From Spirochaetia bacterium (GTDB lineage: Bacteria > Spirochaetota > Spirochaetia > SZUA-6 > Bin103): DNA of 64,000 nucleotides. Both the position numbers and the translations under genes were made by a program. How positions within the stretch are numbered: position 1 is the first letter of the stretch; every line of letters starts with the position of its first letter. The stretch spans positions 3,264,001-3,328,000 of the forward strand of contig CBDBDQ010000005.1 in NCBI GenBank assembly GCA_965203905.1, written 5' to 3'. Shown here piece by piece: positions 1 through 64,000 of this stretch. Under the pieces are notes generated by a model that saw only the letters and a list, made by a program, of their open reading frames with translations, was not told the origin of the DNA and did no database searches.

Positions 1-2
1 TT

Positions 3-1622
3 GCCGATCAGATCGAGATGGATGCCCGCCAGTTGGGCAAGCACCTCGATTTTTCCATCGCCAGCTTCTACGGCGGCGTGGGGTACGACAAGCAGGAGCG
101 GGCCCTGGCCGCCGGCGTGCGCGTGGCGATCGGCACGCCCGGACGCCTGCTGGACTTCGCCAAGCAGCGCAAGCTGGACCTGCGCCAGGTCGGCATCCTG
201 GTCATCGACGAAGCCGACCGCCTGTTCGACATGGGGTTCATCCCCGACCTGCGGCGCCTCATCCGCCAGATGCCGGGCCGCGACGAGCGCATCACCATGC
301 TCTACAGCGCCACCCTGAGCACCCGCGTCAAGTCACTGGCGTGGGAGCACATGAAGAACCCGGCGGAGATTACGATTACGCCGGAACGGGTCACGGTGGA
401 TGAGATCACGCAGGAGCTGTACCACGTTCCCCGCGAGCGCAAGCTGAGCCTGCTGCTCGGGATCCTGTCGCGCGAGCAACGGCGCAACGCGCTGATTTTC
501 ACCAACACCAAGCAGGTGGCCTTCGAAGTGGCCACCCGGCTGCAGCGCAACGGCCTCACCTGCGAGTACATCATCGGCGATCTCCCGCAACGCAAGCGCC
601 AGCGCCTGATCGACGATCTGAAGGCGGGCGAGCTGCAGTATCTGGTGGCCACCGACGTCGCGGCCCGTGGTCTGCACATCGAGGAGCTGGACCTGGTGGT
701 GAACTACGACCTGCCGGAGTACAGCGAGAACTACGTGCACCGCATCGGGCGCACCGCACGGGCGGGCCGCACCGGCAAGGCGATCGCGCTGGCGTGCGAA
801 GAGTACGTGTTCGCCCTGGAAGGGATCGAAGAATTCATTCGCATGACCATCCCCGCCGTCACGGCGAATGGCGACCTGTACCTGGAAGATGCCAGTACCG
901 GCATGCGCGTCGGCCACTACATGGCGCAGCGCCGGCGCGAGGAACGGCATGGCCGCGGCGGTTCGCGCGCCGGTACGCGGGAAGCGGGTCGCGGCGCCGG
1001 CAGCGGTGCGCGGCGGGCTCCGGCCATGGCTGCAGCGGCCGCGGGCAACGGCCAGGGCGGTGCGGCGGCGGTCGCGGCCCGTGAGCGCCCGGCCGAGCCA
1101 CGCGCGGCTGCCAGCGCCGGACGCGGTGCGGTGCGCGGCTCCGAAGCAGCGTCCGGCTCGCGGCGCACATCCGGCGGTGACGGCGGCGCGCGGAGTTCCA
1201 GGCCGGCCGGCGGACGGGACGGCACTTCCCGACCTGCCGCAACCGAGGGTGGCGGCGTGCGGCGTGCGCGGCGCCGGCGCGGGGGACGCGGCGGGGCTGG
1301 CCGGAACGGCGCCCGGCCGGAGTCCGCGTCCGCGGCGCCGGGCGTGCCGCGTCCGCGGCCAGCTGCCAGCGGCGACGCGCCGGAACGGCGCTCAGCGCGA
1401 GACTCCGGTAACGGTATCAGCCGTTCGCGCAGCACCGAGGAGCGGCTCGCCTACTACCGCGAAAAGTACGGCGAGGACTTCAAGCTCGCGCAGCAGCCCG
1501 CGCCGGTGAGCGCGGAACCCGCGGCCGGCGAGCCGCAGAACGACGGCGCCAAGCCGGCGCCGCGAAAGCACGGCCTGCTGGCACGGCTGTTCCGGCGCCG
1601 CAGCGGCCAGCCCCGCGCCTGA
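3..1622 (+). CDS. DEAD-box RNA helicase (RhlB/RhlE-like), 5'-truncated by the window edge, long Gly/Arg/Ala-rich C-terminal tail
   Basis: Motifs GG, TPGRL, DEAD, SAT, ATDVAARG, YVHRIGRTARAG in ORF 18..1622; motif I lies upstream of the window. Confidence 0.93.
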   Translation, partial: ADQIEMDARQLGKHLDFSIASFYGGVGYDKQERALAAGVRVAIGTPGRLLDFAKQRKLDLRQVGILVIDEADRLFDMGFIPDLRRLIRQMPGRDERITMLYSATLSTRVKSLAWEHMKNPAEITITPERVTVDEITQELYHVPRERKLSLLLGILSREQRRNALIFTNTKQVAFEVATRLQRNGLTCEYIIGDLPQRKRQRLIDDLKAGELQYLVATDVAARGLHIEELDLVVNYDLPEYSENYVHRIGRTARAGRTGKAIALACEEYVFALEGIEEFIRMTIPAVTANGDLYLEDASTGMRVGHYMAQRRREERHGRGGSRAGTREAGRGAGSGARRAPAMAAAAAGNGQGGAAAVAARERPAEPRAAASAGRGAVRGSEAASGSRRTSGGDGGARSSRPAGGRDGTSRPAATEGGGVRRARRRRGGRGGAGRNGARPESASAAPGVPRPRPAASGDAPERRSARDSGNGISRSRSTEERLAYYREKYGEDFKLAQQPAPVSAEPAAGEPQNDGAKPAPRKHGLLARLFRRRSGQPRA

Positions 1623-1635
1623 CCCCACAAGTCGC

Positions 1636-2505
1636 ATGGGCGCCCGCATCATCAAGGGCGGTCCGGTCGCCGCGCGTATCCGCGCGCAGGTGGCGGCGGA
1701 GGTAGCCGCCGGCGCCGGCCAGGGACCTGCGCCACGCTTGCAGGTGTTGCTGGCAGGCGACGATCCCGGGTCACTGTGGTATGCCCGGGCCAAGGCCAAG
1801 CTGGGCGCCAGGGTGGGCGTCCGCGTGAAGGTGGAGCGCTTCCCGGCGGCCGTTTCCACCGCCGCCCTGTGTGGTGCCATCCGGGACTGGAATCACGATA
1901 GGTCAGTGCATGGCATTCTGGTCGAGTTGCCGTTGCCGGCCGGCGTGGACAAGCGGCTGGTGCTGGAAGCGATCGAGCCGCGCAAGGACGTCGACGGGGT
2001 GACCCCGGTGAACCGCGGACTGCTGTTCAGCGGCGCCGAGCGCGAGGCCCTGGTGCCGGCTACTCCGCTGGCCTGCCTGGAGCTGCTGGCCGAGGTGCCG
2101 GCGCAGGCGGAGGGCAAGCGTGCCGCGGTAGTCGGGCGCGGCGATACGGTAGGTCGTCCGCTGGCGGCCTTGCTGGTAACCCGTCACGCCACCGTCACCA
2201 TCTGCCACACGCGCACGCCCGACCTGGCGGCCGTGGTGCGGCAGGCCGACCTGGTGTTCGCCGCCGCCGGCCGTCCCGGCGTGGTGCGCGGTGAGATGAT
2301 CCGGCCCGGAGCCACCGTGATCGACGCCGGCATCACGGAGGTGGAGGGCGGCATCGTCGGCGACGTGGAGTGGGACAGCGTGACCGCGGTGGCCGGGGCC
2401 GCGAGCCCGGTGCCCGGCGGCGTGGGCACGGTCACCACGGCACTGATCATGCGCAACGTGCTGCGCGCCCGCACCCTGCAGCAGGCACAGGAGGCCAGGT
2501 CATGA
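1636..2505 (+). CDS. folD: Bifunctional methylenetetrahydrofolate dehydrogenase/cyclohydrolase
   Basis: YxxxK (YARAK), GILVELPLP, KDVDG, PATP, GDV, PVPGGVG motifs. Confidence 0.92.
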   Translation: MGARIIKGGPVAARIRAQVAAEVAAGAGQGPAPRLQVLLAGDDPGSLWYARAKAKLGARVGVRVKVERFPAAVSTAALCGAIRDWNHDRSVHGILVELPLPAGVDKRLVLEAIEPRKDVDGVTPVNRGLLFSGAEREALVPATPLACLELLAEVPAQAEGKRAAVVGRGDTVGRPLAALLVTRHATVTICHTRTPDLAAVVRQADLVFAAAGRPGVVRGEMIRPGATVIDAGITEVEGGIVGDVEWDSVTAVAGAASPVPGGVGTVTTALIMRNVLRARTLQQAQEARS

Positions 2506-3146
2506 GCGACCCCACGCACGCGGAATTGTTCGAGCTGCCGGTCGGCGCCTTTCTGGAGCGCACGGCCTCGGCCGCGCCCACGCCTGGCGGCGGCTCGGTA
2601 GCCGCGCTGACCGGCGCCCTGGCGAGCGCGCTGGTGGCGATGGTAGCGCGCCTCACGGATGGCAAGAAGGGCTACGAACAGGGGTGGGAGGTGGCGGCGG
2701 CGGCCACCGCGGGTGCGGATCGGCTGAGCGCGGAGCTGCAGGCCGCAGCGCTGGAGGATGTCCGCAGCTTCGAGGCCTACATGGCCGCGCTGCGCCTGCC
2801 GAAGGGCTCGCCGGAGGAGCGGCAGACGCGCCGCGCCGCCCTGGAAACGGCCACCCGCCGGGCCACCGCGGCGCCTCTGGCTATCGCCGCGGCATGCGCA
2901 GACGTGCTTGCCCTCGCCGAGCGGCTGGCGCCGGTAGCCAACCGCCACGCGGTTTCCGACATCGGTGCCGCGGCGCACCTGGCCGGCGCGGCCGCGGGAG
3001 CGGCACTGCTCACCGCTGAGATCAACCTCGGCTCGGCTCCGGATGGTGAGTTTTTTGATGCGGCGCGGGTACAGGCTGCCGATTTGCGTTCCAAAACCGA
3101 GAACACAGCCCCTGCGGTCATCAAGGCCGTAGAAACACGAATCTGA
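2502..3146 (+). CDS. Formiminotetrahydrofolate cyclodeaminase family protein (FTCD C-terminal domain)
   Basis: PTPGGGSVAAL and SDIG..A motifs; ATG at 2502 overlaps the folD stop (ATGA). Confidence 0.88.
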   Translation: MSDPTHAELFELPVGAFLERTASAAPTPGGGSVAALTGALASALVAMVARLTDGKKGYEQGWEVAAAATAGADRLSAELQAAALEDVRSFEAYMAALRLPKGSPEERQTRRAALETATRRATAAPLAIAAACADVLALAERLAPVANRHAVSDIGAAAHLAGAAAGAALLTAEINLGSAPDGEFFDAARVQAADLRSKTENTAPAVIKAVETRI

Positions 3147-3303
3147 ATCGCCAGTTATTCGACCGCGAATCTCTCATGCTGCCAAATTACGGGCAGAAGT
3201 TGTCGATTTTTGCTTGGGTTCAGATTTTGTCGTCAGAGTACTTGCCTCGCTGAGCAATAACCGGCATATTCCTCACTCTCAAACGATCCGAGGAGGGTAT
3301 TAG

Positions 3304-5034
3304 ATGGCAACAGTGGACCAAAATGGCTACGATGGCGGCCAGGCCCTGGTCAAGGCGCTGGAAAACGAGGGTATAGAGTACGTGTTTGGCCTCTCCGGCG
3401 GCGCCGCACTGCCGATTTTCGACGCTCTGGTATCGACCGATAACAAGATGAAGTTCGTCCTGGTACGGCACGAGCAGGGCGGCAGCCACATGGCCGACGG
3501 CTATGCGCGGGCCACCGGCAAGCCGGCGGTGGTGCTGGTCACCAGCGGGCCCGGGGCCACCAACACCCTGACCGGGATCATGACCGCGCACATGGACTCG
3601 GTGCCGATGCTCGTGGTCACCGGCCAGCAGGTCACCGGCATGCTCGGCAAGGACGCCTTCCAGGAAGCCGACATCTTCGGCATCACCATGCCGATCGTGA
3701 AGCACAGCTACCTGGTCAAGGACACCAACGCCATCCCGCGCATCGTGCGCGAGGCGTACCACATCGCCACCACCGGACGTCCCGGGCCGGTGCTGATCGA
3801 CGTGCCCAAGGACGTGAGCCAGGCACCGATGGGCAACGGTGCGTATGAGCGGATGGACATACCCGGCTACGACGTTCCCGAGGAGGGTGACCGCGAGGTG
3901 ATCGTGCAGGCGGCTGCGGCCCTGAACGCCGCGCGCCGGCCGGTGATCCTGGTGGGCCACGGTGCCCTCATCGCCAAGGCCTCCGACTCGGTGCGCCGCC
4001 TGGCGGAGCGCCTGCAGGCACCGGTCACCACCACCCTGCTGGGCAAGGGGGCGTTCCCGGAGACCCACCCGCTGTCGCTGGGGATGCTCGGCATGCACGG
4101 CACCGCCTACGCCAACAAGGCGATGGTGGAGTGCGACCTGGTGATGTCGATCGGCTCCCGCTTCGACGACCGCATCATCGGCCAGCCGCACCGCTTCTGC
4201 CGCAACGCGACGGTCATTCACGTCGACATCGATCCCGGCGAGAACGGCAAGATGATCAAGCCCGACCATTTCATCCAGGGCGACGCGCGGCTGGTGGTGG
4301 AGGAGTTGATCAAGCACGTCACCCGGCTCGACAGCGACTCCTGGCTGGCGCACCTTGATCGCTACAAGGTCAAGTTGCCACTCAAGTACCGCAAGCAGGG
4401 CGGCCTCAAGATGCAGCACATCATCGACGAGCTGTACCGGCTCACCGAGGGCCGGGCGATCGTCTCCACCGACGTGGGCCAGCACCAGATGTGGGCGGCG
4501 CAGTTCTACAAGACCGACTACCCCGAAAACTGGCTCAGCTCCGGCGGCGCCGGCACCATGGGCTACGGTTTCCCCGCTGCCATCGGCGCCCAGTTCGGGC
4601 GGCCCGACGACCCGGTGCTGGCGATCGTCGGCGACGGCGGCTTCCAGATGACGCTGTGCGAGCTGGCCACGGCGTGCATCCACCGCCTGCCGATCAAGGT
4701 GATCGTGCTCAATAACCACTACCTCGGAATGGTGCGGCAGTGGCAGGAGTTGTTCTACGAGGAGCGCGAGAGCGGCGTCGACCTGGAGGGCAACCCCGAC
4801 TTCGCCAAGCTGGCCGAGGCCTACGGCGCCAAGGGTTTCACCCTGCGCCGGCCCGGTGACGTGCGCCGCATCCTCACCGCCGCGCTGGAGTACAACGACG
4901 GACCCTGCGTGGTGAACGCCGAGGTGGAGAAGACCGACAACGTGTTCCCCATGATCCCGGCCGGCAGCGCCCTGGAGGACATGATCGTGGAGCCGCCGAA
5001 GGTGAAGCTCGCCAAGCCCACGGGGTCGACGTAA
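3304..5034 (+). CDS. ilvB: Acetolactate synthase large subunit
   Basis: RHEQ, TSGPGATN, FQEAD, DVGQHQMW, GDGGFQM...NN TPP motif; GAGGAGG RBS upstream. Confidence 0.95.
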   Translation: MATVDQNGYDGGQALVKALENEGIEYVFGLSGGAALPIFDALVSTDNKMKFVLVRHEQGGSHMADGYARATGKPAVVLVTSGPGATNTLTGIMTAHMDSVPMLVVTGQQVTGMLGKDAFQEADIFGITMPIVKHSYLVKDTNAIPRIVREAYHIATTGRPGPVLIDVPKDVSQAPMGNGAYERMDIPGYDVPEEGDREVIVQAAAALNAARRPVILVGHGALIAKASDSVRRLAERLQAPVTTTLLGKGAFPETHPLSLGMLGMHGTAYANKAMVECDLVMSIGSRFDDRIIGQPHRFCRNATVIHVDIDPGENGKMIKPDHFIQGDARLVVEELIKHVTRLDSDSWLAHLDRYKVKLPLKYRKQGGLKMQHIIDELYRLTEGRAIVSTDVGQHQMWAAQFYKTDYPENWLSSGGAGTMGYGFPAAIGAQFGRPDDPVLAIVGDGGFQMTLCELATACIHRLPIKVIVLNNHYLGMVRQWQELFYEERESGVDLEGNPDFAKLAEAYGAKGFTLRRPGDVRRILTAALEYNDGPCVVNAEVEKTDNVFPMIPAGSALEDMIVEPPKVKLAKPTGST

Positions 5035-5537
5035 TGGCCATCGAAAACGGATCGATACACACGCTGAGCGCCCTGGTGGCCAACAAGCCCGGGGTGCTGG
5101 CGCGCATCGCCCAGGTGTTCGCCCGGCGCGGCTTCAACATCGAGTCGCTGGTGGTGTCGCCGTCCAAGGACGGCGCCTACTCGCGCATGACCATCGGCAC
5201 CAGCGGCACCGAGGGGGGGCTCGGGCAGATCCTGGCCCAGGTCAACAAGCTGGTGGACGTGCTGCACTGCTACGACCACACCTTCGACAACGCGGTGGTG
5301 CGCGAGCTGGCCCTGGTCAAGGTGTCGGTCGGCGCCCAGGAACGCACCGAGGCATTGCAGATCGCCCAGCACTTCGGCTGCCGCACCGAGGACCTGACCG
5401 AGGAGTCGATGATCGTCATGGCCACCGGTGCCACGGAGAAGATCGACGCCCTGATCAAGATGCTGCAGAAGTTCACCATCGTCGAGATGGTACGCACCGG
5501 CAAGGTAGTGATGATGCGCGGCGAAGGCTCCACCTGA
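5034..5537 (+). CDS. ilvN: Acetolactate synthase small regulatory subunit
   Basis: NKPGVLARI..F.RRGFNIESL ACT domain, RELALVKV, EMVRTG; TAATG coupling with ilvB. Confidence 0.95.
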   Translation: MAIENGSIHTLSALVANKPGVLARIAQVFARRGFNIESLVVSPSKDGAYSRMTIGTSGTEGGLGQILAQVNKLVDVLHCYDHTFDNAVVRELALVKVSVGAQERTEALQIAQHFGCRTEDLTEESMIVMATGATEKIDALIKMLQKFTIVEMVRTGKVVMMRGEGST

Positions 5538-6293
5538 ATGACGCTGTCTTTCGCGCAGAAACAGGAGATAATCGACAACGGCTACGTCAAGATTCCCGGC
5601 GTCGTGCCTCGCGCGATGCTGGATGCGGCGCTGCGGGCGATCAACAGCCTGGTTGGCGAGGGGCTGGGCGGCGACGAGATGACGGAGTTGCATGATGCCG
5701 CGGTCATCACTGACCTGCTGTTGCGGACGCCGGCCTGGGAGCTGGCGGAGTCGGCGATAGGGGGCGGCAGGATCGATCGCCCGAAACGAGCCCAGATCGC
5801 GCTGCGGTTTCCGAGCCTGGAGGATCCGCCGCCGGAGCCGATCGGTCATCTCGATGGCATGCATTCGGAGCACAACGGCGTGCCCAAGGGGGAGATCCGC
5901 AACTTCACCATGCTGGTGGGAATCTACCTCAGCGACGTGCCGGATCCCTACGCCGGCAACTTCACCGTGTGGCCGGGGACCCATCACGCGCACGAGCGCT
6001 ACTTTCGCGAGCACGGAGCGGAAGCGCTGCTCGACGGCATGCCGCCGATCGACCTGCCGCCGCCGGTGCACGTCACCGGTGCCGCCGGCGACGTCATCCT
6101 GGCGCACTACCAGGTTGCCCACACCGCGGTAGCCAACGTCTCGCCGCACACGCGCTACGCGGTCTTCTTCCGTCTGCGCCACGTCGGCCACCCCAGCTTC
6201 CGGCCGGAGGCGATGACCGACATCTGGCTGGACTGGGAAGGGCTGCGCGACCTCGCGCCGCGAGCAGGTGGCTGGCGAATTACGACGGAGTGA
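5538..6293 (+). CDS. Phytanoyl-CoA dioxygenase (PhyH) family Fe(II)/2OG enzyme
   Basis: NGYV start motif, HLD iron motif, GNFTVWPGTH, GDV....H, distal R. Confidence 0.75.
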   Translation: MTLSFAQKQEIIDNGYVKIPGVVPRAMLDAALRAINSLVGEGLGGDEMTELHDAAVITDLLLRTPAWELAESAIGGGRIDRPKRAQIALRFPSLEDPPPEPIGHLDGMHSEHNGVPKGEIRNFTMLVGIYLSDVPDPYAGNFTVWPGTHHAHERYFREHGAEALLDGMPPIDLPPPVHVTGAAGDVILAHYQVAHTAVANVSPHTRYAVFFRLRHVGHPSFRPEAMTDIWLDWEGLRDLAPRAGGWRITTE

Positions 6294-6344
6294 ATCGAGC
6301 GTGCGACGGCGATCCGGTCCGGCTCAGTTGCTTGGCGGATCCAA

Positions 6345-6530
6345 TCATTCGCCGGTATGACTCGCGTTGGGTGTCTTGAATGCCTTGTGTATCTCCTTCC
6401 CGGGGGAGGTAGACCCGGGAAACTGGATGCCCTGAACGGTTACCGCATCGACAACCTCGTACAGCACCTCCAGTAGATCGACCTGAAACAGATACTGGAG
6501 CGGGGAGGTGTTACAGATGACCTCGTGCAA
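6345..6530 (-). pseudogene. Truncated DUF3368-type PIN-domain toxin
   Basis: VICNTSPLQYLFQVDLLEVL matches the N-terminus of DUF3368 PIN proteins; the frame ends after about 60 codons; overlaps the upstream UPF0175 gene. Confidence 0.6.
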
Positions 6531-6759
6531 CGGCCAGGTCCCGCCGTAACTCGTCGGCGTCCTGGCTGAAGGTGTCAACTCCGTACTCGGACAGCTTCGT
6601 CAGGAAGAGCGGCTTCGGCACCCCCGCCCACTCTGCTGCGGCTCCCGTAGACATCAGACCCTGCCGGTAGAGACCAACAGCCGCTTCGACTCGCGCATCT
6701 TCCCAGCATTGATCCGGCATCAGGTCCGGCGCGAGAAAGTCCTCCGCGATTGCAGACAT
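6511..6759 (-). CDS. UPF0175 family antitoxin-like HTH protein
   Basis: AVGLYRQGLMSTGAAAEWAGV..F...L..YGV pattern; AGGAGG RBS 6 nt before the ATG at 6759. Confidence 0.8.
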   Translation of the reverse strand: MSAIAEDFLAPDLMPDQCWEDARVEAAVGLYRQGLMSTGAAAEWAGVPKPLFLTKLSEYGVDTFSQDADELRRDLAVARGHL

Positions 6760-6823
6760 GTCCGACCTCCTGTCTGGGCCACCATTTACCAGGCAATTGT
6801 GCTTATAATAGCGTAGCACGACC

Positions 6824-9328
6824 ATGGAGACTCAGGCCACGACCAGGGAGCGGCGGGCGGGCTACGATCCCGCCGCCATCGAGCCCAAGTGGCAGCAGCG
6901 CTGGGACCGCGACGGGCTGCACCGGGCGCGCATCGACCCGGGGCGCAAGAAGCACTACTGCCTCACCATGCTGCCCTATCCGTCCGGTGACCTGCATATC
7001 GGGCACTGGTATGCGATGACCCCGCCGGACGCACGCGCCCGCTACCTGCGCATGAAGGGCTACAACGTGATGTACCCGATGGGGTTCGACGCCTTCGGCC
7101 TGCCAGCCGAAAACGCCGCGATCAGTCGCAACATCCACCCCAAGGAGTGGACCTACGCCAACATCGACCGTATGCGCGGCCAGCTGCGCACCATGGGTGC
7201 GATGTGGGACTGGGAGCGCGAGGCGACCTCCTCGGATCCCGAGTACTACCGCTGGACGCAGTGGTTCTTCCTCAAGCTGCTGGCGCACGATCTGGCCTAC
7301 CGCAGCCACGCCGCGGTCGACTTCTGCCCCAACTGCAACACTACCGTGGCGCGCGAGCAGGTGGTCGGCGAGGAGCGGCTGTGCGAACGCTGCGACACGC
7401 CGGTGGTCAAGCGCGACCTGGAGCAGTGGTTCCTGCGCATCACCCGCTATGCCGAGGAGCTGCTGCGCTTCGAGGGCATCGACTGGCCGGAGCGGGTCCT
7501 TACCCTGCAGACCAACTGGATCGGCCGCAGCGAGGGCGCCCACGTGGCGTTCCGCACCGAGCAGGGCGACTCGCTGGAGGTGTTCACTACCCGGCCCGAC
7601 ACCCTGTGGGGGGCCACCTTCATGGTGCTCGCCCCCGAGCATCCGCTGGTCGCCAAGCTCGCCACGCCCGAGCGCCGGGCCGAGGTGGAGGCGTACGCGG
7701 CCGCGGCCACGCGCCAGACCGACATCGAGCGCGAGGCGGCGGGGCGCGAGAAGAGCGGGGTGTTCACCGGCGCCTACGCCATCAATCCGGTCAACGACGA
7801 GAAGGTTCCGATCTGGACCGCCGACTACGTGCTGATGACCTACGGCACCGGCGCCATCATGGCGGTGCCGGCGCACGACGAGCGTGACTTCGCCTTCGCC
7901 CGCGCCTACGGCCTGACCGTGCGCCCGGTGATCCAGCCGGCGGGTCTCGATCCGCTGGACGGCGAGACGATGAGCGAAGCGGTGATCGCCAAGGGGGCGA
8001 TGATCGACTCCGGACCGCTCACCGGCACCCCCGCCGAGGAGGCGATCGCGCGCACCATCGAGTGGCTCGGCGAGCGCGGCATCGGCCGCGCCGAGGTGGT
8101 CTACCGACTGCGCGACTGGCTGATCTCGCGGCAGCGCTACTGGGGGTGCCCCATCCCCGTGGTCCACTGCGAACGCTGCGGCGCCGTGCCGGTACCCGAA
8201 GATCAGCTTCCGGTGGAGTTGCCGGACGACATCGAGTGGCGGCCCACCGGCGAGAGTCCGCTCAAGTTTCACCCCACGTGGCGCAACACCAACTGTCCGC
8301 GGTGCGAACAACCGGCGGAGCGGGAGACCGACACCATGGACACCTTCCTGTGCTCGTCGTGGTACCACCTGCGCTACCTCAGCCCCGACTACACCGGAGG
8401 CCCGTTCGACGCCGACGAGTATCGCTACTGGATGCCGGTCGACACCTACACCGGCGGCGCCGAGCACGCCACGATGCACCTGATGTACACGCGGTTCTTC
8501 CACAAGGCGAACCGCGACATGGGCATCGAGACCGGCGCCGAGCCGATGCTGCAACTGCGCAACCAGGGCCAGATCCTCTCCGACGACGGCGCCCGGATGA
8601 GCAAGTCGCGCGGCAACGTGACCGACCCTGACGAACTGGTGGCGCGCCATGGCGCCGACGCGGTGCGCGCGTTCCTGATGTTTGGCTACCGCTGGTCGGA
8701 GGGTGGCCCGTGGAACTACGGCAACATCCAGGGAGTGGTGCGCTGGCTGGGGCGGGTATGGGATCTCGTCCAGCGAATGCGGGAGGCGGATGTCACCGAT
8801 TCGGCGTACACCGAGAACGGCAACTCCCGGCTGCTCGGCGACGTGGTGCGCAGGACGCACCAGGCGATTCAACGCGTCACGCACGACTTCGAGGAGTTCG
8901 AGTTCAACACCGTCGTGTCGGAATTGATGAAGCTGAACAATGCGATCCTGGCCACGGAGTCGGATGCCGGCTCCGGCTTCATCGGCCAGCCGCAGGTGCG
9001 CGAGTCGGTGCTGACCATGCTCACGCTGATGGCGCCGGTCACGCCGCACCTCGCCGAGGAGCTGTGGCAGCAGCTCGGCCAGCCCTACAGCATCCACCGG
9101 CAGCCGTGGCCCGAGGCGGATGCCGCGCTGGCCGCCGACGAGTTGATTACCCTGGTAGTGCAGGTCAACGGCAAGGTGCGCGGCAAGGTCGAGGTGCCGG
9201 CCGGCATCGAGCAGCCGGAGGCGGAGCGCCTGGCGCGCGCCGCGCCGAACGTGGCCCGCTCCCTCGGTGAGCGCAAGCCGCGGCGGGTGATCGCGGTGCC
9301 CGGCAAGCTGATAAACTTCGTGTTATGA
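6824..9328 (+). CDS. leuS: Leucine--tRNA ligase
   Basis: PYPSGDLHIGH, FTTRPDT editing domain, GTGAIMAVPAHDERD, RMSKS, QVNGKVR. Confidence 0.98.
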   Translation: METQATTRERRAGYDPAAIEPKWQQRWDRDGLHRARIDPGRKKHYCLTMLPYPSGDLHIGHWYAMTPPDARARYLRMKGYNVMYPMGFDAFGLPAENAAISRNIHPKEWTYANIDRMRGQLRTMGAMWDWEREATSSDPEYYRWTQWFFLKLLAHDLAYRSHAAVDFCPNCNTTVAREQVVGEERLCERCDTPVVKRDLEQWFLRITRYAEELLRFEGIDWPERVLTLQTNWIGRSEGAHVAFRTEQGDSLEVFTTRPDTLWGATFMVLAPEHPLVAKLATPERRAEVEAYAAAATRQTDIEREAAGREKSGVFTGAYAINPVNDEKVPIWTADYVLMTYGTGAIMAVPAHDERDFAFARAYGLTVRPVIQPAGLDPLDGETMSEAVIAKGAMIDSGPLTGTPAEEAIARTIEWLGERGIGRAEVVYRLRDWLISRQRYWGCPIPVVHCERCGAVPVPEDQLPVELPDDIEWRPTGESPLKFHPTWRNTNCPRCEQPAERETDTMDTFLCSSWYHLRYLSPDYTGGPFDADEYRYWMPVDTYTGGAEHATMHLMYTRFFHKANRDMGIETGAEPMLQLRNQGQILSDDGARMSKSRGNVTDPDELVARHGADAVRAFLMFGYRWSEGGPWNYGNIQGVVRWLGRVWDLVQRMREADVTDSAYTENGNSRLLGDVVRRTHQAIQRVTHDFEEFEFNTVVSELMKLNNAILATESDAGSGFIGQPQVRESVLTMLTLMAPVTPHLAEELWQQLGQPYSIHRQPWPEADAALAADELITLVVQVNGKVRGKVEVPAGIEQPEAERLARAAPNVARSLGERKPRRVIAVPGKLINFVL

Positions 9329-9798
9329 GTGAAGCCTATCGCTACGGCGGCGCACGCGCGCTGGTGCGCCTCCACGAGCGCCACCTGTGGGAGTTCTGGG
9401 CCACCTGGTGCGAAGCACAGAACGCCAGGGTGCAGCTCCCCGAGACCGAGGATCCGAACTACGCCTCGCTGGAGGTGCTGCTGCACCACGTGTTGCAAAG
9501 CGCCCGCGGCTACCTGCAGTGGATCTGCACGCAGCTCCAGTTGCCCGATCCCGGCATCGATCGGGCGCCGCCGCCGGAACGCGCCCCCGACGAGGCGGCC
9601 GCCTACCTGGGGCACCTGCTGGAGCGCTGGCGCACGCCGCTGCGCGACGTGGCGCGGGAGGAGTTTCGCAAGCCGGTCCAGCAGGCGCTGACCGCCACCA
9701 ACATCGAGGCGATGCTGGAGCACGCGGTGATGCACCCGATCCGGCACACGTTCCAGCTTCGCAACCTGTTGGCGGAGCAGCAGGCGCTCGCGGAGTAG
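9325..9798 (+). CDS. Hypothetical DinB/YfiT-like four-helix metal-binding protein
   Basis: LLHHV and EHAVMHPIRH histidine pattern; ATGA overlap with leuS. Confidence 0.6.
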   Translation: MSEAYRYGGARALVRLHERHLWEFWATWCEAQNARVQLPETEDPNYASLEVLLHHVLQSARGYLQWICTQLQLPDPGIDRAPPPERAPDEAAAYLGHLLERWRTPLRDVAREEFRKPVQQALTATNIEAMLEHAVMHPIRHTFQLRNLLAEQQALAE

Positions 9799-9809
9799 CC
9801 GCGAAGCGA

Positions 9810-12596
9810 ATGGCCGCACGCCCCGGCAGAGCGAAGCGGCTCTATCTCATCGACGGTATGCCACTGGTGTACCGCGCCTACTTCGTGTTCCTGAACCGCC
9901 CCCTGATCACCGCCAACGGCTTCAATTCCTCGGCGGTGTATGGTTACACCACCTCGCTGCTGCAGATCCTCAACGACGAGCAGCCCACCCACTTGGCGGT
10001 GGTGTTCGACACCCCCGGTCCCACCTGGCGCGACCGCGAGTACGCCGACTACAAGGGCACGCGGGCGAAGGCGCCGGAGGACATCGGCGCCTCGCTGCCG
10101 CACGTGCGCCGGATCACCGAGGCGATGGGTCTGTCGGTGATCGCCCATGACGGGGTGGAGGCGGACGACGTGATCGGCACCCTGGCGGCGCGCGCGGAGG
10201 CGGCCGGCTTCGACACCTACATGGTGACGCTGGACAAGGACTTTGCACAGTTGGTCAGCGACCACGTGTTCCTCTACCGGGTGCCACGCATGGCGGGCGA
10301 TCCGCCGCAGGTCTACGACGTGGCCGGGGTGCGCGAGCGCTTCGGCGTGGAGCGGCCGGAGCAGGTGATCGACCTGATCGGGCTGGCCGGCGACAGCGTG
10401 GACAACATCCCGGGCGTGCCGGGGGTGGGGGAGAAGACCGCGCAGAAGCTGATCGCCCGGTTCGGCACGGTGGAGGCGCTGGTCGCCGGCACCGATCGAT
10501 TGAAAGGCAAGCAGCGCGAGAGGATCGAGACCCACGCCGCGCAGGCGCTGCTGTCGAAGCGCCTGGCCACCATCGACCGCGAGCTGGACCTGGAGCTGGA
10601 CCTGGAGCGGCTGGCGGTGCCGGCGCTGGATCCGCAGCGCGTCATTCCGCTGTTCCAGGAGTTCGAGTTCAGCACACTCGTCGAGCGCGTGTTCGGCGAA
10701 GGCGAGGGCGCGGCGGCGGCTGCGGCGCCCACCGGTGGTGGCGTCGAGGGCGCGGACCGGCTGCGCACGCTGGACGACGTTGCCCACGACTACCGTCTGG
10801 TGGAGGGAGCGCCGGCGCGGGCGGGGCTGGTCGAGGACCTGCTACAGCAGGAGGCGGTCAGCCTGTTCGCGGTGTGCGGCAGCGGTGACCCCAAGCGGGT
10901 GCCGCTGGCGGGCGTCGCATTCCGCTGGCAGGAGGGCGCCGCGGCCTATCTGCCGCTCTCCGAGGGGCGCGCCGCGGCTGCCGCCGAGCTGGGCGAGCTG
11001 GCGTCCTTCTGGGAACACCCGGAGATCGTCAAGGTCGGCCACGACCTGAAGCGCTGGGTCACGGCGCTGCGCTGGCACGGCATCGCCGTCCGCGGCCGGC
11101 TGCTGGACACGCGCCTGGCGCACCAGTTGGTGGAGTCGGAGGGGGCGCACGACCTGGCGCTGCTGGCCGAGCACTACCTGGGCTACGCGCCGATCGTGCC
11201 CGGTGAGGCAGCCGCCGCGCTGCTGAAGAGCCCGGCGCTGAACGCCGAGGAGCTCGCCGCGGCCGGTTTGCCTGCCGCCGAACTGGCGACCTACGCCGGT
11301 GAGCGCGCGGACGTAACCGCGCACCTGCTGGACGCCCTGCTGCAGGAGATCGACCGCTACGATGAGCGCGAGCTGTGGGAGCAGGTCGAGGTGCCGCTGA
11401 TGCCGCTGCTGGTGGATATGGAGCACACCGGAGTGGCGGTTCGCGTCGGCGCCCTGCGCGACTACTCGCTGGAGCTGGAGAAGGAGATCGCCGCCCACGA
11501 GGCGGATCTGTACCGCCTGGCCGGCGGCCCGTTCAACCTCAACTCGCCGAAGCAGCTCGGGGAGCTGCTGTTCGACCGCCTCAAGATCGCCGACAAGCCG
11601 AAGCGCACCCGTACCGGGCAGTACGTGACCACCGAGCAGGAGCTGACCCGGCTCGCCGACCGCCACGCGATCATCCCCGCCATGCTGGAGTACCGCGTGG
11701 TGCAGAAGCTGAAGTCGACCTACGTGGACGCGTTGCCCGACTCGGTGGTGGCGGAGACCGGGCGCATCCACACCACCTTCAACCAGCTGGTGGCCGCTAC
11801 CGGGCGGCTCAACTCCGAGAACCCCAACCTGCAGAACATTCCCATTCGCACCGACAAGGGGCGGGAGATCCGCCGCGCCTTCGTCGCCCCGGAGCCCGGC
11901 CAGGTGCTGCTGGCCGCCGACTACTCGCAGATCGAGCTGCGCATCATGGCGGCCATTACCGCGGACCCCGGGCTGGTGGAGGCGTTCGCCGACGACGTGG
12001 ACATCCACGCCGCCACCTCCGCCAAGGTGTTCGGCGTCCCGCTGCCGGAGGTGACCGCCGAGATGCGGCGGCGGGCGAAGATGATCAACTTCGGCCTGAT
12101 GTACGGCATGTCCGCCTTCGGTCTGGCGCAGCGCCTCAACATCGCCCGCGCCGAGGCGCGCGAGATCATCGAGCGCTACTTCGGGCAGTTCCCGAGGATC
12201 CAGCAGTACATGGGCGACACCGTGCTGTTCGCGCGCGACAACGGCTACGTCCAGACCCTGCGCGGCCGGCGCCGCTACCTGCGCGACATCCGCTCGCGCA
12301 ACCACGCCGCGCGCGCCGCCGCCGAGCGGGTGGCGATCAACGCCCCGATCCAGGGCAGCGCCGCCGACATGATCAAGATCGCTATGCTGGATATCGACCG
12401 CGAGCTGCGCGAGCGCGCTCTGGCGGCGCGGATGATCCTGCAGGTGCACGACGAACTGGTGTTCGAGGTGCCGCAGGCCGAGCTGCAGCCGGTGACGGAC
12501 CTGGTGACCCGCTCCATGCGCGATGCCCTCGACCTGGGCCGGGTGCCGGTGGTGGTGGAGGTGGGCACCGGCGCCGACTGGCTGGAGGCACACTGA
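9810..12596 (+). CDS. polA: DNA polymerase I
   Basis: LYLIDG, EADD, GDSVDNIPGVPGVGEKTA 5' nuclease; DYSQIELR, K.INFG..YG, QVHDELV polymerase motifs. Confidence 0.97.
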   Translation: MAARPGRAKRLYLIDGMPLVYRAYFVFLNRPLITANGFNSSAVYGYTTSLLQILNDEQPTHLAVVFDTPGPTWRDREYADYKGTRAKAPEDIGASLPHVRRITEAMGLSVIAHDGVEADDVIGTLAARAEAAGFDTYMVTLDKDFAQLVSDHVFLYRVPRMAGDPPQVYDVAGVRERFGVERPEQVIDLIGLAGDSVDNIPGVPGVGEKTAQKLIARFGTVEALVAGTDRLKGKQRERIETHAAQALLSKRLATIDRELDLELDLERLAVPALDPQRVIPLFQEFEFSTLVERVFGEGEGAAAAAAPTGGGVEGADRLRTLDDVAHDYRLVEGAPARAGLVEDLLQQEAVSLFAVCGSGDPKRVPLAGVAFRWQEGAAAYLPLSEGRAAAAAELGELASFWEHPEIVKVGHDLKRWVTALRWHGIAVRGRLLDTRLAHQLVESEGAHDLALLAEHYLGYAPIVPGEAAAALLKSPALNAEELAAAGLPAAELATYAGERADVTAHLLDALLQEIDRYDERELWEQVEVPLMPLLVDMEHTGVAVRVGALRDYSLELEKEIAAHEADLYRLAGGPFNLNSPKQLGELLFDRLKIADKPKRTRTGQYVTTEQELTRLADRHAIIPAMLEYRVVQKLKSTYVDALPDSVVAETGRIHTTFNQLVAATGRLNSENPNLQNIPIRTDKGREIRRAFVAPEPGQVLLAADYSQIELRIMAAITADPGLVEAFADDVDIHAATSAKVFGVPLPEVTAEMRRRAKMINFGLMYGMSAFGLAQRLNIARAEAREIIERYFGQFPRIQQYMGDTVLFARDNGYVQTLRGRRRYLRDIRSRNHAARAAAERVAINAPIQGSAADMIKIAMLDIDRELRERALAARMILQVHDELVFEVPQAELQPVTDLVTRSMRDALDLGRVPVVVEVGTGADWLEAH

Positions 12597-12840
12597 CCAA
12601 AGCCGAACGGCGCACCCTGAGCATATTTCGTGCTATCGTTGACCGATCACGTAGCTTGGACTCGATGGCGGTGGGACCTCTGGTAGATAACGACCTAGTG
12701 ACATTCCCCGGAACGATCGACTTACGTTCCAAGTGGCAACTACCGCGACCGGCCTTCGTTTCCGTGGTGCAAGACGAGACTTTGGCGACTCAATATAGCG
12801 GAACGATAGCCCAAGTACCCTTGAGACCTCATCTGATCCG

Positions 12841-14178
12841 TTGGATATGAATCCAAGTTCAATCGTGCTGGCCTCCCGCCAAGAAATACCCCGATACAGC
12901 GCCGACGAATCATGTGTACAGTTTAGAGACTGGACCGGTGGGCGTTCTGTATCTACTGTTGGAACCAACGCCGGTACTGATCTCTTACCGTTTCAGACAT
13001 GGCGCCGATTCAAGGAGGCGTTTGCTCCCGAACTCATTGAGAGGGCTGTGGCCGAGACACCCTCCCGAGTTCGACATATTGTTGATCCATTCGGTGGCTC
13101 TGGTACCACTGCCCTTGCTGCGCAGTTCCTCGGCACTCTTCCGACAACGATAGAGGTGAATCCCTACCTTGCTGATCTCATAGAGGCAAAATTGGCACCC
13201 ATCGATTTCAGCAGAGCTATCGAGCTATACCGACACATTGTTGAAGACGTAACTGAAAGTAGTATGGAATCTTCGCCAGTATTCAACGGCGCCCCCGCCA
13301 CCTTCGTCGAACCAGGAAAAGACGGTCGGTATGTCTTTTCGCAGGAAGTTGCTGGACGGATCCTGGCGTACCGAGCGGCTATTGAGAGAGTATCGGACCC
13401 CACGCACCGTAGACTCTTTCGTGTGGTGCTAGGGTCCACTGCTGTTCCCTCAAGCAATGTTGTTGTGAGCGGAAAAGGTCGCAGATACCGTATGGGTTGG
13501 AAAGAGCGTCGCCACTCGTCACATAGTGTAGACGATCTCTTTCGAAGTAAGCTGCTCCAAGCGCTGCATGACTTGCGTAAGTTCGCAGCTCGCCGATGCC
13601 TTCACTACCGCATCCTCCGTGGTGATGCGCGGGAACTTGCAGACCAGATTGGTCCCTACGACCTTGCTGTGTTCTCGCCTCCATATCCAAACTCATTCGA
13701 TTATACCGACGTATACAACGTAGAGCTATGGACGTTGGGATACCTCGACAGCGCCGGTGCGAACACGCGACTGCGTCACTCAACACTCAGTAGCCACGTC
13801 CAGCTAATCCGACGATTCGAACCAGGTTCGCTCCAGAGCCCAACCCTGAAGCGGACTCTAGACGCGCTTGCGGGCGTCCGAAACAAGCTATGGAGTCAGC
13901 ACATCCCGGAGATGATTGGTGCGTACGCCCACGATATGGAGATCGTGATGAGGAAGCTTGCGGGAGGAGTCCGTTCTCGCGGTCGGATCTACATCGTTGT
14001 AGGAGACAGCCGATATGCTGGCGTGGTCGTTCCGGCGAGTACTATAATATCGGAGATCGCACAGTCCATCGGTTTCAAGTTGGTCGGTTTAGAGTCGTGT
14101 CGGGCAATGCGAACGTCACCACAGCAGGGAGGAGAGTTTGATCTTGCAGAGACACTGCTTATCATGGAGTGGCCTTAG
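12841..14178 (+). CDS. Amino (probably N4-cytosine) DNA methyltransferase, alpha-type motif order
   Basis: Motif I DPFGGSGTT precedes motif IV SPPY(PNSFDY); start may be ATG 12847. Confidence 0.85.
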   Translation: MDMNPSSIVLASRQEIPRYSADESCVQFRDWTGGRSVSTVGTNAGTDLLPFQTWRRFKEAFAPELIERAVAETPSRVRHIVDPFGGSGTTALAAQFLGTLPTTIEVNPYLADLIEAKLAPIDFSRAIELYRHIVEDVTESSMESSPVFNGAPATFVEPGKDGRYVFSQEVAGRILAYRAAIERVSDPTHRRLFRVVLGSTAVPSSNVVVSGKGRRYRMGWKERRHSSHSVDDLFRSKLLQALHDLRKFAARRCLHYRILRGDARELADQIGPYDLAVFSPPYPNSFDYTDVYNVELWTLGYLDSAGANTRLRHSTLSSHVQLIRRFEPGSLQSPTLKRTLDALAGVRNKLWSQHIPEMIGAYAHDMEIVMRKLAGGVRSRGRIYIVVGDSRYAGVVVPASTIISEIAQSIGFKLVGLESCRAMRTSPQQGGEFDLAETLLIMEWP

Positions 14179-14197
14179 TAGAAGCGCGCCAAAGAGT

Positions 14198-15286
14198 TTA
14201 GATGCCGGTATAGCCCGAAGCTCTCGCTTCGCTCGCAGAGCCAAAGAGTGGTCGTATCTCCATTGAGGAGATTCCGCGATATTGGCGCAGGGCGTTTTTG
14301 ATGCTGGATGAGCGAAACAGATCGAGGCGTTTTTCTTTGCGAAGATCATAAATTTCGATTAGTGCCTCGGCAGCGCGACGGTTAGCGCGGTACGCCGAAG
14401 CTTGTTTGATGCCGTCCGTAATGGCGCTTTCATTGGTGCTTTGACTTACGGTTGATGGATTGGATGGGCGGTGTGAAGTCGTGAATGATTTAATTACCTT
14501 TAGTTCTATAATAGCCCAGTACTGCAACGGACCGCTTCCGACGGCGCTGAGCAAACGAACGTCTATTCTTCCGATATTCGTTGTGTCTTCGACTTCTGCT
14601 CGTAAGTTGCCATGGAACCATGAGCTGAGAGCCGTCTGTAGACTCAACTGGATGCTTTTTTCGGGTCTTTCCGCCGGAATGTATCGATTCCCATAGCGCG
14701 GTTTCCACACGCCGTCCGGGCAACACGAAGGCGTGAGGAGTCTTTGAATGTGAAAGTGGCGAAGTGCTTTCAAGAGCTCGGAAAGAGAGGCTGCGGGTTC
14801 GTAGTCGCGAATCGGGTCGTTCCTTGCGGCGTCTCGTGTTCCTGCAAGCCGTGTCACCATAGTCATTGTGTTTCGATAAACGATCACGACGGGAGAGCTG
14901 GTGAGGGACGCATCGTCGAGCCATTCAAGAATCCCGGTCTGGTCGGTTGGCAGGGGCATTGAGCGGCCGGCAGATGCATCGCAGTTGGTGAAGAAGAGTT
15001 GGCCAAGTAAGGGGGTTGCTGTTGCGAGAGGATCTGCGAAGGGTTTGGCTCCGTGGCGTTGTCCCACTTCGCGCGGGTAAGAGACCATCACAAAAACGGC
15101 AACGTCCTGCTCGCCTTCGTTCGGCCACCCCTGACGTGCTCGTTTTTCCACAAGAGATAGGATTGCTTGTGCGAACCGATCAGGAACCACGCCCTGTATA
15201 TTCGGTAGACTGGGAATAAGACTAGCAATAGCAGCGATGTCATTTTCGGCTACACCAGGTATTTGCGAAGTAGCGTCACGCGGCAT
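14198..15286 (-). CDS. Hypothetical protein with C-terminal PD-(D/E)xK nuclease-like domain
   Basis: E..GRIDVRL...IIELKV...KQASAY (D, ExK, QxxxY pattern). Confidence 0.6.
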   Translation of the reverse strand: MPRDATSQIPGVAENDIAAIASLIPSLPNIQGVVPDRFAQAILSLVEKRARQGWPNEGEQDVAVFVMVSYPREVGQRHGAKPFADPLATATPLLGQLFFTNCDASAGRSMPLPTDQTGILEWLDDASLTSSPVVIVYRNTMTMVTRLAGTRDAARNDPIRDYEPAASLSELLKALRHFHIQRLLTPSCCPDGVWKPRYGNRYIPAERPEKSIQLSLQTALSSWFHGNLRAEVEDTTNIGRIDVRLLSAVGSGPLQYWAIIELKVIKSFTTSHRPSNPSTVSQSTNESAITDGIKQASAYRANRRAAEALIEIYDLRKEKRLDLFRSSSIKNALRQYRGISSMEIRPLFGSASEARASGYTGI

Positions 15287-15986
15287 GCATCAATCGTCCG
15301 AGATAGGATGCGTACAAATATAGTCTTTCGCCGGGCGAAAGGTTAGACTCGCCGGGAAGGAACGCACGGAAGCGTTCGGTGACTTGCCAACTACCATTCG
15401 CCTCATGATGATCAGTAGCCCATGCACCAAAGTCGACCACACTGTGCAGCTCTCCAGTGGATCGGTATGTGACGTCCTGACTCGCCGCCACGTCAATCTC
15501 TTCGTCTGGTAGGGACGCTAGCGCACGGGCGAGTTCAACGAGAAACTCATGAAATCTAACGTCCACTTTATCGAGAGCATCCTCTGGTCCTTGGGCGCCG
15601 AGTTTCTTCAACAACCCTTGAAGGTGCTTCGACCCAAAATCCAATGCATAGTATCCGATAGTCCGTGCACCGTACTCACCACGGCGAACAAAACGTACAT
15701 CGCTGATCTGAACAAGCCCAACAGCGACTAGATGGTCAAGTTCTGCTTGCAGATCAGGATAGTATGGCCCGCCCTCGGACCGATATATCTTCCCATCGAA
15801 CGGTACAAGATCCCAAACAGGACTGAGGACGTCCGAAAGATAAGCGTACGCATGAAGCCGGGGGGAGCTGAGTGGGGTTATAGCGGCGCGCTCGGCTGCC
15901 TCAAGCAGTAAGAGCAGCCGGCAACGTTGCTTCGTCTTTAACAGGAATTGATCGTATAGCTCTTCTTCAGTGTAGCTATCAGTCAT
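15276..15986 (-). CDS. Hypothetical winged-helix-like protein (possible ABC-3C middle-component/kleisin-like partner)
   Basis: GPYYPDLQAELDHLVAVGLV resembles a wHTH recognition helix and wing; TGATG coupling to the ATPase and overlap with the nuclease start. Confidence 0.55.
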   Translation of the reverse strand: MTDSYTEEELYDQFLLKTKQRCRLLLLLEAAERAAITPLSSPRLHAYAYLSDVLSPVWDLVPFDGKIYRSEGGPYYPDLQAELDHLVAVGLVQISDVRFVRRGEYGARTIGYYALDFGSKHLQGLLKKLGAQGPEDALDKVDVRFHEFLVELARALASLPDEEIDVAASQDVTYRSTGELHSVVDFGAWATDHHEANGSWQVTERFRAFLPGESNLSPGERLYLYASYLGRLMHAA

Positions 15987-18001
15987 CAATTCACACCTAA
16001 AAGTGCGCTGTCGAGTAGTTCTCGGTAACGTTCACCGTCTTGCTGCAATGCAAGATTCGGAGCGGCTATCTGCATAAGATCTAGAACATGATCTAGCCTC
16101 ATAGCTGTGTCTCTTTGCGGAGCAGGTCCACCAAATAGCTCCGAAATAATCCCCATATTTGTGAGGTTACTTGTTAGGATTAGGCGGTTATTTCCTTGTG
16201 CCGAGAAATCATGAAGTGTTCTACCAATTCGCTCCATCGACACAGGGTCCAAACTTGCCTCTGGAGTCTCCATCACAAATGTGCTCGTCCCAAAAAACAC
16301 TTGCATTAGCGCTAGACGAAATGCGAGATCGATGATTTCACGCTGTGACTCCGACACTTCGTTCGGATCGATTCGTCGAACGAACCCGGGACGATCGGCG
16401 GCCTCCATCTCGGCGACAAATGCTGGCACTTCGATGCGGTCATGGCCGGGTGCCTGAAGATACCGAGGCTCCCGCTTGACTTGCGCAAGCCGAATGTTCT
16501 CTACAAGAAGAGTACGCGCTACATCCTGGAATGCAGTCAACAGCAAGTTCGACCTCTCCAAAATCGCACTTTGCCTATCACGGAGAAGGCTCTCGAGCTG
16601 CCGGAAGCGAGCAGCACGAGTTGCCTGCCAGCGACGAAGCTGAGTCTCCAGTGCACTTAGAGTCCCTTCGTACTCTCTAACGCTCCCTTCCGGCGCCAGT
16701 CTTGCTCTAAGCCGCCTCGCGGTACTCTCTCTATCCCGGAATGACTGCCGGACCTGCGACAGTGCATCGAGAGTGCTCTCATATTCGTGGACGCTACCAC
16801 GTAGCCGTCGTGACCTCGTTTCCTCCTCACGGTACGCACGCTCCACACGTTCTCGCGCACGCTCCAAATTTGCCTGTTCGAATACGTGCGACGGAATCAC
16901 CGCATCATGCTCTTTTGGATCAGCGCCACACACGGGACAATTCCCGCGTTCGATCCGGCTCTCAAGTTCCAATTGTGTTTCTTCCGCATCAGAGCTACAA
17001 ACTAAGCAGCGCCCATCTGTCATAATCCGGGAGAGGACGAGACGAGCGACTTCGTCCATACTTGGGAAGTATCGAGACAATGCGGTATACTTGAGCCGTT
17101 CGACCGCACCTACCGCTTCTTCGCGTTCGATTTTCGCTCGTTCAAGCTCAAGTCGTGCGTTTTTCCGCTCGGTGTCATGCTCATCAAGGAGAGCTTCAAG
17201 TCGGTTCGCTTCGATGATCTCTGCATCGAGGACCGCTTGCTCAGCCTCGAGTTGAGCGAGCAATCCAACGGTCTCGGCCTCCCGTTGTTTGAGTTCTGTC
17301 AAGTCCCGCTCGGTTGCACGTAGCCGTGCGTGTACGTTGCGTGCTTGGCTGTCTGCACTCTGCAGGAGCCTCTCTAGTTCTGCGACCTCTGAAGCAGCTT
17401 CTTTGGGAAGACAGAGTGTGCGAAGCAATTGTCGTTGAGCGTTAGTATCCCAAAGCGCTCCCGGGCGATTCTCGAGGAACAGTACGATGTGATGGAGGAC
17501 AAGCAAGACATCTACGAAATCTCCGAGTCCAAATAGCTCGGTGAGTTTGGTCTGAATCAGCTCTTCACGTCCCGCTTTGGAAGTTGGTATGTCGAGTAGA
17601 TTCCCATCAATACAGAGCGCCGTCAACGATAGGTTGTCGAGTCTTCTGGAAATCGTGATCTGTGTGTCGCCTATCGTTGCTGACAGCGATGCTTGGGCGT
17701 TTACGGCACCGTCGGCGACGCGATCGGCGAAGAACCTAGCTTGTTTCCGTCGAAGTGAGACGGGTGATCTCGGAAGGACGACATCGAGGGTCGCTGGCAT
17801 ACCATCGCTGGTGAGGTCGTAGGGACCGGTCAAGCACCGTAGGATCATAGTGATCAGCGTGGTCTTTCCAAGACCGTTGATGCCAGCGATCAGGGTGAGG
17901 CCGTTTGGGAACTGCCAACGGATCCCGCTGCCGCGGGGATGGCCGGGGAACAAGCGATAGTCGGTGACTTCCAACCGTGTGAAGATCGGTAGGTGGACCA
18001 T
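15986..18001 (-). CDS. SMC/Rad50-like ABC ATPase with coiled coils and central CxxC pair
   Basis: Walker A GINGLGKTT; heptad-rich arms; CLVC and CPVC; signature VSESQRE; Walker B/D-loop FVMETPEASLD. Confidence 0.85.
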   Translation of the reverse strand: MVHLPIFTRLEVTDYRLFPGHPRGSGIRWQFPNGLTLIAGINGLGKTTLITMILRCLTGPYDLTSDGMPATLDVVLPRSPVSLRRKQARFFADRVADGAVNAQASLSATIGDTQITISRRLDNLSLTALCIDGNLLDIPTSKAGREELIQTKLTELFGLGDFVDVLLVLHHIVLFLENRPGALWDTNAQRQLLRTLCLPKEAASEVAELERLLQSADSQARNVHARLRATERDLTELKQREAETVGLLAQLEAEQAVLDAEIIEANRLEALLDEHDTERKNARLELERAKIEREEAVGAVERLKYTALSRYFPSMDEVARLVLSRIMTDGRCLVCSSDAEETQLELESRIERGNCPVCGADPKEHDAVIPSHVFEQANLERARERVERAYREEETRSRRLRGSVHEYESTLDALSQVRQSFRDRESTARRLRARLAPEGSVREYEGTLSALETQLRRWQATRAARFRQLESLLRDRQSAILERSNLLLTAFQDVARTLLVENIRLAQVKREPRYLQAPGHDRIEVPAFVAEMEAADRPGFVRRIDPNEVSESQREIIDLAFRLALMQVFFGTSTFVMETPEASLDPVSMERIGRTLHDFSAQGNNRLILTSNLTNMGIISELFGGPAPQRDTAMRLDHVLDLMQIAAPNLALQQDGERYRELLDSALLGVN

Positions 18002-18568
18002 TCAGTCTTGTCGGGGGTCGGTTGAACGACGTTGGCCTAGGACCTGCCAGGTATGCTGGCGGCGGGTCCCGAAGCACAACCGCTGGCGGGCACCTCGTTG
18101 GATGGTGCAATTTGCAGTCATTTTCCTCTCCGCTAGTGCTCATAAGATAGCAAGTATCGACATACGCCACTACTAGGGGCGGTGCTGTAGAACATTGACA
18201 AGCTGATTCGGGCTGCTGCTTCAGAGTGCTCGCGTGGTGATTCCGAAAATCTGCGACGAGCTACGTAACTTGCTACGCAGTAGTGGAATAGTAGCACACG
18301 GCTCGAAGTTTCGCAGCTATCGGTTAAGTTGAAGGGTGACGCGACCGTGCGCGTCCGGTTGCCTCGTTTCATTAGCTCTCAGCGGCCGCGCACGTAGTCG
18401 AACTCCAGTTCGTCTCTTCTCTTCGAACCCGCTTCGTTGTGGTTGCGATACGCGGTAGATCGAGCGGGCAGTGGCGAAGGCACGACAAACCGGCAGCACC
18501 GGACGTATGGCGATGCACTGTACTCGCACACCTCAAGGCACAGAGACTGGCCTTCAACGCTCAACCAG

Positions 18569-19672
18569 CTACGTGTGGCGACGAACTTGCGCCTCCTGGC
18601 GCAGCAGGTGGTCGGCCAGCACCAGGTTGAACATGGCATCCGCCAGCGGCACGGCGCGCGGCAACACGCACGGGTCGTGGCGGCCGCGCGGCTTCAGGGT
18701 GATCTCGTTGCCCGCCTCGTCGACGGTCTGCTGCGGGCGCAGGATCGTGGCCGTGGGCTTGAAGGCGGCGCGCACCACGATCGCCTCGCCGTTGGAGATT
18801 CCGCCCTGCACGCCCCCGGAGCGGTTGCTGCGGGTGCGCACCCGCGCACCGTCGGGATGGTCACGGTCCAGGTAGAACAGGTCGTTGTGGGTGCTGCCGG
18901 TCATCCGCGTGCCGGCGAAGCCGGAGCCGATCTCGAACCCGCGGCAGGCGGGCAGCGACAGCAGCGCCTTCGCCAGGTCGGCGTCGAGCTTGTCGAACAC
19001 CGGCTCGCCGAGTCCGGGCGGAATGCCGCGCGCCACCGCCTCCACCACGCCGCCGAGCGAGTCGCCCGCCTTGCGCGCCCGCTCGATGCGTTCCTGGATA
19101 GCTGCCGCCGCGGCCGGATCGGGGCAGCGGGTGATGTGCGCCTCTACCGCGTCGCGGGTGACGCGGTCCGGGTCGACCTCGGCATCCACGTCGCTCACCT
19201 GCTTGACGTAGGACACGACCTCGGCGCCGCAGTTCAGGCGCAGCACCTTGGCGGCGATGGCGCCGGCCGCCACCCGCCCCACGGTTTCGCGGGCGCTGGC
19301 CCGGCCGCCGCCGCGCCAGTCGCGGCGACCGTACTTGGCGGAGTAGGTGTAGTCGGCGTGGGAGGGACGGAAGGCGGTGCGCATCTCGTCGTAGTCGCGG
19401 GAGCGCGCATCCTGGTTGCGCACCAGGATGTGAATCGCGGTGCCGGTGGTGCAGCCCTCGAATACTCCCGACAGGATCTCGGCGCGGTCCGCTTCCGCGC
19501 GCTGGGTGGTGATGCGGCTCTGGCCGGGCCGGCGGCGGTCGAGCTCGGCCTGCAGATCGGCCTCGTCCAGCGGCACTCCGGGCGGACAGCCGTCCACCAC
19601 GACGCCCACCGCGGGGCCGTGGGACTCGCCCCAGGTGGTGATGCGGAACAGGTGACCGAAGCTGCTTCCCAT
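18569..19672 (-). CDS. aroC: Chorismate synthase
   Basis: [41 protein letters not shown]. Confidence 0.97.
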
Positions 19673-19680
19673 GGCCGCTC

Positions 19681-20943
19681 CTAACCGGTCGCCGGGGCTG
19701 CCGCGGCCGCCCCGGCGGCGCGGAACGGGTGCCGCGGATCGGCGGCCTCGGAGAACGCAGCGCCATTCACAACTGGCAAGGAGAGTGCCGCATGCTGTCC
19801 GTCGAGCGGGTTCGGCTCGCGCCACAGGTGGCCGTCCCAGGTGCGCACCACCACCTCGTCGCCGGCGCGCCCCAGGAGGTACTGCGGCGCTAGCGGCACC
19901 TTGCCGTAGGGAGTGTCCAGCACGTAGGTGGGCACGCCGAAGCCGGTGAGGTGGCCGCGCAGCCCCCGCATGACCTCCAGTCCACGCTCGATGGTGGTGC
20001 GCAGGTGGGAGGTGCCGGCGAGCAGTTGGCATTGGAAGACGTAGTAGGGCCGCACGCGCATGCGCAGCAGCCCGTGGATCAGGGCCCGCATCACGCCCAC
20101 GTCGTCGTTCACGCCCTTGAGCAGCACCGTCTGGTTGCCGAGCGGGATCCCCGCCGCAAGCAGCAGGTCGCACGCCCGCGCCGCCTCCGGGGTGAGCTCG
20201 CGCGGGTGGTTGAAGTGGGTGTTGAGCCACAGCGGGTGGTGGCGCGCGAGGATGCGGCACAGCTCGGGGGTGATGCGCTGCGGCAGGGTGCACGGCGTGC
20301 GGGTGCCGAAACGGATTATCTCGACGTGGTCGATGGCGCGCAGCCGGCCCAGCAGATCGTCCAGGCGTTCGTCGGAGAACAGGAACGGGTCGCCGCCGGT
20401 GACCAGCACGTCGCGGATGGCCGGGGTGCGGGCGATGTAGTCGATGCCCTGCTGCAGCTTGGCGCGCGTGTGATGCTCGTCATGATTGCCGACGAAGTAC
20501 TCGCGAAAGCAGTAGCGGCAGTAGGTGGGGCAGACGTTGGTGATCTTGAAGGCGACGCGGTCGGGGTACACGTGGACCACGGCGTCCACCGGCGAGTTGT
20601 CCAGTTCGGCCAGCGGGTCGGGCAGCCCCAGGTCGTCGTGCAGCTCCTGAACCGAGGGCACCTGCTGCAGCCGCAACGGGCAGGCGGGATCGGCGCGATC
20701 CATGAGGCTGGCGTAGTAGGGCGTGATGCTCCAGCGATACTGCGCCCCGGCGGCGCGAATCTGCGCCCGCTCGGCCTCGCTCAGACGCAGGTAGCGGCCC
20801 AACTCCTCCACCGTGGAGATGCGCTCTCGCATCTGCCAGCGCCAGTCGTCCCACTGCGCCGCGGTCGGCCGCTCGGTCGCTGTCGTGCCGGGCTCGCGCG
20901 GTTCTGCCGGCACCGCCGCCGAGTCCGCACGGGATCGCTGCAT
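19681..20943 (-). CDS. KamA family radical SAM aminomutase (lysine 2,3-aminomutase-like)
   Basis: [50 protein letters not shown] lysine. Confidence 0.9.
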
Positions 20944-21137
20944 CGCTCCCCCCTCGCCGCAAATATAGCACGCCACCGTCCCGCGGTGACGCCGGGTGGC
21001 TATCAAAAGACGGCGCAAACTGACAAACTGCCGGAGTTCGGGCCCACGCGCACGCCACACCCTCAGCGCGTCGCGAGGAAGGCTGTGGTCGATACCGCAC
21101 CCGCGCCGGATCGACGACCATATTGCGGAGACTGAAG

Positions 21138-21458
21138 ATGATCACCTACAAGGGATACCAGGCAGCGATTTCATTTGATCATGCAGCCGAAGTCTTTCAC
21201 GGCGAAGCTGTCGGCACTCGTGACGTGATCTCTTTCGAGGCGACCTCCGTCGAGGAACTGAAGAAGGAGTTCCAATTCTCCATCGACGACTATCTGTCGA
21301 TGTGCGCGGAGCAGGGGCAGCCGCCTGACAAGCCGTTCTCCGGCAAGATTCCGTTACGGATCAGTCCGGCAGCTCACCGCGCCGCGACCGCTGCAGCCAA
21401 GGCCGAAGGAAAGAGCCTCAATGCCTGGCTGGCCGCGGTCGTCGAGCGAGCCGTGTAA
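21138..21458 (+). CDS. hicB: HicB family antitoxin (orphan)
   Basis: MITYKGY...F..S.DDYL..C...G..P.KPFSGK..LRI.P..H...A...G.SLN.W; GGAG RBS. Confidence 0.9.
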   Translation: MITYKGYQAAISFDHAAEVFHGEAVGTRDVISFEATSVEELKKEFQFSIDDYLSMCAEQGQPPDKPFSGKIPLRISPAAHRAATAAAKAEGKSLNAWLAAVVERAV

Positions 21459-21459
21459 G

Positions 21460-22041
21460 GTGCTCGAACAACGGCTGCGCTTCCTGCTGGAGGCCGACAA
21501 GCTGAAGCAGGTGCTGCGACGCAACGTGATCCTCGGCAAGCAGCGCCGGGAAAATTCCGCCGAGCACTCCTGGCACCTGACGCTGATGGCCCTGGTGCTG
21601 GTCGACCACGCCGCCGTCCGCGACCTGGACCTGCTGCGGGTCCTGAAGATGCTGGTGGTGCACGACCTGGTGGAGATCGACGCCGGCGACACCTTCGCCT
21701 ACGACGAGGCGGCCAGGCGGGATCAGCAGGAGCGCGAGGAACGCGCCGCCGAGCGCATCTTCGCGCTGCTGCCGGCGGAGCAGGCGGCCGAGATGCGCGA
21801 CCTGTGGGACGAGTTCGAAGCGTCGCAAAGCCCGGAGGCACAGTTCGCCCTGGCCCTGGACCGCTTGCAGCCGATGCTCCTCAACTACTTCAACGGCGGT
21901 CCGGGCTGGCAGGAGCACCGCGTGACGGCGCGCCAGGTGCGGGCCGTCAACGCCTGCATGGAACGCGGCTCCCCGGAGCTGTGGAACTACGCGCGCGGAT
22001 TGGTCGACGACGCCGTCGAGCGCGGCTTCCTCGCGCCATGA
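21460..22041 (+). CDS. HD-domain phosphohydrolase (YfbR/HD_3-like)
   Basis: ENSAEHSWH, HDLVEIDAGD, EF, ALDRLQP. Confidence 0.9.
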   Translation: MLEQRLRFLLEADKLKQVLRRNVILGKQRRENSAEHSWHLTLMALVLVDHAAVRDLDLLRVLKMLVVHDLVEIDAGDTFAYDEAARRDQQEREERAAERIFALLPAEQAAEMRDLWDEFEASQSPEAQFALALDRLQPMLLNYFNGGPGWQEHRVTARQVRAVNACMERGSPELWNYARGLVDDAVERGFLAP

Positions 22042-22044
22042 GAA

Positions 22045-22360
22045 GAAACCCTTGAACTCGCCGCCGTTATCCGAATGGACCGCCAACAGCTCGAAGGGGA
22101 GCAGGTGGCGCACCACCAGGAGTTGCTGGAACGCCCATTTTCTGAACCTTGTTGTGCGCCGCGCGGAACTCCGTCGACTGGGTGCGGCGGTCCGTGGCCA
22201 TAGCGTGTAAACATTGTGTAAACAAACTCACCGGTCGTGGCCCCGCCGTCGTCGCCGACCAGATCAAGACCCAGGGTGCCGAGCGCGACATCCTCCCACT
22301 CGCTGAAGGTGCGGATCGGGATATGCAGCATCAGGCTGCCGGTGGGCCGCTTCATATGAG
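22045..22360 (-). pseudogene. Degraded DDE integrase-core transposase remnant
   Basis: Fragments IPIRTFSEW..LGLDLVGDDGGATTGEFVYT and LPFELLAVHSDNGGEF in different frames. Confidence 0.7.
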
Positions 22361-22500
22361 GTGCGCAGCAGCCGATCGATGGTAGCTGCGCTGATGCAAC
22401 TCCAGCTTGGCGCGCAACTCGGGGGGTTGAGCGCGATCTTGCGCCTGCTGCGTACATCGCAACGCTCGTAGTTCGGTCATCGCCCTGACGATGTGAATTT

Positions 22501-23033
22501 TTTCATCAATTTGTTGTAGAGAAAATATTTAGTGGCGCCGGTTTCCACAGTGTGCCTAGGAGAAACGTTCCATCGCGAAATGGCGAAACTTGTAGATTCG
22601 CGAACTTTCCGCCAATTCGCGACTTCGCCAGAGGAATTCGGTGCTTGGGCGAGGATTTCGGATCAACCCTGATCCTCGCCCCACATGTTGAATCTTTGCA
22701 CAAACCTTTGTAGGGCATCGATTTGTGTTCCCAAGGTTCTATAGACTAGATGACACTCCATCAGTCCGTTCGCGAAATGGCGGATCTCTTGTGGGTTTCG
22801 CGAACTGACACGCCAATTCGTGAATTTGACCGGATTGGTCCCTATCTCATTGCCATAGGATGCTACTGTTTCACCAATTTGTTGTAGATAGACGATTTAA
22901 TAGCGCCGGTTCTACAGTATGCACAGAAGGCCGATCCGTCGCGAATTGGCGAACTTGCAGATTTCGAGAAACCCGTCGCCGATTCGCGACTTCGCGAGAG
23001 AAAATTCGCTGCTTAGGCGAAGTCTGGGGTCAA
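22501..23033. repeat. Imperfect direct repeat of about 165 bp (22501-22666, 22869-23033) plus a third partial copy (about 22766-22828), each with an inverted-repeat core
   Basis: Shared TTTCAyCAATTTGTTGTAGA, GCGCCGGTT, TCGCGAAwTGGCG...CGCCrATTCGyGA, TGCTTrGGCGA. Confidence 0.8.
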
Positions 23034-23081
23034 AAGCGAGGGATTGACAGATGCGTTGGTGCCGGCCACGATGTCCGTGAG

Positions 23082-24119
23082 ATGACACGAGACCCGAAAC
23101 CATACGTCTTGACCATGTGTCTTGCGGTGGCGCTACTTTCCTGCCGCGGGCCGGCACTAGCGGATCCGGAACCGGCCGCTGACCCTGACTGCAACGGCAT
23201 TGATCGGCCATTGGTTTTCGCCGGCCTCGGCTGGGGAAGCGCTCAGCTCCACAACCACATCGCCGGCCAGATCCTGCACGCGGGTTTCGGCTGCGAGTAC
23301 GCGGACACACCGGGATCGACCACTCTATCGGTGCAGCGACTGGTACGCGGCGAGATTGACATCACCATGGAGATCTGGGTCAACTCCGCCCCCGATATAT
23401 TCCGTGACGCGGTCGCCGCCGGCGATGTGCTTGACCTTGGCCTGAACATGACCGCCCTTGAGATGTCGTTCCTGGTGCCGCGCTACGTGATCGAGGGAGA
23501 TCCGGAGCGCGGCATCGAGCCGATGGCGCCCGATCTGAAGTCGGTGGCAGATCTGCCGCGCTACATACACGTTTTCCAAGATCCCGAGCAGCCGGACAAG
23601 GGCCGCTACTACAATTGCCCCGTCGGCTGGAACTGCGCGGAGATCAACACCATGAAGCTGGCCGCGTACGGCCTTGAGGAATACTATACCAACGTTCGTC
23701 TGGACACTAACGCCGCGCTGGTTGCGGCAATTTCCGGCGCTTACGAGCGGGGCGAAGCGTGGCTCGGTTACTACTGGAGCCCGACTCCGTGGATCGGTCT
23801 CTACCCCATGATCCAACTCGAAGAACCGGAGTGGACTCAGGAGTGCTGGGACGGCGACCGTGGCTGCGCGTTTGCACCCGCGATCGTCGACATTGCCGTA
23901 AGCAAAGGATTTTCCGACAGCGCCTCGAAAGAGATGATCGAGTTCCTGCGCGCGTACGAGATGGACCACATGCTGGTCAGCGCGTATCTCGCTTACCAGA
24001 GCACCACCGACGCGGAATGGGTTGATATTGCGCGTCACTTCCTGAAGACCGAGCCCGAAGTGTGGACCGCCTGGGTGTCCGACGAGGTAGCCAGCCGTGT
24101 ACGGGCGGTATTCAACTAA
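23082..24119 (+). CDS. Glycine betaine/proline ABC transporter substrate-binding protein (ProX/OpuAC-like), orphan
   Basis: Signal peptide, W.S, GEIDI.MEIW, VPRYVIEGD, CPVGWNC, YYWSPT. Confidence 0.85.
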   Translation: MTRDPKPYVLTMCLAVALLSCRGPALADPEPAADPDCNGIDRPLVFAGLGWGSAQLHNHIAGQILHAGFGCEYADTPGSTTLSVQRLVRGEIDITMEIWVNSAPDIFRDAVAAGDVLDLGLNMTALEMSFLVPRYVIEGDPERGIEPMAPDLKSVADLPRYIHVFQDPEQPDKGRYYNCPVGWNCAEINTMKLAAYGLEEYYTNVRLDTNAALVAAISGAYERGEAWLGYYWSPTPWIGLYPMIQLEEPEWTQECWDGDRGCAFAPAIVDIAVSKGFSDSASKEMIEFLRAYEMDHMLVSAYLAYQSTTDAEWVDIARHFLKTEPEVWTAWVSDEVASRVRAVFN

Positions 24120-24629
24120 TCTGGCGACCGGTGATCTCTTTACACAGGAACGGACGGCTGAAGCGCTACTGCCGACGGTTCTTTGCTGTCGGCAGTTACT
24201 GTCTACCAGATCCAGCATCGCTTCGCCGTAGCCCGTGACTGTTTCTCTCTTGCGCGACGCATGATTCCGCGCGGCGTACGCGCTTTCCTCTGCTGCCGCT
24301 CTTGCGCACGCTTTGGCGGACAGGATTGCGCGAGGACGGTTTCGTCGGACGACCGGCGCTCGCTCAGATCGTGTTTGCGGACGAGGGCAACCGCGAGCGC
24401 TGCGCCCGTGAGGGCATCGGTGACTACTCGCAGTTTCTGAACGCATGCCTTGCTCGCAGGGCGGCGTCGTGGCGTGGATCGGCACCGGACCACCATGCAA
24501 CGGGATCGAACTGATCCGCGGCTCCGGCGGCGACCCTGCCGGCTGGGCGCACCCGGTGTGGAACACGCGAACGGCGCTGGAGATGCTGGAGTTGACGCTG
24601 GGGGGCTGGTGAAGTCGGACTCGGCGGCC

Positions 24630-24825
24630 TCATAGTGTTCTACGGTGCCACCAGCGTCTCATCCTCCGTCCACGCCGGCGCCGACAACCGGTACGTCCCC
24701 CGCCAGTTGCAGACCTCGCAGCGGCGGCTTCAGGTAGTGTCCTGTCGGTCGTACTGCCAGTTACTCCTGCACGTCCAGTGCCTCGTACACACGCGCTTCG
24801 ACCCCTCGTCGAAGGTGACTTGTCC
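24630..24825 (-). pseudogene. Uma2/DUF820 family endonuclease remnant
   Basis: Minus-strand fragments TFDEGSKR / YEALDVQE* / WQYD / PTGHYLKPPLRGLQLAG with frameshifts and a stop. Confidence 0.55.
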
Positions 24826-24902
24826 TCTGGAGCAACTTTCGATCAGACACCTGTTCCCGAGGTCTGTGAAGCGCTACGATGAGAGTGACCGAGGATTGAA
24901 CC

Positions 24903-25631
24903 ATGGAACGACGCAGCAACATCGCTTCGGGTCTGGTGGCCGCGGCCGCGCTCCTGGTGGCGGCCGCCGCCTGGGCGCAGAGCGAGGGACCGCCGGAGTT
25001 CAGCTACGGCAGCATACCGTTCGGGGAGAACGCGCGGCTGGTGCTGCGTGACCTCAGCGGCGCCACCGTGTCCGACGAGGGTGCGGAGGCGCATTTCATC
25101 GGGCAGTACGAGGTGCTGCCCGACTTCTTCAGTGCCGGGTTGGAGAAGAACCTGCTCGGGATGTCGCAGCTCAACGTGGCGATCACCCGCATGTACCAGG
25201 TCTCCTACTCCGGGTGGAACAACGTGGTCGCCCTGGAGCTGTACTTCTTTCGCGAGCACGATGCTCCCGACGAGCTCACCTCCTACCGCCTGTTCCTGAT
25301 GCGCAAGACGCTGGACACCGGCGGCACCGGGGACCATACCGAGGTTGCCGAGATCCTCGAGGAGGCGATCAGCGGCAGCCTCGAGGCCGAACCGGAGAGC
25401 TACGACGTGAAGTACCTCGCCGGACTGCCGGCGCGGCTCTCCGTGTGGGAGGCCCCTGAGAGCGACATCTTCCTGCTGGTGTTCCAGAACATCTTCAGCG
25501 CCGGCGACGCCGACATCCTGTACCGCCACCGTGGCCTGTGGAGCAGCTACGTCGCCGCCTCGCAACGGCAGCAGGAGGCGGAGAAGAGCACCGGCACCGA
25601 ACAGACCCGCTCCGCCGGCAGCAGTTTCTGA
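24903..25631 (+). CDS. Secreted hypothetical protein
   Basis: Signal peptide ending AWA-Q; host-like codon usage; GAGG RBS. Confidence 0.7.
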   Translation: MERRSNIASGLVAAAALLVAAAAWAQSEGPPEFSYGSIPFGENARLVLRDLSGATVSDEGAEAHFIGQYEVLPDFFSAGLEKNLLGMSQLNVAITRMYQVSYSGWNNVVALELYFFREHDAPDELTSYRLFLMRKTLDTGGTGDHTEVAEILEEAISGSLEAEPESYDVKYLAGLPARLSVWEAPESDIFLLVFQNIFSAGDADILYRHRGLWSSYVAASQRQQEAEKSTGTEQTRSAGSSF

Positions 25632-25658
25632 CAGCCACCCTTCTGATGGCCGCCGTTG

Positions 25659-28912
<3,254 letters not shown>

Positions 28913-28916
<4 letters not shown>

Positions 28917-30433
28917 TCCACCCATCCCTGGCGGTACCAGCGTCCGGTCAGGCGGTCGTGGTAGATCCACTCCAGGGTGCCGTCGGGGGAGCGCAGGAAG
29001 TAGTAGGCGCGGTCGGCGCCGCCTCCTCCCCGCGGCCCCGCGGCGAGCCACCAGCCGCTGGAGATCAGGAACGGGCCGCGATAGGCGGCCAGCTCTCCGG
29101 AGCCGGCCCTCGGCGCCGGGATCTTCACCGGCTGCGCCAGCACCCGGCGCACCAGCGGCGCCGCCTCCCGCTCCGTGGACCGGGGCCGCGGCGCCGCCAG
29201 CTCGGCGACGGGCTGCCAGCGGAACTGCGCTTCCGGCAGATGTTCCTGTGCCAACACGGCGCGCGCCACCGCGGCGTTGCCGAACTCGGCACGGATGCTG
29301 GCCAGCGCCGCGGAGCCGGCCGCCAGGTCGCGCCGCTGGCTGGTGCGGAACAGCTCCGCCTGACCTGCCGGCAGCGGGCTGGCGCGGACCTCCAGGGTCA
29401 GCTCCTCCACGCCGGCGCTCAGGTCCAGTGCGCGCAGGCGCAGCGCCAACAGCTCCGCCAGGCGGCGGCGCTCGCGGGTGGGAAACGCGGGACGCACCCG
29501 CTCCCGCCGCCACGAGCCATCTTCCAACAGGAGCTGCAGCTCCATCTCGGCCACGGCACGCTCCTCCTGCTGCAGGCGTCCGAGCAGCGGGTCGAGCAGC
29601 GCCTCGGCGTGGCGCTGCAGCCGCTCGGCATCGGTCTCGCGATACGCCAGCCGTTTGCGTTGCCGGAGCGGGGAGTCCGGTGGTGTGCCCTGCACGGGCA
29701 GCTCCAGAGTGGCGCGGGCGGACCGCTGCAGCTCTGCTACCGGGAGCCCGAAGCGGTGCAGCAACTCGGCATGGGGAAGCTCGAGAAAGTCGTCGGTCGT
29801 GACCACGTCCAGCTTCTCCAGCAGGTCCCGCACCTCCGCTTCCAGGGGTAGCCGTTCCAGCGGGACGCGGCGCGCGGCGGCGTGCTCGGCGGCGGCGTCG
29901 GGCACTACCAGCCAGTGGCGCCGCCGGTGCGGTGCGTTCCCGTGCGGCGCTGCCAGCTCGCGGGCGAGCAGGAAGGTGCCGAGACGGGTATGTCCCAGCA
30001 CCACCGTCGCGAGCAGCCGGAGCGCACGCAGGCGGCGCTGAATGGTGCGCGCCAGCGCCGCGGCGGAGGGGTAGTGGCGGCGCAGTCCGCCCGTCTCCAG
30101 CCAGAACACCCCCTGGTCGCCCCAGCCGGCTCCGCCCCACTCGATGCGCGGGCTGATCGACCGCAGCCGTCCCTCGATGAGCCGCACCCCGTCCGCGATC
30201 TCCTCGGCGGAGATGGTCGCCGCGTGCAGATGGGGCAGCAGGGAGAGTGCCGCGGCGTAGCGCATCCCGACCCGCACCCCGGCCTCGCGCGCCGCCCGAT
30301 TTACGGTCACCACGGTGCCGCGGGGCGTGTCTTCGCTGACTACCGCGGCCGGCCGCCGCCGCCACTCGGGGTGGCGCCGGAACAGCAACTGCAGCGGCAG
30401 GGCCGCGACGTCAACACAGGCCGTGGGGGGCAC
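28913..30433 (-). CDS. imuB: ImuB, inactive Y-family polymerase
   Basis: A...GVRVGM...A, no catalytic DE, QAELF clamp-binding-like motif, GPFLISSGWW, RAYY, WY..GW. Confidence 0.9.
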
Positions 30434-31064
30434 GGTAGCTGGCGGCCAGCGCCCGGCCGGGGCCGCGCTGCCGGTCCTTGGATACGCGGATGCCGCAGCG
30501 CAGGCAGCCCGCCTGCGGCGTCGCGTCGCGAAACGCCCGGCCGCGCAGCGCGATCAGCGAACCGAGGGTGGCACCGGGGGCGGGCGTGGTGAGGCACAGC
30601 AGGGCGCTGTCGTGGCGCCGCGCCAGGCGTGCCAGCCGGCCCAGGAACGGCGCCGGGATGGCGAGGCGGGCGCCGAGTTCCAGCACCACCAGCCCGAAGG
30701 CGCCGCTGCGGGTGAGGCGGTCGGCGGCGCTGGCCACGGCGTGCAGGTCGGGGACGGTCACCACCGGCAGCGCCGCCAGATCGACCCCGCCGCGGGCGAC
30801 GTCCGGCGGGAAGAAGGTGTCGCGGGTGGTGGTGACCCAGGCCACCGGTTCGGCGGCACGCTGATAGGCCCGGATCATGGCGCAGGCGAGGGTCAGATGC
30901 GCGCCATGAGGATCGGCGGCCAGTTCGCACAGGCGTCCGGCGAGTTCCTCGGGGTGCCACAGGCCGGTGGCGCGGCCTTCCCGTGGCTGGAAGCCGCGTT
31001 CGCCGGTCAGCGCGCTGGCTCGCAGCACCCGGTGCCGATGCCGGTGCAGGGGAGCGCCGGTCAT
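30411..31064 (-). CDS. imuA: ImuA, RecA-like protein with degenerate Walker A
   Basis: GRLCEL, FFPPD...GVDL, RSGAFGLVVL; position between lexA and imuB. Confidence 0.85.
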   Translation of the reverse strand: MTGAPLHRHRHRVLRASALTGERGFQPREGRATGLWHPEELAGRLCELAADPHGAHLTLACAMIRAYQRAAEPVAWVTTTRDTFFPPDVARGGVDLAALPVVTVPDLHAVASAADRLTRSGAFGLVVLELGARLAIPAPFLGRLARLARRHDSALLCLTTPAPGATLGSLIALRGRAFRDATPQAGCLRCGIRVSKDRQRGPGRALAASYRAPHGLC

Positions 31065-31702
31065 AGCTCCGGCGGGAGCAGCGCGCCGCCTTCCAGGTAG
31101 CGGCGCACCTCGATCACCTTGCCCAGGATCCGCACCTGGGAGGGGTCGGGTACGATAGGATCGAACGCCGGATTGGCGGGATGCAGCTCGATGCGTCCCG
31201 CGTGCAGCTTGAGCCGCTTCACCGTGGCCTCGTCCTCCACCAGGGCGACGACGATTTCCCCGGAGAGCGCGCTCTCCTGCCGGTGCACGATCACCATGTC
31301 GCCCGGCAGGATGGCGGCGTCGCGCATGCTCTCGCCGCGCACCCGCAGGGCGAACAGCTCGTCGCGTGCCCTGGTGGACTGCACCGGCAGATAGCCGTCG
31401 GGGTGTTCGCTGGCGGTGGTGAGGGCGCCGGCCTGCACCCGTCCCAGCAGCGGCACCAGGACGGTGGGGTGGGCGGAGCGGGCCGGCAGCCGGTAGCCGC
31501 GCGCCTTGCCCGGTTCCTTGTCCAGCAAGCCGTCGCGCACCAGTGCCTCCAGGTAGTCGCGCGCCGACTGCACGGCCCGGAAGCCGAAGTGCGCCTGCAC
31601 CTCGCGGGTGGTGGGCGGCGTCCCGGAGAGAATCCGGTCGCGCACGAACAGGAAGATGCGCCGCTTGCGTTCGCCGGAGCGTGATCGGGGGGCGGTAGCC
31701 AT
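31061..31702 (-). CDS. lexA: LexA repressor
   Basis: PPTTRE HTH, GRVQAG cleavage site, GESM serine, ATVK lysine. Confidence 0.95.
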   Translation of the reverse strand: MATAPRSRSGERKRRIFLFVRDRILSGTPPTTREVQAHFGFRAVQSARDYLEALVRDGLLDKEPGKARGYRLPARSAHPTVLVPLLGRVQAGALTTASEHPDGYLPVQSTRARDELFALRVRGESMRDAAILPGDMVIVHRQESALSGEIVVALVEDEATVKRLKLHAGRIELHPANPAFDPIVPDPSQVRILGKVIEVRRYLEGGALLPPEL

Positions 31703-31710
31703 GGAGGCAC

Positions 31711-31739
31711 CTTATGCAGACAAATGTCTGTTATGTCAA
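31711..31739 (-). promoter_or_regulatory. Sigma70-type promoter of the lexA operon containing a palindromic operator
   Basis: Minus strand TTGACA-17 nt-CATAAG; spacer contains CAGACA-TT-TGTCTG (31717-31730); -10 ends 8 nt before the ATG. Confidence 0.75.
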
Positions 31740-31784
31740 GTGGGTAGTCGACGGATCAGGCAGCCGGGGTTCAGTCTCCAGCAG

Positions 31785-32051
31785 CTACAGATAGGCTGCC
31801 GAGAAGGTCCAGGATGTCCGTCTCCCAGAGCCGGTCACCCGGGATACGTGGTAGGTCTTGTCCGCGAAGCCGTCCTTGCGGAACACGATCTCATGTTCCT
31901 CCTGGCGCAACGCGACCTCGACCGGCGTGGTGCCCACGTAGTAGCCGTCGAGGTACACCGCCGCTCTGGCCGGTACCGAGCCGATGTCCACGGTCGGCCT
32001 GCGGCGGCCGAACGTGGCGAGCTTTACCTTCATGCCGTACGTCGCTTCCAT
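31785..32051 (-). pseudogene. PEGA-domain protein fragment
   Basis: SVPARAAVYLDG..VGTTP...H.I.F.K.GF PEGA pattern; no signal peptide; likely frameshift near the 3' end. Confidence 0.55.
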
Positions 32052-32244
32052 GCTGCGGGCGGTCCTTCTTTATTCTCGGTTCGATGGAAACCTGGCTTCA
32101 CTCAAGTGATGGGGTTCCACCAGCTTGCGGGCCGCGGCCTGGTGACGTGGCGGCTGCTTTCGCAGGCAGTATACCGGGCCACCTGGCGGCGGTCACCGGT
32201 GGAACGGCCACTGTTTCCTGAGCGTCCGCAGCCAGCGTGCAGCG

Positions 32245-33426
32245 TCACGGGCGGCGCAGGGTCTCCTGGACCGAGAAGATGAACAGGGCGGCGCCGGCGA
32301 CGCCCAGCAGCGCCACCGCGGGGCCGGCGAAGGCCAGCGAGAGAACGGCGGCCACGGCGCCGATGACGGTCGGTCCGGCGGTGGTGCCCACATCCCCGAT
32401 CAGGCGCCACATGCCGATGAATTCGCCGGCGCCGCGGCGCGGGGCGAGGTCGGTTCCCATGGTCATCAGGAAGCCGCTCCCCAGGCCGTTGCCGGCTCCC
32501 GCCAGCACGCCCACCAGCAGCAGGCCCAGGAAACCGGCGGTCAGCGGCATCAGCGCCAGGCTCACGGACATCACCACGATCGACGCCACCGCCGCCCAGC
32601 GCCGGCCGAGGCGATCCATGGTCATCCCGCTGGGGTAGAACATCGCCATGTCGGCGATGCCGGAACCGCTCATCGCCAGCCCCACCTGCGCCACCGGCAG
32701 GCCGATCGCCTCCCCCCACAGCGGTATGAACAGGGAGCGCGCGGCGCGCACCAGGTTGAGGGCGATGATCGCCGGGCCGGCGCGCAGCAGCACCCGCCAG
32801 TGGTCGCGGACGATCGCCAGCGGATGGTACCAGCCGCCTTCCGCCGGCTGCCGCGGCTGAGGCCGGCGCGCGGGCATCCAGCGCAGGGCCGCCAGCGCCG
32901 CCAGCACCGTCAGGCAGGAGAGGGCCAGGAACGGCGCGCGCAGACCCAGGACGCCGGCCATGGCACCGCCCAGCGCCGGCCCGACGGCAAAGGTGCCGAT
33001 CCGGTTGACGCCGCCCAGGGTGGCCAGCACCCGGCCTCGATGCTCCTGCACCACCGTGGCGCGGGCGAGGGCCATGCGTCCCACCATCCACGCCCCGCGC
33101 CCGGCGCCCATCAGCAGCGCGGCGAGCCCCAGCAGCAACAACCCGCCGGCCCCGGCGGCCAGCAGCCCGGCGACGGTGAGGGTGCCGAGCACCGTGATCA
33201 CCATGGTGCGCTGCGGCCAGCGGGCGGCGATCACTCCCGCCGGGATGTCTATCACAAGCGTGCCCACCGCGATCAGCGCCACGATCCCAGCGGCGCCGGC
33301 GACGCTGCCGCTCAAACTGGTCGCCAGCCGCGGCAGCACCGGCAGCGTGAGCCCCCAGCCGATGGTGTAGAGGAGTTCCGGAAGGTAGAAGGAAAGAACC
33401 AGGATGCGGAGGTTGCGCGCCGGCAC
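32245..33426 (-). CDS. MFS transporter
   Basis: About 12 hydrophobic segments, GMTMDRLGRR loop motif; GTG start estimated. Confidence 0.88.
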   Translation of the reverse strand: MPARNLRILVLSFYLPELLYTIGWGLTLPVLPRLATSLSGSVAGAAGIVALIAVGTLVIDIPAGVIAARWPQRTMVITVLGTLTVAGLLAAGAGGLLLLGLAALLMGAGRGAWMVGRMALARATVVQEHRGRVLATLGGVNRIGTFAVGPALGGAMAGVLGLRAPFLALSCLTVLAALAALRWMPARRPQPRQPAEGGWYHPLAIVRDHWRVLLRAGPAIIALNLVRAARSLFIPLWGEAIGLPVAQVGLAMSGSGIADMAMFYPSGMTMDRLGRRWAAVASIVVMSVSLALMPLTAGFLGLLLVGVLAGAGNGLGSGFLMTMGTDLAPRRGAGEFIGMWRLIGDVGTTAGPTVIGAVAAVLSLAFAGPAVALLGVAGAALFIFSVQETLRRP

Positions 33427-33529
33427 GCGCGCATTATCGGCGGCCGGGACGCGGCGGGGAACCCCGCGTGGTGGGCATAGACGACGGTGCCGGAGCCGAG
33501 CCGTCTCTCCCATGTGTTATAGTGAATGA

Positions 33530-36500
33530 GTGCTGAGTGACTCGGGGATTTACCGGAACGCACTCCAGGTCTCGCCGACCCGCATCGCGGCTCTGGACGA
33601 TACCGACTTGAACGAACTCATGGGCCAGTTGTTGCGAGCCCAGACCTACCGTTGCGGTTCCCCGCGCGATCTCGTGAACACGGAGATCAGAGCATCAGAC
33701 GCCGGCTGCGATGGCTGGACTGAGCGTCCTGCGACGGCGGATCCCTGGCTCGGTTCCACAGATACGTGTTGGCAGTTCAAGTCGGGGAGGGCCGGGGAGC
33801 CCGGTCGGCTGGGCCCTGAGGTGGAAAAGCCAACACCGCTCCGAACGTTGCGTGGCGGCGGGCGGTTCGTGGTCGTTGCAAGTGGTTCGACAAGGGGGAC
33901 GGCGGGCGTCGACGAACGACGGGCACAACTGACCACTGCCGCCAGACAACTCGGGCTGCCCGAGGAAGCTGACGAGAGAATAGTTGTCTACGGCAGTGAA
34001 GAAGTCGCCAAGTGGTGCAACCAGCATCCTGCCATTGCGGCGCGCTGGGCGGGACGGCCGCCGGGGCTGCTGACGTGGGACGAGTGGGCGGGCAGTAGTG
34101 AACATCGGATGCACTATGAAGCCTCCGCGGAAGTGCAGGCAATCCTGACGGAAGGAAGAGCCGATCTGGACTTCGCCACGGGCAGTGTCCATCATCTGCA
34201 TGTCCAGGGTCCGCCGGGTGTTGGAAAGACACGATTCGCACTCGAGCTCTGTCGCGAAGCACCGTGGCGAGATACGGTGGTCTATTTTGCGCAGAGCGAG
34301 GATCACCGCTTGCTCGAATTGATCGACAGTGTGGCGCAAGAGGCAGATCCCGCGGTTCGATTGATGGTCGTCGCGGACGAGGCACAGCCGGAGCATCTTT
34401 TGCCGTTCCGGAACTCGGTGGAACGTGCGAACGGTCGGGTCCGGCTCGTCACCGTGGGTGGTTGTTGGACTCCCGACCCACAGAGAATACCGGAACTGCG
34501 GATCGAACCGCTTGACGCAGCGATGATGCGGCCCGTGGTCCGCAACTGGTATCCGGCAATGCCGCCGGAGCACGTTGACTACGTAATACGCCTCGCGGAC
34601 GGTTACCTGCGGTTGGCACGGCTCGTCGCGAATGTGGTTGACGCCGATCGCGAGGCAACCGTACCGGAAGTGCTGCACCGTACGGAAGTCCGTCAGCTTC
34701 TCGACCGCATGCTCGGGAGGGGGGACCGGCGACCGCTGCATGTCGTCGCGATTCTGTCTCACGTAGGCTGGGATGATGACCGGCGCGCCGAGGGAGAAGC
34801 GATCGCCGCGTACATGGGGCTCGACTGGAGTCAAGTGCGCCATGCCGTCAACGATTTCCATCGTCGCATGCAGATTGCTCCGCGCGGTGGACGCTATCGA
34901 TATATCTCACCGGAGCCGCTCGGGATATATCTTGCTCTCGAAGCGCTGGACGTCAATCCTGAAATGCTGGAGGCGCTGCCTGCGAGGTTGCCCTCGGAGC
35001 CGGCAAGAGATGCGTTCTATCAGCGTATGCAGGCGATCTCCAGCAATCCAGGAACGCGAGAGTACTCACGCGAAAAGCTGCGCTTTTTTTTTCGGATCGA
35101 TGATTTCGTAGATCCTCAGCGAGTGCGTCGATGGTCGGCGTTCTCCGCGTCGGACCCGGAGGCAGCCGCGGCCAACATAGGTCGCGCCCTGCAGGCGGCC
35201 GGTGTCGAGGAACGCAGGAGGATCAGAGGCGAAGCAAGGCGTGAGATCGTCTGGAGACTGGTTCGCATCGCGTGGCGCTCATCCGCATTTCACGACGCGG
35301 TTACGGCGCTGGCGCTGCTGGCCGAGGCGGAGAACGAGCCCTGGGCGAATAATGCCACCGGCGAGTTCGTGGCGCGTTTCCAGGTAGTTCTGGGCGGCAC
35401 CGGGCTTCCCTACCTCCGCCGTCTGCACGTGATCGATGAATTGCTGGAGTTGGGGAGGCCTGAGTTGGCGAGGCTCTGCATAAGAGCCTTGTCCCGGGTC
35501 GGAGGAGGATCCGAGACTCGCGGTGGAATCGTCCCCCCGTCCGACCAGGTGCCGGAGAGGGAGTGGCAGCCCGAGACGGGAAGCGAGCGCCTGGAGTGTA
35601 TCCGCAACGCTGTCGCCAGATTGGAATCCGTTGCCACACTTCGGCTCCCCGCCCTGCAAGCCGACTTGGTGAGGGCTGCGGGTGGTCTGTCTTTGCTCCT
35701 TCGCTATCGCAAGACGCGCACGATGGTCGCGAGATTCCTCGTAGCCGTACGCGTAGCCTACCCCGGTGCTCGGGAGCCACTGAGGCAAGTCGTAGCCGGC
35801 GTCATGCACCTGTACATGGAGGATCTTCCACCCGATCAACAGCGAGAGCTTGCCGAGCTGCATGCAGAATTCGAAGACAGTGCGCTAGGGGCGCGGCTGG
35901 AGCAGCACGTCGGGGCGCGACCATGGGAGCGGATTCTGCCTCCCGAGTTCGCGTCACTCGCTGCGGAGCTTCTTGCCGCTCCCACCGTGCTGGAGGAGTA
36001 CTGGCCCTGGTTGACTTCGGGCGACGCCGCGTCCGCATGGGAGTTCGGTGTGTCTCTGGCCAAGGTAGACCAGAGAGGCCGCTTTCTCAGTGCACTGCCG
36101 ACATTCGCTGACACTGGGTCAGACCTGCGTATGGTATGCGGGTACGTCGCCGCGCGACGGGAGGCTCTTGGCGACGAGTGGTACGAACAGTGGGTGTCGT
36201 CTCAGTTCGACCGTGATCCGCAGCCGGTAAGGCTCATACACGAAGCTATCTGGCGTTGTGGCGTGACTGATCGGATAGCCGGCATGATGGCGGGAATGCT
36301 GCGGGAGCAACAAGTCAGCTCGCTGATCGTGGGACAGGTCGCCTACGCCGACTGGCGCGGTACATCAGCCAGCGTGCTTGAAAGCGTATTGCGAGTGATG
36401 GCGGATACAGGCCACGCCGAGACCGCGTTCAGTATCCTTCAGCGCCGCATGGAGCAGGCTCCCGTCGAGATGGAGTGTTGGAAGCCGTTCGCCGTGGAGT

Positions 36501-37174
36501 TGGTAACGAGCGTTGACCTGATCCGCTGCGGCGGGACAGCCAGCGACCGCTGGAAGGAAGTCGCAGTCGCTCTTGTCGAGGATCACTTCGAGAAGATAGC
36601 CACGGCTATTTTTCGGGCTCATGCAAGTCGCAAACCGACCGAGAGCTGGTTCATAGACACTGAATCAGCCGCTGCCGAGGTGCTTGTTTCTTGTGTCAAG
36701 CAGGATCCCGGCCGGATCTGGAAGACTTTGCTCTGCTTCCTCTCGCCACCTGGCGAAGCATACCTGTTTGCGTCCGGTTTCCCGACAGAGGTGATGGATC
36801 TGCTGCCCGTGGATGACATACTAACTTGGATCGGGGAGTTGCCCCGTGAGAAGGCCGCAGAACGTGTGGCTGCACTGGCCCGTATGAGCAACATGGACTC
36901 GCTGAATGACGATACGCTGGCTGCACGTCTCATCGGCAAGTATGGGGACAATGAGATTGTGGCCGAGGGTTTCTTTGCTCGTTACGTCTCGGGCAGTTGG
37001 TGGGGGCCAGCCTCTTCACACTGGAGCGCTCGTGCTGAGGCACTAAAAAAAGTGGCCGAGCGTAGCGTACTTCCCAGACTGCGCGACTGGGCGTCAGCGA
37101 CCGCTCGGACTATCGATGAGATGGCCGCGCAGGAAGAGCAGCGGGAAGAGGAACGACAGCTCCTGATTCGTTGA
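33530..37174 (+). CDS. Large STAND-like P-loop NTPase with N-terminal restriction-endonuclease-like domain and helical C-terminus (Avs-like)
   Basis: DAGCDG...WQFKSG; Walker A GPPGVGKT; Walker B LMVVADE; ADGY GxP-like position; long alpha-helical tail; composition shift relative to neighbours. Confidence 0.72.
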   Translation: MLSDSGIYRNALQVSPTRIAALDDTDLNELMGQLLRAQTYRCGSPRDLVNTEIRASDAGCDGWTERPATADPWLGSTDTCWQFKSGRAGEPGRLGPEVEKPTPLRTLRGGGRFVVVASGSTRGTAGVDERRAQLTTAARQLGLPEEADERIVVYGSEEVAKWCNQHPAIAARWAGRPPGLLTWDEWAGSSEHRMHYEASAEVQAILTEGRADLDFATGSVHHLHVQGPPGVGKTRFALELCREAPWRDTVVYFAQSEDHRLLELIDSVAQEADPAVRLMVVADEAQPEHLLPFRNSVERANGRVRLVTVGGCWTPDPQRIPELRIEPLDAAMMRPVVRNWYPAMPPEHVDYVIRLADGYLRLARLVANVVDADREATVPEVLHRTEVRQLLDRMLGRGDRRPLHVVAILSHVGWDDDRRAEGEAIAAYMGLDWSQVRHAVNDFHRRMQIAPRGGRYRYISPEPLGIYLALEALDVNPEMLEALPARLPSEPARDAFYQRMQAISSNPGTREYSREKLRFFFRIDDFVDPQRVRRWSAFSASDPEAAAANIGRALQAAGVEERRRIRGEARREIVWRLVRIAWRSSAFHDAVTALALLAEAENEPWANNATGEFVARFQVVLGGTGLPYLRRLHVIDELLELGRPELARLCIRALSRVGGGSETRGGIVPPSDQVPEREWQPETGSERLECIRNAVARLESVATLRLPALQADLVRAAGGLSLLLRYRKTRTMVARFLVAVRVAYPGAREPLRQVVAGVMHLYMEDLPPDQQRELAELHAEFEDSALGARLEQHVGARPWERILPPEFASLAAELLAAPTVLEEYWPWLTSGDAASAWEFGVSLAKVDQRGRFLSALPTFADTGSDLRMVCGYVAARREALGDEWYEQWVSSQFDRDPQPVRLIHEAIWRCGVTDRIAGMMAGMLREQQVSSLIVGQVAYADWRGTSASVLESVLRVMADTGHAETAFSILQRRMEQAPVEMECWKPFAVELVTSVDLIRCGGTASDRWKEVAVALVEDHFEKIATAIFRAHASRKPTESWFIDTESAAAEVLVSCVKQDPGRIWKTLLCFLSPPGEAYLFASGFPTEVMDLLPVDDILTWIGELPREKAAERVAALARMSNMDSLNDDTLAARLIGKYGDNEIVAEGFFARYVSGSWWGPASSHWSARAEALKKVAERSVLPRLRDWASATARTIDEMAAQEEQREEERQLLIR

Positions 37175-37192
37175 GCCGGCCGACCTCGGCTG

Positions 37193-38581
37193 CTACCCCC
37201 CGCGTTGCCAGATCACGGTCTCGGGGCGGAACTGGCTCCAGGCGAACCAGAACGCTTCGTGGCTGGCGACCTCGCGGTCGCCGATGAAGGCGCGGATGCC
37301 GCTGCCGTCCAGGGCCACCCGGATGCCCTCCAGCTCCACCGGCTCGCCGGCCTGCAGGGCGAGCACGGCGCTGGCCACCGGGAAGGCCACCGGCAGGCCG
37401 GCCGCGCTCTCCACCCCGAGGATCCGTTCCTGCACCGCCAGGCGCGGGTCCACGTCGCCCACCGGGAAGATCGGGCCGTTGTCGTCGCGCCCGCGCAACG
37501 GATCCAGGGGGTAGCTCTTGCCGGGCTGGCCACCGTCGCTGGCGATGATGGTGGTGTCCGGGTGCGCCTCCTTCCACGCCGCCCAGGTGGAGGTGACCAC
37601 CGACACCTGGTTGAGCACCACGCCGTCCTCGTGCAGCGGTCCCGACAGGGCGCGCCCGGTGAAGGTGTCCATGGCGGAGAGGGTGCTGATGTCGTACATC
37701 AGCTTGTTGGAGCGCGCCAGCAGGCCGGAGGTGCGCAGCACCGGCCGGTGCGGATCCACGTCATCGGTGTAGTAGGCCTGCGCCGAGCCGCACAGGGTGC
37801 AGTAGGGCATGCCGATGCGGCGTCCGCCGAGGGTGTCGTTCACCATCTCGTGGACCTCCATGATGTTCTTGGGATAAGCCCGCGCCTCGCCGTTTATCAC
37901 CACCCCGAACACCAGGCGCTCGTCGGGATACCAGCTCCCGCCGGCGGCATCGGTCACCGGCGGGTCGTCGAGCGCCGGGATGCAGCGGAAGCAGAACTGC
38001 CCGGGACTGGCGTCCTGGCGGTCGTCCATCAGCACCCCGCCCCAGGCCACCAGGCGCCAGTCGATGGCCGAGTCGGCATCGGCGAAGAACGGTTCCCAGC
38101 GCGGGTCGATCAGGGTCAGCAGTTGGCCCTTCAACTCGCGGTAGCCGGGAAACGCCGGCAGGTCCCAGGCGATGAGCCGGTCGGGCATCGCGTTGTAGTC
38201 GCCGTGCGGTACCTCGCCGCTGGTCAGTTCATCGAACGCATCCCACAGCGCCTCCATCTCGCGCCAGCCGGCGAAGCGCATCAGGTCGACCAGGAACCAG
38301 CCGACGCGCGCGTCGCCGGACTCGCCGAGGCGGGCGATCGCGTCGAGGTCGAAGTTGCGCGCTTCGATCCGCTCGATCACCAGCTCCATGTCGGCACGGG
38401 TCTCGGCCAGCAGCTCGCCCTCCGGGAAGCTCGGCGCCGAGGGGAACACCTGGCCGAAGGCGCCTGTCAGGGCTCCGCCGGGTGCTGCCGCCGCCGGCAC
38501 GGCGGCGACGGCGAAGGCGAGGGCAGCCAGCAGCGCGGCCGGCAGCGGCGCCGACAGTGGACGCGACTTTGGGACGTTCAT
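37193..38581 (-). CDS. DUF3179 domain secreted protein
   Basis: Signal peptide; IPALDDP, ARAYP, HEMVND, YCTLC, SGLL..SN.LMYD, FWFAW. Confidence 0.85.
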   Translation of the reverse strand: MNVPKSRPLSAPLPAALLAALAFAVAAVPAAAAPGGALTGAFGQVFPSAPSFPEGELLAETRADMELVIERIEARNFDLDAIARLGESGDARVGWFLVDLMRFAGWREMEALWDAFDELTSGEVPHGDYNAMPDRLIAWDLPAFPGYRELKGQLLTLIDPRWEPFFADADSAIDWRLVAWGGVLMDDRQDASPGQFCFRCIPALDDPPVTDAAGGSWYPDERLVFGVVINGEARAYPKNIMEVHEMVNDTLGGRRIGMPYCTLCGSAQAYYTDDVDPHRPVLRTSGLLARSNKLMYDISTLSAMDTFTGRALSGPLHEDGVVLNQVSVVTSTWAAWKEAHPDTTIIASDGGQPGKSYPLDPLRGRDDNGPIFPVGDVDPRLAVQERILGVESAAGLPVAFPVASAVLALQAGEPVELEGIRVALDGSGIRAFIGDREVASHEAFWFAWSQFRPETVIWQRGG

Positions 38582-38711
38582 ATGCAACATGATACCCGAC
38601 TGTTGCCGGCCGCACCCGGTGGTGCGCGGATCCGCGGTTTCGGGGCGATCCCCGTGGCGGGCGCGAACAGTGCGGGCGCGGGCAGGCGGCGTTTCGTGGC
38701 ACAATCGCCCC

Positions 38712-39878
38712 ATGGTTTCACTTGACCGCACCGGCCAGGCGCCGGGACAGCCGGGGGGCGGTGAGGATTTTCAGCCCGCTGCGCGGCTGGCCGCGGTGCG
38801 CGCCTGGTTGGACTCCCACGACGAGGTGGACGGCCTGCTGCTGGTGCGCCAGGAGTCGCTGGAGGACTACGACCTGCGCTACCTGACCGGGTTCACCGGG
38901 TCCTCCGCCTTTGCGATCGTGACCGCGGGCCGGGCGCTGCTGCTGACCGACGTGCGTTACGTGGAGCAGGCGGCCCGGCAGTGTCCGGGCTGGTGCATCC
39001 GGCGCCACGGGCGTCCCGTCGCCCCGGCGCTGGTGGAAGCCCTGCAGGGCGCCGGCGTGCGGCGGCTGGCGTTCGAGCCGTCAGGACTCACGGTCGCCCT
39101 GTGGAACGAGCTCCGGGACGGGCTGCCGGACACGGCGCTGGAGCCGGCAGCCGGCGCGGTGACGGCGCTGCGGGCCCACAAGGATGCGGCCGAGGTCGAC
39201 GCCATCGCCCGCGCCTGCGCCGTCAGCGACGCCGCGTTCGGGCAACTGCTGCCGGAGCTGCGCGCCGGCGCCCGCGAGCGCGACGTGGCGCGGCGCCTGG
39301 AGGACCTGCTGTACCGCCATGGCGCCGACGCCATCGCCTTCGAGTCGATCGTCGCCTCCGGTCCCAACTCGGCGCTGCCGCACGCGCGGCCGGGACCGCG
39401 GGCTCTCGCGCCCGGCGACCTGGTCGTGTTCGACTTCGGCGCCCGCATCGACGGCTACTGCGCCGACATCACCCGCACCGTGGTGCTGGGGCCGGCGTCG
39501 GCGGCCCAGCGGCGTCTGTACGACACGGTACGCGAGATTCAGGCGGCCGCGGTGGCGGGGATGCGCGCGGGGGCGCGCTGCTCGGATCTCGATGCCGCCG
39601 CCAAGCGCGCCATGCAGGCTGCGGGCTACGGCGAGTACCCCACCCACAGCCTCGGCCACGGTCTTGGCCTGGCGATCCACGAGGATCCTGCCCTGCGCCC
39701 GGACAACGACGCGCCGCTCGCCCCCGGTCACGTGGTGACCGTCGAGCCCGGCATCTACCTGCCGGGTTTCGGCGGCGTGCGCATCGAGGATACCGTGGTG
39801 CTGGAGGAGCGCGGCTGCCGGGTGCTCACGGGAACTCCCCGGGAGTTGGTAGAGCTCCCCGTTGCGGAGGACGCATGA
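38712..39878 (+). CDS. Xaa-Pro aminopeptidase (M24B)
   Basis: YLTGFTGS, DFG..DITRT, HSLGHGLGL.IHE, EPGIY, GVRIED. Confidence 0.92.
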   Translation: MVSLDRTGQAPGQPGGGEDFQPAARLAAVRAWLDSHDEVDGLLLVRQESLEDYDLRYLTGFTGSSAFAIVTAGRALLLTDVRYVEQAARQCPGWCIRRHGRPVAPALVEALQGAGVRRLAFEPSGLTVALWNELRDGLPDTALEPAAGAVTALRAHKDAAEVDAIARACAVSDAAFGQLLPELRAGARERDVARRLEDLLYRHGADAIAFESIVASGPNSALPHARPGPRALAPGDLVVFDFGARIDGYCADITRTVVLGPASAAQRRLYDTVREIQAAAVAGMRAGARCSDLDAAAKRAMQAAGYGEYPTHSLGHGLGLAIHEDPALRPDNDAPLAPGHVVTVEPGIYLPGFGGVRIEDTVVLEERGCRVLTGTPRELVELPVAEDA

Positions 39879-40261
39879 GTCAGGAAGAACGGACACGGAT
39901 CCTCTCCTTGCTGGAGGAGGGGAAGATCACCGCCGCCGAGGCGGCGCGGCTGCTGGAGGCGCTGGCAGCCGCCCCTCCCACGCCGGCACGTCCGGAGGCC
40001 GGCGGCGGCCGCCTGCACGTGCAGGTGACCGACCGCGCCACCGGCGCCAGGCGCGTGCACTTCACGGTGCCCGCGGCGCTGGCGCGGATCGGCGTGCAGC
40101 TGCTGGCCGCGGCGGACCTGGGCGACGAGCTTGCCGCCGCCGGTCTCTCCGCCGCGGACCTGGAACGGGTGCAGGAGGCGATCGACAGCGGAACCGTCGG
40201 CACGGTCCTGGAAGTGGACGACGGCAATTCCGGCTTCCGCGTCGAGGTCTGGATCGATTAG
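39875..40261 (+). CDS. SHOCT-like (YvlB N-terminal type) domain protein
   Basis: EERTRILSLLEEGKITAAEAARLLEAL; ATGA overlap; GGAGG RBS. Confidence 0.75.
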   Translation: MSQEERTRILSLLEEGKITAAEAARLLEALAAAPPTPARPEAGGGRLHVQVTDRATGARRVHFTVPAALARIGVQLLAAADLGDELAAAGLSAADLERVQEAIDSGTVGTVLEVDDGNSGFRVEVWID

Positions 40262-40279
40262 AATTGAGGGTGAGGGAGG

Positions 40280-40765
40280 GTGGTGGAGTATCTGCCCTAC
40301 ATCTGGGCGGCGCTGGGGCTGGTGCTGATCGGCGCCGAGTTCCTGCTGCCCAGCTTCATGATCTTGTTCTTCGGCGCCGGCGGGCTGATCACCGCGGCCC
40401 TCACCGCGCTCATTCCCGGGTTGCGTGAGAGCCTGCCGGCTCAAGTGCTGGTGTGGCTCGGCGCCTCCACCGTGTCGCTGTTCTCGCTGCGCCACTGGCT
40501 GCGGGGGGTGTTCCACGGCAGCGTGCAGCGCGCCCGCGACGAGGACGAGTTCGCCGGCAGGCAGGCCACCGTGGTAGAGGCGATCTCGCCGCAGGTGCCA
40601 GGACGGGTGCGGTTTCAGGGCACCACCTGGGAGGCGCGCAGCTACGAGGGCAGCTTCGCTCCCGGCACCGCGGTGCAGATCGTCAAGAACGACAACCTGG
40701 CCCTGGTGGTGACGCGGGCATTCAGCGAAGAGATGCTCGACCAGGGCACGGAGGGAGACGGCTGA
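40280..40765 (+). CDS. NfeD family membrane protein
   Basis: N-terminal TM segments, G.V.F.GT.W.A OB-fold; adjacent SPFH genes. Confidence 0.88.
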   Translation: MVEYLPYIWAALGLVLIGAEFLLPSFMILFFGAGGLITAALTALIPGLRESLPAQVLVWLGASTVSLFSLRHWLRGVFHGSVQRARDEDEFAGRQATVVEAISPQVPGRVRFQGTTWEARSYEGSFAPGTAVQIVKNDNLALVVTRAFSEEMLDQGTEGDG

Positions 40766-41745
40766 TGGCATTCGAGATCGTGCTGGCGCTGCTGGCGGCC
40801 GGGATCGTGATGTGGCTGTTCTCGCGCCTGGTGCGCATCGTGCCCGAGCAGGAGACCTACATCGTGGAGCGGCTCGGGAAGTTCACGCGCATGCTGGGCC
40901 CCGGCTTCCACGTGCTGGTGCCGCTGCTGGAACGAGTCGCGTACCGCCAGAACCTCAAGGAGGAGGCGATCGACGTTCCGCCGCAGATCTGCATCACCCA
41001 GGACAACGTCCAGGTGGAGGTGGACGGCGTCCTCTACCTGCGGGTGGTGGATCCGCAGAAGGCGAGCTACGGCATCGACGACTACCGCTTCGCCACCACC
41101 CAGTTGGCGCAGACCACGATGCGCTCGGAGATCGGCAAGATCAACCTGGAGGGCAGCTTCTCGGAACGGGAGGCGCTCAACGACGCCATCGTGCGCAGCG
41201 TGGACGAGGCGTCGGACCCGTGGGGAATCAAGGTGACCCGCTACGAGATTCGCGACATCGCGCCGCCCGCCGGCGTGCTGGAGGCGATGGAGCAGCAGAT
41301 GCGCGCCGAGCGCGAGAAGCGCGCCCAGATCCTGGAGAGTGAGGGCGCAAAGAGCGCCCGCATCAACCTCTCCAAGGGCGAGCGCGAGGAGGCGATCAAC
41401 CTCAGCAAGGGCGAGCGCCAGCGCCGCATCAACGAGGCCCAGGGCCGCGCCCGCGCCATCGAGGCCACCGCCGCCGCCACCGCCGACGGCATCCGCGAGA
41501 TCGCCGCCGCGATCCAGCTCCCCAAGGGCCAGGAGGCGGTGGCGATGCGCATCGCCGAGCAGTTCGTGAACCAGTTCGGTGAGATCCTGGAGCGCGCCCG
41601 GACCTCGGTGATGCCGGTGGACGTGGCGCAGATCCGCGCGCTGCTGCAGAGCGTCCTGCCCTCTGCCGGAGCGGCGCGGGGTAGCGGCGCGGGAGACGGG
41701 GCGGCCGGAACGTCGGGTGCGCCGCCCGGAGCGGACCGTCGATGA
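40765..41745 (+). CDS. SPFH/stomatin-like (paraslipin) protein 1
   Basis: VERLGKF, CITQDNV, LAQTTMRSEIG, AEREKRA. Confidence 0.92.
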   Translation: MAFEIVLALLAAGIVMWLFSRLVRIVPEQETYIVERLGKFTRMLGPGFHVLVPLLERVAYRQNLKEEAIDVPPQICITQDNVQVEVDGVLYLRVVDPQKASYGIDDYRFATTQLAQTTMRSEIGKINLEGSFSEREALNDAIVRSVDEASDPWGIKVTRYEIRDIAPPAGVLEAMEQQMRAEREKRAQILESEGAKSARINLSKGEREEAINLSKGERQRRINEAQGRARAIEATAAATADGIREIAAAIQLPKGQEAVAMRIAEQFVNQFGEILERARTSVMPVDVAQIRALLQSVLPSAGAARGSGAGDGAAGTSGAPPGADRR

Positions 41746-42707
41746 CCCCGTTGCTGATCATTGCCGGCCTGTTCGCGCTCGGCGTGCTGTGGTCGTTGGT
41801 ACGCAGCGTGCGCGTGGTGCGTGCGCAGTCGGCACTGGTGGTGGAACGGCTCGGGCGCTACGCCAAGACCCTGGGCGCCGGGTTCCACATCCTGGTGCCG
41901 TTCCTCGACCGGGTGCGCTACCGCCACAGCCTCAAGGAGCAGGCGATGGACGTTCCGTCGCAGCCCTGCATCACCCACGACAACGTCAAGGTGATGGTGG
42001 ACGGGGTGCTCTACTACCGCGTGGTCGATCCCCGCGCCGCCAGCTACGGCATCAAGAACTACCAGTACGCCACCGTGCAGCTCGCCCAGACCACCATGCG
42101 CTCGGTGATCGGGCAGATGGAGCTGGACCGCACCTTCGAGGAGCGCGAGCGGATCAATGCCCAGATCGTCTCCAGCGTGGACCAGGCGTCCGACCCGTGG
42201 GGGGTCAAGGTCACGCGCTACGAGGTGCAGAACATCAACGTTCCCGCCAGCGTGCTGGAGTCGATGGAGTACCAGATCCGGGCGGAACGGGACAAGCGCG
42301 CCGTGGTCGCGCGCAGCGTGGGGGAGATGGAGTCGCGCATCAACCGCTCCATCGGTGAGATGGAAGAGGCGATCAACCGCAGCGAGGGTGAGAAGCAGCG
42401 CCAGATCAACGAGGCCGAGGGGCGCGCCGAGGAGATCGTGGCGCTGGCCCGCGCCACCGCCACGGGACTGGGACAGATGGCCGCCGCCATCGCCGCCGCC
42501 GGCGGCGAGGAGGCGATGCTGCTGCGGATCGCCGAAGCCTACCTGGAGCAGCTGCGCAAGTTGTCGAACAACGCCACCGAGGTGGTGCTGCCGATGGACC
42601 TGACCGACATCAGCGGCGTGGTGGACGCGCTGCGCGGCGCGCTGCAGCCGTCCGCGGGCCGGACCGCCCCGGCGGCCCCGGCTCAGGTGGCGGCGCGCGA
42701 CGGGTAG
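41742..42707 (+). CDS. SPFH/stomatin-like (paraslipin) protein 2
   Basis: VERLGRY, CITHDNV, LAQTTMRSVIG; tandem paralogue. Confidence 0.92.
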   Translation: MTPLLIIAGLFALGVLWSLVRSVRVVRAQSALVVERLGRYAKTLGAGFHILVPFLDRVRYRHSLKEQAMDVPSQPCITHDNVKVMVDGVLYYRVVDPRAASYGIKNYQYATVQLAQTTMRSVIGQMELDRTFEERERINAQIVSSVDQASDPWGVKVTRYEVQNINVPASVLESMEYQIRAERDKRAVVARSVGEMESRINRSIGEMEEAINRSEGEKQRQINEAEGRAEEIVALARATATGLGQMAAAIAAAGGEEAMLLRIAEAYLEQLRKLSNNATEVVLPMDLTDISGVVDALRGALQPSAGRTAPAAPAQVAARDG

Positions 42708-43774
42708 TTGAGGCAGTACGGGGGCGGCTCTCCGCGCAGGTAGGCGGCGATGCTCTCCGCCGCCATGCGGATCCCGGTGCGGGCGCTGCCGCGCGACGCC
42801 CCGGCGATGTGCGGGGTGAGAATGACGTTGGGCAGCTCCAGCAGCGGATGCCCGGCGGGCAGCGGTTCCTCCGGGTACACGTCGAGCGCCGCTCCGGCCA
42901 GGTGGCGTTCGCCCAGGGAGCGCGCCAGGGCGCCGTAGTCCAGCAGCGGGCCGCGGGCGGTCTGGACCAGGTAGCAGCCGGGGCGCATGCGCGCCAGTTC
43001 CGCGGCCCCCACCAGCGGCCGCGGACCGCGGTGGCGGGCGTGCAGGCTCAGCACGTCGGCGCGCGCCAGCAGGTCAGGCAGGTCGCAGCGCTCCGCTCCC
43101 GCGGCGGCAAACGCCGCGGTTTCGAGATAGGGGTCACAGGCCAGCACGCGCGCCCCGAACGCGCTCAGCAGCGGAACCAGCAGGCGGCCGATGTGGCCCA
43201 GGCCGAGCAGGCCGACGGTGAGCGCGGCCAGGTCGTCGCCCACCGCGTCGTAGCGGTACAGGTCGGAACGCCAGCGCCCGCCGCCGGCCAGGTCGCGGTG
43301 GCCGCGCGAGATACCCTTGGTAAGGTCGATGATCAGCGCCACGGTGAACTCCGCCACCGCCCGCGCATTGCGCCCGGGAGCGTTGCACACCAGGATGCCG
43401 CGCGTGGTGGCGACGTCGAGATTGACGTTCACCGAGCCGCCGCGGGCGCATGCCGCCAGCCGCAGCCTCGGCGCCGCCGCCAGCACCCCCGCGCCGAGCG
43501 CCGCCATGTGCACCGCCGCCACTTCCGCCTCGCGCAGCACCCGGATCACGCGTTCGTCGTCGCCGGTGTACTCGCGGATCTCCGCGTCGTGGCGCACCGG
43601 TGTGTCGGGCCACTCGTGCTCGTCGGTCACGAAGCGCAGCTCCGCGCCCGAGCCGTGCGCGGCCCGCTCGATGGCGGCGCGGAGTTGGGCGGTGCGTACG
43701 AAACGGTCGCCGATTACGGCAACGGTCCGGGCAGCCCGTGGCGAAACTCCGGCTGCATTCGAGCGGCGATGCAT
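42683..43774 (-). CDS. D-isomer-specific 2-hydroxyacid dehydrogenase (SerA-like)
   Basis: GLGHIG, TARG, LDVYPEEP, TPHIAG; nearest in-frame ATG lies inside the MITE. Confidence 0.85.
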   Translation of the reverse strand: MHRRSNAAGVSPRAARTVAVIGDRFVRTAQLRAAIERAAHGSGAELRFVTDEHEWPDTPVRHDAEIREYTGDDERVIRVLREAEVAAVHMAALGAGVLAAAPRLRLAACARGGSVNVNLDVATTRGILVCNAPGRNARAVAEFTVALIIDLTKGISRGHRDLAGGGRWRSDLYRYDAVGDDLAALTVGLLGLGHIGRLLVPLLSAFGARVLACDPYLETAAFAAAGAERCDLPDLLARADVLSLHARHRGPRPLVGAAELARMRPGCYLVQTARGPLLDYGALARSLGERHLAGAALDVYPEEPLPAGHPLLELPNVILTPHIAGASRGSARTGIRMAAESIAAYLRGEPPPYCLNYPSRAAT

Positions 43775-43889
43775 CCCGGCTGGCTGCGTTGCTCCTCGCT
43801 CACATATACCGGATGTGCTCGCTCGTCGCGCCTTGCCAGCCGGGCGCCTCGCCGCTCTCGATGCGACGCCGGGTTCCACCACGGGCTGC
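43731..43889. mobile_element. MITE/REP-like palindromic element, long copy (159 bp)
   Basis: Terminal inverted repeats GCAGCCCGTGG...CCACGGGCTGC; nested internal inverted repeats; second copy at 58854. Confidence 0.8.
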
Positions 43890-44278
43890 TAATTGCCACC
43901 GGGCTCGGAGGTGCGCGACTCGGCGGACTCTATGACGTCGCGTACCCAGGCCAGCGCAGCCATCGCCGCCGACCAGCCGATCGACGAGATGGCGAGCAAC
44001 GGCACCTGCAGCAGCTCCTCGGCGGGAATCCCCTCGCGCAGTCCGCGCCGCGCGTGGGAGTGCACGGCGCCCTGCGAGCGGGCGCCCACCGCCAGCGCCA
44101 GCTTCACCATGCGTTGCGCCCGCGCATCCAGCGGCCCGGCCGTGGCGGCGGCTTTGCCGAGTTGCTGGTAGGCGCGCCACACTCCGGGGTAGGCGGCGAT
44201 AACGCCGTCCAGAAAACTCGGCAGGCGTTCCGGCCGCCGCCCTCCGGCCGCGGCCGGTTGCGAGCTGTCCTGCTTCAC
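43889..44278 (-). CDS. Carboxymuconolactone decarboxylase (AhpD/CMD) family protein
   Basis: GPLD...VKLALAVG..GAVHSH.R; AGGAGG RBS before the GTG at 44278. Confidence 0.85.
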   Translation of the reverse strand: MKQDSSQPAAAGGRRPERLPSFLDGVIAAYPGVWRAYQQLGKAAATAGPLDARAQRMVKLALAVGARSQGAVHSHARRGLREGIPAEELLQVPLLAISSIGWSAAMAALAWVRDVIESAESRTSEPGGN

Positions 44279-44490
44279 CGACGTACCTCCCTGGTGTGCG
44301 CCCTCGGGCGACGGGCCGATCCACGGCTGCCGCGAGTCGACGATTCGCTGTGCCGCCGCGTGCGCGGTGGTCCGCACCGCCGCGGCTGTGCCGGCGAATA
44401 TGCGGGCGTGCCACCTCCCGGTCAAGCACCGACGGAGAAACGCACACACCGATGGCCGATGGCCTGACGACCGGTGCCGGGTAGCCGGGT

Positions 44491-46197
44491 TCAGCGGCGG
44501 CGCGGGGGGTACTCGCCCATGGGGTGCAGGGCGTTCAGGTCGATGTCCAGCAGCACCGGGCCGGTGCTGGCCTGCGCCGCGGTGAAGGCCGCCGCGAACT
44601 GCTCGACGCTGGCGACCGCGTGCGCGGTGGCGCCCATGCTGCGGGCGAGGGCGGGGAAGTCCGGGGTCTCCAGGTCCACGGCGAAGGTGCGGCCCGCGAA
44701 GCGCGCCGCCTGGACCCGCCGCAGGATGCCGTAGCCGCGGTCGTTGAACAGGCAGATGGTGAGCGGCAGCCGATACTGCACCGCGGTGGAGAGTTCGCCA
44801 GCGTGCAGCATGAAGCCGCCGTCGCCCGCGATCAGCACGCTGCGGCGGCCACTGCCGAGGGCGGCCCCGATGGCCAGCGGCAGGCCGGGGCCGATGGCGG
44901 CGCTGGTGGGGTGCATGGAGGTGCGCGGGGCGAGGATCGGCAGCATCTGGTTGGCCCACAGGTAGGCCGGAACGGTGCTGTCGCGCACCATGACGGCGTC
45001 GCGCGGCGCGCCGTCGCGGATCAGGTCCATGATCGCCGCATGGTCGGGCCCGATCAGGGCGCGCAGCCGCTGGTGCACCGTGTGCCGCGCCGCGGCCGCC
45101 CTGGCCCGCCACTCGGCCCGTGCCGCGGCGGGGTCGGCTTCCGCGTCCGAGTCGGCCTCATGTCCCGTTACGTCCTCCAGCGCGGCGTTCACCGCCTCCA
45201 GGCCGGCCGCAGCGTCGGCGACCAGCGCCAGGGCCGGACGGTGGACGCGGCCGATCACCCCGGCGTCCGCGTCGAGGTGGACCAGCTTGCCGCGCAACGG
45301 GACGTAGTTGCGCCCCTCCGGTCCCACCTGGAAGCGGGTGCCCACCGCCAGCACCACGTCCGCCTCCTCCTGCAGGGCCTGGATCTCCGGGTGATACGGC
45401 AGCGCGCCGACACTCAGCGGGTGGTCCTCCGGCAGCGCGCCGCGGCCGTTGGGACTCGACAGCACGGGTGCCTGCAGCCGTTCGGCCAGCGCACGCAGCT
45501 CCGGGGCGGCGCCGCCGGTGCGGGTCGCGCCGCCGCTGCGCAGCACCCCACCGCCGGCGATGATCAGCGGCCGCTCGGCGCGCGCCAGCATCCGTGCCGC
45601 CCGCTGTGCCGCCGCCGGTTCCGGCGCCAAGGGCGCAGGCAGCGACCCGCCGGCTCCGGCGTTCCCGACCGCGTCCGCCGCTCCTGCCACCGCGGCGTAC
45701 TGCAGGTCGATGGGAATTTCGACGCAGCCGGGCTGCGGGCGCCCGGTGAGGATGTCCTCGATCACGGCGCCCAGTGCAGGCGCGATCTGGCGTCCGAGGC
45801 GCACGCTCTCGACCCGCCGCGACACCGCGCTCAGCATCGGTGTCTGCTGCTCGGCCTCGTGCAGGAAGCCGAGTCCCTTGCCCAGGTACGGGGTGTCGAC
45901 CTGGGCGGTGAGCATCAGCACCGGCGAGGAGGCGAATCCCGCCTCGTAGAGGCCGGGAACGGCGTTGGCGGCGCCCGGACCGGTGCTGGTAATGACCACG
46001 CCCAGCCTGCCCGTGGCGCGCGCATAGCCGTCGGCCGCGTGCGCCGCCGCCTGCTCGTGGCGCATCGCCACCGGCGTGATCCGGCCGCCACGGTCGATGG
46101 CGTCGTAGAGCGGCAGGTTGTGCACGCTGACCACGCCGAATACGTGCTCCACGCCCGCCTCCACCAGGACCCGGTGGACCATTTCGCCGCCGGTCAC
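44491..46197 (-). CDS. Thiamine pyrophosphate-binding protein (acetolactate synthase-like)
   Basis: FGVVSVHN, RHEQ, STGPGAAN, GDGGF...FND; GGAGG RBS. Confidence 0.88.
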   Translation of the reverse strand: MTGGEMVHRVLVEAGVEHVFGVVSVHNLPLYDAIDRGGRITPVAMRHEQAAAHAADGYARATGRLGVVITSTGPGAANAVPGLYEAGFASSPVLMLTAQVDTPYLGKGLGFLHEAEQQTPMLSAVSRRVESVRLGRQIAPALGAVIEDILTGRPQPGCVEIPIDLQYAAVAGAADAVGNAGAGGSLPAPLAPEPAAAQRAARMLARAERPLIIAGGGVLRSGGATRTGGAAPELRALAERLQAPVLSSPNGRGALPEDHPLSVGALPYHPEIQALQEEADVVLAVGTRFQVGPEGRNYVPLRGKLVHLDADAGVIGRVHRPALALVADAAAGLEAVNAALEDVTGHEADSDAEADPAAARAEWRARAAAARHTVHQRLRALIGPDHAAIMDLIRDGAPRDAVMVRDSTVPAYLWANQMLPILAPRTSMHPTSAAIGPGLPLAIGAALGSGRRSVLIAGDGGFMLHAGELSTAVQYRLPLTICLFNDRGYGILRRVQAARFAGRTFAVDLETPDFPALARSMGATAHAVASVEQFAAAFTAAQASTGPVLLDIDLNALHPMGEYPPRRR

Positions 46198-46399
46198 GGC
46201 CGCACCTCCGGCGTCCCGGCTCCCGCTGCCGGCGAACCCGGCGAACCCGGCGGGCGCGCATGGGCGGTGGGGACGTGGAACGAGCTGGCGTACTCGCGGA
46301 TGTCTGGCATGAGGTGCGCATCGTACCTTATCGGCGGCCGGCCGATAATCAGAGGGCCGGTCGGTCCGGTCGGTCGCGCGCACCGTGCGTCGGCCGGTC

Positions 46400-46428
46400 T
46401 TGACAGCCCAATGCCGGCGCCCTAGCGT
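46400..46428 (+). promoter_or_regulatory. Putative sigma70 promoter of the ku operon
   Basis: TTGACA-17 nt-TAGCGT about 33 nt upstream of the ku start; GGGAG RBS. Confidence 0.55.
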
Positions 46429-46461
46429 TGTCTTGAAGCGCCGGCGGGCGCAAGGGAGAAA

Positions 46462-47346
46462 ATGATGGCGCCACCACGTACAAGCTGGAAGGGATTCATC
46501 AAGCTGAGCCTGGTCTCGGTGCCGGTGAAGGCGTTCACGGCCAATGATCCGGGTGCCCAGATCCGTCTCAATCAACTGCACTGCGACTGCAATACCCGCA
46601 TCGCCTACAAGAAGGTGTGTCCGGTGCACGGCGAGGTGGGCAACGACCAGATCGTGCGCGGCTACGAGCACGCCAAGGGCCAGTACGTGGTGATCGAGGA
46701 CGAGGAGCTGGAGAAGCTGCGCACCAAGAGCGACCACTCCGTCAACATCGAGGGGTTCGTGGCGCCGGACGCGCTGGACCCGGTGTACCACGCCGGCCGC
46801 ACCTACTACCTGCTGCCCGACGGCGCGGTGGGCCAGAAGCCCTATCGGCTGCTGGTGCGCGGCATGCAGGAGAACGGCGTGCACGCCCTGGCGCAGGTGG
46901 TGATCTCCCAGCGCGAGCAGCTCGTGCTGCTGCGCCCGATGGAGGACATGCTGGCGATGACCATCCTCAGTCACCAGGCCAAGGTGAAGCCGGCCGACCG
47001 GTTCCGCGACGAGATCGAGGACTCCGAGTGCACCCCCGAGGAGCTGCAGCTCGCCACCATGCTGATCGACGCTTCGCGGCTGAACGACTTCGACTACGGC
47101 AGCTACACCGACCGCTACGTAGATAAGCTCACCGAGCTGATCCAGCTCAAGGTGCAGGGGCAGGACGTGGTGCAGGCGGAGGACGTCGAGGAGCCCAAGA
47201 TCATCAACCTCATGGAGGCGCTGAAGCAGAGCGTGGCCGAGGCGCAGGGCGCGGCGGAGGCCGGCAAGAAGCAGGCGCCGAGCGCCAAGACCAAGCGCAG
47301 CACGCCGGCGAGCGGCAGTCGCGCCCGCAAGCAGAAGGTTGGCTGA
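46462..47346 (+). CDS. ku: Ku NHEJ DNA end-binding protein
   Basis: WKG.I..SLV.VPVK, IVRGYE, YYL.PD, LMEALKQS, basic tail; H..C and C..H zinc-ribbon-like residues. Confidence 0.95.
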   Translation: MMAPPRTSWKGFIKLSLVSVPVKAFTANDPGAQIRLNQLHCDCNTRIAYKKVCPVHGEVGNDQIVRGYEHAKGQYVVIEDEELEKLRTKSDHSVNIEGFVAPDALDPVYHAGRTYYLLPDGAVGQKPYRLLVRGMQENGVHALAQVVISQREQLVLLRPMEDMLAMTILSHQAKVKPADRFRDEIEDSECTPEELQLATMLIDASRLNDFDYGSYTDRYVDKLTELIQLKVQGQDVVQAEDVEEPKIINLMEALKQSVAEAQGAAEAGKKQAPSAKTKRSTPASGSRARKQKVG

Positions 47347-47421
47347 CCCAGCGCCGAACAGCATGCGGCCTCGTCCCCTCCCCCGCACCGGGATGCTCCG
47401 GTAATCGAGCCGGCGCGAATC

Positions 47422-48375
47422 ATGGCCGTCGCCGCCACCCGCCTGCCGCGCAGTTTCGCACCCATGCTCGCCAAGCCGGGTGCGCCGTTCGATTCCGACC
47501 GCCACCTGTACGAGGTGAAGTGGGACGGCATCCGCGCCGTGGCGCTGGTGGAAGACGGCCGTTACCGGCTGTTGAGCCGGGCCGGCAATGACCTCACCCG
47601 CAACTACCCCGAGCTGGCGCCGCTGGCGCGCCTGCCCGCGGGCACCATCGTCGACGGCGAGATCGTGGTGCTTCACGAGGGGCGCCCCGACTTCGAGCAC
47701 GTGCTGCGGCGCGACCGCGGCAGCGCCGGATCCCCCGAGTCCGAGCCGAGCCCGGCGTGCTACCTGGTGTTCGACCTGATGTACCGCGAGTTCGAGCCGC
47801 TGACCGAGCTGCCGCTGCTGGAGCGCCGCCAGCCGCTGGCCGACCTGGTGAACGGCTGCGACTCGGGCCACGTCGTCGTCTCCGACGGGTTCGTCGGCGC
47901 CGGTGTGGCGTTCTACCGCGAGGTGTGCGAGCGCAACCTGGAGGGGGTGGTCGCCAAGCGCGTGGACAGCCGCTACCTGCCGGGCCGCCGCTCCGACGCC
48001 TGGATCAAGATCAAGCGCCGGGTCCGCTACCACTGCGTGGTGCTGGGCTTCCTGGACAAGGATGAGGGCGCCGACTTCCAGAGCCTGCTGATCGCCACCG
48101 AGCGCGAGGCGGGATCGGGCCTGCGCTACGCCGGGCGCGTCGGCACCGGCTTCGACGAGGAGCAGCGGCGGGAGATCAACGCGCTGCTGCGGCGCCATCG
48201 CAGCGCGGCACCGCTGCTGCCGCCGCCGGCCGACCTGTCGCCGCGCCACCAGTGGGACCAGGTGTGCTGGGTGGAGCCGGTCCTGTTCTGCGTCGTCTCC
48301 TGCGTGGAGCTGACCAGCGCCGGGGTGATGCGCGCGCCGGTGTTCGAGGGCCTGATCCGGGAGAGCGCCGCATGA
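47422..48375 (+). CDS. Stand-alone ATP-dependent DNA ligase (LigC/LigD LIG-domain type)
   Basis: YEVKWDG, DGEIV, VFD, EGVVAK, WIKIK, GRVGTGF, MRAPVF. Confidence 0.92.
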   Translation: MAVAATRLPRSFAPMLAKPGAPFDSDRHLYEVKWDGIRAVALVEDGRYRLLSRAGNDLTRNYPELAPLARLPAGTIVDGEIVVLHEGRPDFEHVLRRDRGSAGSPESEPSPACYLVFDLMYREFEPLTELPLLERRQPLADLVNGCDSGHVVVSDGFVGAGVAFYREVCERNLEGVVAKRVDSRYLPGRRSDAWIKIKRRVRYHCVVLGFLDKDEGADFQSLLIATEREAGSGLRYAGRVGTGFDEEQRREINALLRRHRSAAPLLPPPADLSPRHQWDQVCWVEPVLFCVVSCVELTSAGVMRAPVFEGLIRESAA

Positions 48376-49805
48376 CGGGCGTCGACGCCGGCGCCGGCAG
48401 CGGCGGCGGACGGCTGCGCGATCGGGAGGTGGCGTTCGCCGGCCGGTTGGCGTCGATGACCCGGCAGGAGGCGGGAGCGCGGGTAGCCGCCGCCGGCGGC
48501 CGGGTGGTGCGCCAGCCGGGGGTCAACACCGCCTACCTCGTGGTGGGGCACGGCGGCTGGCCGCTGCGCGCGGACGGACGGCCCAGCCCCAACATGACCC
48601 GGGCGCGGCGTCTCAAGCAGCAGCGCGCACCGCTGAGCATCGTCTCCGAGACCGCGTTCCTGCAGCTTCTCGGTCTCACCGACAAGGTGGAAGATCTGCA
48701 GCGCCTGTTCACCACGGCCCAGCTCAGCCGCATCCTGGAGGTGCCGGCGCCGGAGATCCGCTCCTGGATGCGGCGCAAGCTGATCCGCCCGGTGAAGGTG
48801 GCGCGGCGCCTGGCCTGGTTCGACTTTCGCGAGGTGGCGCTGGCGCGCACGCTGCACGCCCTGACCAGCGCCGGGATCAGCGCCGCACGCATCGGCCGCA
48901 GCATCCGCGAGCTGGCGCAGTGGCTGCCGGACGCCCAGGGCGCCCACGCCGAGGCGATGCTGACGCAACTGGAAACCTCCGCGCACAGCCCGATCCTGAG
49001 CGTGCGGTTGCGGGATGGCCGGCTGGCCGACCCCGCGGGGCAGTTGCTGCTCGACTTCCACCGCGAGACGGCGGGCGCGGCATCGGGGGCAGGCGCGATC
49101 CGGTCGTTCCGGGCGCCGCCTGCGGAGACCGAGTGGCCGGCCGCGGCACGCGCGTGGCCCGGCCCGGCCGCGGCACAAGAGCCGGAGTCGGAGCTGGTGC
49201 GGGACCTGGCCGCGGTGCTGGGCATGGCTGCCGACGGCACGCCCGCACCGGAGGATCCGCCGGCGGGCGGCGCGGCGGCGGAAGCGGAGGCGGGCCGGGT
49301 GCTCGATTTCAGCGTGGCTGCCGAAGCCTGGGCCGGCGCCGTTCCCGACGAACTGTTCCGGCAGGGGGTGCGCGCGGAGGATGCCGGCCAGTGGCAGCTC
49401 GCCCGCCACCTCTACGAGCGCGCCCTCGCGGCCGGCGAGCCCGATCCCGAGACCTGCTTCAACCTGGGCAACGTGCTGTACGAGCTGGACCGGAAGCGCG
49501 CCGCCGCACGCCGCTACCTGCAGGCGGTGGCGCTCGACGCCGAGTACGTGGAATCGCTCAACAACCTGGGCAACGCCCTCGCCGAGAGCGGCTGGCTGAA
49601 CGAGGCCGTCCGCGCCTACCGGCGTGCGCTGCAACTGGAGCCGGCTTACGCCGACGCCCACAGCAACCTGGCCGAGACCCTGGTGTACCTCGGCCGCTAC
49701 CCGGAGGCGCGGCTCCACTGGACCGCCTACCTCGCCGTCGACCCCCACAGTTCCTGGGCCAACGCCATCCGCGAGTTGCTGCGCCACCTCCCCGCCCGCA
49801 ACTGA
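48372..49805 (+). CDS. BRCT + MerR-like HTH + TPR protein
   Basis: VAFAGRLASMTRQEA...GG..V....T.YLVVG (BRCT); FTTAQLSRIL.V....IRSW (MerR HTH); FNLGNVL, NNLGNAL, HSNLA TPR repeats; ATGA overlap with the ligase. Confidence 0.82.
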   Translation: MTGVDAGAGSGGGRLRDREVAFAGRLASMTRQEAGARVAAAGGRVVRQPGVNTAYLVVGHGGWPLRADGRPSPNMTRARRLKQQRAPLSIVSETAFLQLLGLTDKVEDLQRLFTTAQLSRILEVPAPEIRSWMRRKLIRPVKVARRLAWFDFREVALARTLHALTSAGISAARIGRSIRELAQWLPDAQGAHAEAMLTQLETSAHSPILSVRLRDGRLADPAGQLLLDFHRETAGAASGAGAIRSFRAPPAETEWPAAARAWPGPAAAQEPESELVRDLAAVLGMAADGTPAPEDPPAGGAAAEAEAGRVLDFSVAAEAWAGAVPDELFRQGVRAEDAGQWQLARHLYERALAAGEPDPETCFNLGNVLYELDRKRAAARRYLQAVALDAEYVESLNNLGNALAESGWLNEAVRAYRRALQLEPAYADAHSNLAETLVYLGRYPEARLHWTAYLAVDPHSSWANAIRELLRHLPARN

Positions 49806-49821
49806 AGCAGCGGGGGCGGGT

Positions 49822-50598
49822 TCACACCCGCATGCGCAGCATCGGGCGGGTGAACGAGACCGGGAGCGACTCGCCGGTGCGGCGCGACTTGGTGCCGGGA
49901 GTCATGAAGTGGATGGCGAAGGCGCGCCGTTGGCGGGCGGTGTTGTTGGGGGCGGTGTAGTGGAAGGTCTGGCAGTGGTGCAGCATGGCGCCGCCGGCGG
50001 GTAGCTCGATCGCCACCGCCCGTGAGCTGTCCACACGCTCGGCGTTGTCCAGCAGCGCGCTGGTGGAGGTAGATTTCTCATGTTCCAGCGCCTGCAGGTG
50101 GGAGCCGGGAATCACCTGCATCGCGCCGTTGTCGACGCTCACTTCGTCCAGCGTCAGCCAGCAGCTCACCAGGGTGGCCGGCACGCACTGCCAGTAGGCG
50201 TTGTCCTGGTGCCAGAACACCGGTCCGCCGTGGTGCGCGGGCTTGTACAGCGCCTGGTCGTGGAACAGCTGGATGTTGGGGCCGATCAGGTCCTCCACGC
50301 AGTCCAGGATCGGCTCGTGGTAGAGCAGCCGGCGATAGTGCAGGTTGCGCTCGCACATCTGCATGATCTGCAGCATCTGCTCCTCCGCCTCGTTCTTGGC
50401 CGCCACGTCGTCGGTGTCGTCGATGGCGAGATTGCGAAACGAGCTGGCGCCGGAGCGGGCGAGCTCGAACTCGCGGTCGTACTCGCGGCGCAGCAGCTCG
50501 ACGGTGGCGTCATCCAGCAGCCGGCCCAGCTTGAGGTAGCCCTGGGTCTGATAATCGTTCACCTGCCCGGCGGTGAGTCTTCGATAGCCGTTGTCCAT
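49822..50598 (-). CDS. PhyH family Fe(II)/2OG dioxygenase
   Basis: WHQDN, NGAMQVIPGSH, H..N...RRA. Confidence 0.88.
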   Translation of the reverse strand: MDNGYRRLTAGQVNDYQTQGYLKLGRLLDDATVELLRREYDREFELARSGASSFRNLAIDDTDDVAAKNEAEEQMLQIMQMCERNLHYRRLLYHEPILDCVEDLIGPNIQLFHDQALYKPAHHGGPVFWHQDNAYWQCVPATLVSCWLTLDEVSVDNGAMQVIPGSHLQALEHEKSTSTSALLDNAERVDSSRAVAIELPAGGAMLHHCQTFHYTAPNNTARQRRAFAIHFMTPGTKSRRTGESLPVSFTRPMLRMRV

Positions 50599-50635
50599 CC
50601 TGTGCCTCGGGGAGGACCCTATCCGAGTTGGCGCG

Positions 50636-51604
50636 CTAGAACCACAGCGCCTTGTCAACCAGGTTGCGCAGCGGGCGGCCGGCGACGAAGCGCTGCAGGT
50701 TGTCGCACACGATGGCGTAGCGGCGCTCGTCCAGGTGCGCGCCCGAGGCCGCCGCGACGTGCGGGGTGATGATGGTGTTGGGGGCGTCCCAGAGCGGGTG
50801 ATCGGGTGGCAGGGGCTCCAACTCGAACACGTCGAGGCCGGCGCCGCCGATGCGGCCCGCGCGCAACGCGGCGTCGAGGTCGTCCAGGCGCGTGGTCATG
50901 CCGCGCCCGACGTTGATGAAGATCGCGCTGTCCTTCATCAGGCGGAACTTCGCGGCGTCGAACAGGCCCTCGGTGCGGGGCGTGTGGGGGATGGTGAGAA
51001 TGACGAAGTCGCCGCCGCCCAGCACCGCGTCGAGGCGCTCGGGCGGGTGTAGCTCGTCGACCCACCGCGGTGCCTCGGTGCGGCGCGCGTCCACGGCCAC
51101 GATGCGCATCCCCAGCTCCTTGCACAGGCGCGCGGTCTCGGTGCCGACCCCGCCCAGGCCGACGATCACGGCGCAGGTATCCGGCAGAAAGATCTCCCCG
51201 CCGTCGGCTCCGCCCAGCGGTTCCCAGAGGTGCCGGCGCTGCAGGTCGCGGTAGCGGTGGAGCTGCTTCGCGAAGGCCAGCAACAGCGCCAGGATGTGGT
51301 GGCTCAGGTGGTCGTTGTAGATCTCGCGGAAGTTGGTGACCAGCGCCGGGTGGGCGATCAGCTCCGGGAAGTAGAAGCCGGCCGGCGGGGCCGCGGCGGG
51401 CGCCTGCAGCCAGCGCAGCTTGCCGGCGGCGGCGACCAGCTCGGGAGTCATGGTGCCGAAGGCGGCGTCGGCGTCGGCCAGCTCGCGCAACGCATCTGCA
51501 TCGGTTTCCGGAGCCACCACGGCGACCTCCGGTACCGCGACTCGCAGGCGCGGCAACCACTCCGGGACCGGTTCCGACTGGGGCGGCAGGAAGACGAATT
51601 TCAC
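50636..51604 (-). CDS. D-2-hydroxyacid dehydrogenase
   Basis: GLGGVG, NVGRG, LDVFE.EP, TPHVA; GTG start with AAGGAG RBS. Confidence 0.88.
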   Translation of the reverse strand: MKFVFLPPQSEPVPEWLPRLRVAVPEVAVVAPETDADALRELADADAAFGTMTPELVAAAGKLRWLQAPAAAPPAGFYFPELIAHPALVTNFREIYNDHLSHHILALLLAFAKQLHRYRDLQRRHLWEPLGGADGGEIFLPDTCAVIVGLGGVGTETARLCKELGMRIVAVDARRTEAPRWVDELHPPERLDAVLGGGDFVILTIPHTPRTEGLFDAAKFRLMKDSAIFINVGRGMTTRLDDLDAALRAGRIGGAGLDVFELEPLPPDHPLWDAPNTIITPHVAAASGAHLDERRYAIVCDNLQRFVAGRPLRNLVDKALWF

Positions 51605-51628
51605 GGCTACACTCCTTCGGCCGCGTCC

Positions 51629-53734
51629 TCAGCGGGCGGCCAGGTACTCCTGCAGGCGCTCGATGGCGGGGGCGAAATCCTGCTGTCCGGTCAGCGTAGC
51701 GCGAAACCGGTCGCCGCGCTGCCCCAGCAGGGACGGGGTGTTGGCGATGGTGAACATGCCCGGATGCAGCTCCCCGTCCAGCTCGTCCCATTCCAGCGGC
51801 ATCGACACGCTGCCACCCGGCACCGGGCGTGCCACGTAGGGCGGCACCACGGTGGCGCTCCTGCGATTCTGCAGGAAGTCCACGTAGACCTTGCCGCCGC
51901 GCCCGCGCGGCAGCCGTTCGACGCTGGCGATGTCGGGATGCTCGCGCGCCACCACGCGCGCCACCGCCTCCATGAACAGGCGCACCTGGTCGTAGCGGTA
52001 GCCGGGCACCAGCGGCAGGTAGACGTGGAGCCCGGAGGCGCCGGAGGTCTTGACGGAGGGATCCAGGCCGATCCCGCGCAACACCTTGCCCGCGGTGCGC
52101 GCCACCCGCTTGGCGTTGGCGAAGGTGGTCTCCTTGGCATCCAGGTCCAGCACCGCGAAGTCGGGCTGCTCCAGGCTGCCGCGGCGCGAGAGCCAGGGAT
52201 GCAGCTCGATGCTGCCCAGGTTGATCAGGTAGAGCAGCGTCTGCAGGTCGTTGCAGATGAACTGCCGGTCGTGGCGGGCATCCACCTCCACCAGCTCCAC
52301 CCAGTCGGGAACCCCGGCCGGAGCCTGGCGCTGGAAGAACGACTTGCCCTCGATGCCGTCCGGGTAGCGGTTCATGTGCACCGGCCGCTCGCGCAGGTAG
52401 GGGAGCAGGAACTCGGCCACCTGCTCGTAGAACCGCAGCAGGTCGCCTTTGGTGTAGCCCTCGCGGGGCCAGTACACCTTGTCCAGGTTGCTGAACGCCA
52501 CCCGCCCGTTGCGGCGTCCACGCTGCGCCGCGGCGGCCAGGGCGGTGTGCACGTCGACCCGGCGCGCTTCCGCGGCGGCCTGCAGCGGCACCGTGCGCCA
52601 GCTGGACTGGGCTCCGGGCCGGTAGCGGCTGTCGGCGCGCTTGGCGACCAGCGCATGGAAGCCGGCGGCCTCGGCCACGGCGGCGAGGCTCTCGCCGCTG
52701 GCGGCCACGTGGTCGGCGAACAACAGGGTGGGCGATGCCGGCAGCAGCGTGCGCAGCAGTTGCTTGCGCTCCAGCAGCGGCAGGGGCCGCAGGTCCCACT
52801 CCTCGAAGTGGAGCAGGTCGAAGGCGTAGAACGCCACCACCGGCGCGGCCTCCCCGCCGGCGGCCCAGGCCTCGATCGCGCCGCGCGCCGGCCGGCCGCT
52901 CGCGTCCATCGCCACCCACACTCCGTCCAGCACCGCCCGTTCGGCGCGCACCGCGGCGAACTGCTCCTGCACCCCGGCCGCGGCGTCCGCATGCAGGGCC
53001 AGGCGCCCGCCGCCGGGCGCGGCGAAGGTCACCTCGTCGCCGTCCACGATGGCGAGGGCGCGCAGCCCCTCGAACTCCAGCTCGAAGATCCAGTCGGGAT
53101 CGGAGAACTGTGCGTGGTCGGCCGCCGCGGACATGGCGCGCGGCCGTCGTGGCAGGGGCGCCGGCCGCACCCGCGCCGGATCCACCACCGGCACCGGGTC
53201 GGCGGCGTCGCGGGCGTAGCGGTCGCGCGTCTTGAACAGCAGCCACTCGTCCTTGTCGGCGTTGGTCCGCACCAGGTGCCACTCGCCGCGCAGCCGGTAG
53301 CCGCGCAGGATCACCTTCACCTCCCCGGCGGCGAGCCCCGCCGTCAGGTCGGGCGCCTTTACCACCTCGTAGGAGCCGTGGTCCCAGATCAGCATGGTGC
53401 CGGCACCGTACTCGCCCTTGGGAATCACCCCTTCGAAGGTGCGGTAGCGCAACGGGTGGTCCTCGGTGTGAACTGCCAGGTGCTTCACCGCGGGGTCGTA
53501 GGAGAAGCCGCGCGGAACCGCCCAGGAGACCAGCACGCCGCCGGCCGCAAAGCGCAGGTCGTAGTGCAGCCGCCGTGCCTCGTGGCGATGGATCACGAAG
53601 CTGCCCTCGTCCGCCGGCAGGCCCTCCCCGGTGGCGGCCCCCGGCGTCTCGAACGCCGGCTCGGGAGTGCGGCTGAAGTCGCGCCGGGTCTGATACTCGG
53701 CGGCAGATTTCGAGGTGCGGGGGTCGACGGCCAC
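51629..53734 (-). CDS. ligD: LigD-like protein: phosphoesterase + degenerate ligase + primase-polymerase domains
   Basis: PE: H.A.RLHYDLR, SWAVP.G, TEDHP; POL: RYPDG, DLD, KTSG.SGLHV, DFLQN; ligase motif I reads FELEFEG; start estimated at GTG 53734. Confidence 0.88.
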   Translation of the reverse strand: MAVDPRTSKSAAEYQTRRDFSRTPEPAFETPGAATGEGLPADEGSFVIHRHEARRLHYDLRFAAGGVLVSWAVPRGFSYDPAVKHLAVHTEDHPLRYRTFEGVIPKGEYGAGTMLIWDHGSYEVVKAPDLTAGLAAGEVKVILRGYRLRGEWHLVRTNADKDEWLLFKTRDRYARDAADPVPVVDPARVRPAPLPRRPRAMSAAADHAQFSDPDWIFELEFEGLRALAIVDGDEVTFAAPGGGRLALHADAAAGVQEQFAAVRAERAVLDGVWVAMDASGRPARGAIEAWAAGGEAAPVVAFYAFDLLHFEEWDLRPLPLLERKQLLRTLLPASPTLLFADHVAASGESLAAVAEAAGFHALVAKRADSRYRPGAQSSWRTVPLQAAAEARRVDVHTALAAAAQRGRRNGRVAFSNLDKVYWPREGYTKGDLLRFYEQVAEFLLPYLRERPVHMNRYPDGIEGKSFFQRQAPAGVPDWVELVEVDARHDRQFICNDLQTLLYLINLGSIELHPWLSRRGSLEQPDFAVLDLDAKETTFANAKRVARTAGKVLRGIGLDPSVKTSGASGLHVYLPLVPGYRYDQVRLFMEAVARVVAREHPDIASVERLPRGRGGKVYVDFLQNRRSATVVPPYVARPVPGGSVSMPLEWDELDGELHPGMFTIANTPSLLGQRGDRFRATLTGQQDFAPAIERLQEYLAAR

Positions 53735-53940
53735 TATGCCGTAGTCGCGAGCTCGTGCTCGCGCACGAGCATATCCGCGGGAAGTCCCCACTCGGCCGAC
53801 AGAGTCCGGATCATCGCCAGCGTGCAGTTGCAGCATAGATCGCGTCACACTGGGAATGCGAACCGGTGGAGCAGATTAGGAAGTGGTGCATCTGCCGCGC
53901 CGCGGCGAGATAGGCAAGCCGATGTTGACACTCACTGGCG

Positions 53941-54789
53941 TCACAGGACGGACTCGTCGCGTTCTGCGTTTCGATTTTGTAGCGCACTCAGAAACTCGTT
54001 TCGCACTGATTCCTTTTCTCTCGAATCCAAGTCATGTTTAAGTGCCGACTGAGACATCCTCAGAAGGCGTGCGTCAATCTCATACGGTCGTTGTCCCGTA
54101 GACTCTATTTGATCGATCAGAGCTTCGATATCACTATGGGGAATCTCGCCGGCAACCATTTGTGCAACTTCACGCAAGCTCGATGGTATGTTCCTAGGCA
54201 CATACGGTCCCATCAGAGGTGCTTCTCGTCGCCCCTCTTGTTGTAGGGACGCCCTTGGGTGGCATTTCAAGAAGACGCTGAGGTCATCGGACTCCCATTC
54301 ATGGAGAGAGTCAGCCTCCTGGCGCAGGAATTGCGATTGACTTGACCGGGCGGGTTTGATGCCAAGAAGATGGACTCTAGCTCCGTACTCTTGCGCCTGT
54401 TGGACTCCCACTCTGATATCTTCGTCTCCGGAAAGGAGCACGCATTCCGCCATTGCTCCGTTCCGAGCCAATGTGATCATGTCCGTTACGACAAGAGAGT
54501 CTACGCCCTTCTGCTGTCCATATGAATTCACGAATCCCAGACGCACCTTCATGTACCCTTTTTCAGCCAGAGCAATATGTTGTGTGCTTGGCCCCTGAGA
54601 CGTACCATCGTACCAATATATTCGGAATAAGGGAAGCTGCGAAACTTTCTCCGAAAAAGTTTTTAGCGAACAAATTACACCATCATAGTCTAGGTTAATC
54701 TCTCCGCGTTGTAACTTACTGCCGGACAGCGCCCTTGAACCCTCTGCGAAGAGGTAACCAGCGTCAACAAATACTGCTACTCGATCCAT
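53941..54789 (-). CDS. NYN/LabA domain PIN-fold RNase with C-terminal helical domain
   Basis: VFVDAGY, YWYD, QQKGVD, LSGDED; AT-richer than the flanks. Confidence 0.88.
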   Translation of the reverse strand: MDRVAVFVDAGYLFAEGSRALSGSKLQRGEINLDYDGVICSLKTFSEKVSQLPLFRIYWYDGTSQGPSTQHIALAEKGYMKVRLGFVNSYGQQKGVDSLVVTDMITLARNGAMAECVLLSGDEDIRVGVQQAQEYGARVHLLGIKPARSSQSQFLRQEADSLHEWESDDLSVFLKCHPRASLQQEGRREAPLMGPYVPRNIPSSLREVAQMVAGEIPHSDIEALIDQIESTGQRPYEIDARLLRMSQSALKHDLDSREKESVRNEFLSALQNRNAERDESVL

Positions 54790-54845
54790 TTGTTTCCGTC
54801 CCGAGGAACCCAGACATCTTGCATCTGAAACATAGGGATAGATAG

Positions 54846-54867
54846 AAAAAGGCCCCCGCAGGGGCCT
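54846..54867 (-). terminator. Rho-independent terminator upstream of the NYN gene
   Basis: Minus strand AGGCCCC-TGCG-GGGGCCT followed by TTTTCT. Confidence 0.75.
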
Positions 54868-54910
54868 GCTAGATACACCAACCCATTCAATAATAATCGG
54901 GTCGGTATAT
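54846..54910 (-). ncRNA. Putative ~65-nt two-hairpin leader/small RNA
   Basis: 12-bp stem AUAUACCGACCC/GGGUUGGUGUAU (two G-U pairs, fully paired only on the minus strand) followed by the terminator, directly after a promoter. Confidence 0.5.
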
Positions 54911-54912
54911 GT

Positions 54913-54942
54913 AACCTATATCTTCGACTCAGATTTGGTCAA
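54913..54942 (-). promoter_or_regulatory. Putative sigma70 promoter for the leader RNA/NYN gene
   Basis: Minus strand TTGACC-18 nt-TAGGTT. Confidence 0.5.
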
Positions 54943-55022
54943 CCCCCCTCCCCAGCACGGCCGAGTCTTCGATGCCTCCAGCGCTAGCGGACGCCTGCGT
55001 CCGCAACATGCGACTGGCTCGG

Positions 55023-56168
55023 TCATAAGCCCGACTCGGCGCTGTCCAGGTCGAGGCGGTGGCGGATGAATTCCTGCAGCATGCGGTAGTACTGCAGCAT
55101 GGAGGCGATGTCGACCCACTCGTCCGGGCGGTGGATGTTGCCCACCAGCGGGCGGCTCATGATGACCGGGATGCCGCGCCCGGAGAAGAACCGCGCGTCG
55201 CTGGTGCCGGCGGTGCGCACCACCCCCATGGGACGGCCCAGCACCCGTTCGCCGATCGCCATGAACGCCGGATCGGGAGTCATTTCGGTGGGTTCGTCGC
55301 CCACGCGCGGCGTTGCCACGGCGTCCGGACCCAGGCAGGCGCGTACCTCCGCCAGTATCGCGGCCACGGTCCAGGGGGGCGTGAAGCGCACGTCGATGCC
55401 GGCGCATGCGAAGGCGGGGATCCGGTTCAAGGTGCGGCTCTCCGATTCCAGCGTGGTGACGGTGGCGGTAGGGTGCCAGTGCTCGGCGCTCGCGCCGTTG
55501 GCGAGCGTGGCGAAGTGCGTGCGCAGGCGCGCCAGGTCGTCCAGCATCGTGTCCACCGGGTTGCGCCCCTCCCAGGGGTAGGCGGCGTGGGTGGAGACGC
55601 CGCTCCATTCCGCGTCGAGATGCAGGATCCCCTTCTCCGCTGCCACCACGCGGTCGATCGAGCCCCCGTCCGGCAGCAGCGCCACGCCGCATGCCAGGCC
55701 CTGCGCCACGAGATGGCGCGCGCCGTGGCCGCCGCTTTCTTCGTCGGCGGTGACCGCCAGTCCCAGCGAGAGGCCGGGGTGACGCTGATGCAGCTCGGTG
55801 AAAAGGGTCGCCAGCACTGCCAGCGCGCCCTTCATGTCCCCCGCCCCGGGACCGTAGATGCGGCCGTCGCGCACCTGTGAACGATAGACGCCGGGGTTGC
55901 CGTGGTCGACCACGTCGATGTGCGCCAGCAGCAGCACCTCCGGGTTCGCTACCCCGTTCGGTAGGGCCACCACGGCTGGGACGCCCTCGCAGCGGTGCTC
56001 CTCCAGGCGCACTCCGGCGACGGTGTCGAGCTGGATGCGCAGCAGGTCGAGGCTGCGTTCGATTTCGGCCGGGTGCGCCGCGGAGCTGGGCACCAGGATC
56101 AGGTCGCGGGTGAGCGCAACCAGGTGGTCTCGCAGTGCAGCGTCGGCCGCGGCGTCAGTCACGGTCAT
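55023..56168 (-). CDS. M20 family metallopeptidase/deacylase (ArgE/DapE-like)
   Basis: AHIDVV, GPGAGDMKG, DEE, H..DE. Confidence 0.88.
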   Translation of the reverse strand: MTVTDAAADAALRDHLVALTRDLILVPSSAAHPAEIERSLDLLRIQLDTVAGVRLEEHRCEGVPAVVALPNGVANPEVLLLAHIDVVDHGNPGVYRSQVRDGRIYGPGAGDMKGALAVLATLFTELHQRHPGLSLGLAVTADEESGGHGARHLVAQGLACGVALLPDGGSIDRVVAAEKGILHLDAEWSGVSTHAAYPWEGRNPVDTMLDDLARLRTHFATLANGASAEHWHPTATVTTLESESRTLNRIPAFACAGIDVRFTPPWTVAAILAEVRACLGPDAVATPRVGDEPTEMTPDPAFMAIGERVLGRPMGVVRTAGTSDARFFSGRGIPVIMSRPLVGNIHRPDEWVDIASMLQYYRMLQEFIRHRLDLDSAESGL

Positions 56169-57525
56169 ACTGCCACTTGAGGTGAAACGCGCGCTCGACC
56201 AGTCCACACATGCGCTGCACGGTGGCGGCGTCCGGCGCCAGGCACAGCATCTGGCTCTTGGTGACCTGCCGCCCCGGGTCGAGGTTGAAGTTGATCGGCA
56301 GCACGCCGGCCGCGGCTCCGGGGTGGTACAGGCAGCCCTCCCGCTCCAGGGCGGCGAGCACCTCAGGCGCCGGCATGGGGTGATGGAACCGCAGGTTGCG
56401 CATCAGCCAGGCGCCGGCGGGAATGAAGTGACGCGCCAGGATCGAGGGGTAGGAGGCGCCGGTGACGCGGGCGTTGATCTCGGCGGCGATCGCCTGCAGC
56501 TCTCCTTCGCGGCGCAGCAGCACGAAGTCGACCGACGCCGTGCCGCGGTAGCCCTGGGCGTGGAGCCACAGCGCCGCCCGCGCGGCCACCGCCAGCAGCC
56601 GGTCGACCGCGCCCGCAACCTCCGCGGCGTACGGCGGCGGCGCCACGTTGCCCTCGTGCACGCTGTGCGCGCCCAGGATCTGCTCGGTCACGTCGTACAG
56701 GCACACCTCGTGCTCGCTCAGGAACAGCTGCACGCTCGGCGAGCCGAGCAGTCGCACGCCGATGGCGCCGTCTTCCAGCCACCCCTGCACCAGGCAGGCC
56801 CCCTCGTGAAACAGGTACTCCGGAATCTGCCCGGCGACGACTTCCGCCGCCGGCAGGCACAGCATGCCGATGCCGGAGCCACCGATCGGCGCCTTGAGCG
56901 CAACCTGTGCGTAGCCCTGCGCCCGCAGTCTCCGGCAGCACTCCGCCGCGTGTCCGGGCGAAGCGGCCACCTCGGTGTCGAAGGTGGGCAGTCCCTCGCG
57001 CGCCAGAAACTGGTGCAGCAGCAGCTTGTTGTTGCCGTTGTAGCTGCCGACGTGGCTGCTCAGGGTGCGTTTGCCGGCGCGCTGCGCCAGTTCCTCCAGC
57101 GTGTGATCGGTCACGAAGCCGTCGATCCACGGCGCCGGGTGGGCGTGCAGCAGTTCGACCAGGGCTTCGCGGTCGCCGCCGGCGCCGTTCCGACCCTGGT
57201 ACACGGCCGGTGACACCAGACGACACTCGGGCAGGCTGAGCCCGAGTCCCTCGTGGTAGGCGCGCAGCTCGCGGTCCGGCTCCGTCTCCAGCAGCAGCAG
57301 GTTGGGTGACCCGGTAAACAGCAGGTCGATCAGCGGCAGCAGACGCCCGCCGTAGGAGTCGATTCCCCTGATCTGCTCGGCGAGGATTTCCGTCTGACGC
57401 TGGTTGCCGTAGAACAGCGACAGCAGGTTGGCCACGAATACGGCGCTGCGGTCCCAGAAGCGCGGCAGGTGGGCGGGGTGCACGCGCAGGGCCGGGGACG
57501 GCCGGGCGCCGGCTGGCTGCGTCAC
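56155..57525 (-). CDS. ATP-grasp family amide ligase (PGM1/preATP-grasp-like)
   Basis: NNK, K...GGSGIG, LVQGW, SPSVQ, YRG.ASVDF, EINARVTG. Confidence 0.75.
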   Translation of the reverse strand: MTQPAGARPSPALRVHPAHLPRFWDRSAVFVANLLSLFYGNQRQTEILAEQIRGIDSYGGRLLPLIDLLFTGSPNLLLLETEPDRELRAYHEGLGLSLPECRLVSPAVYQGRNGAGGDREALVELLHAHPAPWIDGFVTDHTLEELAQRAGKRTLSSHVGSYNGNNKLLLHQFLAREGLPTFDTEVAASPGHAAECCRRLRAQGYAQVALKAPIGGSGIGMLCLPAAEVVAGQIPEYLFHEGACLVQGWLEDGAIGVRLLGSPSVQLFLSEHEVCLYDVTEQILGAHSVHEGNVAPPPYAAEVAGAVDRLLAVAARAALWLHAQGYRGTASVDFVLLRREGELQAIAAEINARVTGASYPSILARHFIPAGAWLMRNLRFHHPMPAPEVLAALEREGCLYHPGAAAGVLPINFNLDPGRQVTKSQMLCLAPDAATVQRMCGLVERAFHLKWQYDRD

Positions 57526-58376
57526 TCTGCTACCCGCGGCTGCAGCGCGTGCCAGTAGTAGCGCAGCGGATCATCCGCCGCCCAGTCGCGATACAGCTCA
57601 TCCCAGGTCAGCCACCCCATGTGCGGTTGCAGCGAGCTCGGCGCCACCGGCTGGCTGCAGGGCTGGTTGCGGTAGCTCACCGCCAGCCGCACGCGGTCGC
57701 TGGCATTGGGCTGTGCGTGGTGGATGGTCAGGCTGTGGAACAGCAGCACGTCGCCGCAACTCATTGGGCTCCAGGCCCAGCCCGCATCCGCCGCCGGCTT
57801 GACCTCCATGGTCCAGTCGTCGGCGTCCTGCAGCCCGGCGTGGTGGGAACCGGGAACGATGCCGAGCCCGCCGCCGAGCTCGGCGCCGCAGTCGCCCAGC
57901 GGCAGCCACGCGGTCCAGGTGTCGGTGGTGCCGCGTATGGCGAAGAAGTCCTGGTGCGGCACCCGCACGTACTTCGGATCGTTGGGAAAGATCGTGTGGC
58001 AGATGTGCCGCGGGTGCGTCAGCGGCGGCTCCTCGAACAGCAGCTCCAGCACCTCCAGCAGGCGCGGGTGGAGTGCCAGGGCATGGAAGCTGCGCAACCG
58101 CAGCAGGCGGTCGTAGTAGGCGCGGTACGCGGGATTGGCGTCGAACGCGGTGAGCGAAGTGCCGGGCCTGGCCACCGCGTCGTCCCACGCCGTGTCGGGA
58201 GCCAGATAGCCCTGGCGCTGGATCTCCAGCAGCACGTCGCGGCGCACCTCGCGCACCGCGGCGGCGGGCAGGCGTGCGCGAAAGAACAGGTAGCCGCGCT
58301 CGCGTGCCGCGGCCTGCAGGGCAGCGGCATCGCTTAGCAGCGCGCTGCACTCCTGATAGGGGGCTGCGTTCTCCAT
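57522..58376 (-). CDS. PhyH family Fe(II)/2OG dioxygenase
   Basis: RGYLFFR, PHQD, WLPLGD, PGSH, GDVLLFHSLTIH. Confidence 0.88.
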   Translation of the reverse strand: MENAAPYQECSALLSDAAALQAAARERGYLFFRARLPAAAVREVRRDVLLEIQRQGYLAPDTAWDDAVARPGTSLTAFDANPAYRAYYDRLLRLRSFHALALHPRLLEVLELLFEEPPLTHPRHICHTIFPNDPKYVRVPHQDFFAIRGTTDTWTAWLPLGDCGAELGGGLGIVPGSHHAGLQDADDWTMEVKPAADAGWAWSPMSCGDVLLFHSLTIHHAQPNASDRVRLAVSYRNQPCSQPVAPSSLQPHMGWLTWDELYRDWAADDPLRYYWHALQPRVAE

Positions 58377-58405
58377 GGGTCGCCGCGCCAAGCCTCGCCC
58401 GCGCG

Positions 58406-58816
58406 TCAGGTGCCGCGGTCTCCCACCGTGGCCGGGGCGGCGTGGTGGTACCACTCCGGGCCCTCTTCCCCCGGCTCCGGCAGCAACCGGCCCGCTTCCA
58501 TGGTCCAGGACGCGGGGCCCTCGGTGATGCGGCCCCCCAACTGCTCGGCCGCGACGCCGGTGATGTCGCGGAACGCACCCATGAGCTCGGCCAGCAGCTT
58601 CTCCTTCAGTGCGGCGGGGCGCCCGGCGCGGTTGCCACCGTCGATGTAGTAGGGCTCGGCAAACTCGGAGTCGTGGCCCTCGAAGAACGCCACGTGGACG
58701 AAGTCGCGCGGCGCCCCGGTCAATCCGCAGTGGATGTCGGTGAACGCGCGGGCGACCTGCTGGCGTTGTTGAAACGGGATCGAGTCCTTGGGTACGAGGC
58801 AGCGGTAGAATGGCAT
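58406..58816 (-). CDS. Tautomerase superfamily protein (cis-CaaD-like)
   Basis: N-terminal Pro (MPFY), IH..LTGAP..FVHV, RAGR, E.G..LPEPGEE..W; GGAGG RBS. Confidence 0.78.
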   Translation of the reverse strand: MPFYRCLVPKDSIPFQQRQQVARAFTDIHCGLTGAPRDFVHVAFFEGHDSEFAEPYYIDGGNRAGRPAALKEKLLAELMGAFRDITGVAAEQLGGRITEGPASWTMEAGRLLPEPGEEGPEWYHHAAPATVGDRGT

Positions 58817-58853
58817 TTCTTCCTCCGGTCGAGCGGGCTCAGGCGGCCGGTTG

Positions 58854-58926
58854 GCAGCCCGTGGCGAAACTCCGGCTGCATTTGAGCGGCGCTCTCGGTG
58901 CGACGCCGGGTTCCACCACGGGCTGC
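58854..58926. mobile_element. MITE/REP-like palindromic element, short internally deleted copy (73 bp)
   Basis: Same ends as 43731-43889; inner hairpin absent. Confidence 0.8.
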
Positions 58927-59249
58927 TAGCTGCGGTCGCGCGCGGACACGATCAGCTCGTCGGTCGCGCAACCGGTGGTCGCGCACCACATGTCGCAGAT
59001 CTGCTGCATCAGGTCGACCCTGACCTCCTGCCTGCATCCCGGCGGGATCGATCCCCTGACCAGCGAGGTGGTCGACAGCTCGCCGCCGCGGAATCCGAAG
59101 CCGCGCGGTATCTCGGTGAACTCCACCGTCACCTCACCGGGCGAGCCACCCAGCAGCGAAGTGCTGATCCGGGCCAACGCCGACTGCAACTCGGGCCGGA
59201 GCCGTGGGGGGATCACCCCCTCTTGCACGATGCAATTGAAACTGATCAT
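58926..59249 (-). CDS. Small tautomerase-fold-like hypothetical protein lacking Pro-1
   Basis: Beta-alpha-beta pattern; adjacent to the cis-CaaD-like gene; ATG at 59249. Confidence 0.55.
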   Translation of the reverse strand: MISFNCIVQEGVIPPRLRPELQSALARISTSLLGGSPGEVTVEFTEIPRGFGFRGGELSTTSLVRGSIPPGCRQEVRVDLMQQICDMWCATTGCATDELIVSARDRS

Positions 59250-59387
59250 GAAATCCGCCGGCCGCGCACGCTGGGCCCGGCCGCTGGGTTCTCCCTCCAG
59301 CGTAGCACGGCGTCGACGCGTTGGGAACGGACGGCGGCGCTTGTCGCAGGGCGGTTTTTGCCGCACGCTGTCCGCCGCGACAATGCC

Positions 59388-60521
59388 ATGAAGATCACCG
59401 CGGTCGAAGTCTACGTGCTGCGCGCCCCGGACGACGGGCGCCCCCACTGGGTGAGCCACTTCGTGGTCCCCAAGGCCAACGAGCTGCTGGTGCGGTTGCG
59501 CACCGACTCCGGCCTCGAGGGCATCGGCCTGGCCACCAACTACACGCCCATCGAGGCGGCGGTGCACGCGGTGCGCAGCGGCATCTGCGACCTGATAGTG
59601 GGCTCCGATCCGCTGGCGCCCGAGGCCCTGTACCACAAGCTGTTTTCGCTCACCTGGCAGCGTCTGGCCCACGAGCGCGGCTGGTCGCGGGAGGCGCTGG
59701 TACGCATCTCCGCCGCCGTGGACATCGCCGCCTGGGACCTCGTCGGCAAATACGCGGGTCTGCCGCTGTACCGGCTGTTTGGCGGCTATCGCAGCGTGGT
59801 GCCGTGCTATGTGACCTGCGCCTACTACCGCGACGGCAAGGACCTGGCCGAGCTGCGCGACGAGATGGAGATGCTCAAGGCGCAGGGGCATACCGGCTTC
59901 AAGGCCAAGGCGGGCGGTGCTTCGCTCGCCTGCGACCTGGAGCGGCTGGCCCTGGTGCGCGAGGTGATCGGCGACGGCCACGACCTGATGGTGGACGTGA
60001 ACCGCGCCTGGGACCTGGAGACGGCCACCGAAGCGGCGCGGCTGCTGGAGCCGCTGCGTCCGCGCTGGCTGGAGGAGCCGGTGCGCTGGGCCGATGACCG
60101 CCGCGAGCTGCGGCTGCTGTCGACCCGGACCTCCATACCGCTGTCCGCCGGGGAGAGCGAGCTGACCAGCTACGGCTGCCGCGCCCTGCTGGACGAGCAG
60201 GCGATCCGGATCCTGCAGTTCGACTGCACCATGATGGGAGGCTTCACCGAGGGTCGCAAGCTGGCCGCCCTGTGCGAGCTGCACCACGTGCAGGTGGCGC
60301 CGCACCACGACTGCTTCCTCCACGCCCATATCGTCGCCGCCAGCCCCGCCGGGTGCATCGTCGAGAGCTTCACCGATCCCGAGCGCGATCCGCTGCAGGC
60401 GGAGCTGTTCGAGGACCCGCCGCGCATCACGGGCGGCCGGCTCTCCCTCAAGGAGGAACCTGGCCTGGGGCTGACCCTGTCCGACGCGGCCCTGGCCCGG
60501 TTCGGCGAGCGCATCGTATGA
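59388..60521 (+). CDS. Mandelate racemase/muconate lactonizing enzyme family (enolase superfamily)
   Basis: MKITAVE, AVDIAAWD..GK..G.PLY.L.GG, KAK, VDVN, WLEEP, AGE. Confidence 0.9.
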   Translation: MKITAVEVYVLRAPDDGRPHWVSHFVVPKANELLVRLRTDSGLEGIGLATNYTPIEAAVHAVRSGICDLIVGSDPLAPEALYHKLFSLTWQRLAHERGWSREALVRISAAVDIAAWDLVGKYAGLPLYRLFGGYRSVVPCYVTCAYYRDGKDLAELRDEMEMLKAQGHTGFKAKAGGASLACDLERLALVREVIGDGHDLMVDVNRAWDLETATEAARLLEPLRPRWLEEPVRWADDRRELRLLSTRTSIPLSAGESELTSYGCRALLDEQAIRILQFDCTMMGGFTEGRKLAALCELHHVQVAPHHDCFLHAHIVAASPAGCIVESFTDPERDPLQAELFEDPPRITGGRLSLKEEPGLGLTLSDAALARFGERIV

Positions 60522-63301
60522 GTCAGCACGGTCACTCGGCGCATGGAGCAGTGCACGGTGGCCGCCATTTTCGGACCAGACCGGCCGAGCTCCGCTGCGA
60601 GTACGCGGTCGATCCGCTGGGGATCGACGCCCGTCAACCGCGGCTGAGCTGGCAGACCCCGGCGGAGCCGTACGGCTACCGGCAATCCGCCTACCGGGTC
60701 GTGGTGGCCGGCAGCATGGCCGCGCTGCGGGCTGGCGACGATCTGCTCTGGGACAGCCGCAAGGTGGCCTCGGAGCGGTCGGTGAACGTCCCCTACGCGG
60801 GGCGCTCGCTGACCAGCGGGGAGCGCTGTTGCTGGGGGGTGCGCACCTGGGACGGGGAGGATCGCGCCAGCGCCTGGAGCGAGGCGGCGTGGTTCGAGCT
60901 GGGGCTGCTGGAGGCGGACGACTGGCAGGGCGCCTGGATCGCCGCGGAGCGCGGAATCTCGGCCCCGCTGCTGCGCACGGAGTTCACCCTGGCGGCGGCG
61001 CCGGTGCGGGCGCGGGTGTACGTGAGCGGCCTGGGCTACTACGAGCTGCGCATCAACGGAGCCAAGGTGGGGCGGCAGGTGCTGGATCCGGCCTCGAGCT
61101 ACTACCACAACGACCTGGAGCTGGAACTGGGCGCACGCGTGCTGTACGCGAGCCACGACGTGACCGGGCACCTGCGCGCGGGTCGCAATGCGATCGGCGT
61201 GATGCTGGGCAACGGGTGGTACGCGGCGGAAGCGGACGTGCCGCCGTCGCCGAGCCATCGCAAGCCCTACGGGGATCGGCCGCAGCTTCTGTTGCAGCTC
61301 GAGGCGGCGCTCACGGACCGAGAGCCGGTGCGGCTGGCGAGCGGCACGGGCTGGAGGGCGAGCGCCGGGCCGGTGCGCTACAACGACTACAGCCACGGGG
61401 AGAGCTACGACGCGCGGCTGGAGCGGGCGGGGTGGGACACGCCGGGCTACGACGACTCCGGCTGGAGCGCGGCGCAGGAGGTGGCGGCCCCGAGCGGGGC
61501 GCTGCGGGCGCAGCCGCTGGCGGCGAGCGAGGTGGTGGAGACGCGGTCGGCGCAGCGCGTGCTGCGGCCGCGTGACGGGGTGGCGGTGTACGACTTCGGG
61601 CAGAACTTCAGCGGCTGGAGCCGGCTGCGGGTAGACGGGAAACGCGGCACGCGGGTGGTGCTGAAGCACGGCGCGCGGGTGTACGAGGACGGCTCGCTGG
61701 ATGCCCGCAGCAACCTGTACGACCTCCACTGCACCCACGTCGCACGCCAGCGCGACAGCTACACGCTGAAGGGAGCGGGGGTGGAGCAGTGGGAGCCGCG
61801 CTTCACGCTTCACGGCTTCCGCTACGTCGAGGTGAGCGGCTGGCCGGGAACGCCCCTGCCGGAGCAGGTGGAAGGGCGGGTGGTACGTAACGCGGTGGAG
61901 CGGGTGGGCAGTTTCCGTTGCTCCAACGAGCTGCTGAACCGGATCCACGAGGCGGCGGTGTGGACCTTCGCCAGCAGTCTGCACGGGTTTCCGCAGGACG
62001 CGGCGGACCGCTCGGAGCGGGTGGGGTGGCTGGGTGACCCGATCCTGGAAGACTACATGTACAACTTCGACACCGCGCAGTTCTGGGCCAAGTGGAGCGA
62101 CGACCTGGGCGACTCGCAGCGCCCGGACGGCAAGCTGCCGGTGATCTCGCCGCTGCACTGGCGCGGCAGCACGTACGACACCTACGGCGACTGCCCGGTG
62201 TGGTGGAGCAGCTATGCGGTGATTGCGTGGTCGCTGTATTGGTTCTACGACGACGAGCGGGTGCTGGCGCGGCACGCGGCCGGGATCGGCCGGCTGGTGG
62301 ACTACCTGGGCACGCGCGCGCAGCAGCACATCGTGGAGTTCGGGCTCGGCGATCACATGGAGCCGCAGGCGGACGGCACCACCAGCTCCAGCCCGCGGCA
62401 CACGCCGCCGGCGCTCACCTCGACGGCGTACTACTACTTCGACGCGCGGGTGGCCTCTCGGGCGGCGGAAATAGCGGGTCGCAGCGCCGAGGCGCGGCGC
62501 TACGCGGCGCTGGCGGAGGAAATCAGGACGGCGTTCAACCGGCGTTTCCTGGATCCGGAGAGCAACCAGTATGCCACCGGGAGCCAGACCTCCAATGCGC
62601 TCCCCCTGGCGCTGGGGCTGGTGCCGGAGGAGCGGGTGGCGGCGGTGCTGGCGAATTTGGTCCGGGAGATCGAGGAGAACCACGGCGGTCACCTGTCGAC
62701 CGGGATGTTGGGCACCAACGCTCTGGTCAACGTGCTGCCGCGGCACGGGGCGGCGGAGCTGATGTACCGTATCGCTACCCAAACCACCTTCCCGAGCTGG
62801 GGTTACATGATCGAGCGGGGCGCGACCACGCTGTGGGAGTCGTGGAGCGACCTCCGGGAAGAGAAGCTGAGCCTGAACATGAAGCTGCTGGGGAGCGTGG
62901 AGAAGTTCTTCTACCGCGACCTGGCGGGGATCCGGGCCACGGCACCGGGGTTCCGGGAGGTGGCGATCGCGCCGCAGGTGGTGGGCGACCTGGAGTGGGC
63001 GCGGGCCCACGTGCGCACGGTACGGGGCGAGATCGCCGTGCACTGGCGGCGCATCGATGGCGCATTCGAGCTGGACCTGACTATCCCCGGCAACGTCACC
63101 GCCGCCGTGACCCTGCCGAAGCTAGGCCTGGCGCAGGTTCAGGTTTCCGAAGGAGAGCGCCCGATCTGGGACTCAGGCATCTCGGTCGCGACCGTGCCAG
63201 GCATCGGCGACTGTGCAGAGAACGCCGAAAACATCACACTCCGCGCCGGCTCCGGCAGCTACCGCCTCCGCCTCACCGGCCACCGGACACGCCGTTCGTG
63301 A
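60518..63301 (+). CDS. Alpha-L-rhamnosidase (GH78)
   Basis: PLGID..PRLSW, LGYYE..ING, DFGQN, FT.HGFRYV, ERVGWLGD, GATTLWE.W. Confidence 0.9.
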   Translation: MSQHGHSAHGAVHGGRHFRTRPAELRCEYAVDPLGIDARQPRLSWQTPAEPYGYRQSAYRVVVAGSMAALRAGDDLLWDSRKVASERSVNVPYAGRSLTSGERCCWGVRTWDGEDRASAWSEAAWFELGLLEADDWQGAWIAAERGISAPLLRTEFTLAAAPVRARVYVSGLGYYELRINGAKVGRQVLDPASSYYHNDLELELGARVLYASHDVTGHLRAGRNAIGVMLGNGWYAAEADVPPSPSHRKPYGDRPQLLLQLEAALTDREPVRLASGTGWRASAGPVRYNDYSHGESYDARLERAGWDTPGYDDSGWSAAQEVAAPSGALRAQPLAASEVVETRSAQRVLRPRDGVAVYDFGQNFSGWSRLRVDGKRGTRVVLKHGARVYEDGSLDARSNLYDLHCTHVARQRDSYTLKGAGVEQWEPRFTLHGFRYVEVSGWPGTPLPEQVEGRVVRNAVERVGSFRCSNELLNRIHEAAVWTFASSLHGFPQDAADRSERVGWLGDPILEDYMYNFDTAQFWAKWSDDLGDSQRPDGKLPVISPLHWRGSTYDTYGDCPVWWSSYAVIAWSLYWFYDDERVLARHAAGIGRLVDYLGTRAQQHIVEFGLGDHMEPQADGTTSSSPRHTPPALTSTAYYYFDARVASRAAEIAGRSAEARRYAALAEEIRTAFNRRFLDPESNQYATGSQTSNALPLALGLVPEERVAAVLANLVREIEENHGGHLSTGMLGTNALVNVLPRHGAAELMYRIATQTTFPSWGYMIERGATTLWESWSDLREEKLSLNMKLLGSVEKFFYRDLAGIRATAPGFREVAIAPQVVGDLEWARAHVRTVRGEIAVHWRRIDGAFELDLTIPGNVTAAVTLPKLGLAQVQVSEGERPIWDSGISVATVPGIGDCAENAENITLRAGSGSYRLRLTGHRTRRS

Positions 63302-63332
63302 TGTCCCCCTCAACTCTGCCTGGAGGAAGCGC

Positions 63333-64000
63333 ATGATCAACGCGCTTTGGTTGGCAGATTTCAAGAGTTTCTCCCGCGTGAGGCTGCGCATGGGGCCGTT
63401 CACGGTGATCGTGGGTGCGAACGCAAGCGGTAAGAGCAATCTCCGAGACGCATTCCGGTTCCTGCACGGTATTGGCCGGGGCTACACTCTGCCGGACATC
63501 ATTGGAGGGAAGTACGGCGCAGGCGGTCAGGTAGAGTGGGAGCAGATTCGGGGTACGGCAAAGGAAATTGTCCGTTTTGGTCAGTCCGAATTCGATCTAG
63601 TCGTCAGAATGACGCTAAACCGCTCGGCGATCGAGTATCGCATCGTCGTGGGCATGGACGATGCAAGATCCGGTGCGTTCAAAGTAACAGCAGAACAACT
63701 GAGCGTCGGGGATTCTCAGATCTACACGAGCTATCCCGGTCATCCCGACCCGATTCAGTACCAGGATGACGACACCCATCTCCTACTCCGCATGGAAAAA
63801 ACCGGGGATAATCGAAAGTACGGGTACCTGATCACGGCGCGGCCTGACCAGCCGGCGTTGACACAGATTCACGAACACAAACGGGTCGTACGCTCGCATA
63901 AGGAATGGGCGTCTCAGGTAGCCCAGAGTCTCGCCGGCATGCGCTTTCTCGATTTGTCACCCGACCGAATGCGGCAGCCGGCGTTTCCGGGTCAGACCGT
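63333..64000 (+). CDS. ABC/AAA_21-type ATPase, 3'-truncated by the window edge
   Basis: MINALWLADFKSF...TVIVGANASGKSN; GGAGG RBS; absent from the ORF track because no stop falls inside the window. Confidence 0.82.
   Translation, partial: MINALWLADFKSFSRVRLRMGPFTVIVGANASGKSNLRDAFRFLHGIGRGYTLPDIIGGKYGAGGQVEWEQIRGTAKEIVRFGQSEFDLVVRMTLNRSAIEYRIVVGMDDARSGAFKVTAEQLSVGDSQIYTSYPGHPDPIQYQDDDTHLLLRMEKTGDNRKYGYLITARPDQPALTQIHEHKRVVRSHKEWASQVAQSLAGMRFLDLSPDRMRQPAFPGQT

What the first reader, a model, noticed from the sequence alone, without database searches (positions are those of the whole stretch)
12841..18001. Candidate undescribed defence system: SMC/Rad50-like ATPase + wHTH partner + PD-(D/E)xK nuclease facing a DNA methyltransferase
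Seen: an AT-richer island holds three overlapping minus-strand genes (671-aa coiled-coil ABC ATPase, ~236-aa wHTH-like protein, 362-aa protein with D..ExK..QxxxY). They converge with a 19-bp gap on an alpha-type SPPY methyltransferase, and no conventional REase or HsdR/HsdS is present. Known: Lamassu/ABC-three-component and Wadjet systems couple SMC-like sensors to nuclease effectors, but the Lamassu/ABC-3C forms I know place the effector first and have no cognate MTase. Inference: a hybrid in which the MTase marks self DNA and the SMC complex licenses cutting of unmethylated or end-bearing DNA.
Basis: partly seen in the sequence, partly recalled or inferred. Interest (0 to 1): 0.85.

Follow-up and report, generated by a model that had tools for sequence, protein, structure and literature searches.

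The report
Methylase-linked SMC-like restriction cassette
A 6-kb horizontally acquired island carries a four-gene cassette, always found together in many bacteria, that joins a DNA methylase to a Lamassu-like SMC ATPase, an adaptor protein and a restriction-type nuclease, which looks like an undescribed kind of restriction-modification defence.

Summary
Window 12599-18585 is a 5,987-bp low-GC insert between polA and aroC. It carries an SPPY DNA methyltransferase converging, with a 19-bp gap, on three overlapping genes: a 671-aa coiled-coil ABC ATPase, a 237-aa winged-helix protein and a 362-aa PD-(D/E)xK protein.

The four genes form one conserved unit. All four occur in the same order in 17 of 17 assessable ATPase-anchored genome loci. 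They also occur in 52 of 58 assessable methylase-anchored metagenome loci. No fifth gene is shared. Catalytic residues of all three enzymes are nearly invariant.

The ATPase is LmuB-like in 22 of 22 members, best E 5e-18. The middle protein has a winged-helix fold that also aligns to solved LmuC chains at Z 7.0 and 6.5, a range that proves little. The nuclease C-domain resembles type II restriction enzymes at Z 7-8.4. Middle protein and nuclease are predicted to bind: 0.86 against a best control of 0.01.

No PADLOC, Pfam or NCBIfam model, and no paper I could search, describes the cassette.

Best reading: a methylation-gated, Lamassu-related restriction system. The mechanism is inferred and untested.

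The parts
12599..18585 (.). Horizontally acquired island (5,987 bp) inserted in the polA-aroC intergenic spacer; no integrase, tRNA or terminal repeats
   Evidence: blastn against 5 same-genus genomes: homology stops at window 12594-12598 and resumes at 18585-18588 in 5 of 5, with polA and aroC 53-779 bp apart there. GC 0.53-0.55 against about 0.70 in the flanks. No tRNA. No convincing flanking repeats. No Rfam match.
12841..14178 (+). DNA methyltransferase (445 aa from the TTG; probable ATG start at 12847). Motif I is DPFGGSGTT and motif IV is SPPY, so it targets an exocyclic amino group (N4-C or N6-A). It is the most conserved gene of the cassette.
   Evidence: PADLOC MTase_II PDLC03224 E 3e-41. 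Pfam N6_N4_Mtase 28.3 bits, cut-off 26.7. SPPY and D-x-F-G-x-G kept in 79-80 of 80 relatives. Median pairwise identity 0.51 against 0.25-0.34 for the other three genes.
14198..15286 (-). Two-domain nuclease (362 aa): an N-terminal docking domain (about 1-165) and a C-terminal PD-(D/E)xK restriction-endonuclease-like domain (about 165-350; D242, E261, K263, Q295)
   Evidence: Pfam PDDEXK_9 in 40 of 40 family members, best E 1.7e-5, below the gathering score for the window protein. AF2 model pLDDT 89. VIA-align: CdiA-CT 4g6u Z 8.4, BstYI 7.7, OkrAI 7.3, BsaWI 7.2, BamHI 7.0, BglII 6.9. D242 57/58, E261 58/58, K263 57/58, Q295 58/58.
15276..15989 (-). Middle/adaptor protein (237 aa; probable ATG at 15986 giving 236 aa): an N-terminal winged-helix domain plus C-terminal helices; LmuC-like at fold level; predicted to bind the nuclease's N-terminal domain
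   Evidence: No Pfam, NCBIfam or PADLOC hit for the window protein. 6 of 52 relatives hit PADLOC LmuC weakly, best E 0.0023. AF2 pLDDT 84. VIA-align: DarTG 7yk3_D Z 10.1; LmuC chains 9ny5_C Z 7.0 (136 of 171 aligned) and 9hqx_d Z 6.5 (130 of 164); many wHTH regulators at Z 5.5-7.5. Complex with the nuclease: ipSAE 0.86, best control 0.01.
15986..18001 (-). SMC/Rad50-like ABC ATPase (671 aa) with a coiled-coil insert of about 300 residues carrying four invariant cysteines (CxxC...CxxC, a zinc-hook-like apex); LmuB-like
   Evidence: PADLOC LmuB PDLC03859 E 5.4e-18 for the window protein and best family in 22 of 22 relatives. Pfam SMC_N 31.3 bits, below the cut-off of 40. K46 47/47, four Cys 47/47, signature S550/S552 47/47 and Q553 46/47.
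18002..18585 (-). 584-bp non-coding leader of the ATPase operon inside the island (presumed promoter region). It contains an unconserved 39-codon ORF (18121-18002) with a GGAGAGG ribosome-binding-like site.
   Evidence: Sequence read. The ORF has no counterpart upstream of the ATPase in 18 related loci. The sigma-70 consensus scan gave no site in this stretch.

Best explanation
The island encodes a four-gene restriction-modification-like defence cassette built on a Lamassu-type SMC module. Each step below is marked inferred, predicted or shown.

1. Inferred: the methyltransferase methylates a host DNA motif at an exocyclic amino group, and this marks self.
2. Predicted: the restriction arm is a complex in which the LmuB-like ABC ATPase is joined, through the winged-helix middle protein, to the N-terminal docking domain of a PD-(D/E)xK restriction-type nuclease.
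3. Inferred, by analogy with solved LmuACB complexes: the ATPase dimerises through its zinc-binding coiled-coil apex and holds the nuclease inactive. On ATP-dependent engagement of foreign DNA (ends or unmodified sites) it frees or positions the nuclease to cut.
4. Inferred: because host sites are methylated, the cut falls on unmethylated incoming DNA rather than on the chromosome. A Lamassu-style abortive response thereby becomes a targeted restriction.

Shown here: the gene set, its strict linkage and co-inheritance, conserved catalytic residues, the folds, and a predicted middle-nuclease interface. Not shown: methylation, its protective role, the trigger, or any anti-phage or anti-plasmid effect.
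For: Linkage, anchored on the ATPase:
- 18 genome loci from Alpha- and Gammaproteobacteria, Bryobacterales, Myxococcota and Cytophagales.
- 17 of 17 with enough flank have ATPase > middle > nuclease > < methylase. The 18th is cut by the contig end after the start of the nuclease.

Linkage, anchored on the methylase:
- The best 80 of 390 metagenome relatives were examined.
- 52 have all four genes, 48 convergent and 4 with the trio upstream.
- 10 are short but consistent, 12 are uninformative and 6 are incomplete. Of those 6, three still have the ATPase and three do not.

Self-contained unit:
- No fifth shared gene was found. The other large ORF clusters are, by the member names printed, shadow frames inside the cassette.
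- Gene junctions overlap, and the convergent 3' ends abut or overlap.
- Pairwise identities of the four genes across 46 complete loci correlate at r 0.74-0.91. This is descriptive only, because related loci are not independent.

Purifying selection on activity:
- Nuclease D242 57/58, E261 58/58, K263 57/58.
- ATPase K46 47/47 and four Cys 47/47.
- Methylase SPPY 80/80.

Relation to Lamassu:
- ATPase hits LmuB in 22 of 22 members.
- Middle protein aligns to LmuC chains at Z 7.0 and 6.5 over 130-136 of their 164-171 residues. 6 of 52 members give weak LmuC HMM hits.
- In the solved LmuACB, LmuC contacts LmuA's non-catalytic domain and LmuB carries a zinc hook (10.1101/2025.03.14.643221, section 6 read).

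Predicted binding:
- Middle protein with nuclease scored ipSAE 0.86, 0.86 and 0.85, against a best control of 0.01.
- That mark was reached by 58 of 80 solved complexes and 2 of 110 mismatched pairs. The tool says these counts hold only roughly here, because my own alignments were used.
- The runs share at least 83% of their contacts and the partner pLDDT is at least 86.
- The interface lies on nuclease residues 7-31, 69-73 and 100-108 and on middle residues 33-39 and 199-233.

Mobility:
- The 6-kb low-GC insert is absent from 5 of 5 same-genus genomes.
- The ATPase was not found at full length in 60 of 60 relatives searched.
- Two distant relatives lie beside TniQ/TniB/TniA transposon genes.
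Against: - There are no functional data of any kind.
- The LmuB hit is weak (63.5 bits on a 611-position model). A profile of the ATPase finds no solved LmuB in the PDB by sequence; the best hits are Rad50 heads at E 0.01-0.03.
- The LmuC resemblance sits in a Z range (6.5-7.0) that the tool warns may reflect only a common arrangement. Generic wHTH regulators score alike, a DarTG chain scores higher (Z 10.1), and Foldseek gave nothing at E <= 0.001.
- No PADLOC LmuA model hits the nuclease (0 of 40). The catalytic domain is C-terminal, the opposite of LmuA's N-terminal effector domain.
- The methylase stays at 46% identity or more while the nuclease falls to 18-25%. That is odd if the nuclease alone reads the same motif as the methylase, so recognition may lie elsewhere.
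- 3 of 58 assessable methylase loci lack the ATPase (L057, L063, L079).
- One genome locus (L003) carries an IS element inside the middle gene while the other three genes are intact. Loss of the adaptor is therefore tolerated, at least for a while, in the presence of the nuclease.
- The Walker B is non-canonical: D/E, then T/G/A, then P-E.
Confidence: 0.6

Rival explanations
1. This is an ordinary type II R-M pair (methylase plus the 362-aa REase-like nuclease, convergent as many R-M pairs are). A separate two-gene ATPase/adaptor module merely travels with it, for example as an independent Lamassu remnant or an anti-anti-restriction guard. It does not control the nuclease.
For: - The nuclease C-domain resembles BstYI, OkrAI, BamHI and BglII.
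- Methylase and nuclease abut tail to tail.
- The fast-evolving nuclease beside a slow-evolving methylase matches what I recall of type II systems.
- L003 keeps the nuclease and methylase with an IS-disrupted middle gene.
Against: - The ATPase, middle and nuclease genes overlap in one operon in every locus.
- All four genes co-occur in 17 of 17 and 52 of 58 assessable loci.
- The nuclease carries an extra domain of about 165 residues, which is predicted to bind the middle protein (0.86 against a control of 0.01).
- No methylase-nuclease pair without remnants of the ATPase arm was seen, except L063, which has only a partial nuclease.
Confidence: 0.15
2. This is a Lamassu-type abortive-infection system in which the methylase is not a self-marker. 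It could instead be an addiction or antidote element that stabilises the island, a regulator, or an enzyme that modifies DNA or another substrate during infection. The released nuclease would then cut host and phage DNA alike.
For: - All tested Lamassu-family systems behave as abortive infection, and PDDEXK and Mrr effectors exist in the family (Millman preprint 10.1101/2022.05.11.491447, passages read).
- The ATPase is LmuB-like.
- The near-constant methylase sequence across very divergent nuclease arms fits a role that is not matched site by site to the nuclease.
Against: - A dedicated and highly conserved DNA-methylase clade, with SPPY 80/80, found next to the ATPase in 55 of 58 assessable loci, is most simply explained by protection from the co-encoded nuclease.
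- None of the Lamassu texts I read mentions a methylase.
Confidence: 0.15
3. This is not a defence system. It would be a mobile DNA-repair or chromosome-handling module (Rad50/SbcC-like ATPase with a nuclease) that happens to carry a methylase.
For: - By sequence, the nearest solved structures to the ATPase head are Rad50 heads (E 0.01-0.03).
- NCBIfam gives only faint SMC and Rad50 hits.
Against: - No Mre11- or SbcD-type phosphoesterase is present. The partner nuclease has a restriction-enzyme fold.
- The distribution is patchy and horizontally transferred across at least five phyla-level groups.
- The system was not found in 60 of 60 relatives.
- It is a low-GC insert, and distant relatives sit next to transposon genes.
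Confidence: 0.05

Closest known systems
Lamassu / DdmABC / ABC-3C (LmuA-LmuC-LmuB)
   Same: - A three-protein arm: an SMC/Rad50-like ABC ATPase with a cysteine-bearing coiled-coil apex, a small middle protein, and a nuclease with one catalytic and one non-catalytic domain.
- The ATPase hits the PADLOC LmuB model in 22 of 22 members.
- The middle protein aligns to solved LmuC chains at Z 7.0 and 6.5.
- The middle protein is predicted to grip the nuclease's non-catalytic domain, as LmuC contacts C-LmuA in the solved complex.
- PD-(D/E)xK effectors are known in the family.
   Different: - A dedicated methylase is part of the unit in nearly every locus. None of the Lamassu texts I read mentions one.
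- The gene order is ATPase-middle-nuclease, not effector first (the Lamassu order is recalled).
- The nuclease domain is C-terminal.
- No LmuA model hits the nuclease, and only 6 of 52 middle proteins hit LmuC weakly.
- The middle-protein family is small: 324 cluster representatives at E <= 0.001 in 1.84 billion.
Type II restriction-modification systems
   Same: - A DNA methylase with motifs I and IV lies tail to tail with a PD-(D/E)xK nuclease whose fold resembles BstYI, OkrAI, BamHI and BglII.
- The methylase is conserved and the nuclease evolves fast.
   Different: - The nuclease is co-transcribed and co-inherited with an SMC-like ATPase and an adaptor.
- It carries an extra N-terminal domain predicted to bind that adaptor.
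- From recall, the ATP-dependent restriction enzymes I know use helicase-like, AAA+ or GTPase motors, not SMC-like ABC ATPases.
MADS (methylation-associated defence system, mad1-mad8)
   Same: - Methylation-based self-marking is combined with an ABC-ATPase-nuclease module.
- There are weak PADLOC hits to mad2 (7.8e-6) and mad3 (8.1e-8).
   Different: - MADS is an eight-gene operon with kinases and two ATPase modules. MAD3/MAD4 is an OLD-like ATPase plus Toprim nuclease pair without a long coiled coil (PMC13662399, passages read).
- Here there are four genes, no fifth shared gene, and a PD-(D/E)xK nuclease.
CxC-ABC / PbeABCD systems with cytosine methylases (Aravind laboratory)
   Same: - A zinc-hook-type coiled-coil ABC ATPase is linked in some neighbourhoods to cytosine-5 or N4 methylases and a nuclease (PMC10853773, passages read).
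- There are weak PbeC and DndD hits.
   Different: - Those systems are defined by a DndE partner with two ribbon-helix-helix domains, an HKD nuclease fused to an SF2 helicase, and a small disordered protein.
- None of these is present here. The partner is a winged-helix protein and the nuclease is PD-(D/E)xK.
- LmuB models score far better than PbeC models: 5e-18 against 1.8e-8 at best.
BREX-related MANTIS (Gao_RL), BREX, DISARM
   Same: These are multi-gene systems in which an ATPase works with a methylase for self-marking and with a nuclease for restriction (MANTIS preprint 10.64898/2026.09.23.753747, abstract and introduction read).
   Different: - MANTIS uses an ORC/Cdc6-type AAA+ ATPase, DUF3870, and a PLD nuclease fused to an SF2 helicase.
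- No homology to those components was seen here.

Membership tests
Lamassu (LmuACB) | LmuB: an SMC/Rad50-like ABC ATPase with a coiled-coil insert and zinc-hook cysteines | tested here: met
   PADLOC LmuB PDLC03859 is the top family for 22 of 22 members (best E 5.4e-18, 63.5 bits, a weak score for a 611-position model). The Walker A lysine and four apex cysteines are kept in 47 of 47. No solved LmuB was found by sequence.
Lamassu (LmuACB) | LmuC: a small middle subunit bridging LmuB and LmuA | tested here: inconclusive
   Fold alignment to LmuC chains 9ny5_C (Z 7.0, rmsd 3.6, 136 aligned) and 9hqx_d (Z 6.5, rmsd 3.9, 130 aligned), tied with generic wHTH proteins. 6 of 52 members hit the PADLOC LmuC model, best E 0.0023. 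The profile finds no LmuC in the PDB by sequence. Binding to the nuclease is predicted.
Lamassu (LmuACB) | LmuA: an effector of a recognised LmuA family, with an N-terminal effector domain and a C-terminal sequestered oligomerisation domain | tested here: not met
   0 of 40 nuclease-family members hit any PADLOC LmuA model at E <= 1. The PD-(D/E)xK domain is C-terminal and the docking domain N-terminal.
Lamassu (LmuACB) | Abortive infection triggered by DNA ends or palindromes, with no modification component | not testable with these tools
   This needs phage and plasmid assays. A methylase is part of the unit here, which is not reported in the Lamassu texts I read.
Type II restriction-modification | A DNA methyltransferase with AdoMet-binding motif I and catalytic motif IV | tested here: met
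   PADLOC MTase_II E 3e-41. Pfam N6_N4_Mtase is above its gathering score. SPPY is kept in 80 of 80 and D-x-F-G-x-G in 79-80 of 80.
Type II restriction-modification | A cognate restriction endonuclease that acts without an ATPase | tested here: not met
   The nuclease has a REase-like fold. It is nevertheless operonic and co-inherited with the ATPase and adaptor in 17 of 17 and 52 of 58 loci, and it is predicted to bind the adaptor. Independence from ATP could not be tested.
MADS | An eight-gene mad1-mad8 operon with kinase, an OLD-like MAD3/MAD4 pair and a MAD7/MAD8 pair | tested here: not met
   Only four genes are shared across loci. There are only weak mad2 and mad3 hits, and none for the other two proteins.
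CxC-ABC / PbeABCD | A CxC-clade ABC ATPase paired with a two-RHH DndE homologue and an HKD plus SF2 helicase nuclease | tested here: not met
   No such genes are in the cassette. The partner has a wHTH fold and the nuclease is PD-(D/E)xK. PbeC hits are weaker than LmuB hits.

The most novel reading that the evidence does not exclude
This would be a new class of restriction-modification system in which an SMC/Rad50-like (Lamassu-type) DNA-handling complex, rather than a helicase, AAA+ or GTPase motor, is the ATP-dependent restriction arm, and a dedicated methylase supplies epigenetic self-marking. On this reading the methylase is the conserved core of the system: it stays at 46% identity or more while the ATPase, adaptor and nuclease diverge to 15-25%. 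It may even lend its target recognition to the SMC complex, as the methylase does in BREX-like and MANTIS systems. That would show how an abortive Lamassu-type sensor can be turned into a non-suicidal, self/non-self-discriminating immune system.
Probability: 0.5. Interest if true: 0.85.

Novelty: new variant of a known kind. Interest (0 to 1): 0.75.

Why it matters
From what I read, Lamassu and Wadjet are SMC-based immune systems that recognise DNA shape or ends, and no epigenetic self-marker is described for them. From recall, restriction-modification systems use methylation, but with other motors.

A conserved cassette that joins the two would be a natural experiment on two questions. One is how SMC-like sensors can be made safe for the host. 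The other is how ATP-driven DNA handling is coupled to methylation reading.

The cassette is compact (5.2 kb, four genes). It is widespread in soil and marine bacteria, yet it was not named by the libraries I scanned (PADLOC-DB 2.0, Pfam, NCBIfam). It is easy to clone and test. If the methylase proves to be N4-cytosine- or N6-adenine-specific with a defined motif, the system could also provide a new ATP-gated restriction activity.

Tried and rejected
Structure searches
- Foldseek against the PDB gave no match at E <= 0.001 for either model.

Sequence searches of the PDB
- Profiles of the ATPase, middle protein and nuclease, and the methylase itself, found no informative solved relative.

Attempt to collect true LmuC proteins
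- I wanted bona fide LmuC sequences for a profile-profile test. PADLOC family PDLC03869 was found in 0 of 301 genomes of the window's phylum and in 0 of 14 control genomes.
- This is uninformative, and the test could not be done.

Viral contigs
- The best methylase-like match has 27% identity, and 0 of 80 viral loci have an ATPase, middle or nuclease hit. The cassette was therefore not found on viral contigs with this query.

Protein atlas
- All nearest clusters are 'hypothetical protein'.
- The only leads were PDDEXK_9 and DUF8371 for the nuclease and SocA_Panacea for the middle protein, all below the 0.9 score or present in a minority of cluster members. I did not rely on them.

The island's non-coding parts
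- The promoter and terminator consensus scans were no better than shuffles.
- There was no Rfam match and no credible terminal repeats.
- A 39-codon ORF upstream of the ATPase is not conserved, and I rejected it as a gene.

Systems considered and rejected
- MADS, MANTIS/BREX and CxC-ABC/Pbe were each considered and rejected as identities. Hma was considered but not tested: it was not among the PADLOC rows listed, which shows only the best 25 of 37 and of 44 families, and I recall that it includes a helicase, which is absent here.

Literature
- Full-text searches found no description of a methylase-linked LmuB-like cassette.
- Krishnan et al. 2020, the ABC ATPase classification that defined ABC-3C, is not held. 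I know it only from recall.
- That paper, its supplements, and Millman et al.'s Table S7 of Lamassu-family loci could contain this family. Supplements were closed, so 'undescribed' holds only for what I could search.

Full report
WHAT IS IN THE WINDOW

- 12841-14178 (+, 445 aa)
- 14198-15286 (-, 362 aa)
- 15276-15989 (-, 237 aa)
- 15986-18001 (-, 671 aa)

The three minus-strand genes overlap by 4 and 11 bp. The plus-strand gene ends 19 bp from the stop of the 362-aa gene.

GC is 0.53-0.55 over 13001-18000, against about 0.70-0.73 on either side. The flanking genes are housekeeping genes. LeuRS and DNA polymerase I lie upstream, and chorismate synthase and a lysine-2,3-aminomutase-like radical-SAM enzyme lie downstream.

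In 5 of 5 genomes of the same genus, polA and aroC lie 53-779 bp apart. Homology to the window breaks at 12594-12598 and resumes at 18585-18588. The island is therefore a 5,987-bp insert, window 12599-18585.

The island has no tRNA, no integrase-like ORF, no Rfam element and no convincing terminal repeats. A full-length homologue of the ATPase was not found in any of 60 related genomes searched. One of them gave only a 95-residue hit at E 7.8e-4.

THE FOUR PROTEINS

Methyltransferase (P0001)
- It has DPFGGSGTT (motif I) about 190 residues before SPPY (motif IV).
- It hits PADLOC type II methylase models (best E 3e-41).
- It passes Pfam N6_N4_Mtase: 28.3 bits against a cut-off of 26.7.
- From recall, SPPY is more typical of N4-cytosine enzymes than of N6-adenine enzymes. 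I did not test this.

ATPase (P0004)
- It has a Walker A (GINGLGKTT), a Q-loop, a signature-like VSESQRE and a D-loop.
- It has an insert of about 300 residues with two CxxC pairs.
- Its best defence-library hit is LmuB (PDLC03859, E 5.4e-18). Hits to mad3, PbeC, DndD, AriA and PtuA are weaker.
- All 22 aligned relatives give the same top family.
- Its Walker B is unusual. The acidic residue (D or E) is followed by T, G or A and then by an invariant P-E.

Nuclease (P0002)
- It hits Pfam PDDEXK_9 weakly (E 0.001), but 40 of 40 relatives do the same, best E 1.7e-5.
- The AF2 model has pLDDT 89.
- Residues about 165-350 align to PD-(D/E)xK nucleases: CdiA-CT (Z 8.4), then BstYI 7.7, OkrAI 7.3, BsaWI 7.2, BamHI 7.0 and BglII 6.9. 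Most of the 50 rows listed are restriction enzymes or defence nucleases.
- Residues about 30-224 align weakly to DisA/CdaA-type domains (Z 6.1-6.7). I treat that as a shared arrangement only.

Middle protein (P0003)
- It has no hit in Pfam, NCBIfam or PADLOC.
- Its model (pLDDT 84) is a winged-helix domain followed by helices.
- In the wide structural scan the best row is a DarTG chain (Z 10.1).
- Two solved LmuC chains follow, at Z 7.0 (136 of 171 residues aligned) and Z 6.5 (130 of 164). They sit among many wHTH regulators at Z 5.5-7.5.
- 6 of 52 relatives hit the PADLOC LmuC model weakly, best E 0.0023.

Cautions on the fold evidence
- Foldseek found nothing at E <= 0.001 for either model.
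- The tool warns that Z under 8 can be a common arrangement.
- The restriction-fold call rests on the consistency of the rows plus the invariant D...ExK motif. The LmuC likeness remains a lead.

THE FOUR GENES ARE ONE UNIT

Anchored on the ATPase
- A pattern scan of one genome per species found 18 loci, in Alpha- and Gammaproteobacteria, Bryobacterales, Myxococcota and Cytophagales.
- In 17 of 17 with enough flank the order is ATPase, middle, nuclease, then the methylase on the opposite strand.
- The 18th is a 3.3-kb contig that ends inside the nuclease gene.

No fifth gene
- Clustering all ORFs of these loci and the window showed only the four genes shared widely.
- By the member names printed, the other large clusters are alternative-frame ORFs inside the cassette.
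- Junctions overlap, and the convergent 3' ends abut or overlap.

Anchored on the methylase
- A scan of metagenome contigs found 390 relatives, and the best 80 (47-64% identity) were kept.
- With profile HMMs of the four alignments, the 80 loci break down as follows:
  - 52 have all four genes: 48 convergent, and 4 with the trio upstream and divergent.
  - 10 end too early but show the expected next gene or genes.
  - 12 are uninformative.
  - 6 are incomplete. L064, L096 and L099 still have the ATPase. L057, L063 and L079 do not.
- So 55 of 58 assessable methylase loci have the ATPase beside them.

Co-inheritance and relative rates
- Across the 46 loci with four full-length genes, the median pairwise identities are:

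| Gene | Median pairwise identity |
|---|---|
| Methylase | 0.51 (minimum 0.46) |
| Middle protein | 0.34 |
| ATPase | 0.30 |
| Nuclease | 0.25 |

- The four identity matrices correlate at r 0.74-0.91. This is descriptive, since related loci are not independent.
- The cassette is therefore inherited as a block, and the methylase is its slowest-evolving part.

Catalytic residues

| Protein | Residue or motif | Kept in |
|---|---|---|
| Nuclease | D242 | 57/58 |
| Nuclease | E261 | 58/58 |
| Nuclease | K263 | 57/58 |
| Nuclease | Q295 | 58/58 |
| ATPase | K46 | 47/47 |
| ATPase | four cysteines | 47/47 |
| Methylase | SPPY | 80/80 |

VARIANTS AND MOBILITY

- On a Burkholderia stagnalis 3.2-Mb replicon, one methylase (47% identical) sits between two complete ATPase-middle-nuclease trios. 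One trio is co-directional with it and one is divergent.
- On an Azospirillum brasilense replicon the ATPase is split into two ORFs. The middle gene is followed by an unrecognised 300-aa ORF, and the methylase (45% identical) is followed by a KAP NTPase.
- Both loci lie next to TniQ/TniB/TniA transposon genes.
- In one genome locus (L003) a DDE-transposase IS element splits the middle gene while the other three genes are intact.
- No close relative was found on viral contigs: 0 of 80 loci had any of the three arm genes.
- The middle-protein family is small, with 324 representatives at E <= 0.001 among 1.84 billion.

PREDICTED CONTACT

- The middle protein and the nuclease, each given as an alignment, scored ipSAE 0.86, 0.86 and 0.85. 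The three controls scored 0.01, 0.00 and 0.00.
- That mark was reached by 58 of 80 solved complexes and 2 of 110 mismatched pairs. The tool says those counts hold only roughly when my own alignments are used.
- The runs share at least 83% of their contacts, and the partner pLDDT is at least 86.
- The interface is nuclease 7-31, 69-73, 100-108 and 231-256 with middle 33-39 and 199-233.
- This supports binding but does not show it.
- It fits the solved Lamassu complex, where LmuC contacts the non-catalytic domain of LmuA and the zinc-hook-proximal coiled coils of two LmuB protomers (10.1101/2025.03.14.643221, abstract and section 6 read).

HOW IT MOST LIKELY WORKS

I commit to a methylation-gated, Lamassu-related restriction system, at confidence 0.6.
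- The methylase marks host sites.
- The ATPase dimer and the adaptor hold the restriction-type nuclease by its N-terminal domain.
- ATP-dependent engagement of foreign DNA frees or positions the nuclease, which then cuts unmethylated DNA.

Shown: the architecture, the linkage, conserved active sites, the folds and a predicted interface.

Inferred: every functional step.

Points against this reading:
- The LmuB and LmuC signals are weak.
- There is no LmuA homology, and the domain order is reversed.
- The methylase is far more conserved than the nuclease, so site recognition may not reside in the nuclease.
- Three methylase loci lack the arm.
- One locus carries an IS-disrupted adaptor gene beside intact nuclease and methylase genes.

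Rivals:
- A plain type II pair with a hitch-hiking ATPase module (0.15).
- An abortive Lamassu whose methylase is not a self-marker (0.15).
- A repair module (0.05).

COMPARISON WITH KNOWN SYSTEMS

- It works most like Lamassu joined to type II R-M. It fails membership of Lamassu on the LmuA criterion and is inconclusive on LmuC.
- It fails type II membership on independence from an ATPase, as judged by linkage.
- MADS is an eight-gene operon with an OLD-like ATPase-Toprim pair (PMC13662399, passages).
- MANTIS/Gao_RL uses an AAA+ ATPase and a PLD-helicase (preprint abstract and introduction).
- CxC-ABC/Pbe systems with cytosine methylases are defined by a DndE partner and an HKD-helicase (PMC10853773, passages).
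- None of these matches the cassette here.
- The Lamassu-family texts I read do not mention a methylase. These were the Millman preprint passages, a review's passages and two structural preprints.

NOVELTY

- Seven full-text searches found no description.
- No model in PADLOC-DB 2.0, Pfam or NCBIfam release 20.0 names the nuclease or the middle protein.
- All source names seen for homologues are 'hypothetical protein'.
- I could not read Krishnan et al. 2020 or any supplementary table, so an earlier listing of this family cannot be excluded.
- I rate it a new variant of a known kind, with interest 0.75.

Noticed in passing
L003:12327-13943 (genome contigs, an Alphaproteobacteria MAG): An insertion of about 1.6 kb carrying a DDE transposase (Pfam DDE_Tnp_1 E 1.8e-18, DUF772) splits the middle gene. 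The ATPase, nuclease and methylase genes remain full length. This is a natural knockout of the adaptor in the presence of the nuclease.
   Followed up: partly
L023 (NZ_CP156686.1, Burkholderia stagnalis) 5695-15812: Two complete ATPase-middle-nuclease trios flank a single methylase. One trio is co-directional downstream of the methylase and the other is divergent. TniQ, TniQ and TniB genes lie next to them.
   Followed up: partly
L022 (NZ_CP059450.1, Azospirillum brasilense) 5770-13126: A variant locus. The ATPase is split into two ORFs, and the middle gene is followed by a 300-aa ORF that no profile recognises. A KAP-family NTPase is encoded directly downstream of the methylase. TniQ, Mu-type transposase and TniB genes lie upstream.
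   Followed up: partly
window 18002-18121 (- strand): A 39-codon ORF with a GGAGAGG ribosome-binding-like site ends exactly at the ATPase start codon. It has no counterpart upstream of the ATPase in 18 related loci, so it is probably not a gene.
   Followed up: yes
window 15986-18001 (ATPase residues 574-585) and relatives: The Walker B is non-canonical. The acidic residue (D in 25, E in 22 of 47) is followed by T, G or A instead of the usual catalytic glutamate, and then by an invariant P-E (E581 in 47/47). It is unclear whether E581 takes over catalysis or hydrolysis is slow.
   Followed up: no
window 14198-15286 (nuclease residues about 30-224): The N-terminal docking domain aligns weakly to diadenylate-cyclase-type domains (DisA 3c1y Z 6.7, MsDisA 7y0d Z 6.7, CdaM Z 6.1). 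I saw no DGA or RHR-like motifs by eye, and I treat the match as fold resemblance only.
   Followed up: no
window 15276-15989 (middle protein): The best structural match is a chain of the M. tuberculosis DarTG toxin-antitoxin complex (7yk3_D, Z 10.1, 152 residues aligned). The protein atlas gave a sub-threshold SocA_Panacea lead. An antitoxin-like 'neutraliser' fold would fit a nuclease-sequestering role, but this was not tested.
   Followed up: no
L189 (NZ_MN657145.1, Cryobacterium plasmid pA28BH1) 5034-11268: A distant relative of the methylase (27% identity) sits in a different operon, with a second methylase, a hypothetical protein, an AAA family ATPase and another hypothetical protein. 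It again lies next to TniQ and TniB genes.
   Followed up: no
window 54001-55000, 22001-23000, 36001-37000: There are further low-GC patches (0.51, 0.56 and 0.60, against about 0.70 in the background) that may be other acquired segments.
   Followed up: no
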